DNA of 64,000 nt from Carpediemonas membranifera BICM (Eukaryota > Protista > Fornicata), in assembly GCA_019828565.1 (NCBI GenBank), contig JAHDYR010000009.1:1-64000 (forward strand), written 5' to 3'. The position numbers were made by a program, and so were the translations under genes. Below, in pieces: positions 1 to 64,000 of this stretch; the first letter of the stretch is position 1; each line of letters opens with the position of its first letter. Below the pieces are notes generated by a model. The model made no database searches. It saw only the letters and a list, made by a program, of their open reading frames with translations, and was not told the origin of the DNA.

Positions 1-2027
1 AGTCAGATCCGGTCGATCGATCCGATCCTTCTTGAAAGAACACCTCGGGACGTTCTGCACAAGCTTCACGCGGCGGGTCTCCGCCTTAACGCTGCCAAGA
101 CAGTCCTCGGTGTCGAAGAAATCGACTACTTAGGATGGAGACTCAATGCACGAGGCCGCAGGATCGCTCCTGATCGCCTCCAGGCGATTCGCGACATCAA
201 GCCCCCACCAACCTGACTGAAGCCCGCTCGGTGCTAGGCCTGGCAAACTACTTCCGCCCCATCATCGAGAGGTATGCCGACATCACAGAGCCAATCACTG
301 TGCTCACCAGAGCCACTGCAGGCCCCTTCGCCTGGGGTTCCAGTCAACAAAGAGCCCTTGAGGCAGTCAAGACAGAGTTACTAACGGAAAGGGTGCTACG
401 ACACCCACAACCTGATGAGACACTCCATCTGTACACCGACGCCTCGGACGTCGCCGTTGGCGGCATGCTCGCGAACGAGGAAGGGCACCCCATCGCCTTC
501 TTCTCCCACACTTTGAACCCAACCCAGCGCCGCTGGTCCACCACTGAACAGGAATGTTACGGTCTTTACTTTGGAATGACGAAGATGAAGCGATATCTCG
601 CCGGACGCCACTTCGTAACACATACTGACCACCGCAACCTGTTATTTGCCCACAAATCCACCAACGCCAAAGTCATTCGCTGGCGACTAGCGATGAATGA
701 GTTCGACTTCGACCTCGTCCATATCCCTGGTCAAGAGAACACCGTTGCTGACACGCTATCTCGCCTAGTCCATGTGAGCACTGCAGAAGCATCGCTCAAC
801 AAGCGCGAGACGTTCAAGGCACACCATGGCGGTTCAGCAGGACACCTCGGTGTTCGCGCCACCTGCCGTCGCATCGCGAATGCGGGACAATCTTGGCCGG
901 GTCTCCACAAAGACGTCCAACAATGGGTAAGTGAGTGCCCAGTCTGTCAGCTCACCCGTCTGAACGTTCAACCCGTCGGCCAGCACCCGCATGCATTGGC
1001 TGGGGCATACCCCTTCCAAGTGGTACAAATGGACCATATTGGTCCGCTAGATGGTCACCCCTCACTCCGGCACGCACTAGTCGTAGTTGACACATTCTCT
1101 AAGCTCACCCAAGTGTACCCGACACAGTCGACCTCGACAGCAGAGGTCATCAACTCTTTAGAACACTGGATCAAACACTATGGAATACCCGAAGCTATCG
1201 TCTCTGACAACGCATCCGGATTCTCTTCCCAGGCATTCAAGTCATTCGTGGCCGAGAATGGCATTAGGCATGAACTCGGTACAGCTTATCACCCGGCAGG
1301 CCGTGGTGTAGTTTAAAGACGCAACGCCGAGATCAAGCGCCATTTGAAGGCTTTTACCCTTGAATCAGGCAGGAGCTGGCCTGAGGAAGTCCCCAACACA
1401 GTGATTCTGCTCAACGACATCCCCTATGAGTACAGCGGCCTTTCAGCCAACGCTGCTCTCTTCGGCAAGCAGCTCCACACGACCAACAACGCGACCGATG
1501 ACTCCCCTATTTCCCTCGAGCACTTCCGCTCATCCCTCCTCGCCCTTCAGGCCCACCAAGGATCAGCAGTGTCACGTGAGCCCCCTTCGGAGACGCACGC
1601 ACCAATCGTTGGCGCAGCGGTTCTACTCCGGCGAGACACGCCCGTTGGCCCTATCATCCGAGGCCCTATGCGAGTCCTCTCACCTGGCGACCACCCGAAC
1701 GTCTACAACCTCAAGGACCTGACTACTCTTGCAACCGTCACAGCACACGCAGACTCTCTTTATACGTTTAAGGGGTCATATACAGATGCTGAGCTGCAAC
1801 GATGGGCCGCCCGCCTGCACAACGAGTATGTCGTCCGAGGAGTTGACGCCCACCGCTGGAGGCAGAGGAACCTCCAATTCCACGTGCTCTGGCACGGCTA
1901 CGACGATAGTGAGGCAACTTGGGAGCCTTATACCCGAGACCTCGACAAGCTCGCTGCCCTTGACGACTATCTTGCTGAGCATCCCCAATTGCTCAAGAAG
2001 ATGAAGAGCGCCCGTAAAGCTCTCTAG
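1..2027 (+). pseudogene. pol: Element Z pol (RT-RNase H-integrase-chromodomain), disrupted
   Basis: ORFs 231-1316 and 1344-2027 are in the same frame, separated by TAA 1314-1316 at the catalytic Glu (GVV*RRN versus VERRN). Frameshift near 225. Chromodomain EYVVRGVDAHR...FHVLWHGYDDSEATWEP. Confidence 0.88.
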
Positions 2028-2332
2028 TTGTCGTCATCTACTTAATAATACTCCACATTTCTCATTGCGGAGGCAGAAACCGCAGATTTGCAAGTGCGGC
2101 TCTTGTATTGTGTGCTTTGCGTTGAGAATGATGCGGAACACGACGCCGTTCAAGAATATTGATGTTGATTAGTTACTTAGCGGTTCGTTGTATGATTTTG
2201 CGTGTATCCGGACAGATTTTCCACCATGCGAGTTCACCACCATCCTTCTGAATCAATTGATGAGGGGCCGAATGGCGACCCCAATTGAACCCCCTACGAA
2301 CATAGACGGCCTATGCCCACTCATGGAGGCAG

Positions 2333-2449
2333 TGTCACGTTGTGTTAGCTGTCCCAATCAGTTCTTTTATGATTGGTCAATGATCGTCAAAGTCAATTTA
2401 AAGTTAGTTCATCGTTTCCCTTCGGTGTTCCTGTCCCCTGCCCGTCACA
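2333..2449 (+). repeat. Putative 3' LTR of element Z (~117 bp)
   Basis: TG...CA ends, preceded by a purine tract, right edge exactly where element A's RNase H frame breaks. The partner LTR is not in the window. Confidence 0.6.
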
Positions 2450-3620
2450 CCAGAATTGAGCGAGTACCGTCCTCCTCATCTTGTATTAGCACGCCTCCTT
2501 CGCCAAGTGATGAAGCGTCGGTGTAAATGTGCCAGGGTCTATCGAGGTCTGGGTATGTTAGGCTGATGTGAAGCGCCAACTGGGACTTGATGTCGTCAAA
2601 AGCAGTCAGTTGTTCCTCGCCGAAGACGAACTCGCCGGCTCTGAGTGACCGGTTGAGTGTGGCGAGTGACTTGGTGGCGTCAGGCAGGAACTGTGCGATG
2701 TAGTTGATCTTTCCGAGGATTGACTTCAACTCAGACTGGTCCCGGGGGGGCCTGAGGCTGACGATGGCCTGGATGCGGTCGGGGTCGACATGTATGCCAT
2801 TTCGGTCGACGATAAAGCCGACCGATCTGACCTCGGAGGCGCCGATGACGCATTTTGCGGGCGAGAGCTTGAGGTTATGCTCCCGCAAGGCCATGAATAT
2901 GGTGCGCAGGTCGTCGATGAACGTGTCATCTGAGTGGTCGGCCTCGAGGATGTCGTCGAGGTACGCCTTGCAGCGGCCGGTGGCAATGGCGGGTGCTATG
3001 ACGGCCTGGATGGTACGCTGGAAGTACGAGGGCGCCGAGGCAAGGCCGAACGGGACGCGGGTGTACTGTAGGTAGTCGTCTGGCGTGACAAAGGCGGAGA
3101 GGGCTTGTGAATCTTCGTGGAGGGGAAGCTGGTGATATCCCTTGACGAGGTCAAGAGCAGCGAACCACTTCGCGCCGCGCATGGACATCAGAAACTCTCT
3201 GATGTTAGGTAGCGGGAAGTGATCCTCCACGAGGTGCTTGTTCAGCTCCGAGTAGTCGACGCACATGCGTGTCTTGTCTTTCTGCTTGACGAGGACGATA
3301 GGTGAGGCGAAAGGGCCTTTGGAGGGAGTGACGATGCCATTCTGGGCGAGCTCCGCTACGATCTCGTTCGTCTTCTTCCTGTTATCAGGCGAGAGGCGGC
3401 GCGGCTTAATCTGCACGAGGGTATCGTCCTTGACGTGCAAGACCATGGGGGGAACGTTGGCCGGTTCAGGACCGAGCGGCTCGAAGATGTCTGAGAACTC
3501 TCGCAGAAGTGGCACGACGCGAGAGCGGAGCTCGTCCGAGGGTATTTGGACTGACTGCCAGCCCGAGCGGTAGTCTGCAAGGGCTGACTGTAGCCTTGAT
3601 CCGGACACCGAGAACACTGG

Positions 3621-3681
3621 TGTCATAAGGCATCCACGTCCGCAGTTTATGTAAATGTTCCAATCTCTTCGCCCCAGCACA
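3621..3681 (+). repeat. 5' LTR of element B (61 bp)
   Basis: TGTCATAAGG...CCCAGCACA, identical to 8146-8206. Confidence 0.95.
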
Positions 3682-3697
3682 GTGATCACTTTCCGAA

Positions 3698-6600
3698 ATG
3701 AATAATTGGATTCCGCCATCACTATCGGACTTCTCTAGAGAGTCCGTTCGCGCGTTCAAACGCGCCCTCACGTTCGCGCAGAAGCATGCTCCTACCACAA
3801 CCGTCATAACGGCTTACGAGTGCCTCACCGAGGATCAAGTCAGTCATGTCCGATTTGTCCGCAACGTCGACGTCGAAGCACTCAACGACGCAGAACTTCT
3901 CGCCGAAACCACCGCTCTTTCTTTCCCGAGAACCCTTGAGAAAACCATCCAAGAAATCCGGGCCCTCACGCAGGACCGAACCAAGTCCACGATCGAGGCC
4001 GTATCTCGTCTCATGGCTGAGACCGAGGAGCTGCGCTCCCACGCCCATGCCCTTCTCAACGCCGAGCTCGGCGCCAAGCCAGAGCCCGAGCCCGCCGAGG
4101 TGGATGAAGACGAGGCCGCCCTCAGCAAGGTCATCACCCAGAAGCCAGACAGCACGCCGAGTGAGCAGGACACCCCGAGAAAAGCCAGCCCCACCCGCGG
4201 ACTCGATAAGATCATCGCCAAAGCTTTTTATCGCCGCCCTTCGCCCGGTCTCACTTGCCAACCGTATTCAGCAAAAGTGGGACCTCTCTGGCGCCCGGGA
4301 CATCGATAGCTTATTTGTGCACACGCGCGAGCTCATACTGCACGCCATTGACGCCCGCGAAGTCCTCGGAAGCGTGATTCAAGACATATCCATCACATCC
4401 TCCAGCACGAGCTCCATCACGAGCTCCAGCACTGGCCCGAAACATAGCCAGAACGCCAACACCAGATCCCGCCGCGAGCGCCGGCGCCCTCCTCCATACG
4501 CGTGCTCGTGTGGAGGCATGCACTGGAAGGCTGATTGCCCGCACCGCGGCAGCACGCCCGGACAGCCCCAGGCTACCAAAGGCCACCCCGCCGCGGCCCG
4601 CGACGCCAGACCGGCACCTCAGCCGCAACGCCAGCCCCAAGCGGCCAACAAACCGGCTCAGCCACAGCCGGCACCAGCTGCTCAGAAGCAGCAGCAACAG
4701 TCATCCCAGCAGCCACAGCCTCGCCCCGACGAGAGACGCGCTGGGAACATGGTGCTCCGGGACAGATCCAAGCTGATCAACTCTCGTCCAGGAGTCCACG
4801 AAGTCGAAGTCGCACACAATGCTTGTGATGATGCCTTTATCGAAGAAGTTGCCGCTTCAACTGCATTCTCAGTTAAGGGAGCTGTGAATGACCAAGAACA
4901 GGTGATATTGATCGATAGCGGCTCCGCAATCACGATCATCTCCACAACCTCCGTTAAGACGCTCCAACTCGTCACACATGAGCTTGAAAAGCCATTTACT
5001 GTTCAGTCCGTTACCAATGAGCCCATCCTCATCACTCACTACGTCCAAGCGCGGATCGGACGTTGCCCAGCACATCTGGAAACGTCATCGTCGATCTCAT
5101 CCTCTACATCATGACGCGCGCCACTGAACGTGTGCTCATTGGATGCGACGTGCTTCGCGCGCTCGGTTATCTCTCCGAGAGTGGCCTCCACATCCCACTT
5201 CTTCCGGATTCACGCCCGGAGGACGCCACCGATGTCCTCCCACTCCACAAGTACCTCGACGCCCCCGTCGAGGCCGTCTCCTCAAGCGAGTTTCACACCG
5301 ACGCGTGTGAGATACACGAGCTCTCCACCAAGGCCCAGACCGACGAGCTACATTCGATCCTCCGTCGGTTCGATCACCTATTCGACCCCGTCATAAGCAA
5401 ACAGCCGTGCTCGTCTGCCCCTATGCGCATCCCGCTTTACGACAACGCCCCTCCGATCCGTCTTCGCCCGCGCAACCTACACCCGAAGAAGCTGGAGTGG
5501 CTGTTGCCATACGTCGAGCGCCTGCGCCAGGACGAGATCACACAGCCCTCTGAGGGGCCTTACGCAAGCCCCATTGTCCTGGTCGCAAAGGGCGACGCCT
5601 ACCGTCTCTGTATCGACTACGGCCGCCTCAACTCTTGGACAGTACCCGACCGGCACCCGATCCCCAACATGCGAGAACTCCTCAACCTCGCGTCGGGCTG
5701 CACACGCTTTGCGACGCTAGACCTGACGTCGGGCTACTGGCAGGTGGCCATGCACCCAGACGACGTGCCTAAGACGGCCTTCACCGCCCCGGGCGTCTAC
5801 GAGGAATTCCTCAGGATGCCGTTCGGCCTTTGCAACGCGCCTTCTCACTTCCAGCGGGAGATCGAAGGCATGCTCGCCCCACTGTTGTACAAGGGCGCCA
5901 ACCCCTACATCGACGACATATTCATCTACGCCCGTGACGATGACTCCTTCCTACGCATTCTCCGCGACCTGCTCACACGCGCGGACGCTGCAGGCGTTCA
6001 GTTCAGCGCCAAGAAGGGAGTCTTCGGCACCACCAGCGCCAATATTGTCGGCTTTACGGTCGACCAGGCCGGAGTACACGTCGACCCAGCCAGGACCCAA
6101 GCCCTACGCGATCTACCTGCACCCACCAACGTCCACGAGCTTCGCGTAGTCCTCGGACAGTTCCAGTACCTCGCATCATTCGTTCCCCATACACGACACG
6201 AGTACATGAGACCTCTCTACGATCTTCTGCAAAAGGACCGTCTGTGGGAATGGACAGCGGAGCACGACGCCGCTTTCGACGGCCTGAAGACCCTGTTCAC
6301 TGACGATCTCTTTATCGCACATCCGGACGCCGACGCCGACTGGACGCTCGAGACAGACGCTAGCAACATCGGAGCAGGCGGCGTACTATGGCAGACAAAG
6401 GACGACAAGACACAGGTCCTCGCCTACTTCTCTCACACATTCACGTCAACCCAGTCGCGCTGGGCCACGTGTGAGCAGGAGCTATTTGCCATTGTCTTTT
6501 TGCCTTACACACCCGACCCTGTCACCCCTCCTACGCCTGAAGAGGTTCCTCCTACGGACCGACCACCGTAATATTATTTACATGATCGCCAAGTCATCCG

Positions 6601-8153
6601 AGAACGACAAGATCAACCGGTGGAGACTGACATTAGCAGACTACAAGTTCGATGTCGAGCACGTTCCCGGCCTACAGAACGCAGTCGCAGACGCGCTGAG
6701 CCGCTGCGGTCACTCGACCTCGCCCACTGTCGCAGCCATCACGACTGACTCCCGCTACCATGACACACTCATCAAACACCAGACAGACGACTCTACCGTC
6801 TCCAAGCTGACCGTAGACAGCGACGGTCTTCGCCGCAAGGACGGCCTCGTCGTCATCCCTACTTCAACCGTGTGCAGACCCCTCCGAAAGGAGCTGATAC
6901 AGATCGCCCACAGAGGACACCACGGCGCCAAGGCTACCATCGAACGCCTGAGAGCAGACGGCTATACCTGGACAGGCTGCACAGCAGATGTCGAGGAGTT
7001 CGTCGCCTCATGTGACGAGTGCCAGAAAGCTCGCCTACGCAACTTCGCCGAGGCAGAGCTCCGCACAACAGCAGTGTACAAACCGTTCCACACTGTCGCA
7101 GTGGATACTATTGGTCCAATCCCGGCAGACGCAGTCGGCTCCAGATACATCACAGTTATGGTCGATATGTTTTACTCGCTACACTGAGTTGGCCGCGACG
7201 GACGAGAACACAGCTGATGCAGCGTCAGAGGCCCTCTGGCGCCAGGTGATTACCCGTCATGGGACTCCCCTGTTCATCAAGTCCGACAACGGGCCTGGAG
7301 TTCACCGGCAACGTCGTCAAGGCCCTGCTCGAAAGCGCGGACATCACCCAGCAATTCACCCTCCCCTACCACCCTCAGTCGAATGGGCTGGTAGAGCGTC
7401 GTAACGCGGAGGTCATGAAGCATCTTCGCTGTTTGATCCTCCATTCGACAAGTTCTCCCGTTGGAGCGACCTCCTTCCGGTAGTTCAGCTGCTGCTGAAC
7501 ACAACCACCTGCAGCGCCACTGGGGTCACACCCCACGCCATGCTGTATGGAGACCAACTCGACCCCAGCTCCACAGTCGCTAGAATCCTCCGACCGAGCG
7601 AAAATGACTCGCCCCTTGCCTCAGCCTCAGCCTACATCACTTTACTTCGAGCCCACCTCTCCAAGTTGACCTCTAGGGCGGCCGAGAAGCAGCGCGAGAC
7701 TGTAGACAAGCGCCTCGCCAAGGCCAACGCCGACCTCCAGCCGACTAGCTTCAAAGAAGGCGACCTCGTCCTGCTCAACCGGACGAAGACCCCAAAGCTG
7801 CATGGCTTCGCCGGCCCGTTCAAGATTCTCGCCATCAAGGACAACAACACCTTCAGCTGGTCGACCTTTTCGAGAGCGCCCCCTTCATGGCTCACGTAGA
7901 CCAGGTCCTTCCTTTCAACGCCAAGTCGGGGCTCAGCCGCCTGAAGAACCTCGCCGCCTCCGACGAGCAGACGTACGTCGTGCAAGGCATCGAGAAGCAC
8001 CGTCGCCGCAACGGCACACTGCAGCTCCTCGTCTGCTGGGAGGGCGACTACGATCCCACATGGGAACCCGCTGACGGGCTCCGCCACGTCACTGCGGCAC
8101 GTGACTACCTCAAGTCCCACAAGCTCAAGCTTAAGGGGGGTAGGATGTCATAA
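3698..8153 (+). pseudogene. gag-pol: Element B gag-pol, about seven frameshifts in this assembly
   Basis: ORF pieces give gag with CSCGGMHWKADC, PR (LIDSGS), RT (YIDD), RNase H (LETDAS), IN (VAVDTIGP, SDNG, VERRN) and chromodomain (TYVVQGIEKHR..LLVCWEG..TWEP). The stop TAA 8151-8153 lies inside the 3' LTR. Confidence 0.9.
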
Positions 8154-8206
8154 GGCATCCACGTCCGCAGTTTATGTAAATGTTCCAATCTCTTCGCCCC
8201 AGCACA
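8146..8206 (+). repeat. 3' LTR of element B (61 bp)
   Basis: Identical to 3621-3681, preceded by the PPT and followed by TSD CTGG. Confidence 0.95.
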
Positions 8207-8587
8207 CTGGGAGGACGACGTCGTCAGCCGCTGGCGTAGAGTGTGTGAGCCCAAGCGATAGGCCGTCTGAAGTGAGAACGCCGAGGTCTCTGAGAGTGTC
8301 GCACCCGATTAGAGGACACTGGCGGCCAGGGAGGATGATGAAACGGACGGAGACAGCGACAGGGAATCCGGCGAGGCCCGTGAAGAGGATGGGCGCATCT
8401 ACGGCCTGATTGACGGTGATTGAGCTGCCGTCGGCGAGAATGACCGACACGGGGTCGATGCTGGTGCGGGGGAGCTGCCATATCTTTGCGTAACGATCAC
8501 TCGTGCATGAGATTGCTGCGCCCGTGTCAATGATGGCTTGGAAGTGGGACGTGCCGCATGAGGCGGGCACCTTAAGGGCGTCGGCTC

Positions 8588-8708
8588 TGTAGTCCGTTTA
8601 GGACAAGAACACTTTATGAGGAAAAGAGACGACACCAAAAGTGTCGACAGAAACCTGAAGACTATGTAAATAATGTTACTATGTAAATATTGGGTAAGAC
8701 CCACGACA
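8588..8708 (-). repeat. 3' LTR of element C (121 bp)
   Basis: Direct repeat of 14577-14697 with TG..CA ends. Confidence 0.95.
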
Positions 8709-9363
8709 CCGCCCCTCCATGGACCCCAAAGGGGCCATGGCCTCAGGCGTATGCCACTCGTACTGATGTACGATGAGGGACTTGACCAGTTCCGAGACCT
8801 CCGATGCCACTCATTGGACCGCAGAACTCTTGCACCTTGGCGGGGTACAAGGGTGAATACCTTGTTCAAGTCTGGTGCCAGAACTGGCGATGTGAATCTA
8901 AAAGATTCGGAAAATATCTGTGGATCTCAAAAAATCCGGTCGTGGTACCACTGGTTAGCGCGCTATGTAATATGGATGATCTTACGTGAGGCATTCCGCC
9001 CCTCCACGGTCGTAAAACGGCCGTTAGAATTTGAATAGCTCGAATGAGCGTCTAAAACTGCACATTGTGATGATCGTTGTGCTTCTCTCGGTTTGTACAC
9101 TACGTCGCCGTACTTCTTATATAGCGTTTGAAAAACGCCCTTAGAGGCCTCAATTCGGCTTCGTTCGCGAGTTCTCGCGTTTTTTTGTTTTGGACGAAGC
9201 GACGTTCTCTCTCGCGGCTGTAAAAGCCTTCCTTCGTCATTAATAACATCAGTCGTGCTCAAATTGAGCATAAATACCTGTGTATCCGGATCTGTTAGTG
9301 ATGGTTACGGTTTTCTTTCGAGTCGTTCATTTCCCAGTGAAAACGGGAAGCAACGAACAGTCA

Positions 9364-10596
9364 ATGTCGGACGTTAGTGCACAGATTACGCAGATGTTGG
9401 CACTACTTGACGATGAGAAGGCCCGAACGGCCTTCAAACGGTTCCTCAACCGTTATCTCGATCGCGAGCGCTTCTTCCCTACGGTCAGCGAATACCACGC
9501 TTTGTTCCGCGCCGACACTGCCCGTGGCGCGAGTGTTGCACCCGCTGCCTCTACTGAGGGTCTTGAAAGCGCTCCCGAGGCCTCTCGCTCGCCTACGCCT
9601 TCTCCCAGTAACGACGCCGGCACGGGAGGCGACGACGTGCTTGGCGAGAGCTCTCGGCCCACCCATCAGGATAGTTCGGGCGAGATTGAGGCTGTGCCGA
9701 GCGATGATGACTCCCGACCGACGGGTGGTGACAACTCGGGTTCGGACCAGGAAACGACTGCGCACTTCTCACTGGAGGAGATGATCACGGCTGTTGCTGA
9801 TGCTGGCCTGAGCTACATCACCTTGGACGTCGCTGGCACCCTGGCCGCGCTCCGTGCCGGTATGCTCTACGCATACGGGCACCTCACGGTGACCGAAACC
9901 TCTTCGGTCGTGGCCCGTGACATCTGTCGCGACGGTCTCGTGCTGTTAGCTCTATCACGTGAGTACCACACCCGGGCTGTGCTGGGTCGAACCGGTGATC
10001 CGACCGATCAAGATCTGGTGACTTTGCACCTCAGACGGCTCGACGTGAACTCGCGCACGCTCTGTCATCAGGAGCTGCGTGAGCGGATTCAGCTTCTCTC
10101 GGGACGAGGTTATACGGTCATGACACCTCACCTGCGCCGGGCCATCATGTTGGGTAATGACCCCGACCTGTATGACATGATGATCGTTGGTCACGCTCAG
10201 GGCATTCTTGACTCTGCCGACGTGCGGGAGTTCAGTCGCCAATACATCGAGGCGATCCGGACCCCCACCGGCTTCGGTCATGTGCGTCATTCCCTGATGG
10301 ACAATTTCCAGTTCGTCATCGACGGTGATAATGTTCTTCCGGTCGCGCTCGACTATAACGAGCCACGCCGCTTATACGAGTTGACGGCGATCGTTGGCTA
10401 CCGCTTGCATGAGGGCTCCCTTCGTCTGCTCGTGCACTACGCTCGGCGCGAGTACAGCTCGATTGTCAAGGCGACCGAGACTATCCGTGACAGTCAGGCT
10501 GGGGTCAAGTTCTTCGCTGCTCATCCCGAGTTGGTTCGATACTGCACCCGGTCTGAGGACGCGAAGGGTGCTCTCTGCGGTGGTGTTTTGGAATAA
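9364..10596 (+). CDS. Accessory protein of element C, antisense to pol; C-terminal chromo/chromo-shadow-like domain
   Basis: Uninterrupted 410-aa ORF between pol and the 3' LTR, convergent with pol (33-bp gap). Acidic Ser/Pro linker. C-terminus LYELTAIVGYRLHEGSLRLLVHY..SSIVKATETIRDSQAGVKFF. Confidence 0.75.
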   Translation: MSDVSAQITQMLALLDDEKARTAFKRFLNRYLDRERFFPTVSEYHALFRADTARGASVAPAASTEGLESAPEASRSPTPSPSNDAGTGGDDVLGESSRPTHQDSSGEIEAVPSDDDSRPTGGDNSGSDQETTAHFSLEEMITAVADAGLSYITLDVAGTLAALRAGMLYAYGHLTVTETSSVVARDICRDGLVLLALSREYHTRAVLGRTGDPTDQDLVTLHLRRLDVNSRTLCHQELRERIQLLSGRGYTVMTPHLRRAIMLGNDPDLYDMMIVGHAQGILDSADVREFSRQYIEAIRTPTGFGHVRHSLMDNFQFVIDGDNVLPVALDYNEPRRLYELTAIVGYRLHEGSLRLLVHYARREYSSIVKATETIRDSQAGVKFFAAHPELVRYCTRSEDAKGALCGGVLE

Positions 10597-10629
10597 GATA
10601 AATGTCTGAACTGAGGCTCTGCTGAAGAT

Positions 10630-13600
10630 TTACAGACCGGCTTGCCTAGCCTCGTCTGACTTCAGGTATACGTCTAGTGCCTCAAGGTCCTTAACTGACG
10701 AATAGTCTTGCCAGGTGGCCTCTTCGTCCTCACACCCGGCCCAGTGGACGAGGTATTCCCGTTTGGACATCGGGCCTCGACCCCGAGATCGGCTGATTCG
10801 CTCGACTTCCCACTCGTCGTCAGCCGTTGCTGCGAGTGCTTTGATCTGGTCCTCTGTCAGTCTGCCTGGATTGAACTTCCGAACTCTCGATGCGTCTACC
10901 GTGATCGCTTTCGAGTTGTCCTTCTCGGACAGGTCTAGGACCTTATACGCGACAACGACACCGTGTTGTTTCACTCCGGCGAGCCTTCGCATTGGTCCTC
11001 TCCACCCAGGTGATAACTTGTTCGGAGGTCTAGAGGGGTACTTGACCAGGACGAATCTGCTAATGATCTCGTTTCTCGATGCGGTGGCCTTGGCGAGTGC
11101 GTCCTCTCTCATTGCTTGAACTCGGCTGCTGGCGAGCTGGATAGCTGCTGCGGCCGCCTCTCTGTGGGACTCGCTCGCGCTCGCGGTACTGGAATCGGTC
11201 ACATACACGTTCTGTGGTATCCTCAGGTCGTATCCGAGTACTATCTCGGCTGGAGACAGACGTGTTGCCGTGCGCGGTGATGAATTGACGATGAACTGGG
11301 CGACAGGTAAATTCTCGATCCAGGTTGACCCTCTGAGCTGGAACTTGCGTGCCTTAAGGATGCGTAGCACCTGCTGGTTGGCGCGCTCTACCATCCCATT
11401 GGATTGCGGGTGGTGAGCCGTGGTAATATGGATCTTGAACCCCATCTCATCTGCGATGCGCTTGAAGAGTTGGTTCTTGAACTCTGGTCCTCCGTCGGAT
11501 TGGAGAACCTCAGGGCACCCGAAGCGCAATATCCAGTTGTTGACGAGGGCGTCTGCTGCTGCCGCGCCGGTGGTATTCGAAGACGCGACTAGCTCCGTCC
11601 ACCGACTGCACATGTCGATCATGACTGTAATGTAAGCTTTGCCGTCGACGGCTGGGAACGGCCCCATCGTGTCGACTGCCACCCTACGAAATGGGCGATC
11701 TACGGCTGTGTGTAATCCTGCTGGGCTGTCAACCGGGAGGCGTCTAATCACCTGGCACACCGGGCAGTTTTCGATGACCTTGTTGACCGTCTCACGCGAC
11801 ACTGACTTGCCTTGGTCTTTGAGTCGTTCAGTTACAACGCGTCGTGATAAGTGGGCCCCAGCGGTGAGGTGCTCTGCTTCGACGTCGCCTTCTGATGCAG
11901 GCTGTATGACGTACACTCGCGATAAGCCGTCAGCCCCACCGTTATCGAGGCCGGCTACGTGCTTGACGTCGAAGTCCATGTCGGACATCGCCTCCGCCCA
12001 TCTGCGGACCTTGGCGTTAGTCGACTTGTACATGTAAATTAGGTTGCGATGGTCAGTGAGCAGGGTAAACTTCCCCCAGGAGAGGTACTTGTTCCACCGC
12101 TTGATAGCAGCTACGATGGCGAATGCTTCCTTCTCACCGACGGACCACCGCGATTGCACTTGTTCGAAGGCCTTGCTCATAAAGCAGACGGGTTGACCTT
12201 CTTGCAACAGCACCGCGCCATAACCTACTCCTGATGCATCGGTCATGATGGTGTGCTCCTTGGACGCATCGAAGATGGCGAGTGCTTCTGCTTGGGCGAG
12301 CAGTGTCTTGACTTTGCGTAATGCTTGCTCTTGCTCGTCGCCTCCCAGCGGGATCTTGGCGGCCATCGCTTGTGTCAAGGGGTGAACGACTTCTGCGAAC
12401 CCGGGGACGTGGTCCCGGAAGTAGTTGAGGAACCCGACGAGCGCTTGCATTCCTTTGACTGACTTGGGCATTTCGAGATCGAGGATGTCTTGAATGCGGT
12501 CTGCTGCGATGCGTTGACAACCATGGGATATGACCCTGCCCAGGAACTCGACCTCGGCCCTCGAAAACTGGCATTTGTCACGGTTGAGCTGTAACTTGAC
12601 CTGTCGGGTGCGCTGCAGAACGCTCTCGAGGTTTCTGAGGTAGTCTTCCTCGTCTTCCCCGAAGACGATGATATCGTCGATATATATGTAACACGCGTGA
12701 CCGACCAGTTCGGCGAACGCTGACTCCATGGCGCGCTGGAAGTGGGCACCCGCGTTCCTCAGCCCGAACGGCATTCTGGTATATTGGTATTGACCGAGGA
12801 TGGTAGTGAATGCGGTGTACTTCCTGCAGCGTTTGGTCAGCTCGACCTGGTGATACCCAGATGACAGATCTAATGTGGCGAAGATCTTCTTGTTCGGTAG
12901 TTGGGCGATCACCTCGTCGATCATCGGAATCGGGTAGTCGAAGGTGGGGGTGATCTCATTGATCTGCCGGAAATCCACCACGAAGCGCGACTTCCCGCCC
13001 TTCTTCGGCACCGTCATGGCTGGGGATGCGTATGGAGAGTTGCTCTTCTCAATAAAACCCTTAAGGGACAGCTCGTCAATGTGCTCCCGTATAATGTCTA
13101 CCTTGGCTGGCGGGACGAAGTATGGTCTAGCGTTGACTACACGGTCTTCGCGCAGTATGAGGTCGTAAGGCTCAAGGCGGCTAGGTTCGCTCCGGTCCTC
13201 GAACACGTCGCTGTAACGTCTTATGAGCTTGGCTTGTCGGTCGACGCTGGTCTGTGACATGGTGAAGAGTGGAGCCTGGTACTTGTACACGTCTGGAATC
13301 TCGACCTCGTCATCGTCACGCTCGTCGGCGTATGCCTGGGGAAGGATTCCCAACGACACCATGTCGGGGTAGCCGATAATCATGTCGAATTCCGTGTCGA
13401 GGAGCAGCATACGTGGCTTGTAGCTGCACGCCTTGGGTGTAAACGCCGAAGGTAACAGTCTCACGTCCCCCTCGACTGCGCCTTGTGCATGGAGGATCCC
13501 CTTGTTGGCGGTACGTATCGGAATAATCTCAGAGCTAACTCTGGGCAGCTTGGACGCCCACGTGCTCTTAATAACGGTGACTCCGGCGCCTGAATCAAGG

Positions 13601-14558
13601 AGAGCGGAGAGACTATGGCCATTGATCTGGACTTTGATCAGCGGCACGGACGACTTGGACTCAGTCTTCCCAGTAGACTGAGATGACTCGTTCTTAGACT
13701 TGTCGGAACTCAAAACACACAAGCACTTGGAGGATTTACAGTAATCCTCCAGGTGGCCGAGACGGCCACACTTCTTGCAGGTGTGTTTGGCCTTCTGCAC
13801 TTAAACACGGAATGGCCTCTTCCCCCGCAGTTGTAGCAGGTGTAACCCGAGTAGTCTTTTGCGGGTCTCTCCTTTTTGATCGTCTTGGGCTTGAGATCCT
13901 TCTCAGAGGAGGGCTTCTTCGGGGTGAAGGGAGCGTCGTGTCTGCGCTCTTGACGAGATGAGGCGGTTTGACGAGAGGGAGCGTCCTCGAACGCGCTCAG
14001 CAGGTTGCGCGACTCTTGGACTTCACGTGCTAGGGCTAGGACCGCGGGCATGGCCTTCTCCAGAGGCTGATCCTCGATGAGCTCTTGAATGCGGTACATG
14101 GCCTTGGGGTTACTCTTGAAGGCACGAGTATACGTCTCTTTGAGGTTGTCCTCGTTGAGCGACTTCCCATCGAAGAGGGACAGGAGGAGGGTGAACTTCC
14201 GGTTGATACGTGCTACCTGCACCGTGTCGAAACTGTTGGCGCGCAGGCGGAAGAGCTGGAGGCGTGAAGTCTTCGCGCGCGGTTGAAGGGCTTGGCCGAG
14301 CCGCTTGAGGGTCCTTTGATCCTTGAGATCGCGAATGTTCTTCTTTGAGGCTATAAGAGGGGTATGCTCGTCGCTATCGTCAGGATCAGTGTCCAGAATG
14401 GTCGTAATGAGGTCTTGAACCGCGCTATCGATGAGATCGGTGATATCTCGATGGCCTCCATAGGCCCGATAGTCTCGGAAGGCCTCGGCGAATGCGATCA
14501 GTGCCTCTACTGAAGGAATTGTTAGTAGAGGCGGGATTAAGCGTTTCTTATCGTTCAT
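10630..14558 (-). CDS. gag-pol: Element C gag-pol (gag with two CCHC knuckles, PR, RT, RNase H, IN, chromodomain); one frameshift near 13800
   Basis: MNDKKRLIPP start; CYNCGGRGHSVFKC and CKKCGRLGHLEDYC; LLDSGA; YIDD; MTDASG; VAVDTMGP/SDGG/VERAN; EWEVERI..YLVHWAG..TWQ. The 1056-aa pol portion is open. Confidence 0.92.
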
Positions 14559-14576
14559 GGAAGGAATTTCTAGAAA

Positions 14577-14697
14577 TGTAGTCCGTTTAGGACAAGAACA
14601 CTTTATGAGGAAAAGAGACGACACCAAAAGTGTCGACAGAAACCTGAAGACTATGTAAATAATGTTACTATGTAAATATTGGGTAAGACCCACGACA
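14577..14697 (-). repeat. 5' LTR of element C (121 bp)
   Basis: Identical to 8588-8708; the gag ATG follows after 18 nt. Confidence 0.95.
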
Positions 14698-14942
14698 GCT
14701 CCGCGGCTTTTCGCGAAGTTGACCTGTGTCTGGGGACCACGTGACTGACGAGAGGGGCAATCTCGGTCGAAGTGGTTGCCCTGACAGTGGCGACAGGGGC
14801 GTGCCGGCTGCCGGGCGTTGTCGCCCGAGGGCCCGGTGTTGCCGTTATTGTTGGCTGGAGTGGAGCTCTGGGCGTAGTAGCCGTAGCGGAGAGCCTCCTC
14901 GCGGGCGTTGTCGTCGCGTTTGGCAACGCGGAGGGCAAGGCG

Positions 14943-15050
14943 TGTTGTAACGATGCGCTAATTTATTTCGACACACTGGTGTCGTCTCGGACCAAGTAGG
15001 ACCAAGACGACACCCATAAAATATATAAATATTAATACGGTATTGCGACA
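14943..15050 (-). repeat. Putative 3' LTR (~108 bp) of element D2
   Basis: TG..CA ends, adjacent minus-strand PPT TGGGGGGAGGGGTAG (15051-15065), AT-rich, abuts element A gag sequence. Confidence 0.65.
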
Positions 15051-15640
15051 CTACCCCTCCCCCCCACCGAGAGTATTAAAGCCACTTTGCAAATTGTGTC
15101 AGAAACCCATCCGATGGTCGAGGATCTTCCTTCAGGGTGGAACCGGGTTCGACCCCCGGAGTCACCATATTTTTCATTGAATGGGTCTTAACCTGCACGA
15201 CCCAGCGATGAGTCGAAAAGAAGGAGGAGGCGAAGGACGGAAAAAAATGGGAAGGGTGTACTCGATATGCCCTTGCAGCGGCCTACCTCCACCTCCTGTC
15301 TGAGGTCTGAGTACTTCGTGTGGTGGCCGAAACACGAGTCGATGGCGAAAGAGTGAATGGGGAAGATGATCGCAACGAGAGCTGAACCCGAGGGAAATGG
15401 GGAGATATATAAAGGTGATTGTACTGCTGTAGCACTAGGTTCTCACGGGCATTGGTTCCCCGCAATGCGCAAAAATTTGGAATCAATCGACTATCGATTA
15501 ACTGGGGAGGTTTGGACCGAAATTCCCCGCAAAAGAGGTGTAACAAGCATGTGTAGAGCGATATTGGGCGGAAGAATTACTTCCTGGAGGGTAATTGAGC
15601 ATAATTGGCTGCTCGCCGATTGAGTTGCCTAATACTGCGG

Positions 15641-16790
15641 CTAGGACCGGGCCCGCCACCTGCGACGAATACGAGCCAGAGTCGGCTCTAGTGCAGGGTT
15701 CTCGCGCAAATATTAGTCTAGGGCCTCCAGCTGGTCGGTGTCTCTGGTAAAACTAATCCAAGAGTCTTCGCTCGGCTCGTAGCCCAGCCAGTGGACTTTG
15801 AATTCGACCTTGGACCCCTTGTTTGAGACCCTGTGCTTGTAGACATTGTCGACCACGTACTCACCGCACTCGGCGGCAAGTCTAGCGATCAGGGCTTGCT
15901 CGTCCTCTGGCGTCTCGACAGGAATGAGTCGCTCATCGCTGACCAGGACCTCTGCCAGCGACACTAAGTCGCGAACCACGTGCGTAGCGGGCGATTCGCC
16001 GGCTCGTACAACCTTCATCGGGCCCCGGAGGCTGGTGAGCAGCTTGGGAGCTCTGCCAACGTAGCGGAGGAGTGCGAAGGAGCCATCCGGGAAGCTCGGG
16101 GGTGTGTCGCTGTCCTCGCCGCTCTTGTTTCGTTCGCTATACCGTTGGAGATGAGCCTTGGCTTGCAGACGGCGGGTAGTAAGGGCGTCGCGGAACGCCT
16201 TCAGGCAATCGGCTTGGCCCGCCGACATTTCCTTAAATAGGGCCCACACCCGCTCGTATTGCGCGACTGAAAACTGCTTGGAGTCGGATCCCGAATTGCC
16301 TGTCACTAGGCGTAAGGGGGCTTGCCCCGTGGCCCGTGTTGGCCGTGTATTAATGATGTACTGCACTAAAGGGAGGAAAGGAACCCAGTCATAGTCCTGG
16401 CTGTCAAATAGTAAACCCCGCAACAGACGAAGGACTTTTCCATTCGTGCGTTCAACAATTCCGTTGGAGGCTGGGTGATGTGGGGTCGAGTAACGATGCT
16501 TGAGGGAGAGGATCCGGTTGACTTCAGCGTCCACTTGGTTCCTAAATTCCGGTCCGCCATCAGTTTGAAGTAGCGCTGGTTTCCCAAATAGGGCCCAGAC
16601 TTCTAGCATAGCTTGGGCTGTCTCGGCGGCCGTGGTTGATCTCACCGGCTTCAGTACCACGTATTTCGTGAAGACATCTGTGAAGACCAAGACGCCCTTG
16701 TACTCACCGCTAGCCCCCAGGGAGAGTTGGGTTGGCACACTGCCACAAGAGGTTCTCAGCGCACGGTTTCTCCTTCGTCTTCGCTTCGCT
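15641..16790 (-). pseudogene. Element D2 integrase core plus chromodomain
   Basis: LVFTDVFTKY, LQTDGGPEF, SNGIVERTN, RGPMKV, EYVVDNVYKHR..FKVHWLGYEPSEDSW. Premature TAA at 15713-15715 (LD*YLRENP). Confidence 0.85.
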
Positions 16791-16809
16791 GCTTGATAGC
16801 AGGGATATG

Positions 16810-18336
16810 GAAGTTACCGCCATGTTGCAAAGCTCCTCGACCTGTCGCTTCATCTCTTCCACTTCGCCCTCGCCGTAGCGGTAGGGCGGTACGTTGACCA
16901 CTCTGTCATGTCGAAGGTCCAACCCGAATGGCTCCACATCGGCCGGCTCATCAATACCTCCGAACAACCCCCCTAGCTTCGCTAACACCTCTTCGACCTC
17001 CACGGTCAGGTCCATTATCACCGGCTTGGCATCATTGGTCTTCTGCGCGCTCGACAGGTAGACTTCTTCGTCAAACTCATCGCCCTCCAGCTCCAGGAAC
17101 GTCTTGGTCCCTTCTCCAGCTGTTGGTAGGTGGATTTACACCAAGCCCAAGGCCGTTAGCGTCGGGAATCCGAACACTATCGGCGGCTTAAGCCTCGGTA
17201 GGATGTAGAGTACTATCTTCGCCGTAGTACGGCGTCCTGTCTTCGGAATAACTCCTAGATCGATGTTGACTTCGATCTTCTCATGCACGTTGTAAACCGT
17301 CCCGCCTTGCAATCGAACCTTCACGTTTGTGGGGATAATTTCATCCGCGAACCCCAACTCGTCGATCAACGTCTTGTCGACAAAATCTGCGTCGGCCCCG
17401 GTGTCTAGCAATGTGTTAACGTCGCGACCGTCTACACACACCACGGCTTCAGGACGCTTCGCGGTCCCCTGGGCGACCAAAGAGGAAGAAGACAGAGAGA
17501 AACAAGCCTGAGTTTTTACACCCTTCTTGCGTTCGTCCCTCTGCTTCTTCCAGCACTTTGTGGCATCGTGGCCCACCTTGTTGCAGTAGGGGCACTTGGT
17601 AGACGCCTTGTCTTCATGCTTCTTCTTGGTCTTCTCGTCCTTCGACTCAACTGACTGACGCTGCGCCTCACGTCTACCCTTCTCAGCCTCCAGGGCTTGC
17701 TCAAAAGCCACCTTCATGGTCTCCTCCAGATCCTTGCTCTTCTTCTTGGCGCCGATTCGCTCTCTCAGGACTTGATAGCGGACTCCAGCGACGAACGCCT
17801 CCACGAGTTGCTTGGCTTGAGGCTGCAGCTCGCCGAAGTAGGAACACGTCTCCTTGAATGTCAGCACGTAATCGGCCATGTTCTCGACGAGATTGCCCGA
17901 CTCGGGGCAATTCAGCTTCTTCAGCCATTCGATGGCCTCTAGCTCGTCGAGAGGTTGGAACATCTTGTTAATCAGGTCGATAAACTCCTCGTTCCACTCC
18001 GTCTCACGATCGGGGTCATGCTCATCCATCGGTTCATCCACCACCTGGAGAAAAGAGCCCAGCATGGGAGAACGGCACTTAAACGTTTCGAGCACTTCGT
18101 TTGACACCAGGTCGAAAATAGCAATCGGATCACGGCACCTAGCGGCATAAGCACGCCAGGACTTAACCATATGGCGCCACTCCGCCACAGAGACCTTATT
18201 AAGGTAGGGTGCGTAGTTCAGTACTGTTTCCGGTACTACCATGGCAATATATATTGTTGCAGCAGGAAACACAGAGAGTGATTTAATTGATCCGGGGTAA
18301 ATCGGTCATCAATTGATTACATGAGCGAATCTGACA
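16810..18336 (-). mobile_element. Element D1: 5' LTR, gag (CCHC) and protease, truncated just before RT
   Basis: Gag from ATG 18242 with CPYCNKVGHDATKC; PR LLDTGA; pre-RT segment VNVPPYRY..EMKRQVEEL, then no RT. Putative LTR 18255-18336 with TG..CA ends (outer end uncertain). Confidence 0.8.
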
Positions 18337-19149
18337 AAACGAAGATGATAAGATTCCAAAGGCGCAAGCGACCAGAGGCGTGAAAGAAGGACAGCTACGT
18401 GGTCAAGAAAGCCTCTAGTCGATTTGGCGTGAGGTCAGGTTCGTCAATCAGTTGATTGATTTTGACGGGACGACCGAAAACCGCAAAGAACGCCACTCAT
18501 AGGGCGGAAGGAGAGCCGTAATGGGACTAAATTCCCTGTACAAAACACCAACAAGGACATGAAGGGCTTTACAAGGCGCCCGAGGCTCAGCGTGGACGAG
18601 GGCCAAGCAAGATTGTCTGACGAGACAAGTGCGTCTCACATAGACTGAACCCCGCGGACAGGAGTGATGACACACACGCCAGGGGAGCCCCAAAGAGTGT
18701 AGCTTCAGGAGGCCATGATGGCAGACACTGCTGGGCGAGGTATGCTACCGACCGATGTCGAGATAGTAACGAGAGGAGAAGAGCGCTAAGAACAAACAGT
18801 TAGCTCACAGACGAGAAGTTAACAATCTAATGATCTCAATTTCCGTGATAGAGTTGCTGAAGAGTTGGCCAGCACGATGAGCTCATGGTTACATTGAGTG
18901 AGAACAGAAGAAGGTGATAGAGAAGGGTTGAAGGCAATAGGAATGATCATTTGCATGTTGAGCCAGAAACTACTGCACCAGGACAAGGTAAGCAGCAAGG
19001 CCGTAGGAGACCTGTGGTTGAACAGCGGTGATGACCCCAAGACAAGGTTGATGCTGAGATCGAGTTTACGATTTTGAGATTCGATGCAATCAGGCTTGGT
19101 AAGATTGATAGAAGATCTTTATGGTATCGAAGGAAATGTAAGACTCAAG

Positions 19150-19220
19150 TGTACGCAGAGGTACCTATAAGTGCAGTTTATGTAAACACATCCATTCTCT
19201 TCACGCTTAGGGCTCCCACA
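19150..19220 (+). repeat. 5' LTR of element E (71 bp)
   Basis: TGTACGCAGAGG...GGCTCCCACA, repeated at 23598-23670. Confidence 0.93.
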
Positions 19221-19236
19221 GTTATAACTGTAACAA

Positions 19237-22200
19237 ATGGACGTCCACATAACACTCCCAAAGTGTGAAGAGACAGGGTACGAAGCTATTAGGAAGTTCC
19301 AGCACGATTTCCGCCTCGCCAAAACAGTCCATCCGGCGCTTAAGGCATTCCTCTGCCTTTCGCTCCAGGTAACCGACGAACTACGCTTCAGGTTTGATGT
19401 AGAGCCTGAATCCATGTCCGACGACGACATCTTTAGCCATCTCTTCCAACTATCTCGGCCACTCGACGCTACGCTCGCTTTACAAGCACTACAACGTCTC
19501 TCCTTCCCATCTGGAACCGACAGAGACTTCATCCACAACCTGGGGCTGTTCAACGCCCGGTTCAAGCACGCAGTGGGCCAGATTTTTGAGTTCGAGCAAG
19601 AATTCCTCACGGAGGAGAAGGACGGCAAGGTGTCTGCGGACCTCACTCCAACCGCGAAGGGTTACCATCGCCTCGCGGTGGACGCGTACGTCGCCTGCCT
19701 GAAGCAAGCGAAGGCGGTCTCCGCCGCCAACGTCGCCCGCGACCTCGAAGTTGTGCTGACTCTCAAGAGCATTAAGCGAAAGACCGATGAGGTCCTCTCA
19801 AAGGCCATGAGCATCGCTCTCGAGCAGGAAGAGCTGCACTACAAGGCTTCTCGTCTCGACTATGTCCGGAAGAGCGCCGTCACGCCGCGGCCGCCGACCG
19901 GCGCCCCCCCGCCAGGCCAAGGCCACAACCTACGGCACGCTCGCCGAGGTGGCGGCTCGTCTCAGGGCCAAGGCCAACGCCAGCAGGACAAACCCCAGGA
20001 ATCCCGACAGGCTCAACAGACCCGCCAGCAGGCAGGGGCGGACGGCCAGCAGACACAGCAAGGCCAGGGCCCGCAAGGCCAGTCGTCCAAGGCACAACAG
20101 AGCCAGGGTCAACAAGGTCAACCTGCCAAGGCGCAACAAGGTCAGGGCCAGCAAGGCCAGCCGGCCAAGGCGCAGCAAGGTCAACAAGGTCAGCCAGCCG
20201 GACAGAGCAAGCTTAAGTTCACGCCACACTGGTCCCGCGGGCAGAGCGGGCAGATGGAGCGCAGCTTCCGCCAAGTTGATGACGTCACGTCCGAGATGAT
20301 CATCGACATCCAGATCAACGGCCAGGCAACCAAGGCCAAGGTCGACCCGGGAGCCACAGTGAGCTGCATCTCAGAAGCCACAGTCGCCACCCTCCAGAGG
20401 ATCGTGCCCCTCAGCACCGCTCCGTCCAGCGTTGTGGCACTTAACGCGTCGCAGGAAGTGATCACCACAGGCCTCGCGCTGGTGGTCAACCTCCAGCTTA
20501 CCTCTCTGGACCGTAGCCCGACACTCGAAGCACAGCCACTGGCCATCATCCGAGGCCCAAAGCACAAGGTGCTCATCGGCGCTGACGTCCTCTCCGCCCT
20601 CGGTCTCATGAACGCGCAGGGCATCCACATTGACCTGCACAGGGACGATGACGACGAGGACAATGACGGACTCCCCGACCACGCCTACCTCGATGACACG
20701 CCGCCAGGCCGTGTCGATGACGTCACCGCCGACGCCGAGGCAACCCAAGCAGTCGACGAGGTGCACGTCAACCCCGACTTCCCGCACTATCAAGAGCTCA
20801 AGGCGATCATCATACGCCACAAGGCAGTCTTTGGCCCCTTTGACCCGGGCGGAGCGGATCTGCCCCCAGTCACCATCAGACTGAAACCTAACGCACGCAC
20901 GCCACACCAAAAGCCCAGGCCGCTTCATCCAGATGACCTCCGCGAGGTCCACAACCATTTCGACGATCTCAAGGAGCGAGGCATCTGCCGTGACGCCGAT
21001 GGCCCGGTCGCCAGCGCACTCGTGGTCGTCCGCAAGAAGCCCAACGAGAAGGGCGAGCGAGAACTACGCCCATGTGGAGATTACCGCCAGCTGAACGAGG
21101 CCACCATTCATGACAGCTTCCCTATGGCCGACGCGAAGGCGTTCCTCGCCGGTGTGGCCGGCTCCAAGTGGTTCTTCACCTCAGACGTCAAGCAAGGATT
21201 CCACCAACAGCCCATGTGCCCCGAAGACATTTATCTCACGGCCATCGTCATGCCCGGCCGGTTTGTTGAATACAACTTCGCGCCATTCGGGCTCCGCAAC
21301 CTGCCCAGCCAGTTCTAACGTGGCATGGCAGACGCCATCTCCGACTTAGCCCGAGATGAGACCCGCAACTACGTTGACGACGTGTTCGGACGAGCTCGCA
21401 CCCCGGACGAGCTTTGCGCCAAGGTCGGCCGCTTCCTCGACAAGATGGAGCAACGTCGCATCCGCCTCAAGCCCTCGAAATGCTTCTTCGGCTACTCGGA
21501 GGTCGAGGTGTTGGGCACGATCGTCACCCCAGGCGGCCTCAAGGTTGCCCCATCTCGCATCGATAGCATCATACGCATCGAGGCCCCCACCTGCGTCACA
21601 GCCCTCCGGGCGTTCATTGGCCAGATCGCATGCATCGCAATGTTCATGCCAGACGCTCAACGCCATCTCAAGCCGCTGCACACTGCCGTGGCGCAAGGAG
21701 ACCCGCTGCAGTGGGGCCCCGATCAGGCCAAGGCGTTCAACAACATCAAGGAACTCCTGACAGGCGAGATGATGCTAGTACACCCATACCTCGAGAAACC
21801 GTGGGTGTTGGAGACCGACGCCAGCCTGACAGGCGTCGGCGGGGTTCTGTGGCAGGTGATGCCGGAGGGACCGCCCCGAGTCATCAGCTATTACTCCAAG
21901 CTATTCACGCCAGTGCAGTCACGCTGGTCGACGTTCGACCAGGAGATGTTTGGTATCGTCTGCCTCTCCAGGCCCGACTTAGCGCCATACCTGAAGGCCC
22001 ACGCGCATCTGACGCTACGTACGGACCACCGCAACCTCATCTACCTGACGGTCAAGGCACCCGAAACACGCAAGCACACGCGCTGGCTCGCGATCATCGA
22101 CGAGTTCCGCTTCAACATTGTTCACGTCGCAGGCGAAGACAACAAGGTCGCAGACTTCCTGAGCCGGTACACGCCTGACAAGCCAGCTGTAGCCATCGAC

Positions 22201-23620
22201 GACGTGGACACGTCGGTCACCGAGACCATCCGCCAGGCCCAGCAACGAGTTCCGACCGCCGAGAGAGACAGCTGGGCCGGCCCACACTTCACGATCGCGG
22301 GGGGAATCGTCAAGAAGGACGGACGTTTCCTCGTCCCGAGCACCGCAGCCGAGCTGAAGAGCTCCATCTTCGCCGACGCCCACCGCTACCATCAAGGCGA
22401 GAGGACCACGGTCGAGAACATACATGGCCTCTCCCTGACCTGGATCGGGATCCACGACGACGTCGCCACCCGAATCCGGCACTGCGTTCTCTGTCAGAAG
22501 ACCCGCCTCAACAACTTCATGAAGCGGTCGCTCCACACGACCATGACGACAACGCCTTTTCACACGGTCGCCATCGACACCGTGGGCCCACTCTCCCTAG
22601 ACTCACAGGGTAACCGCTACATCTTCGTCATGACAGACCTCTTCACGAGGTGGACCGAGCTGGTAGCAGCCCCGTCCAATGGCGCCCAGCCAGCCGCCTA
22701 TGCGCTCTGGCACGGCGTGTTCTGCCGGCACGGCCTTCCGGCCAACATCCTCAGCGACAACGGCACGGAATATGTCAACCGCGACATCCAGGAGCTGACC
22801 GCGTACCTCAAGGTGTCCCACCACCGCACGATCCCATATCACCCGGCCAGCAACGGCCTCGTGGAGCGCCGGAATAAGGAAATCAAGCGGCACCTCCGTC
22901 CTGTGCGCCTTATTCGACCAGTTTGACCGATGGTCGGTCGCCGTGCTCCCCTACGTGCAGCTCCTACTGAACACGACGCCACACACCACGACCGGCTTTG
23001 CACCAATGGCCATGTTGAACGGCCTACAGGCGACCCCGCGTCGATTCGCCCTCGAGGGGGAAGAGCAAGCCGAACAGCCAGACGACCCGATCACCGACGC
23101 GGCCGCCTACGTCCAAGCCCTGGACGAACACCTACAGTCAGTCGCCGAGCGAGCCGCTGACTCACAGGCGGACCATCTGCGCCGCCGCAAGATCACTCCA
23201 GACGACCCAGTCGCACCTGGCGATATCGTCCTGGCCCTGAACCCACGGCCGTCCAAGCTGCACGGCCACCTTGGCCCGTTCAAGGTCCTCGCAGTGCGCG
23301 ACCACCACGCCATCAGCATCTCGCCACTGCTTGGCGGCGAGGAGAAGGTCATCCACGCCGATCAGGCAATCCGAGTCGAGGCCACCGAGCCCAACGGCCA
23401 ACTGGCCGCTCTCCAGGCCGGTGACGCCGAGGAGTACTACGTCGAAGCCATCCTGGGCGTCAATGAAGCCGATCCCAGCCACCTTATCGTCAAGTGGCTC
23501 GGCTACGACGAGACTTCCAGCGAGGGTCCGGACAACGAGTCCGTCATGGCAGCCGTACCCACCCGTGAGTGGCTGCAGCGGACTCGGGAGGGCAGGATGT
23601 ACCAGCAGAGGTACCTATAA
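19237..23620 (+). pseudogene. gag-pol: Element E single-frame gag-pol with one nonsense codon and one frameshift
   Basis: Gag, PR (VDPGA) and RT in one frame. TAA 21316-21318 falls in the FQR motif. YVDD, LETDAS, VAIDTVGP/SDNG/VERRN. Frameshift near 22900. Chromodomain EYYVEAILG..LIVKWLGY. Stop inside the 3' LTR. Confidence 0.9.
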
Positions 23621-23670
23621 GTGCAGTTTATGTAAACACATCCATTCTCTTCACGCTTAGGGCTCCCACA
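23598..23670 (+). repeat. 3' LTR of element E (73 bp)
   Basis: Direct repeat of 19150-19220, followed by TSD CAAG. Confidence 0.93.
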
Positions 23671-23776
23671 CAAGGAGCAAAGAGAAGCTTCGAGAGGAGA
23701 AAGGGGAGTGTCATGGATTAGACCACCCATGATTTACATAGTTACATGAGCCTATATATTGTGCAGGATATGCACC

Positions 23777-24040
23777 TTAGTAAAAGATTCCTGAACTAGG
23801 CTTAGTACGCCACAGCTCCTGCTCGTTACGTGCATTGTTTCTTTCTTGTACAACTCGTTGAGATGCCTCGGGCTGTGCCGCAACGGGGCACTTGGCTCGA
23901 TTATGTCCATAGGCACCACACGCGGCGCATCGTCTCTTCTTCTTGTTTGTGAAGATCACTGATGCTCTAATTGTTTCCTTCACACACTCTGTAAAGAGAT
24001 CTGGGTTTGTTATAAGACGTTCTACGTCCTTCTGATTCAT
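23777..24040 (-). CDS. Small CCHC zinc-knuckle protein, possibly 3'-truncated by the retrotransposon nest
   Basis: KKKRRCAACGAYGHNRAKCP; ATG at 24040, divergent from FCP1. Confidence 0.45.
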   Translation of the reverse strand: MNQKDVERLITNPDLFTECVKETIRASVIFTNKKKRRCAACGAYGHNRAKCPVAAQPEASQRVVQERNNARNEQELWRTKPSSGIFY

Positions 24041-24165
24041 TGCACGATTACGATAAGCGCCCTCGCGCTTGCGCAAAATTAGCTAATTTATGCTCGCCGC
24101 GTAATTTATGGTGAGATTAGCGATACATGAGATAAATCGCAACACAACGACAAGACCAAGACCAT

Positions 24166-25692
24166 ATGCCTTCAAGCGCCCTGGAAGTGCGAAAAGCCAC
24201 ACCAGTCAAGGCCGAAAAGCGCGATAATCAGAGCCAAGAGTCGTGCGAGCACGCAATGCTGACGGCAAGCGGCATGTGCACGTCCTGCGGGAAAGTCATG
24301 CCAAAGCAAGTGAAGCGCCGTCGTTCCATCGTAGTTGACGGCGAGAAGATGTATATAACGAATGAAGGAGCCACTATGATCTCCAAATCCCGCTCAGAAC
24401 ATCTCAAATCGGAGAAGAAGCTCGCCATAGTCCTCGACCTCGACCACACCTTCGTCCACACCGTCGACGGCCGCGGATCACTGGTATCGCTCATTGAGCA
24501 GCGCTGGGGCGATGCCAAGGAGGATGATCAGACATTCACGAAGGCCCGAAAGCCTGTGCTGATCACATACACGACGGAGTGGTTCGAGACGAAGGTCGAG
24601 AGCACCATCACGGCCAAGTGCTTCGGTCTCATGTGCATCAGGCCTGGCACCAAGGAGTTCCTGGCGGAGCTGTCCAAGAAGTACCATGTCTTCGCCTTCT
24701 CCCAGGGCATCCGCGTCTACGTTAACGCCGTCCTCGACAAGCTGACTGACGGCGAGTCTGTCTGCATCAACAGCGCGGACATCTTCGCCCGGGACTCGTC
24801 CAATGCAATGAGCAAGAAGACGCAGGACCGCATCTTCCCGAACCTGGGGGACTCTGAGTCTCTCGCCCTTGTCCTCGACGACCGCACGGACGTGTGGGAG
24901 GGCCACTCGAACGTCATCAAGGTCGAGCCATACACATTCCTGTCACCTGACGCCATGCGCCCGTATAATGCGAATTTCGCGGCACAACTGGCCGCTTTTT
25001 ACGACGCCGAGATTCGGCCAACCAACCCGCGACATGACTTCTGGAACAGCGGGTCGACGGTCACGCCGCCCGTGCCATGCAAACAGGAAGTATCTCTTTT
25101 CGACGACCTCGCTGCATCTGATCACGAGATTGAGAAGATCAAGCGTAATCTTTTTGACGATTCCCGGATCCACTCCCTCTTTGACTCCGACTCCGAGCCC
25201 GATTCCGACTCCGAGGCCCCCGCCCTGACCGGCCCCCGCCCCTTTGCCCCATACCGCCGCCGCCCGACGCTGTACCACCTGAACCAGTACGCGGCCAAGC
25301 ACGGCGAGACCGAGGCCATGGACGCCCAGCTCAGCGCCCTCCTCGGGGTCCTTGGGGACGTCCACGCGGCGTACTACATGGACCCTGAGGCTGGGTCAGT
25401 CCCCGCCCTGCTGGAGGCAAGGTTCAAGGAGGTCCTACAGGGCACCAGGGTCGCATTCCACCCGGTCACTGCGGCGGGGGGCAGTGCCGCTGAGGTACAC
25501 CAGCTGGTAGAGGTGTTCGGCGGCGTCGTCGTGGCGGGGTCGGATCCCACCCTCACCCACTGGGTCGGCGAGCGGGGGGCTCTCAGACCGAGCTCCCTGC
25601 CGGATGGGGCGCATGCTGTCACTGTCGACTGGCTGTTCTACAGCTGTTGGCTGTGGCGTCGCCAGCCTGAGACGCGTTTCTCTGCCGCATGA
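24166..25692 (+). CDS. FCP1: RNA polymerase II CTD phosphatase (FCP1-like; HAD domain plus BRCT)
   Basis: N-terminal CEH..GMCTSCG, LVLDLDHT-type DxDxT motif, RPG..EFL, LDDRTDVW..NVIKVEPY, C-terminal BRCT (THWV..VTVDWL). Confidence 0.88.
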   Translation: MPSSALEVRKATPVKAEKRDNQSQESCEHAMLTASGMCTSCGKVMPKQVKRRRSIVVDGEKMYITNEGATMISKSRSEHLKSEKKLAIVLDLDHTFVHTVDGRGSLVSLIEQRWGDAKEDDQTFTKARKPVLITYTTEWFETKVESTITAKCFGLMCIRPGTKEFLAELSKKYHVFAFSQGIRVYVNAVLDKLTDGESVCINSADIFARDSSNAMSKKTQDRIFPNLGDSESLALVLDDRTDVWEGHSNVIKVEPYTFLSPDAMRPYNANFAAQLAAFYDAEIRPTNPRHDFWNSGSTVTPPVPCKQEVSLFDDLAASDHEIEKIKRNLFDDSRIHSLFDSDSEPDSDSEAPALTGPRPFAPYRRRPTLYHLNQYAAKHGETEAMDAQLSALLGVLGDVHAAYYMDPEAGSVPALLEARFKEVLQGTRVAFHPVTAAGGSAAEVHQLVEVFGGVVVAGSDPTLTHWVGERGALRPSSLPDGAHAVTVDWLFYSCWLWRRQPETRFSAA

Positions 25693-25952
25693 TTGGCAAA
25701 GCCGGTGTACGGATGTTATCATACGAAAGACTTCGTGTCTGTATAAAGTAGTACCTTATCTACAACAGCGATGGGACGGGGATCAAGAGGGGCAACGCGC
25801 TTCCAGAATACGTTGAGCTTCTGTCGCTCAACATGAGCGCGCTGTCCCACTGACACGCATCTTAGACCCCTGCGACTAACACTACCTGCATATGGCGCCC
25901 GGTGTATCTGCCGCAGTTTAAGGATCCGGATTCCGCGCCTGGCGCGCAAGAT

Positions 25953-27854
25953 ATGAACAAAGACGCATTAGAGTTTTTAGTGACGTGCATTGAGTGGACA
26001 GGTAACCCACATAGCCAGCATGCACGTTCTATGGCAAAAACCATTGAGCAGCTATGGAATCAAGGCCAAACAACTACAGTTGCCCAGATAACGCATCTGG
26101 CAGGACCAAATCTTGTCCTGGGATACAAGAAGCTTGGAAAGAGGCTTCATTCAAACGAAGAGTCGATAATTGTTGATGTACGCGATGCCTTTGGCCTTCT
26201 TTGCCTCATCCTTCCCCGCTGCTCCAATCCTGAGGGCCTCGTACGCTCCATAGCACTCTTTGGACGCAATGGACTTATATACAAAGCACTTGCCTTCCTC
26301 GGAGATATTTCCCGTCGCTTCCAGCCCTCCAGGGAGCAGCCCTACACCGCCTTGGCCTTTGAGACACTCAGCGGGTACATCCCCGCCCTCGCCAAGGAGG
26401 CCCTGCACTTAGTACTCGAGGCGGCGTGCATGTCGTGCCGCTGCCAGGGTGGGTCTGTTCAGGACGACCAACTGCTGGGGCTGCTGAGGGAAATGGCCAG
26501 GTCTGCGTCGGACAGACGGAGTCGGGCCGCGGTGATGATCTCTGCGCTTATATCCAGGCTGAAGACGGTGCCCAGCTTCACCCCGACACTCCCGTCGCCC
26601 CGCGTGAGTCTGGACCCGCCTTCTTTCGAGGACCCGACACTACGAGACCCGGAGACGTGCAAGAAGAGGCAGAAGGACGTAGTTGAGAAGGCCACTGAGC
26701 GAAACAGGGAGGCGGTGGAGCGGAAGCGAGAGCAGCGCCACGCCAAGGACCTTGCGGCCATGGCCAGGACCGCGGACCGACTCAAAGACGAGCGGCAGGC
26801 CGAGGAGAACGCCATGCAGGAGGAGTCGAGACGGACCCGGCTCAGGGTTGTGGAGGAGCAGATCGCCGCCGCGGAGGCCGAGGCGGCCGCAGATAAGGCG
26901 CAGCACCTGACTCAGCGCAGGGCATGCGAGGTCCTGGACGCACACCAGCAGGCCATGGCAGCTGTTAGAGAGGCCGATACCGCGGAGAGGTTGAAGCCAG
27001 ATCCCCGTCGCGAACAGGTGCGGGCGATCGCTGAGGAAAACAGGGTGGATGCCGCAGAGCAGGCGGCAATCAAACAGCTGGCAGCACTGTTGCTAGACAC
27101 AACTATGGCCAGATCTGATGCCACGCCGCTCGGTCCAGACGGCCGTGCTGTCGGTGCTGAGACGGCTCTCATCTTCTCGAAACAGGTGGAAGAAGAAATG
27201 AAAGCATCAAATGCCCGCCACGAGGCGACAGACGCTGCCATTCAGGACAACGCCGCGGCCATCATGGAGGTGCGGGCGAGGGCGCGCTCAGTCCAGGAGC
27301 TCCACGGCCGTCTGGCAGCGGACAGGCTTCGGACCAACAAGGAGGCTGCCAGGAGCATACGGGCGCCTAGGAAGCAGCCGACCATGGCGGCGGGAACTAG
27401 CAGCTGGGGCCGTGTGGGCTTTGAGGCCGATGAGGAGATCATCGCGCCTCGTCCAAACCTGGATGATCAAAATGACGATCTCAACTCAGATTCCGACTCC
27501 GACTCCGTGGACCCTAGACTTCTACACGAGCCGGAGTCTGTCCCATCTCCGGACTACCCTGCCTCAATCCGCGAGCCCCTCGACCGGAGTCCCAACCGGA
27601 ACCCGCCCCGACCCCTCCGTCCAGTCGGCGATAGTCATATGATCCCATCCATGCCCCTGTTGGACGACCCGGAGTCAGAGGCGGACGAGGTTAGTGAGTT
27701 GCGGTTGAGGATGATTCCTGTGACTGGCGAGGACGGTGGGGTTGAGATGGATGACCTGGACTTGACGCCGGACGACATGAGCCTGTCTGACTCGGTGATC
27801 AGCACGTTGTCGCCGTACATGACGCCAGGCATGAGGAAGGGAAAGTCGCCATAG
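25953..27854 (+). CDS. Hypothetical protein with a long coiled-coil and acidic tail
   Basis: Long ORF of about 630 aa with an E/R/A-rich helical middle; start uncertain. Confidence 0.65.
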   Translation: MNKDALEFLVTCIEWTGNPHSQHARSMAKTIEQLWNQGQTTTVAQITHLAGPNLVLGYKKLGKRLHSNEESIIVDVRDAFGLLCLILPRCSNPEGLVRSIALFGRNGLIYKALAFLGDISRRFQPSREQPYTALAFETLSGYIPALAKEALHLVLEAACMSCRCQGGSVQDDQLLGLLREMARSASDRRSRAAVMISALISRLKTVPSFTPTLPSPRVSLDPPSFEDPTLRDPETCKKRQKDVVEKATERNREAVERKREQRHAKDLAAMARTADRLKDERQAEENAMQEESRRTRLRVVEEQIAAAEAEAAADKAQHLTQRRACEVLDAHQQAMAAVREADTAERLKPDPRREQVRAIAEENRVDAAEQAAIKQLAALLLDTTMARSDATPLGPDGRAVGAETALIFSKQVEEEMKASNARHEATDAAIQDNAAAIMEVRARARSVQELHGRLAADRLRTNKEAARSIRAPRKQPTMAAGTSSWGRVGFEADEEIIAPRPNLDDQNDDLNSDSDSDSVDPRLLHEPESVPSPDYPASIREPLDRSPNRNPPRPLRPVGDSHMIPSMPLLDDPESEADEVSELRLRMIPVTGEDGGVEMDDLDLTPDDMSLSDSVISTLSPYMTPGMRKGKSP

Positions 27855-28148
27855 TGGTAGGCCCATTACACGCGTAAACAGGGAATTGAAAGGGTGGCCT
27901 CAATTGAGTTTAGAGTTTATTGTTCATGATGGTGCCCAGGCTTGTCGGCGAGGCGCAGTCGACTGCAGCACTAGACTCAGCTTGGTGGGCATGTGGACGA
28001 GCTCACATATGGGTCCAGAAATCCTAGGAATCCATGTCCTAGAGAGAGCATCGGCCTGTCGCTCCCAAGCCACTGAGTTGTGTCCGTGCTACTGTGAGTG
28101 AGAATGGTTTGGTGCAGGTTAAGGTTCATTGATTTGACATTTGGCCAA

Positions 28149-28538
28149 ATGGAAGCTCCTGCACTTAACAAGCGGTTTATGAATGTGAACCCTGAAGAGA
28201 CACACCTTGATTTCTTCAAGACTGGACCGGTACGAATCGCTGGCTTCACAGAGAACACAGTTGACCTGAAATTGCCAAACCAGCTTGCTTCCTTTGAACA
28301 AAAGTGTGACAGTGCTGCTATGCGCCTTGGTATTCACATGGCTGATCGTATGAAGATGGATCGTGCGATGCTCAGCAAGATCCAGCCCTTCACTCTCGAT
28401 CGCCAGGCCATTGGCGGCGCTCAGACAATCCTCGAGGATCGCCAGGACCTCCTCCGCATGGAAGACTTCTCCCTTGACTCTATGGAGAACCTCAGGGACC
28501 ACAGAGAGAGGCTGGAGGCCCGGGCCGGCCTGCTGTAA
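28149..28538 (+). CDS. UMP1: Proteasome maturation factor UMP1/POMP
   Basis: 129 aa. LGIHMADRMKMDR..ILEDRQDLLRMEDF..LEARAGLL parallels the POMP pattern GLHAPLKLQME..VLRGNDETIGFED..VEYKLGLL. Confidence 0.7.
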   Translation: MEAPALNKRFMNVNPEETHLDFFKTGPVRIAGFTENTVDLKLPNQLASFEQKCDSAAMRLGIHMADRMKMDRAMLSKIQPFTLDRQAIGGAQTILEDRQDLLRMEDFSLDSMENLRDHRERLEARAGLL

Positions 28539-28694
28539 ATATCTTAGACGGGCGGTCTCGCTGCGGTGTGGGAGTGGAGTGAAAGGCGTTGGGTAGGCTA
28601 GTAGGCGGTTATGTTGCCTGAAGAAGGTCTTGGGAAGATGACTCGGCCACAGTCGATTGACAAGCCAGCACATTCGAAAGCGCTAAACAAACAA

Positions 28695-29326
28695 ATGAAG
28701 CTTTCAGCCATAGTTCTGATACTCTGCGTTACTGCATACGTTTCAGCACTGTCCTTTGAAGTTGGAGCGAACCGTATGGAATGCTTCTTTGAGGACTACG
28801 AGATCGGACAGGTAGTTTCCGGGTCCTGGCACGTTCTTTCCGGTGGTACTCTCGATATGGACATGAAGGTTCGTCAATTGCATACAGTTTTCTTATTCAG
28901 ATCACAACCCCTAGCGAATTCACGAAGTATGATAACCGCGGCGACAACACTGGCTCTTTCAACTTCGTGGCTGACGAGGCCGGGACCTACCGGTTCTGCT
29001 TCATCAACACTATGCACAACACTGCCAACAAGCTCGTTATCTTCAACATTGAGCAGAAGAAGGCGAAGAAGGCCGCCGCCACTCGTGACGACCTCACCCC
29101 CCTCGAGGACTCCATCGTTCGCCTCTCCGAGACTCTCAGCGCTGTCCAGTCCGAGCAGAGGTACCTTAGGCAGCGTGAGAAGCGCCACCGCATCATCACG
29201 GACTCCACTAACCGCCGCATCCTGTTGTGGTCCATGATCCAGACCTTTGCCCTCCTCCTCACAGCGGCATGGCAGGTGTTCTATATCCGCAAGTTCTTCA
29301 GCAGGAGCCGGAAGACCAGCATCTAA
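28695..29326 (+). CDS. p24/emp24/TMED GOLD-domain cargo receptor; intron 28869-28900
   Basis: Signal peptide, ECFFE, GTYRFCF, coiled coil, STNRRILLWS, TM segment ending QVFYIRKFF. The 32-nt GT..AG intron joins the two frames. Confidence 0.92.
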
Positions 29327-29489
29327 GTCGACATATAAACCAACAACTCAGCGACGGGCGTGGGTACCGGGGCTTTAATGACTGCTGAGGCGTTTAGTGT
29401 CGGTTGGGGTGAGTGCTGCTGCATTTATGTGTTACATGGAGTGGACTATTTCCCGGTTGGAGACAACGAACGAAAGGCGGCAGAAATTG

Positions 29490-30906
29490 ATGCAAGCAGA
29501 GGATACACTGCTTCGAGATGATTCTCACAGAGCCATGATCGGTCTTATTACGAAATATAGTGTCCTTGCCGGCGAATCCGCCGTTCTTTTCGGTGATCTG
29601 AACTCTAGGGCCGAAACTTCGCTTACAAGCTTAGAAACTCTCACAGGGAACGTGGAAGCCCTCAAACAGACCGTTTCAAAGCCTTCTTTCGGCCAAGTGG
29701 AGCGTCTTGCCGAGGACCCCCCACTGGACCTCAACTATATCACTGCCGACACAAGGCCGCTAAGCATCGAGGGTCTCCTCGAGAAATGTCCGCCGATGCC
29801 AGAATTCGAGCTGTTTGACGATCTCATGGAGCTCGAGACACCCAGTAAGATCAGATTCTCGAACCCGGACTTCTTCTTCCAGTGCTGGCTCGAGGAGCAG
29901 ATGGCCATTCAGGAGAAGAGCAAGCGCAAACAACGCAAGTCCCGCAAGAGACGCCAGAAGATCGCGGCGGCCGAACCGGCACCGCCCCAGCCCGCCCCCA
30001 CACCAGCTCCCCCGTCAGCACCTGTCCCACCCCCGCCTCCCCAGCCCGGCGCCATGGCAATCTCTCCCAACGCTCCCCCACCGCCGCCGATGCCGCGTAA
30101 GATCATGCCGAACCCGCCCCGAGTCACCCCGGCAGAGGACACGAGCCCACCGCCAGACATGCCGCCCGCACGCCCTAGCCACCCCATTCCGATGTCGACT
30201 GACAATTTGCCGGACGTGCCCCCTCCTATGCCGCCGTCTTCGCCCCCCGGCGGCCTACCACCCCCGGCCCCGGCCCCGATGCCGGTCGACCTCCCCCAGC
30301 GCCAGACGGACCTCCGCCGGGTCTCCCCCGTCACCGCCGTCTGGCCCCCCGCCCCCGCCACCCGGCTTCCTTCCCACGCCGCCCATAGGACCGCCACCCA
30401 CCGACTCGCCGCCAGTCGGGATCCCAGCCCCGCCAGGGCCACCCTTGCCCCCGCCAGCTCCGAAGCCGCCAGCCCCAGCTCCTCCCGCGATGCCGTCCAC
30501 GGGCACGCCATCCGCACCGAAGCCTGCGCCGGCCCCCGACCGCGCCTCGTTCCTGGACCAAATCAAGGCAGGAAAATCACTCAAGCCTGTGTCGGCCACA
30601 CCACCGACAGCCCCGCCTCCGCCAGTCGCCCCGCGCGGGCCTGGAGCACCACCGCCACCCCGGCCAGGGCCAGCGTCCAACGGCCCAAGCACTCCTGCAC
30701 CCGCCCCAGTTGACTTCCTCGCCCAGATTAAGCAAGGGTTCAAGCTTAAGCCGGTCAAGAAGGAGGAGCTCGAGAAGCCGAAGCCGAAGGCCAACGATAT
30801 GGCGTCGATCCTGTCACAGACGCTGGCAATGAAGCGGGCAGCCATCATGGGAGACGACGACGATGACAGTGACAGCGACAGCGATTGGAGTTCCGACGAG
30901 GAGTAA
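29490..30906 (+). CDS. SCAR/WAVE-family Arp2/3 activator with two WH2 domains; apparent +1 frameshift near 30300
   Basis: FSNPDFFFQCWLEEQ (SCAR homology), basic stretch, polyproline, WH2 motifs FLDQIKAGKSLKPV and FLAQIKQGFKLKPV, central helix, acidic tail with Trp (DSDWSSDEE). Confidence 0.85.
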
Positions 30907-31163
30907 ATGTACTGTACGGTCTTCAATGATCGACCCACCCCATGGTGCGTTGGGACACACTGCAGCCAGTCAGGCGGATCTGCTACGCACCAGACGTATA
31001 CTGTACGCTGCAACTCTCCTCTACGCACCATCCATGTAATGTGTCAATCAATCGATCTCGCCGTCGCCTAGACCTTCTTGGAGCTAGAACCTCGTCATGC
31101 GTGGTGAAATTGACTCTGGGGCGAAGTCTGAACTCCACAACTGCTTGCAAAATTGTGCAGTTT

Positions 31164-32801
31164 ATGCGAGAACATCCCCCGGCCGAGAACAACATGGACG
31201 GTGGTTTTGAAACTGATCGTGCCGATTTACGAAAGGCATGGGATGAGTTCTTGATGTCGGACAACCATTCTCCCGAACTAATCAGGCCAAAGCCCGAAAT
31301 CCCAACACAAGACGGCAAAAAATCGGTACAACTGCAGCTATACGAGGAAGCAAAGGAGAGGGAAGCGCGTCGCATGGAGTTGAAGAAGAAGGTCGAAGCA
31401 GATGAGTCGAAACCCAAGTTCCGCGTCTCTAACGAGTCCACAAGAATGGCGACCCGCAAGTTCAAACGGGATGCGATTAAGTCATTCGCGAAGTTCGCAG
31501 TTGCCCCTATCGACGACCTCGACGACAAGGCTGTCTGCTACGACGAGCTAATGTCGATCCTCCACGAGCTGGGCTACTGGCGCTCCCAGCCCACAGATAA
31601 CCTTTCGATGACTGAGACCAAGCTCTTCACGGAGCTGACCAACGTCCTAGACCCGTTTAGCGAACTCACTATCAGTTTCCGCAAGTTTGATGAGTTTGTG
31701 GACGCCATTATCGCCATCAAGTTCGGCGGCGACATGCCTGACCGTATCCCCGGCCGTAAGACCCTAGCCGACATTGCCCACGCCATTTTCCAGTACGGCG
31801 AGTCGTCCCGCCTGACATACCGCCCTAAAACTGCACCCAGAGTCGAGGAGCTTCCCTTCAGGCCGACCATCAACCCCAAGAGCGCGACGATCCTCAACAG
31901 CTCTGCACGCCGTGCCCCCAAGACCACGATGGAGCAGCGCTACCACGAGCTCATGGAGAACCAGCGGAAGCGGGAGGAGAAGCTTGAAGAGAAGCGCCGC
32001 GAGAAGGAGGAGGCCGAGCTCGCCAAGTGCTCTTTCCACCCCGACACGTGCCGGGGCCCCACCACTGGCGCCAACCGGGCCAAGAAGTCCGCCCATCTTC
32101 GGCTATTCCAGCTGGCCGCCCAGGAGGACAGGACTGTCGACAACGAGGAGCTCAAGACAGAGGCCAAGGAGCTCAGGCAGTGCACTTTTAAGCCCCATAT
32201 CCGCAAGGACGTGCATGTGCCCCGGCCAAGCCACGTGCCCCGGGGGTTCGAGGAGTCTGTGGAGCGGGCCAAGCGGGCTAGGAGGGAGAAGGAACGCGTG
32301 CAGTCCGAGCTCTCGAGGCCGCAGTACACGGACGAGTCGTACCGCCGCTCCCTGAAGTTCAGACAGTCGTCCGAGTTCAAATTTGCCTCCAAGCGGCGCG
32401 CCTCCGAGCGGAAGAGCAACTCTGCGCTGTTGTACATTGACGTCAACCTCCCCAACGGCAGGAGCGGACGGATCGGTATCCACAAGGGGGATGACCCTGC
32501 CCACCTCGCCAAGTCCTTTGCTGATGTTTATAAGCTCGACAGGACGACTCGGATGCGACTCCAGGAATTGGTTGAGGAGCACGTCGCTAGGTTCCTGCCT
32601 GATCACGTCATGCTGGGTGACAGCGAGGGCATGCACGGCATCGACGACGCGCAGGATTATGAGGAGTCGCCGCAGTTTAATGACCCTGGACACGGGTATG
32701 CCAGGGAGCCGATGGCGGAGCCTGCGGAGGTGCCTGCGGGGAATGAGCAGTACGACTTCGCTGATGAGCCCGCCGAGTATGATGATGGCGTGGATTTGTA
32801 G
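31164..32801 (+). CDS. Hypothetical coiled-coil protein with repeated (C/P)xFxP motifs, possibly microtubule-associated
   Basis: Long ORF with LPFRPTIN, CSFHPD and CTFKPHI repeats and a C-terminal LLYIDVNL..GRIGIHKGDDP domain. Start at 31164 or 31194. Confidence 0.7.
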   Translation: MREHPPAENNMDGGFETDRADLRKAWDEFLMSDNHSPELIRPKPEIPTQDGKKSVQLQLYEEAKEREARRMELKKKVEADESKPKFRVSNESTRMATRKFKRDAIKSFAKFAVAPIDDLDDKAVCYDELMSILHELGYWRSQPTDNLSMTETKLFTELTNVLDPFSELTISFRKFDEFVDAIIAIKFGGDMPDRIPGRKTLADIAHAIFQYGESSRLTYRPKTAPRVEELPFRPTINPKSATILNSSARRAPKTTMEQRYHELMENQRKREEKLEEKRREKEEAELAKCSFHPDTCRGPTTGANRAKKSAHLRLFQLAAQEDRTVDNEELKTEAKELRQCTFKPHIRKDVHVPRPSHVPRGFEESVERAKRARREKERVQSELSRPQYTDESYRRSLKFRQSSEFKFASKRRASERKSNSALLYIDVNLPNGRSGRIGIHKGDDPAHLAKSFADVYKLDRTTRMRLQELVEEHVARFLPDHVMLGDSEGMHGIDDAQDYEESPQFNDPGHGYAREPMAEPAEVPAGNEQYDFADEPAEYDDGVDL

Positions 32802-33118
32802 GGTAAATTTGTCACAGTATGCGACCGGGCGGCTGGGGTGCGGATTTGAAGACGAAGAAGGGAGACGAGGCGTGCGTGAAACTGCGAAGTTACTTACTAA
32901 ACTGCACCCCGCCAGAGCTAGAGGATGATGTCAATTTCACTGTCAAATCTCCTTTGAGATGGATACACGATCCAAGATCACCCGAAAATGTTGATGTACT
33001 ATCAAGCTGACAGTCGCATTGCGGGCCGATTGATGTCCTAAACCTATGATCGCACTAGATTCGTTGAAGACCGAGTCGATCTGATGGGATCATTTTCAGG
33101 CCAGAATCGGGAGCATCG

Positions 33119-43668: not shown

Positions 43669-45084
43669 ATGTTTTCTCTGCTTGCGCAAGACAAGAATGT
43701 TATGGTTACTGCAGATGCTGTTGGTGGCGGTAAGCTGATTACTGGCATCCTTCACACCGTTCTTATGAAGGTATTCACTCAAGAGCAGGTTGTGGAGGGC
43801 ACAAAGGCGATCATTCTCTGCCCCACACGTGAGGAGGCCACTCAGGTAGTTACTATCGCAAAGAGGCTACGTTCTGAGCTTCTTCGTAAGCCCAAACTCT
43901 TTGCCATCGAGCTCCTCATCGGCGGCACCGACGTCAGCACAGGCACGGACATCATCGTTGCCACTCCCGACAGCCTCTACAGGCTGGACCACGTCAGATC
44001 AAAGGACTTCCCCAACCTGAAGATCCTCGCCGTGGTTGGTGCCAACCGCATCATGGATATTTATCCCAAGCAGTCCCTGGACATCCTCGTCAACAAGTCC
44101 CTCCCCGTGGCCGGCCAGACTATCCTGCTCGTCGAACCCAGCTCCCGGTCGAACGAGGACCTTGTCTGTCAGTTTAGTAGGGATGTGGAGCAGGCGACGT
44201 CCTTCCAGCTGGCCCGAATCCCCACGCCCGCGGGCCAGGATGCCAAGCTGGCCAAGGTTGAGGTACTGTCGAGCCCGTACGCCGCTCGGCTTGGAACCCT
44301 GTTCGCCTTTATCGCGAAGGAGATCAAGCAGACTGGAAGCGAGAAGCGCGCCATCATCGCCCTGTCATCAGCCGACGAGGTCCGCTTCTTCTCTCAGATC
44401 CTTGCCAAGCTCGCCACTACTGACTTCGTCGTCAAGTCGGAACCGGGCCCCATCGACGCCGAGTCGTCCGCCCTCACTGAACTCGCCGACTCTCCCGCGG
44501 GCCTCTGTCTGGTGACCTCCACCGCCCTGACTCGCGCCACGGTCAACCAGACCGTCGCCTCATCGGTGCACTTTATGCTCCAACTGACCCCCGCCCCCAC
44601 CCTCCCAGCCCTGCTCGCCCACGGCCGGTTCACTGGTGCCCGTGTGATCATGTTCCTGGACCCCAAGGAGGAGGAGCCGGTGCTCTCAGCCCTGCCCGCA
44701 GACTTGGCCATCTCGCCCTGTGACTGGAGCATCGAGAATGCTAAGGTCAACAACGCCCGGAATAAGGTCGTGAAGCGTGTGCAGACAGCAATGGTTCTCC
44801 AAAAGCTTGCCCAGCAAGCGTTCCATGGCTTCATCAGCGAGTACAGCCTGCCCAGGGCGTCTGTGATGCCGCAGCTTAAGGACATCGTGCGGCTGTACGG
44901 TCTCGATGAAGTTGTCAAGGTATCGCTCCCCGGGATGGACATGGAGGCCAGTGGGTTCGTCAAGGTCGAGAGGCTTGAGGTGAAGAAGCCGGTGAAGGCG
45001 AAGAAGGCCAAGAGGGCAGGGTCCAAGGCTGCGGAGGCGAAGAAGGGCGGCAAGGCTAAGCGCGGGAAGGCCACCAAGGAGTAA
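43669..45084 (+). CDS. DEAD-box helicase-like protein (HAS1/DDX18-like layout) with degenerate catalytic motifs
   Basis: AIILCPTRE (Ia), LLIGG, DIIVATP (Ib), LKILAVVGANRIMDI in place of LIIDEADRILD, LP..QTIL, Lys-rich tail. Start may be 43599 with an indel near 43667. Confidence 0.7.
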   Translation: MFSLLAQDKNVMVTADAVGGGKLITGILHTVLMKVFTQEQVVEGTKAIILCPTREEATQVVTIAKRLRSELLRKPKLFAIELLIGGTDVSTGTDIIVATPDSLYRLDHVRSKDFPNLKILAVVGANRIMDIYPKQSLDILVNKSLPVAGQTILLVEPSSRSNEDLVCQFSRDVEQATSFQLARIPTPAGQDAKLAKVEVLSSPYAARLGTLFAFIAKEIKQTGSEKRAIIALSSADEVRFFSQILAKLATTDFVVKSEPGPIDAESSALTELADSPAGLCLVTSTALTRATVNQTVASSVHFMLQLTPAPTLPALLAHGRFTGARVIMFLDPKEEEPVLSALPADLAISPCDWSIENAKVNNARNKVVKRVQTAMVLQKLAQQAFHGFISEYSLPRASVMPQLKDIVRLYGLDEVVKVSLPGMDMEASGFVKVERLEVKKPVKAKKAKRAGSKAAEAKKGGKAKRGKATKE

Positions 45085-45616
45085 ATATGCGGATTATTGG
45101 ACTGGGGCCCATGTACGCCGGGGAATGGACTCGGTCGACTGGGGTCCACCGCGGGCAGGTATTGATGTACCGCTCTGCGTGCCTCTGCGTGGGAAGTGGA
45201 GGCAGGCTTGGGTGGGGGGTCCCACAGTTGGGCAATGGCCTCTTCATACATCGCTGCGTCACACCCCCTCCTACAGCCATTCCTCTCCCTGCTGGCACCA
45301 GACCAGTCAGGTTTGAGTCAGATGTTGATGATTACCAGCATATACAAGTGTAGAAGTGAATTTAATGTGGAATAGAAGACAGTGAGACGACGTGTGAGCG
45401 ATTGTGATGTTTGCAGCTGTGCTGACGTCCACGAAGAAGACGCTTTGTGGAAGCCCTGGAGAAGACGATCTCCCTACCGACTTAAGACGTGAGTAGGAGG
45501 GAGACAGGGCAGTGTTGCGCAGTGTAAACACATTATTCGACCCTTCAATAGCACATGACGGATCTGCGAAAACTGCCCGTCACGACGAAAGAGCCTGTTG
45601 CAGCAAGACAGGAGCC

Positions 45617-46396
45617 ATGCGCATTCACTGGCCATTTCTGCGAATAATAGGACTGACTGGAGGCGTAGGGACAGGAAAAACGACTGTCTCCGCGATCTTT
45701 CGCGACAGCTTTGGTGTTCGGGTCATTTCCGCCGATGCCATCAGCCGGCATGTCATGAGACCCGGTAGACCTGCATATAGGCATATTCTGAAGCACTTTG
45801 GCGAAGAATACACTCTTCCCAGCGGCCATCTCGATCGCAGGAAGCTTGCCAAGCTCATCCAAACCGACCGGGAAGCTCGTGCAAAGCTTCAGCAATGCAC
45901 CAACGTGTACATACTCCTTAGTATATGCAACCAGATCCTCTACCACTTCTTCCACGGCGCCCGCTACGTTGTTCTCGACGCCCCCCTCCTCCTCGAGACC
46001 CGCCTCCGTCTCCTCATCAACCCGGTCATCGTCGTGTGGGCCCCGCCTGATGTGCAGGTTAGGCGGCTTGTAGAGCGAGATGGGAGCCAGATCACGGAGG
46101 ACCAGGCGAGGAAACGGGTCGAGTCGCAGCTCCACATAGATATGAAGACGAACCTCGCAGATTACGTCATCAGAAACGATGTGGACTCTGTTGAGAACGC
46201 GCACCAGGAGGTGCATCGTATTCTGACTGAGATCACGACATCCTCGCGTCGTGCGGGCCACAGCGTCCTTGGGGCGCTCATCCTCAACGGGGCACTGACT
46301 CTGTTCTTTGTCCTAGCGATGGTTGGGTCAGGCTGGGCCATGCGGGGCATCCTGTTCACCGTCTGGGTCCTGGTCATGCTCATGCTGTGGATGTGA
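45617..46396 (+). CDS. coaE: Dephospho-CoA kinase with a C-terminal membrane anchor
   Basis: IIGLTGGVGTGKTTV, ISADAIS, LDRRKL, VVLDAPLLLE, RLVERD, ADYVIRN. Confidence 0.93.
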   Translation: MRIHWPFLRIIGLTGGVGTGKTTVSAIFRDSFGVRVISADAISRHVMRPGRPAYRHILKHFGEEYTLPSGHLDRRKLAKLIQTDREARAKLQQCTNVYILLSICNQILYHFFHGARYVVLDAPLLLETRLRLLINPVIVVWAPPDVQVRRLVERDGSQITEDQARKRVESQLHIDMKTNLADYVIRNDVDSVENAHQEVHRILTEITTSSRRAGHSVLGALILNGALTLFFVLAMVGSGWAMRGILFTVWVLVMLMLWM

Positions 46397-46572
46397 GGCT
46401 GGTAGATGTAGAGAGAAGCGGATTCACCGAAGCTGACGCGTGGTCAGATATGGTGAGACGGTTTACTGGTCTAGCTGTGGCTGGGTCAGGCAGTGGGCGG
46501 GCCTTTCGTCATTTATTGCCATAAAGGACTTACCACAACGAGCAGAATAGGATCGCATCGCCACGAACGAAG

Positions 46573-47304
46573 ATGATCGACGCGTCTGTGGAGTACAAGG
46601 TGGCCCAAGAATCGATAGATATCGATGCCTGCAAGCAGTTTGTGCCATTCAAGGTCTGGTATGAGCGTATTGAAGCTGATCCCAACCTCGTTGTGAAGGA
46701 AATCATCTTCAACTCTGTATCCTACTTCGGCGCGAAGAAGCGGATCGGTTTCGTCAAGCTCACGACGAAGACCTACCACAAGGACACCAATCACACTGTC
46801 CCCGGCATCGTCTTCCTCCGCGGCGACGCCGTCTGCATTCTCGTCGTCCTCCACTGCGCCGGCAAGAAGTACGCTCTCCTCACATCCCAGCCCCGCGTTC
46901 CTGTCGGTGAGAGCGAGTTCCTCGAGATCCCGGCTGGCATGACTGACGGTTCATGCAACGTCAAGGGCAAGGCCATCGACGAGATGGAGGAGGAGACCGG
47001 CTTCAAGATCACATGCGAGTCCATCTTCGACATGGGCGCCGAGGTCTTCCCCGACGGCATGTTCTACCCGAGTGTCGGTGCCTGCGATGAGGGACTCGCC
47101 GTCTACCTCCACGAGCGCGAGATCTCACCCGAGGCTATGGCTGAGCTCGAGGGCAAGCTCACGGGCGAGAGCATCCACGAGCACATCAAGCTGGTGGTTC
47201 GGCCGCTCGAGGACATCATCACGCTGCCCGACTCGAAGAGCGTAGTCGCGTACGCCCTGTACCAGCACCTCAGTGCCCAGGGAAAGATCCCGAAGCTGTT
47301 CTAA
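46573..47304 (+). CDS. Nudix hydrolase (ADP-sugar pyrophosphatase-like)
   Basis: PGIVFLRG, QPRVPVG, Nudix box EIPAGMTD..AIDEMEEETG, YPSVGACDE. Confidence 0.9.
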   Translation: MIDASVEYKVAQESIDIDACKQFVPFKVWYERIEADPNLVVKEIIFNSVSYFGAKKRIGFVKLTTKTYHKDTNHTVPGIVFLRGDAVCILVVLHCAGKKYALLTSQPRVPVGESEFLEIPAGMTDGSCNVKGKAIDEMEEETGFKITCESIFDMGAEVFPDGMFYPSVGACDEGLAVYLHEREISPEAMAELEGKLTGESIHEHIKLVVRPLEDIITLPDSKSVVAYALYQHLSAQGKIPKLF

Positions 47305-47505
47305 GCACCATGTAAATAAGGCAAAGGCTCGGATAATGGGGCTGTGTGGACTCCTGGAAAGGCCGAGTGTTGCCCGATGATGCGGCAACTGCATGGCGGC
47401 CACAGCGACGGCATACTGCCTTGGTCGTCTTCTGCCCATGTCCTGGGTCTAATGCTGTCTCATTAACGTGATTTATGGCGCGCAGGATAGCCGATAACAG
47501 AAGCA

Positions 47506-49002
47506 ATGAACGAAGAAACGCCACAAAGAACTCACTTCGTAACACCAATAAGATACCAAATCATCGACAAGGACAGTGGATTTTGTCTCGTTGATAGCAA
47601 ATCCGAAGAGATGGACGCACAGCCCGCAGACGCGTTCAACAACCTAATCCAGGTCTTCACACAGTTTTCGAGTACAATGACCAAGACTATAGACATCGAC
47701 TTCGTTACATTCGCTCCCACCCAAAAGAAGAAGTCCCACCGCGTTGCTAGCGCCTCTGTGGTGCAATTCTATTCCAACGAGCTCGCCAAGTCCCTTCGAC
47801 GCCCGCGGTCGTCTAGGGGACGAAACAACGCGGACAACTCGGGGCAGATCATGTACCTTGCCAACTGCTACGCCTACCTGAACGTCAAGAAGAACTCGAT
47901 CCGCTGGAAGAAGGGACCCAACGACAGTGCCACAGCCGCAGAGTCCATGATGTGCCTGGTGGTGGCCGCACTGTTCCCTGTCAGAGTGAAGGAGGCGGGC
48001 AGGGCTACTGTGGACGCGACACTCGAGGCGTTCAAGACGTTTTTGTTCGACACAACCTTCAAGGCCGCCCCTAGAAACGCATACAGCCTGGCAGGTATCA
48101 AAAACCTCATGACTGAAGTGGAGCAACGCACGGTGGGTGACAAGCCCGACTACGAGGGCGACCAGGCTCTGTCGACTGCCCGCAACAAACTGCAGACCGA
48201 GTTCCTCCGTGGAATCGCCCTTAAGCCAGCCCCCCCGGCCAAGAAGGTCGCCACCGCCGTAGATGCGGACAAGGTCGCGCTGCACACGATCATGGTGGTC
48301 AACGGGGCGGGGCTCACGCTGTTCAACAAGCCCTTTGCCCGCGAGGTCGACGACAAGGTTGGCCCCCTGCTCGTGGCGATGATGACCTTCTCCCAGCAGG
48401 TCTTGGGGATGACTGCGTCGTTCTTCCGACTCTCGGACACGTCTGTGGCTGTGTATCAGCGTGACCGCACGATATCTATCGTATCTCATGATACACGCGT
48501 ATCTAAGACCCTAGGCACGCTCATTGCCCGGCGAGTCTCTGACAAGTTCATCGAGGACTACGGCCGCACCCTCAACGCCGGGGGCACCATCCAGAAGACC
48601 GAGTTTGCTGCCTTCCAGTATGAGCTCGTCAACACGATGCGGCAGTGCCTCGAGCCTGTACTGGACCAGTTCAACGCCTTCCTCCGTGACAGCTTCAGCG
48701 ACTCCGAGGCCTTCCTCGTGCTCGAGGACGACCGCGTGCTCCCGGTGACCGTAGATGGTCTCAACGTCATCCTCATCCGCACGCTGTACTCTAGGGCCCA
48801 TGACATGGCCGAGCCGCTCCATGCGACGCCCCGGGACATGGTCATGGGCGACCAGGACTACGTGATGCTCACCAGGACCGTGGGGCGCGTGGTGCTCGCA
48901 GTGAGCGCGTATGTGCCGACCAAGGACAAGGAGGCCGCCGTATTCGAGGAGTTCGACCGGGTGGCGCTGCTGGTGCGGCATGTTTATGAGCTGATCGGGT
49001 GA
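47506..49002 (+). CDS. Hypothetical protein with a longin-like domain
   Basis: 498-aa ORF; LHTIMVVNGAGLTLFNKPF..LLVAMMTFSQQVLG resembles the longin fold N-terminus. Confidence 0.6.
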   Translation: MNEETPQRTHFVTPIRYQIIDKDSGFCLVDSKSEEMDAQPADAFNNLIQVFTQFSSTMTKTIDIDFVTFAPTQKKKSHRVASASVVQFYSNELAKSLRRPRSSRGRNNADNSGQIMYLANCYAYLNVKKNSIRWKKGPNDSATAAESMMCLVVAALFPVRVKEAGRATVDATLEAFKTFLFDTTFKAAPRNAYSLAGIKNLMTEVEQRTVGDKPDYEGDQALSTARNKLQTEFLRGIALKPAPPAKKVATAVDADKVALHTIMVVNGAGLTLFNKPFAREVDDKVGPLLVAMMTFSQQVLGMTASFFRLSDTSVAVYQRDRTISIVSHDTRVSKTLGTLIARRVSDKFIEDYGRTLNAGGTIQKTEFAAFQYELVNTMRQCLEPVLDQFNAFLRDSFSDSEAFLVLEDDRVLPVTVDGLNVILIRTLYSRAHDMAEPLHATPRDMVMGDQDYVMLTRTVGRVVLAVSAYVPTKDKEAAVFEEFDRVALLVRHVYELIG

Positions 49003-49808
49003 GGTATCGTTGGGTTGCTTGAGTGCTCGCAGCGATGGTGGTGGTATTATATGTCTCTGTAAAGTAGCCACGTGTAAATATGTAAACTAGGTGTCGTTTG
49101 CTCCTGCTCGGACTGAATGCACGGTTTCCCTGGTCGTGGTCGGGCAGTGGGAGTGGATGGTGGGATGACTAAACTGTTCGACTATGCGACTAATAAATCT
49201 TTCCCATCTCAGTCTTATGGTACTAATTAGGCCCCTATTGACATGCCGTATGTCTCAACGATTCTTGTAGATTGGCGCACAAATCAGCCGGGGTCGACCA
49301 GACCCCCAACCTACCCCTTGGACTATCATTCAAAATGGTGTACGCGCGCATGCTTTAGAGCCCATTCCGCAGCTATATCGGCCATCGATTTGGTTGGCGG
49401 CATATTCACCTGACTTTCGAAATCGTCCCGAGACTGCGGGTCCGAAGCTGAGCGATGCCGTCACCTCGACTACTACCATCGAATCGTTGTCGGTCCACCA
49501 TAAAGCTTGTATAGCCCTCCAACATCTGGATCCGGGCCATTACCAGCGGGCGCACGCTGGAAGTATGCGTTTGGGGTCGGCCCAAGCTTCAGTTTCGACC
49601 GACATCGAACATGACGAGTAGAGGTCAGAGAGGGCTGAAACTCACACCATTGCATCACAATACAAGCTCATACAGGATGGCTGACCCATATTTATTTTTT
49701 AAACTCCCAACACAAAGTCTCTCTCTCTAAAGGCGTCGACAGGCGACGAAGAAACGAAATAACAACATGCCAAGCACAGTGAAACGTGTTTAAAATGTAT
49801 CCGAGGAC

Positions 49809-51107
49809 CTACAGTAGCAGATCCTGCACTGCCGACCACCCCATCCTCAAAGCCGAGGCGATGCAAAGCAGCCAAAAGCCGGCCAGAAGAGCGTCGCTGT
49901 TAAGCTTACCAAAAGAGTTGAGGACAAAAGTACTGCCAAAGATCGACCCCACGCCAATGGGGACGACGTAGTAGAAGTCCATGGACGCCAGCAGTAGCCG
50001 GGTGGCCGCGGCGAACCATATGGAGAACCAGATAGCCATGGTCGAGACCGGGATAGCCTTGGCGCCGGGCAGTTTAGCCAACATCGTCAGCAGCGGGACG
50101 AATATGACCCCGCCCGAAAGCCCGAGGAAAGCCCCAATAGCGGCGCCGACCGAGCACAGGGGCAGGGTGGGCCAGACGGCCATGGGCTCGGATAGTCCCG
50201 GGAGCCGGACAGACTGGACGCGCCAGGGTCGGCGGAGGGTCGCCTTGAGGCCAGCGTAGTAGGCCTCGAGGACCAGGCGGGGCACACCGCCCTGAAGGCC
50301 GGCGAGCAGGCTGGTCTTGGCGGGCCCGATGGTCTGGACGAAGGTGTCGACGTGGAGCACAATGGCGTCTGCATCGTCGGTGGCTGAGGCCGTGTGGTCG
50401 TCGTGCACTGGAGCTGTAGTGGTGTCATCACGGTCTTCGTGGTGGGCATCCTCTGCCTCGGGGTGTTCCTCGGAGGAAGTCTGCTCAGACGGGTCAGCCT
50501 CACCGCTAGTATTGCTGCCCGCGGTGTCGTCCGGCAGCTCGTCGATGGCGAGGGCCTCAGCGTCCTCGGTGTCGGAAGGAGCCGGCGATGCTGAGGCCGA
50601 GGCGATTGACACCGTAACGTCGGTGCTGGCGTCCACGACCGGGTAAGCCTTGATACCTCTGCGCTTCCTGATGACACGCAGGAGCTTGGTCACGGTGTGC
50701 ATGCCGATGCTGGTCAGCTTGATCGAGGCCAGGCTCAACATGAAGATGGCAAAGGTCGCCTGGAGAATGGAGGCTCTGGGTATGAACGTGGCAATCAGGC
50801 TGCCGATGATGGAGCCAGGAACAGCGAAGATGACGAACGGGATGCCGGCGGCGAACGACACACGACGCTGCCGTACCATTTTGAAGAACGAGTTTGTAGA
50901 CGTGAATACGATTGCGCCTGTCGATATATTGGTGGCCGCAAGGCCGTCTACACCGAACAGGATCGTCATTGCGGGCACAGTGATGATTCCACCGCCAACA
51001 CCGAATAACGCTGCGACACAACCTACAAAGAAGCCGGTAACGAATAGCCACAGCGATAGAATCGGGTCTGCGTCGTTGAGGAAGCTCAGCTGGTCCTCAA
51101 GCAACAT
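49809..51107 (-). CDS. TauE/SafE (sulfite exporter family) membrane protein
   Basis: Two repeats, AALFGVGGGIITVP and AFLGLSGGVIFVP; several TM helices around an acidic loop. Confidence 0.85.
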   Translation of the reverse strand: MLLEDQLSFLNDADPILSLWLFVTGFFVGCVAALFGVGGGIITVPAMTILFGVDGLAATNISTGAIVFTSTNSFFKMVRQRRVSFAAGIPFVIFAVPGSIIGSLIATFIPRASILQATFAIFMLSLASIKLTSIGMHTVTKLLRVIRKRRGIKAYPVVDASTDVTVSIASASASPAPSDTEDAEALAIDELPDDTAGSNTSGEADPSEQTSSEEHPEAEDAHHEDRDDTTTAPVHDDHTASATDDADAIVLHVDTFVQTIGPAKTSLLAGLQGGVPRLVLEAYYAGLKATLRRPWRVQSVRLPGLSEPMAVWPTLPLCSVGAAIGAFLGLSGGVIFVPLLTMLAKLPGAKAIPVSTMAIWFSIWFAAATRLLLASMDFYYVVPIGVGSIFGSTFVLNSFGKLNSDALLAGFWLLCIASALRMGWSAVQDLLL

Positions 51108-51396
51108 CCAATGAGGGTTTCTTCGTCGCTTTCATAAACCGCGATCAGCGCGGATTATCCGCAGCGATCTGAACTGACATGCCACCTCGTGAGAAATGTA
51201 TCTGGCAAGCGAGCTAGTGCTTCTGATTGCAGTCATGCGGTATTTTCCCCAGGTCCAGGTCCAGGCACAAATTTTGTCAGGCAGAGTTCGTTCAGATGCT
51301 TCTCAGCCCCGCTATGTGTGCTATGAGATGGTCTTGTTGGGTCGGAATTCAGCCATATTTCTTGCGAGAATCTGAGAGAAGATCAGCTGGCGCACG

Positions 51397-52317
51397 ATGG
51401 TACTGGGCTCCAACGTTGACGAGGCTATCGAAAAGTTGTATGGAGGCCAATTCCTCGATGAGAAGGCTGTTACTAACATCTGTGAGCGGGCGAAGGAACT
51501 CCTCACGACGGAGCAGAACGTTGTTCCTGCCAAGGCTCCCATCACCGTTGTTGGCGACATCCACGGGCAGTTCCACGATCTTATGGAGCTTTTCCGCTAT
51601 TGTGGCAAGACTCCCGACACCAATTTCCTCTTCATGGGCGACTACGTCGACCGTGGCTATTACTCTGTCGAATGCGCCACCCTCCTCCTCGCTTTGAAGG
51701 TCCGCTATCCCTCTCGTCTTACCCTCCTCCGTGGTAACCACGAGTCTCGCCAGATCACTCAAGTCTACGGCTTCTACGACGAGTGTGTCCGCAAGTACGG
51801 CGGGGCCAGCATGTGGAAGGTTCTCACCGAGCTCTTCGACTACCTCCCCCTCGCCGCCCTCATCGAGAACCAAATCCTGTGCCTCCACGGTGGCCTCTCC
51901 CCCGCCATCGAGACGATCGACAACATCCGCACGCTCGACCGCGTCCAAGAGATGCCTCACGACGGCCCCATCTGCGACATCCTCTGGTCCGACCCGGACG
52001 ACCGGTCGGGCTGGGGCATCTCACCCCGTGGCGCCGGATACACCTGGGGTGCGGATGTTTCGCAGACTTTCAACCGTGTGAACCAGCTGAGTCTCATCGC
52101 CCGCGCCCATCAGCTGACCATGGAGGGGTACGCCTGGGCCCACGACAGGAACGTCGTCACCATCTTCAGTGCCCCGAACTACTGCTACCGCTGCGGCAAC
52201 CTCGCCGCCATCTTGGAGCTCGGCGAGAACCTACAGTACACGTTCCTCCAGTTCGACCCCGCACCCCGCAGGGGAGAGCCGCAGGTGGCCCGCCAGGTGC
52301 CGGATTACTTCGTCTAA
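51397..52317 (+). CDS. PP2A-C: Protein phosphatase 2A catalytic subunit
   Basis: [53 protein letters not shown]. Confidence 0.95.
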
Positions 52318-53189
52318 TAGAATGAGTGACAGAAAAGGTTTTAAATTGTTCATACTTACCGGTCTGCCGCGAAACTGCATCATATTTTGAACTTTGGCGT
52401 CGACCTCAGAGGAAATAACAACATCTGGGGCAAGATAGAGTTCATTTGCGCTTGGGTCGGGCTGCAATCGTCTTCGTCACAATTACAAAGGATCCGAATT
52501 TGAACTCGTCAACTTTTTTCACGCATTTCCGCATGACGGCACGATTGGACGACTGTTGCTGCTTCCAAGCACTCCAGGTGCCGAATTCGGAAAAATAGTT
52601 CTCTGCCTTGAAGAAGAAGAAATATTTCATTCCGTCTCTTACGCCCTTTGTCGGCCACCATCAGTGCCGAACTAAACAACATCAATCAGGTGAGCCGACG
52701 GGACCCTGGAGCGGCACAAGATAAGTCCGCCACCATCTTATGATGTCAAAATCCTAGCTGTGCGCTACGGCGTCTTCGGACCTGTGGTTTGGCATTGGCC
52801 TCTGGCCCTTACTGCACACCGGGACAGCCGCGCCACTTTGTACGGCGCGGAACCCGGCTTCTAGCTAGGAGCGCGCAGACTGTGAGACTGCCGCGCGACA
52901 TCAGATGGACCTGGGACATTGAGCCTAGATGATACACTTGGACGACCCAGCAGCTGCTGGCGGTCAGCGACTGTATGCGGGAGGGCAGCCCGCGGCGTGG
53001 AGCCCCCATCAGAGTTATACCCGTGGGGGTTACTAGCGCCTCAACTGTCTGAATTGTCAGATTTGCTCAGGCAGAGTCTAGAGCCCTGCCACAAACGACA
53101 AAACGTGCGTATTGGCTAGTCCGATGCACCAAATGACATCTACGCGGCACTACCTGCCATGGCTTGCAGTCTGAACTTGAGCGCAGGTT

Positions 53190-54001
53190 ATGTCACGCCG
53201 GAAGATGAATCGATTGTTTGAAGAGCTAGATCAGTTAAAGGAGTACAATGAAAAGCTCCGAAGCAACATTGCATCATCGAAGAACGAACTGCAAGATCTC
53301 GAGGCCTCGATTGCCACAGAACCGCAGGAAACGGCTCGAATTGAAGAGAAGATCCTTAGCAGCTCGTCGTTCGTTCCCAGTTGTTCTATTTATGCAGCAA
53401 GAGCATCCATTATCAAGTCATCAGTGACTATATGAGCCACGGGATGAAGCAGTTCCGTGATGAGTTCGCCGAGTTGAAGCGCGACATCAAAGCGGCGAAG
53501 GAAAAGTTCAAAGAGAGTCAGGACGCCGTCCAGCGGCGTATTGTAGACATCACGAACGCGTGCCAGGCTCAGACGCAGTCACCCTTCGCGTCGCTCATCA
53601 AGGCCGGCGAGCAGCTCCCCATGGAAATCGCCGCACTCGAGACTGAAATCGCTGAACTGAAAGAGAAGCGTGACGGAAAACAGACCGAGTTGGATATCAC
53701 AAAGGGCCGCCTTGCCTCGGCCGAGTCCCAGCACGCGATGCTCCGCGACCAACTCGGGGCCAAACTCGAGCAGCGTGACTTCCTCCAGACTACTCTGGAC
53801 AGCCAGATGCAGCAGGTCGAGCAGCTGAGGCGACAGGTACAGGAGGCTACCGATGGGAGCGCTGGGCGCCGGCGGGAGATGCTGGCACAGATGCAGCGTC
53901 GACTCCGGACCGACATACTGAGACTGGAGGCGATCCAGCGGACGGCGGACATAGCACCACCGCAGAGCTCGTATCTGGCAGCAATGCAGAGCCACAGGTA
54001 A
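53190..54001 (+). CDS. Hypothetical coiled-coil protein; intron 53369-53397
   Basis: Two coiled-coil ORFs joined in frame by a 29-nt GTTCGT..GCAG intron. Confidence 0.65.
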
Positions 54002-54097
54002 TTATACATGACGATTATGTATACCGTAAATGGCTGGATCACGATGACATCAACTCGAATTCACGAGAGCCCTTAAATCAGGGAGCACGTCAGAATA

Positions 54098-55015
54098 ATG
54101 GAGTATCCCACTATCATCGACACTATCGGCAACACGCCTCTTATCCGTCTGCAGCGCAAGTCTTATCCGAACAACAACATCGTGCTCCTTAAGCTCGAGG
54201 CGCACAACGCCGGCGGCTCTGTCAAGGATCGTCCGGTCCTGAACATGCTTGAGACCGCGCTGAAGGAGGGTACGCTCAAGAAGACCGACAAGATTGTCGA
54301 GCCCACGAGCGGTAACACTGGTATTGCCCTCGCGATGATCTGCGCAATCAAGGGCCTCGACCTGACACTTGTCATGCCCAAGGCTATGTCCATCGAGCGC
54401 CGCAAGCTCATGGGTAGCTATGGTGCCACTCTTCTTCTCTCGAACTCGATTGAGTCCGCCATCACCAAGGCCAAGGACATGGTCACGAACGAGGGGTACA
54501 AGAGCCTCAACCAGTTCGCCAACCCTGCCAACCCCGAGATGCACTACAAGACCACTGCTCAGGAGATTGAGCGGCAGACCAAGGGTGCCGTGACACACGT
54601 CGTGTCGACCATGGGCACCACTGGCACCGCCTGCGGCATCGGACGCTACATGAAGGACCACGACCGGGATGTCCAGGTCATTGGCGTGCAGCCGGACGAG
54701 AGCAGCAGCATCCAGGGCTCGAGGAACTGGCCGACCGAGTTCATCCCGGCCATTTTCGACCGGAGCCTTATTGAGGACGTCGTTGACGTCTCCGGGGCCG
54801 AGTCCCTGGAGGCCATGCGGGATCTGGCTACCTCCGAGGGTGTCCTTGTTGGCCAGAGTGCGGGCGGCGCGTTCCTTGTCGCTGAAAGGATTGCCCACGA
54901 CCCCGAGGTCAAGAACGCCACCATCGTCGCGATCATGCCCGACAGCGGCGAGCGCTACCTGTCCATGCCTGGCTGGTGGGAACCCAACGCTAAGGGCTGC
55001 ACCGAGTTCGAGTAA
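54098..55015 (+). CDS. cysM: Cysteine synthase B-like (O-acetylserine sulfhydrylase)
   Basis: IGNTPLIRL, SVKDR (PLP Lys), TSGNTG, NQFANPAN, MGTTGT, and the CysM-type loop IQGSRNWPTEFIPAIF. Confidence 0.9.
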   Translation: MEYPTIIDTIGNTPLIRLQRKSYPNNNIVLLKLEAHNAGGSVKDRPVLNMLETALKEGTLKKTDKIVEPTSGNTGIALAMICAIKGLDLTLVMPKAMSIERRKLMGSYGATLLLSNSIESAITKAKDMVTNEGYKSLNQFANPANPEMHYKTTAQEIERQTKGAVTHVVSTMGTTGTACGIGRYMKDHDRDVQVIGVQPDESSSIQGSRNWPTEFIPAIFDRSLIEDVVDVSGAESLEAMRDLATSEGVLVGQSAGGAFLVAERIAHDPEVKNATIVAIMPDSGERYLSMPGWWEPNAKGCTEFE

Positions 55016-55295
55016 GGTTAAAGGTTAACGTATGAGACATGACGGAGAGGCGCAGAGTCGACCTATCAAGCATCCTCTGGCTTGGGTGAACGCGGTTTGA
55101 TAGCCAAATCTGCCTTAGGAACAATACTCAAAGCGAAGCTGTTGACATCTTTGGCTTGTTGGCCTTCCAGTCTGGTTCGTCAGTCCGTTTTTCTTGACAT
55201 GAAAAAATTCTCTAGCATAACTAACCACCATTACTCGTTCGTCACGACATTTGCGGGCATCTTGCTGCGCAGATCGCTTATAGTAGCTTATCTAG

Positions 55296-56141
55296 ATGAT
55301 CATTCTCCCCGAAGAGCACGATGTTATCCGCCAAGTGTTGACAAAGGCATTTGGGGACGCTGAAGACCGTCCGCAGATTCTGGACAGTGATTTCAGCGAC
55401 TATGATGGCGTTCGGATTGCTATTCACTATGCTGCCAGCGAAGGCACCATCCTCCGCGTCAGCATTTCGTCTCCATGCTGGGAGGAGCTCCAGAGTTTCG
55501 ATGTCATGAGCTACCTCGACGAGAAGTATGGCCAGTGGAAGGTTGAGCCTGCTCCCAACATGAACTACACGCTCCAGTTCGACATTGCCACTCCTCCTGA
55601 CAACGTTGAGGACGTGATCAGCTCCGTGGCCCGCCTCAAGACGACCATGTACTCCGCGCCCTTCAAGAACACCATCAAAAAGGTCGTGGATGGCAAGGCT
55701 GACAATTCTATTGTCCAGCTGGCGTACCGGCCCAAGGAGATGATCTACCTGAAAGCCCAGAGCGACGGCATCCTCATCATCTTTTCCCTCCACTTCATGG
55801 ACGTCACAGAGGCCGCAATCGCCCGTGTGTTCTGCCAGGAGTTCCAGGATGCCAAGAACAACCATGCCCTGTCTTCGTGCCCGCCCTGCCGCTTTGACGA
55901 CAGCGTCCCCACTGATCTCGAGGGCGTCCCTGGCGTCACCGACAAGGACATGGTCGGCTTCGTCTCCTTCAAGCTCGACCCGCACCACTATGCCGGCAAC
56001 CACGAGGAAACGGTCTCTGCCCGCCTCCAGAACTTCCGGACGTACCTTGCCTACCACATCAAGGCGACCAAGGCCTTCCTCCACTTCAGGATGAGGAGAC
56101 GCGGGGCCTCGTGGCTCCAGGAGTGGGAGAGGAACGACTAA
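55296..56141 (+). CDS. ARPC2: Arp2/3 complex 34-kDa subunit
   Basis: MIIL.., SDYDGV, YRPKE, VFCQEF, FRTYLAYHIKATKAFLHFRMR. Confidence 0.9.
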   Translation: MIILPEEHDVIRQVLTKAFGDAEDRPQILDSDFSDYDGVRIAIHYAASEGTILRVSISSPCWEELQSFDVMSYLDEKYGQWKVEPAPNMNYTLQFDIATPPDNVEDVISSVARLKTTMYSAPFKNTIKKVVDGKADNSIVQLAYRPKEMIYLKAQSDGILIIFSLHFMDVTEAAIARVFCQEFQDAKNNHALSSCPPCRFDDSVPTDLEGVPGVTDKDMVGFVSFKLDPHHYAGNHEETVSARLQNFRTYLAYHIKATKAFLHFRMRRRGASWLQEWERND

Positions 56142-56493
56142 ATGTACAATCTCATCGTCTGACTCACCTTGCTCCAGGGTGACAGTTTATCTCTCTCGAA
56201 TCCTCCTGACCATGGGCCACAGGCCAGAACCGACAATTCGCGCATCCCAGGCCCCGAGACAAGCCAGCCTTCGCGCCCTCGTCAGATTGATCTTGACAGT
56301 CTCGGCTTTTGAGTCTAACAACCACAGCTGGCTGGGCCCAAAAGACTCATAGCTGCTCCGATGCCATGGCTTACTGGTATAATCAGCGAGGAACTGGCTT
56401 CTCCAGATTGCCAGATCCACTAGTACTAGATCGCGATTTGCCATATCAGTTTTTCTTGTCATGAAAAAATGTGTAAGACATCATTTGCTTGTA

Positions 56494-57858
56494 ATGGCTG
56501 TGATCAAGGCAATCCACGTTTGTTTAGTGTCATAGAAGCACCAGACGTTCAACATTGGTATCGTTTATCGGGCTTCGGAGACAATTTTCTTCTCTTTTAT
56601 GCAGGCTCGTCAGATTTTCGATTCCCGCGGTAACCCCACCGTCGAGGTTGACCTCAAGACTGAGGACGGTCTCTTCCGCGCTGCTGTTCCCTCCGGCGCT
56701 TCCACCGGCGTCCACGAGGCCTGCGAGCTCCGTGACGGTGGTGACCAGTACATGGGCAAGGCCGTCCTCAAGGCCGTTGCCAACGTGAACGAGAAGATCG
56801 CCCCCGCCATCATGGGCATGGACGTCACTGAGCAGAAGAAGCTCGACGACCTCATGATTGAGCTCGACGGCTCTGCCAACAAGACTGTCCTCGGTGCCAA
56901 CGCTATCCTCGGTGTCTCCATGGCTGTCGCCCGCGCCGGTGCCGCCGCCTCTGGCAAGCCCCTCTACCAGTACCTCGCTGACCTCGCTGGCAACACCGAG
57001 CTCCGCTACCCCGTCCCCTGCATGAACGTCATCAACGGTGGCTCCCACGCCGGCAACGCCCTTGCCCCCCAGGAGTACATGATCGCCCCCACTGGCGCCG
57101 ATAACTTCATGGAGGCCATGCGCATCGGCTCTGAGGTCTACCACAACCTCAAGTCCATCATCAAGAGCCGCTATGGCATTGATGCCGTCAACGTTGGTGA
57201 CGAGGGTGGGTTCGCTCCCCCCCTTACCGACCCCGAGGAGCCCCTCAAGCTTCTCGTTGAGGCCATCAAGAAGGCCGGCCACGAGGGCAAGGTCAAGATC
57301 TGCATGGATTGCGCCGCCTCTGAGTTCTTCAAGGACGGCTCCTACGACCTTAACTTCAAGGGCAAGGAGTCCAAGATCATCTCTGGCGACGATCTCGCCG
57401 CTATGTACGCCAGCTGGACCGAGAACTACCCCATTGCCTCCATCGAGGACCCTATGGACGAGGATGACTGGGCCGCCTGGACCAAGTTCCTCTCCCTCGT
57501 CGAGGGCAAGTGCCAGGTTGTCGGCGATGATCTCACCGTCACCAACCCCAAGCGCATCCAGGAGGCTGTCGAGAAGAAGTCTTGCAACTCCCTCCTCCTC
57601 AAGGTGAACCAGATCGGCTCCATCTCTGAGGCCATCGCCGCCTCCAACCTCGCCATGAAGAACGGCTGGTCCGTCATGGTTTCCCACCGTTCCGGCGAGA
57701 CCGAGGATACCTTCATCTCCCACCTCGTTGTCGGCCTCGGCTCTGGCCAGATCAAGACCGGCGCCCCTTGCCGCTCCGAGCGTGTAGCTAAGCTCAACGA
57801 GATCATTCGGATCGAAGAGGAGACCTCTTTCCCTTATGGTTTCGAGGCCTGGAAGTAA
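56494..57858 (+). CDS. ENO: Enolase; intron 56518-56604
   Basis: MAVIKAIH|[48 protein letters not shown]. Confidence 0.97.
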
Positions 57859-58311
57859 GCGATAAACTTCTTACCTGTGATTGATGATCGTTGTTTTGCG
57901 CGGATGACCCGATAATAGGGTTGTAGATCGAGTGAAATACAGTGGGATCCCCGGCCCTGGATGGTGCAGGGTCGTGCTTGGCTGGGTTGTCGGCGTCGGA
58001 TACGACTTCGATGGCCAGGCCCTTGTCGAGCAGAGTTGGGGTTACCCAGTTGCCATGATTGGTGCTTTGTGGCGCTTTATCAGATAGAGGACAGATGGCG
58101 TCCGACTATGTGTCCGGCAGGGCTTTCGATCTTTCATAAATGTGCAGTTTAGAACCCCCATCCATTTCGGGCGCACCGCTCAACCCCAGCAATCGGCACC
58201 GTCACCACCATCTCCGACCACTGCAACATGTATCATGAGCGGACTGTAGCTGAGATATGACCCGGGGTCGACTCGATCTCAAGTATTGCACCCTGTTTCG
58301 GATACGACAGC

Positions 58312-60585
58312 ATGGCTGCTCGCTACGGGATCATGCGCGTGCTATTGCTCGTATTGGCTTGTATAGTGCTCGCATCTGCATCCGCTATTCGCGAGGAGGA
58401 CGAGATTCTGTATATCAACCAAACTCTGCCGATTCTGGTGGGGCACGGTGCCAACAACGATCTCTGGAGTTCTGCAGCAGCCGCTGTGATCCATGAATCA
58501 TTTGAGTTCATGAATGGCATCGATCACGCCAAGCCCGGCTGTGTACCCGGCAACCAAATCGTCACATTTGACCACAAGACGATGCTCCTCACGCCCCAGC
58601 ACACGAGCAAGTGCACCAAGAAGTGCCACCACGAGTACATTCTCGCCCCACCGCATCCTCGGTACAAGCGCTCCGAGCTCGTCAAGTGGCGGCCCCTCGA
58701 CGGCCCCACGGTCATCAACACCGAGTACTCGCCCGAGAAGCTCGTCGGGTCCGTGCATGTCAAGGTCAGGTGTGTGTGCAACGGCCGGCCTATGCCTCTG
58801 ACTACTGAGAGAAACACGGTGCTCGCAGACTACCAGCTCAACGCCGTCAAGCCGCCCCCAGAGGACAGAGTTCCACTGTTGGGCGAACGAGCTCTTACTG
58901 ACCGCATGGGCGGCCTGAGGAACGTTGTGGTGCTCTTACACGACACGTTGACCCGCACCCGGGCCATCAACTACATGCCCCAGTACTTTAGCAAGATCCG
59001 CGAGATGAACTCCATGCCCGAGTCAGAGAGACGGTGGACGGCATTCACCATGGGCTCTTACCACTCCTCGGGGTATAACACACCAGGTAACGAGATGCCC
59101 ATGTTTGCCGGCATCGGCCGGAATTACTTTGAATGGAAATGTTGCGGCGGTTACTTCCCACATGATAATAACCCCAAGAAAAAGATTCAGTGGATCTGGA
59201 ACGATTTCAAACAATATGACATTGCCACAGGATGGGGGTGCCAGGCCTGCATCGACCTCATGTCGTACACGGACGGGCTCAGGACCGTTGAAGACCAGTT
59301 TGACTATATTTATTATGGGGCGTACTGCGAGGGGATGCCGGGCAACCACTTCTTCCGCCTCCAGAAGAACGAGCGCTTCTGCTTTGGCGATGAACCCTAT
59401 TCGTTCTCGTTTATCGAGTACATCGCCGACGCCCTCCGTGCCGAGGAGGGGCAGCGCCCCGTCTTCTTCTTTACCAACTTCCTGGAGGCCCACAACATGG
59501 TCCTCCCCTCCACCGCCCGGTTCTTGGAAGAGGGCACGCTTCTCGGGATGAAGCGGTTCCTCGAGGAACGAGACGACACCATGGTCATCGTCATGGGTGA
59601 CCATGGCATGCAGTACGGCTCGTGGTACGACACTGGCTATGGCGTCATCGACCATAGGCTGCCAGACATGCAGATATTCATCCCTCAGTGGTGGCTTGAG
59701 GGACACCCGGACGCCAAGGCCGCGTTGTACCAGAATCAGCACGAGATATTGACGACATACGACCTGCACGCCACGTTCCAGCACCTGGTCCACTACCCAA
59801 ACAAGACCCTCGCCGACGTTAAAAGCGCCAACATTCTCAAACACATGGACAGCAAGAAGGCCCGCAGTTTGCTCGAGCCGCTGTCAAACCCCAAGACAGG
59901 CGCCCCTCGGACGTGCGATGAGGCCGGCTTGAGCGAGGACTGGTGCCTCCTCCAGCCCGGTGTTGTCAGGGCGATGACGTCCAAGGACCTCGGGTGCAAG
60001 GTGGGCAAGCGCATGATGGACGCTGCGTTGGCGGCCATCAACGCCAAGGCGGACAGGGGGGCGACGTGCGAGAGGGCGTCACTGAAGACGGAGAAGATCA
60101 AGCGGGGCTCTGTCGCTAGTCTGCACGAGTACGAGTATTGGAGGTTCGACTTCGATGTTGAGCCTTATAATGCGACTTTTCACGCAGAGTTCCGTCTGAG
60201 AGTCCGAACCCAAGACCCGAACAAGCCGAAGATGACGGATGAAAAGTTCGAGATGACTCTGCTCAAGCAAGTGAGCTCGTATGCCAGGTTCGAGGTCTGT
60301 CGCAGCAAGGAGGTCGAGCATGGTTTCTGCCTCTGCAACTACGGCCCCGATGCGTCCAAGCCCGAAGAGATCGACGACTCAAACGACGTCGAGACGTTCA
60401 CTCCCGATGAGCCGAGAGAAGGCAAGCACAGCACGAGCTTCCTCGTCGGTGTGGCGGCCTTGGCGATGATCGGGCTGGGTGTGACAGCTGGCGTGGGTAG
60501 CTATATGCTGTGGAAGAAGTTTGCCGTGCTGAGGACGGGGCTGGGGGGCCACGCCACCAGTAACAGCGGGATCAGACTCAACTAG
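58312..60585 (+). CDS. DUF229-like alkaline-phosphatase-superfamily type I membrane protein
   Basis: Signal peptide, NVVVLLHDTLTR, VIVMGDHG, LTTYDLHATF, RTCDEAGL..WC, C-terminal TM helix. Confidence 0.8.
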   Translation: MAARYGIMRVLLLVLACIVLASASAIREEDEILYINQTLPILVGHGANNDLWSSAAAAVIHESFEFMNGIDHAKPGCVPGNQIVTFDHKTMLLTPQHTSKCTKKCHHEYILAPPHPRYKRSELVKWRPLDGPTVINTEYSPEKLVGSVHVKVRCVCNGRPMPLTTERNTVLADYQLNAVKPPPEDRVPLLGERALTDRMGGLRNVVVLLHDTLTRTRAINYMPQYFSKIREMNSMPESERRWTAFTMGSYHSSGYNTPGNEMPMFAGIGRNYFEWKCCGGYFPHDNNPKKKIQWIWNDFKQYDIATGWGCQACIDLMSYTDGLRTVEDQFDYIYYGAYCEGMPGNHFFRLQKNERFCFGDEPYSFSFIEYIADALRAEEGQRPVFFFTNFLEAHNMVLPSTARFLEEGTLLGMKRFLEERDDTMVIVMGDHGMQYGSWYDTGYGVIDHRLPDMQIFIPQWWLEGHPDAKAALYQNQHEILTTYDLHATFQHLVHYPNKTLADVKSANILKHMDSKKARSLLEPLSNPKTGAPRTCDEAGLSEDWCLLQPGVVRAMTSKDLGCKVGKRMMDAALAAINAKADRGATCERASLKTEKIKRGSVASLHEYEYWRFDFDVEPYNATFHAEFRLRVRTQDPNKPKMTDEKFEMTLLKQVSSYARFEVCRSKEVEHGFCLCNYGPDASKPEEIDDSNDVETFTPDEPREGKHSTSFLVGVAALAMIGLGVTAGVGSYMLWKKFAVLRTGLGGHATSNSGIRLN

Positions 60586-60837
60586 TCTGCTGTAAATAGG
60601 ATAAGCGTAGAACACGCTCGGCCGTCCAGCTGGATAGTATTTGGGGCGCATAAGCTTTATCTGACAAGCATTTTAGACACCCTTGCTTTCGTTTCTTGTC
60701 GTATCAGCTGCATTTCTTCTCATTCGTTGTCTCTGGTTGAAGAGTGGCGTATTTGGCCGGCTGCCTTGCCTTCTTGTTCGTCTCAGACGGGTTATGTAAA
60801 CCGTAAATCGGCGCAGTATATCGTAATCTGGAGACAG

Positions 60838-63800
60838 ATGAATACAAGCGGTATCGAGGACCTGCTGTCCCCGATTGCCAAGCTGACCAATGAAGAGGGC
60901 ACTTCTATAGAGTGTATAGTTCCTGGATTCGAACAGGAGCGGCTTACGAAGGCGCTGACTGAAATCGCAAGCGAATTCGTCGATCAGCCCGCTAGTTCAC
61001 TCCTTCAAACTGCAGATTCGTACCCTGTTTTCGAATCGTCCACTGCAGCGGATGAGCCTATTGCAATCTTCGATTCTCCCGTCGTCGAGCGTCAACCGAT
61101 GTTCGTCCCCTCTCAAATCGCCGAAGAAACCCTCCTCGCCGAGACTCACCTACTCCACCGAGCCAACAGCAACATGGACAACTCCGTCATGCGTTTCCTA
61201 GGCGTCGAGGAGTTTGCCCCGTCGGATTCTGATCTCGACGACGACCTCTCCTGTGTTGATCGCATATGGTACGGCCCCAACGAGAACGGCGTCCGCAAAG
61301 CACGCATACCGTATATTGAGTCCATACTAGCAGCAGACGATGCCGCCTACACCCTCCGCCCGGCCCACACAATCGCCACTGTCGTCAGGTTCAATCATCA
61401 CCTGCTCGACGAGACCAGGATCCTGGTCATCGCGTGCGGGCTGATAGAGACGGTCCGGTGGCTCCACCGCCGCGGTCTATACCATGGCGGCCTGACGCCC
61501 GACACGGTGGGCCTCGCCATGGGATTCGTGCCGAGAGTTCGCGGTATTTTCCCCACAAGAACCCCGCCCCTGCAGCCCCCAGACGTGGTCCACCGCTGGG
61601 AGTACACTCTGACACACCAGTGGGCGGTCGGCTCGATTTCTAACCTCGAGTATCTCCGCGGGCTCAATCACATGGCCGGCCGACGCGACCACAACCCCTT
61701 CTTCGCCTCCGTGTACCCCTGGGTCGTCGACTTCACCTCCCCCAACGGCGGCTGGCGTGACCTGCGCCAGAGCATGTTCCGGCTCCACCACGGCGATGCG
61801 ACGCTCGATGCGACGTTTACAGGCTCGATCCACCCTCACCACGTTTCCGGCCTCGGGTCCGAGGTGACGTACTTCTCCTACCTGGCCCGCCGCACGCCCC
61901 TCTCAGATCTCGTGGCCCACGTCCGCGCCCGGTTCAACCCCGCGGAGTACCCGTCCACTGTGGCGCGGATGTTCAAGTGGACGGCAGATGAGGCGATCAT
62001 CGACTTCTATAGCAACCCGGACATGTTTGCATCGCTGCATGACGAGTTGCCCGACCTCGGCCTGCCCCCCTTCGCCCCAACACCCGAGGAGTTCATCAGC
62101 TGGCACAGGAGTCGCCTCGAGCACCACAAGGTCTCTGCCCGTCTCCACCGGTGGATCGACATCACATTCGGTGTTGGTCTACTCGGTCAGGCGGCTGAGA
62201 AGAACAAGAACGTCCCAGCCCAGTGGGCCGCCCCGCTCGACTCGCCCGACTCGCACATGTCTGCCCCGGGGTACGTCGCCCTCTTCCACACCCCACACCC
62301 GCCCCACCTCAAGGAGGCACAGAGTAGGGCCGATCGGGCAATGGCCCACGCAGCACCCAGCGCCCCCTCATCCCGCCCCGAGAGCCCCATGTCCAGCCAC
62401 GAGTCCGACCTGGGGTTGCCCGGCGTCAGGGGGGTCGGCTACGACCGCGTGGACTTCGAGCCGATGACTCCGGACAACGGCGGCGAGTCAGACTCCGACT
62501 TTGACTCGGACTACTGCCCTGTACCCACCCCAGCCCCCACGTCTGTCTCGATCACCCAGGCCAAGTCGGGTAAGAACCTCGCACAGCGTCTGGGCACTAA
62601 CCTCGGACGGATTGCGGGGATCAACTCAATTTTTAAGGAGGGGTCTCGTCGGAACTCGGCCTCGGAGCTCGGCAGGAACCCCCTGAACGCGGCCATCAAG
62701 CAGAGTGCCAACGTGGAGGACCACATCCGATTCTGTATGACTAATCCGCTCGGCCTGGGGGATCGCGGTTTCAGCACCGAGGATAAGACCGTCGAGGAGC
62801 TCCAGGCCATCGACCGCAACTCCCTGTGTCACGTGCTGTCCGTGCTCGACGCCAAGGCCGCCCTCCCGACCTGGGGGTCTGCGGGCCCACTCAAACCTAT
62901 CATAGCAGCAATCAAATCCGCCGGACTCCAGGAGGCGCTGAGCCGCCTGCCCAGCCACATCCACCGACTGACGGAGCTTTACTCGACCATCTCTGCCCTC
63001 CGCACTACCCAGGCTCGACTCGAGGCCATCGCCTCTGGTGTGGGGGCTCTGCCCCGCTTTGGTAACTTCTTCCTGGCCGTCCTGCCGCTTTGGCGCATGG
63101 CAGTGGAGACGGCGACGATCCCTGACCTGGTGGAGCCGAGCCTCAGGGCCATTGTCGCCATCTGTCGCATGCTCGACATCACCCAGATGAGGGCCGCGTA
63201 CGCACACATCCAGCGGAAACTCCGCGCTGTCATCGTAGCTGCGGACCAGAGAAACACTCCCGCAGCCAAGGATCTGCTCGACAAGCTCATGGCGGTGTAC
63301 ACGCCGACGCTCACGGGGGGCGACATCAGGCATTTGGCAGAGGTCGCCACGAACATGTTCCTCGCAGACGCCATGCAGGACGGCCCCCCGCTCCCATTCG
63401 TGTCCTACGACGGCGTGCTGGACGCCCCGCCCTCGGCCGCGGTGCTCACGCTGCTCAGGCAACAGCACGACCTTGCCATCAGGTTCCAGGGCTTTGCCAT
63501 GGAGCTGATCGAGTCAACCCTCCGCGCCCTCCACACTGACACCCAGACCATCGGTCAGGTAGGCACCCTGGCGGCTGCAGTGACCGTGCTTGACTCAACT
63601 CTGGATGGGTTACAGACCGACGCCCTCGTGACGGGGGCAGTCAACCATCTTGGGCCAATCCTCACTGTCGCAGCACTCGAGGCGGCGGACAGCGATATCC
63701 TACGCCGCGCAGCAGTGGTCCTGTGCAGCGGACTCGCGTCGATTACTGCCAAGTGCCCCGCCGTAACCGGCTCCGTCCTCGCAGTCGCCCTGCTCGGCTG

Positions 63801-64000
63801 GACCTCGCCCAGGGAAACCCGACTGGACCGTCTGCAGTCACCCCTCATCGATCTGATGAAAACGGAGCCGAGACTGCTGCCCGGCATGTATCTTCTGATG
63901 GACCGGCTGATCTCTGACCGCCGTATCCAGGTCCAGACGGCGATCGTCCCCATCCTCCCTGACGACCTCCCAGCCCCTTGGGCCAGCCTCATCGCCAACC
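60838..64000 (+). CDS. BEACH-domain protein of the WDR81/LvsG type; runs off the window end and is absent from the ORF track
   Basis: ATG 60838 is in frame with WAVGSISNLEYL..LNHMAGRR..VYPWVVDF..WRDLRQSMFRL..PHHVS..YLARRTP..FNPAEYP..WTADEAI.DFY..LHRWIDITFG. Confidence 0.88.
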   Translation, partial: MNTSGIEDLLSPIAKLTNEEGTSIECIVPGFEQERLTKALTEIASEFVDQPASSLLQTADSYPVFESSTAADEPIAIFDSPVVERQPMFVPSQIAEETLLAETHLLHRANSNMDNSVMRFLGVEEFAPSDSDLDDDLSCVDRIWYGPNENGVRKARIPYIESILAADDAAYTLRPAHTIATVVRFNHHLLDETRILVIACGLIETVRWLHRRGLYHGGLTPDTVGLAMGFVPRVRGIFPTRTPPLQPPDVVHRWEYTLTHQWAVGSISNLEYLRGLNHMAGRRDHNPFFASVYPWVVDFTSPNGGWRDLRQSMFRLHHGDATLDATFTGSIHPHHVSGLGSEVTYFSYLARRTPLSDLVAHVRARFNPAEYPSTVARMFKWTADEAIIDFYSNPDMFASLHDELPDLGLPPFAPTPEEFISWHRSRLEHHKVSARLHRWIDITFGVGLLGQAAEKNKNVPAQWAAPLDSPDSHMSAPGYVALFHTPHPPHLKEAQSRADRAMAHAAPSAPSSRPESPMSSHESDLGLPGVRGVGYDRVDFEPMTPDNGGESDSDFDSDYCPVPTPAPTSVSITQAKSGKNLAQRLGTNLGRIAGINSIFKEGSRRNSASELGRNPLNAAIKQSANVEDHIRFCMTNPLGLGDRGFSTEDKTVEELQAIDRNSLCHVLSVLDAKAALPTWGSAGPLKPIIAAIKSAGLQEALSRLPSHIHRLTELYSTISALRTTQARLEAIASGVGALPRFGNFFLAVLPLWRMAVETATIPDLVEPSLRAIVAICRMLDITQMRAAYAHIQRKLRAVIVAADQRNTPAAKDLLDKLMAVYTPTLTGGDIRHLAEVATNMFLADAMQDGPPLPFVSYDGVLDAPPSAAVLTLLRQQHDLAIRFQGFAMELIESTLRALHTDTQTIGQVGTLAAAVTVLDSTLDGLQTDALVTGAVNHLGPILTVAALEAADSDILRRAAVVLCSGLASITAKCPAVTGSVLAVALLGWTSPRETRLDRLQSPLIDLMKTEPRLLPGMYLLMDRLISDRRIQVQTAIVPILPDDLPAPWASLIAN

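Follow-up and report, generated by a model that had tools for sequence, protein, structure and literature searches.

Which primer starts reverse transcription in the LTR retrotransposons of the free-living metamonad Carpediemonas membranifera? Priming of minus-strand DNA synthesis is a defining step for every retroelement, and for LTR elements only two primers are established: a tRNA of the host and, as in Tf1, the 5' end of the element itself. The window analysed here, a stretch of 64,000 nucleotides comprising positions 1 to 64,000 of contig JAHDYR010000009.1 from strain BICM, contains four elements, B, C, D and E, for which a reading of the sequence alone had reported a perfect palindrome at the position of the primer-binding site (PBS) and had proposed membership in different LTR retrotransposon families. 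All four palindromes were found at the reported positions, and the assignment to different families is supported. The elements are composed as follows, with positions referring to the window.

3621..3681, plus strand: element B 5' LTR, 61 nt, TGT..ACA, identical to 8146-8206; TSD CTGG at 3617-3620
3681..3690, plus strand: element B palindromic PBS-equivalent AGTGATCACT; first base is the final LTR base; gag ATG at 3698
3698..8132, plus strand: element B coding region (gag, protease, RT, RNase H, integrase, chromodomain) from Pfam matches; a frameshifted copy
8133..8206, plus strand: element B polypurine tract (8133-8145) and 3' LTR (8146-8206); TSD CTGG at 8207-8210
8588..8708, minus strand: element C 3' LTR, 121 nt; polypurine tract 8709-8718; TSD GAGC (plus strand gctc) at 8584-8587
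10630..14558, minus strand: element C gag and pol (protease, RT, RNase H, integrase, chromodomain) from Pfam matches and ORFs; gag ATG 14558-14556
14566..14577, minus strand: element C palindromic PBS-equivalent ATTTCTAGAAAT; first base is the final LTR base
14577..14697, minus strand: element C 5' LTR; TSD at 14698-14701
18245..18256, minus strand: element D palindromic PBS-equivalent CAATATATATTG, sharing the LTR-terminal CA; gag ATG 18242-18240
18255..18321, minus strand: element D 5' LTR, 67 nt; 20 other genome copies match query 180-246/247 or start there
19150..19220, plus strand: element E 5' LTR, 71 nt; TSD CAAG at 19146-19149
19218..19231, plus strand: element E palindromic PBS-equivalent ACAGTTATAACTGT, sharing the LTR-terminal ACA; gag ATG 19237
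19237..23597, plus strand: element E coding region (protease, RT, RNase H, integrase; three frames) from Pfam matches, with the polypurine tract 23586-23597 at its end
23598..23670, plus strand: element E 3' LTR, 73 nt, with a 2-nt indel relative to the 5' copy; TSD CAAG at 23671-23674

The LTR ends were set independently, by 4-bp TSDs in B, C and E and by the 20 other genome copies in D. The Pfam order RVT_1, RT_RNaseH, rve, Chromo is complete in C and partially represented in B, D and E, and L002, a sister copy of element B, carries an intact ORF of 1483 aa. All 22 elements feature 4-bp TSDs, TGT..ACA ends and a G-rich tract ahead of the 3' LTR, and their LTRs are tiny (55-121 nt). Elements of the B, C, D and E type are autonomous Ty3/Gypsy chromoviruses of C. 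membranifera with miniature LTRs. For one intact element of 4.7 kb, a search for RNA runs gave none, and exact look-ups of the element's proteins matched no record. The very short repeats had brought DIRS/Ngaro-type split repeats with a tyrosine recombinase into consideration, which are excluded by the DDE integrase (rve) and the TSDs. Elements bearing such a palindrome fill parts of the genome.

The palindrome overlaps the end of the LTR, by one base in B and C, two in D and three in E, and its symmetry axis lies after position +4 beyond the LTR end in B, D and E and after +5 in C, all of which agrees with the overlap and the axis at 4-5 nt described in the sequence-only reading. The gag ATG begins at +13 in D, +17 in B and E and +19 in C, in place of the 12-18 nt given there. 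Just 2-14 nt separate palindrome and gag ATG in most families, so that no other PBS fits. The position is fixed in 13 families of this genome as well as in D: the final LTR A is part of the palindrome in 12 of the 13, the D palindrome covers the terminal CA, and the final A is likewise included in most elements from other sources. Exceptions are L007/L008 and L059, where the palindrome begins at +2 instead of -1. The location is tied to the end of the LTR, a constraint that the primer position alone imposes, and this supports a priming site. In element interiors and the host portion of the window, the background rate of palindromic 10-mers is about 1e-3 per position. A single family would have one centred at +4 to +7 with a probability of no more than 4e-3; for the 18 families tested together the figure is about 1e-43. 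Measured against this background, the frequency of the palindromes is far above chance, and a chance origin is excluded.

The arrangement extends well beyond the window. At 20 further loci of the genome, which together with pattern searches and DNA searches made up our genome-wide census, each readable family has a perfect palindrome of 10-14 nt at the same place, and that of element B (AGTGATCACT) recurs in the copies or relatives L001, L002, L004 and L005. Related loci, some of them retrieved with a four-sequence alignment as query and including those from other assemblies and from lake and soil metagenomes, were placed in a pol tree calculated by FastTree from unnamed loci alone. The palindrome might have been missing from other families of the clade; within the pol tree, in the well-supported clade to which these elements belong, 38 of 39 members carry it. 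The sister clade (L095, L100) has ordinary tRNA sites of the TGG type, and the trait was therefore gained or lost once and then retained.

Searches for the known types of primer were negative. TGG does not occur within 8 nt of the LTR in any of the 13 families of this genome that were scanned, B, C and E included, nor was it seen past the LTR of D on inspection by eye. Complementarity to the 16 tRNA species represented by 30 tRNA loci of this genome, an incomplete set, reaches at best 5-7 nt, which is the chance level; priming by these 16 sampled species is ruled out. The longest complement of LTR positions -1 to +24 inside the LTR amounts to 4-6 nt (P 0.25-1.0 against shuffles), and the palindrome itself matches the LTR at the null level, which rules out cis self-priming of the Tf1 type. 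The sequence-only reading had claimed the absence of both a tRNA-type PBS and a Tf1-type complement within the LTR, and these results support both claims. A second hairpin arm of the GalEa type (CHSeq2-like) was also sought, and the best downstream partner of the palindrome within 90 nt matches 6-7 of 10-14 positions, no better than random internal windows; such an arm is ruled out as well. By its position, the palindrome points to a possible tRNA-independent start of reverse transcription.

More than 20 different palindromes are found among these elements. Each of the five variable positions is occupied by 3-4 types of Watson-Crick pair, and neither a mismatch nor a G.U pair was detected in about 100 palindrome pairs. 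The sister families L017 and L020 differ by a double change from G/C to A/T, and in a census of one palindrome pair across the genome 53 symmetric copies stand against 3 asymmetric ones. The earlier suggestion that symmetry kept in spite of varying sequence reflects selection on structure is thereby borne out, compensatory changes being present at each variable pair, and to judge from this covariation pairing itself is the target of selection. The absence of G.U is what one would predict for a site that has to anneal as DNA as well, during plus-strand transfer. The centre of the palindrome is symmetric in every family and leaves no loop, a feature that favours pairing of two molecules over fold-back. 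Self-duplexes of the palindromes are predicted at -11 to -21 kcal/mol; AT-rich duplexes of 10-12 nt are weak.

How could such a site prime? The most likely answer, in our view almost an even bet, is that a self-complementary site stands in for the tRNA PBS, namely a perfect palindrome of 10-14 nt that primes after pairing of two RNAs and cleavage. Two element RNAs would pair antiparallel through their palindromes, the first base of which is normally the last A of U5, and the duplex would at the same time hold both genomes together. The element's RNase H would then act on this RNA duplex as the Tf1 enzyme does on its own, cutting one strand at the 3' edge. That the RNase H domains of these elements cleave an RNA duplex is assumed by analogy with Tf1, which, according to work by Levin in 1995-1996, reportedly primes with its own RNA once RNase H has cleaved an RNA duplex. 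Cleavage would expose a 3'-OH that is base-paired as far as the final LTR A, and its extension into U5-R would yield minus-strand strong-stop DNA. After hybridization of the primer's own leader to the new DNA, RNase H would trim this leader such that the palindrome alone stays RNA, and copying of the remaining palindrome RNA by the plus strand would recreate the site. The primer would thus be copied into progeny, and a one-sided mutation could be transferred to the other half; under this proposal, the many different yet always perfect palindromes would be accounted for by such transfer.

The palindrome might instead serve solely as a signal for dimerization or packaging, or as a DNA site for a dimeric protein, while another primer is used, be it a tRNA fragment with short complementarity or a small RNA. 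Palindromes close to the PBS are indeed known from retroviral dimer initiation sites and from Ty1 PAL, and our tRNA comparison covered just 16 species. We nevertheless regard this as unlikely, as the palindrome coincides exactly with the PBS position and, in nearly all families, includes the final base of the LTR, the short distance to the ATG leaves no space for a separate PBS, and TGG is lacking. Moreover, a site acting only as an RNA dimer would tolerate the G.U pairs that are absent here, and more than 20 different palindromes cannot all suit one protein or one host RNA.

Fold-back priming in cis, which has been proposed for the 'Conserved Hairpin Site' of fungal GalEa elements, would place the palindrome at the tip of a U5-leader hairpin, the 3' arm of which is cut and primes the same RNA. 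U5 pairs with sequence behind the palindrome in the predicted folds of L004, L011, W_C, L051, L008 and others, z averages -0.73 across 20 families, 45% of families against 24% of swapped controls have short extensions of 3-4 bp past a small bulge (P about 0.02), and a bulge at the LTR junction has been described for GalEa too (PMC5445492). From these models a general U5-to-leader stem across families receives weak support. Flank-to-flank pairing is absent in W_B, L017, L019, L055 and L057, however, a lone palindrome of 10 nt yields a hairpin stem of mere 3 bp, and the CHSeq2-like partner was not found within 90 nt. A hairpin loop does not need the symmetry that the central 4 nt exhibit in every family, and fold-back priming appears distinctly improbable to us. 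The probability is lower again, and in our view small, for a Tf1-like mode in trans, in which a second transcript starting at the last LTR base, and therefore having the palindrome as its first 10-14 nt, pairs with the full-length RNA and is cut off as primer. A start near the palindrome is conceivable, as the LTR motif G(C/T)A(G/C)TTTATG lies 26-45 nt ahead of the LTR end and is similar to GTTTAT, a motif present in the window 14-60 nt before host ATGs, but the host motif is based on about a dozen genes and two start sites would be required.

Priming from a duplex of two element RNAs, the reading that we prefer, can be set against three known systems. The closest precedent for a palindromic site at the PBS position is provided by the fungal GalEa Copia elements, which lack a tRNA PBS and possess a 9-bp sequence that forms a palindrome together with the last A of the 5' LTR (Donnart et al., 2017, PMC5445492); the site was left without an explanation of its mechanism (PMC5445492). 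Common to both groups are a perfect palindrome directly past the 5' LTR that includes the final LTR A (in GalEa, A followed by CTGATCAGT or by CTAATTAGT), the absence of a tRNA PBS and, in B, D and E, the axis after +4. On the other hand, GalEa belongs to the Copia superfamily with integrase before RT, whereas the C. membranifera elements have the Gypsy domain order. In GalEa a conserved CHSeq2 arm follows 12-41 bp downstream, complementary but for a fixed A/A mismatch, and our elements lack it; GalEa LTRs span 138-311 bp as compared with 55-121 nt, and two palindromes dominate there as opposed to more than 20 in our elements. Elements of the Tf1/sushi group (the Tf1, Tf2, Maggy, Skippy and Tcn1 clade) resemble ours in being chromoviruses without a tRNA primer. 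Their primer is derived from RNA of the element itself, once RNase H has cut an RNA duplex at the PBS, a step for which a counterpart in C. membranifera is proposed by analogy. The Tf1 PBS is complementary to the 5'-terminal ~11 nt of its own transcript, so that its partner resides in the LTR, while the C. membranifera site is self-complementary. Self-priming of Tf1 has been described (PMC5445492, PMC6317226). Retroviral dimer initiation sites and Ty1 PAL, palindromes near the PBS (discussion of PMC5445492; PMC3592414), share with our elements a short palindrome in the 5' leader, and dimer initiation sites pair two genomic RNAs, as proposed here. Dimer initiation sites differ in residing in a hairpin loop apart from a tRNA PBS; the C. 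membranifera palindrome takes the PBS position, is not located in a loop in predicted folds and is not accompanied by a tRNA PBS.

Our literature search for a palindromic PBS or similar returned nothing beyond GalEa. The novelty suggested by the sequence-only reading is therefore reduced by GalEa, where the same geometry was published in 2017 (PMC5445492). As regards the interpretation as a whole, the different LTR families, the lack of a tRNA or Tf1 site and the selection on structure stand, and priming by the palindrome, pairing of two packaged RNAs through it and cleavage at its 3' edge are proposed.

Annotation tools that demand a tRNA PBS, or that set the minimum LTR length at 100 bp, will miss these elements. 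Covariation and the symmetric centre turn what was an oddity into a testable priming hypothesis, and a GalEa-like geometry now marks a large and old Gypsy clade in a free-living metamonad and many uncultured eukaryotes. More tentatively than the mechanism itself, we suggest that LTR retroelements may possess a third priming route beside tRNA and Tf1-type cis priming, in which a symmetric duplex, formed by two co-packaged genomes through their palindromes, is cut into a primer. Dimerization and priming would then be one act, and the site would renew its own symmetry in each cycle. Such a route would define a deep, protist-wide clade of chromoviruses and would have arisen independently in the fungal GalEa Copia elements.

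The window (C10:1-64000 of an assembly with 69 contigs and 24.24 Mb) begins with a nest of LTR retrotransposons that fills its first 23.7 kb, and the remainder carries host genes (NIF phosphatase, alpha-amylase, MACPF, kinase, DEAD helicase, DUF229). The Pfam domains of the elements follow the order aspartyl protease, RVT_1, RT_RNaseH, integrase (rve, H2C2) and chromodomain, and because of this set and order they are assigned to the Ty3/Gypsy chromoviruses. Split repeats of the DIRS/Ngaro type, suspected early, were excluded by the DDE integrase and the target-site duplications (TSDs). LTR pairs of elements B, C and E were obtained by self-comparison of the window, their exact ends being read from the flanks, and the LTR end of element D was set by 20 other genome copies that have the same start base or match the 67-nt stretch alone:

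B, 3621-3681 and 8146-8206: LTRs of 61 nt, TSD CTGG, polypurine tract at 8133-8145
C, 8588-8708 and 14577-14697, minus strand: LTRs of 121 nt, TSD GAGC
D, 18255-18321, minus strand: LTR of 67 nt, no 3' LTR within the window
E, 19150-19220 and 23598-23670: LTRs of 71 and 73 nt, TSD CAAG, polypurine tract at 23586-23597

The nest sits at the contig end (1-23700); B is inserted in a minus-strand element (RT ORF 2445-3722) and C is likewise embedded in TE sequence. In D, gag-protease (17136-18272) is directly followed by an integrase-chromodomain ORF (15713-16738), RT-RNase H being absent, and an additional RNase H-integrase-chromodomain fragment lies at 231-2027.

The perfect palindromes that the sequence-only reading had noticed at the four 5' LTR ends, where a tRNA primer-binding site (PBS) is expected, are indeed there. 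They overlap the final one to three LTR bases and have their symmetry axis after +4 or +5, +1 being the first base after the LTR. The gag ATG begins at +13 to +19, and no TGG was found 3' of the LTRs of B, C and E (by scan) or D (by eye). Protein searches of the genome revealed hundreds of related copies from numerous families, the most divergent of them sharing 37% RT identity. Of 20 sampled stretches of 10 kb, 18 harbour a complete element, and a truncated copy is present in L013. The complete elements comprise 4.4-4.9 kb, with LTRs of 55-104 nt (pair identity 98-100%), 4-bp TSDs, TGT..ACA ends and a G-rich polypurine tract, and in most of them a single gag-pol frame is open already at the LTR end. 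All 13 families, window elements B, C and E included, possess a perfect palindrome of 10-14 nt at the junction, examples being GTGATCACT, GTAATATTACT, ATATCGATATT, GAATCGATTCT and ATACTAGTATT after a terminal LTR A and GTATCGATACTG after CA. The last LTR A is part of the palindrome in 12 of them, and in the family of loci L007 and L008 it starts at +2. In the L007 stretch (G000:C10:204620-214619), an element with TSD AGCG interrupts a tandem array of ~722-729-nt units, of which at least four flank it at one end and one at the opposite end (L007:1-3356 and 7788-8509).

The per-position frequency of palindromic 10-mers is 9e-4 in element interiors and 1.1e-3 in the window's host region, in agreement with the expectation of 4^-5. 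Their frequency at LTR ends is far above this background, the chance of a palindrome centred at +4 to +7 in all 18 families tested being about 1e-43. The palindrome at the LTR end is thus genuine, strongly non-random and much more widespread than first noted. That symmetry is kept while the sequence differs is borne out by compensating pairs: where the axis follows +5 (12 families), the outermost pair is invariably A-T, formed by the LTR A and the T at +11, each of the five inner pairs exhibits three to four Watson-Crick types, and neither mismatches nor G.U pairs occur. Predicted self-duplex energies range from -11 to -21 kcal/mol. Close relatives on the pol tree have the palindrome in common (e.g. 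L002/L003/L004), and a compensatory G-C to A-T exchange distinguishes the sister families L017 and L020. A search of the whole genome for the pattern of this site, RTATCGATAY, yielded 18 G..C, 35 A..T and three asymmetric copies (G000:C50:66712-66728, C67:811395-811411 and C54:486414-486430; A..C twice, G..T once), the latter being either decayed or intermediates between the two symmetric forms.

Contigs encoding the nearest proteins in public collections carry the same junction palindrome. The terminal LTR A is followed by ATAACGTTATT, ATAGTTAACTATT and GTTAGCTAACT in GCA_002919055.1 (LTRs of 73-91 nt) and by TTGAATTCAAT in GCA_040384025.1 (LTR of 270 nt, GC 44%), while metagenome contigs feature GCGAATTCGCTG after CA, ATACTAGTATT after A, and CGAACGTTCG at +2. 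A metagenome contig scan returned 80 relatives, in which the palindrome adjoins the terminal CA wherever LTRs or the pol-to-LTR-to-gag order are readable. In a pol tree of 46 rows (FastTree, midpoint root), all own-genome families and these external relatives fall into one clade of 39 rows. As anticipated for other families of the clade, 38 of these rows have the palindrome; the remaining contig is without one. Readable sites in the sister clade (seven rows, local support 100%, branch 0.84) are of the ordinary tRNA type (TGGTAGCGAG two bases past CA in L095, TGGTATCAGA one base past CA in L100) and thus also provide a positive control for junction reading. The palindromic site is stably kept throughout a deep clade of chromoviruses, the hosts of which have GC contents of 37-61%. 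Several environmental relatives contain very long AT-rich palindromes of 16-20 nt at the LTR end, built on AATAATTAATTATT (L065:14-29, L092:5278-5295, L123:304-323 and L099), with conserved arms (AATAA..TTATT) and a variable centre in this subclade. Next to a palindrome-bearing chromovirus in GCA_002919055.1 (PPCM01001310.1) resides a different retroelement (L054:1-3330), the RVT_1 protein of which shows a weak match to Dam (adenine methyltransferase); DAM-carrying retrotransposons in Carpediemonas, Dysnectes and Kipferlia are the subject of a 2026 preprint (10.64898/2026.05.21.726589).

Comparison of LTR positions -3 to +22 with 16 isoacceptor species, an incomplete set from 30 tRNA loci of the genome, gave complements of 5-7 nt at best, the same as for shuffled sites, and since more than 20 different perfect palindromes exist, these as a whole are not tRNA complements. 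A tRNA primer was rejected for these 16 species, and the suggested tRNA-independent priming is well supported. Self-priming of the Tf1 type was also discarded: in keeping with the sequence-only reading, the longest complement of the site inside its own LTR amounts to 4-6 nt, which is chance level. Full-text literature searches for a palindromic PBS found no description in Gypsy elements; they did reveal one clear precedent, the fungal GalEa elements, for which the same palindrome geometry is already published, but in another superfamily, Copia (Donnart et al., 2017; PMC5445492). According to its authors no described model fits, and a paper on bivalve TRIMs says the same. Plant elements of the Tcn1 and TAR lineages are predicted to self-prime as well (PMC6317226), but in the manner of Tf1. 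A GalEa-type hairpin was rejected as no second arm was found within 90 nt downstream of the palindrome. A U5-to-leader stem around the palindrome is predicted in some families (L004, L011, window element C, L051) and absent in others (mean z -0.73 in 20 families); short extensions past a small bulge are weakly enriched (P about 0.02), and the stem was not relied on as a general feature. The GalEa sequence ACTGATCAGT, preceded by AGCA, occurs exactly, ~160 nt upstream of the RT match, in two metagenome contigs (L108:4962-4971, L111:3725-3734) from a more distant Gypsy relative; its position looks internal and the match may be due to chance.

The position of the minus-strand primer determines where an LTR ends. 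As the palindrome is locked to the very base that the primer dictates in dozens of families, we infer that it is a functional PBS; beside this locking, a pure dimerization or protein site, with the minus strand started by some other primer, appears unlikely. The symmetry is perfect through the centre and leaves no loop, pointing at two molecules of the same sequence as partners, most simply two genomic RNAs paired through their palindromes. Fold-back of one RNA in cis to form the primer is accordingly rather doubtful, and it is improbable that a second transcript start supplies a Tf1-like primer.

Priming by two paired RNAs could proceed as follows. Tf1 RNase H cuts an RNA duplex, which frees the Tf1 primer. 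By analogy, a cut in one strand at the 3' edge of the palindrome would create a 3'-OH within a duplex that reaches the final A of U5, and extension from this 3'-OH would give strong-stop DNA. The primer's own leader would hybridize to this DNA and be removed by RNase H, so that the palindrome alone would be left as RNA and be copied by the plus strand like the tRNA 3' end in other elements. HIV-1 RNase H leaves the last ribonucleotide; if the same applied here, the primer would template the terminal LTR A, and the start of the palindrome at -1 would be accounted for. That G.U pairs are absent is consistent with a site which has to anneal in DNA form, too, during the second strand transfer. Copying of the primer into progeny would carry a one-sided mutation to the other half, offering a route to many different yet perfect palindromes, and the asymmetric RTATCGATAY copies would be the kind of intermediate expected. 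Two-RNA priming with a cut at the 3' edge is, on this analogy, the likeliest of the mechanisms considered, plausible though still tentative.

With 55-121 nt, the LTRs are very short for autonomous elements and, to our knowledge, at or below the shortest described; several families have only 55-67 nt (examples of short LTRs are window 3621-3681, 18255-18321 and 19150-19220, L020:1734-1788 and L009/L010). These elements keep exact 4-bp TSDs and 98-100% identical LTR pairs. A motif like GCAGTTTATGTAAA is common to most LTRs (e.g. window 3643-3656 and 19173-19186), and C has TATGTAAA copies on the opposite strand. Among host genes of the window (24-64 kb), a poly(A)-signal-like NGTAAA is located 3' of many stop codons, and many ATGs are preceded at a distance of 14-60 nt by a promoter- or initiator-like GTTTAT(G); the LTR motif may combine promoter and poly(A) signal in one. 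Elements with such short LTRs would escape LTR finders set to a minimum of 100 bp, and the whole clade would be overlooked by standard finders, which require a tRNA PBS and LTRs of 100 bp or more. For retroelement biology, the finding offers a clean way to test what may be a third mechanism of priming.
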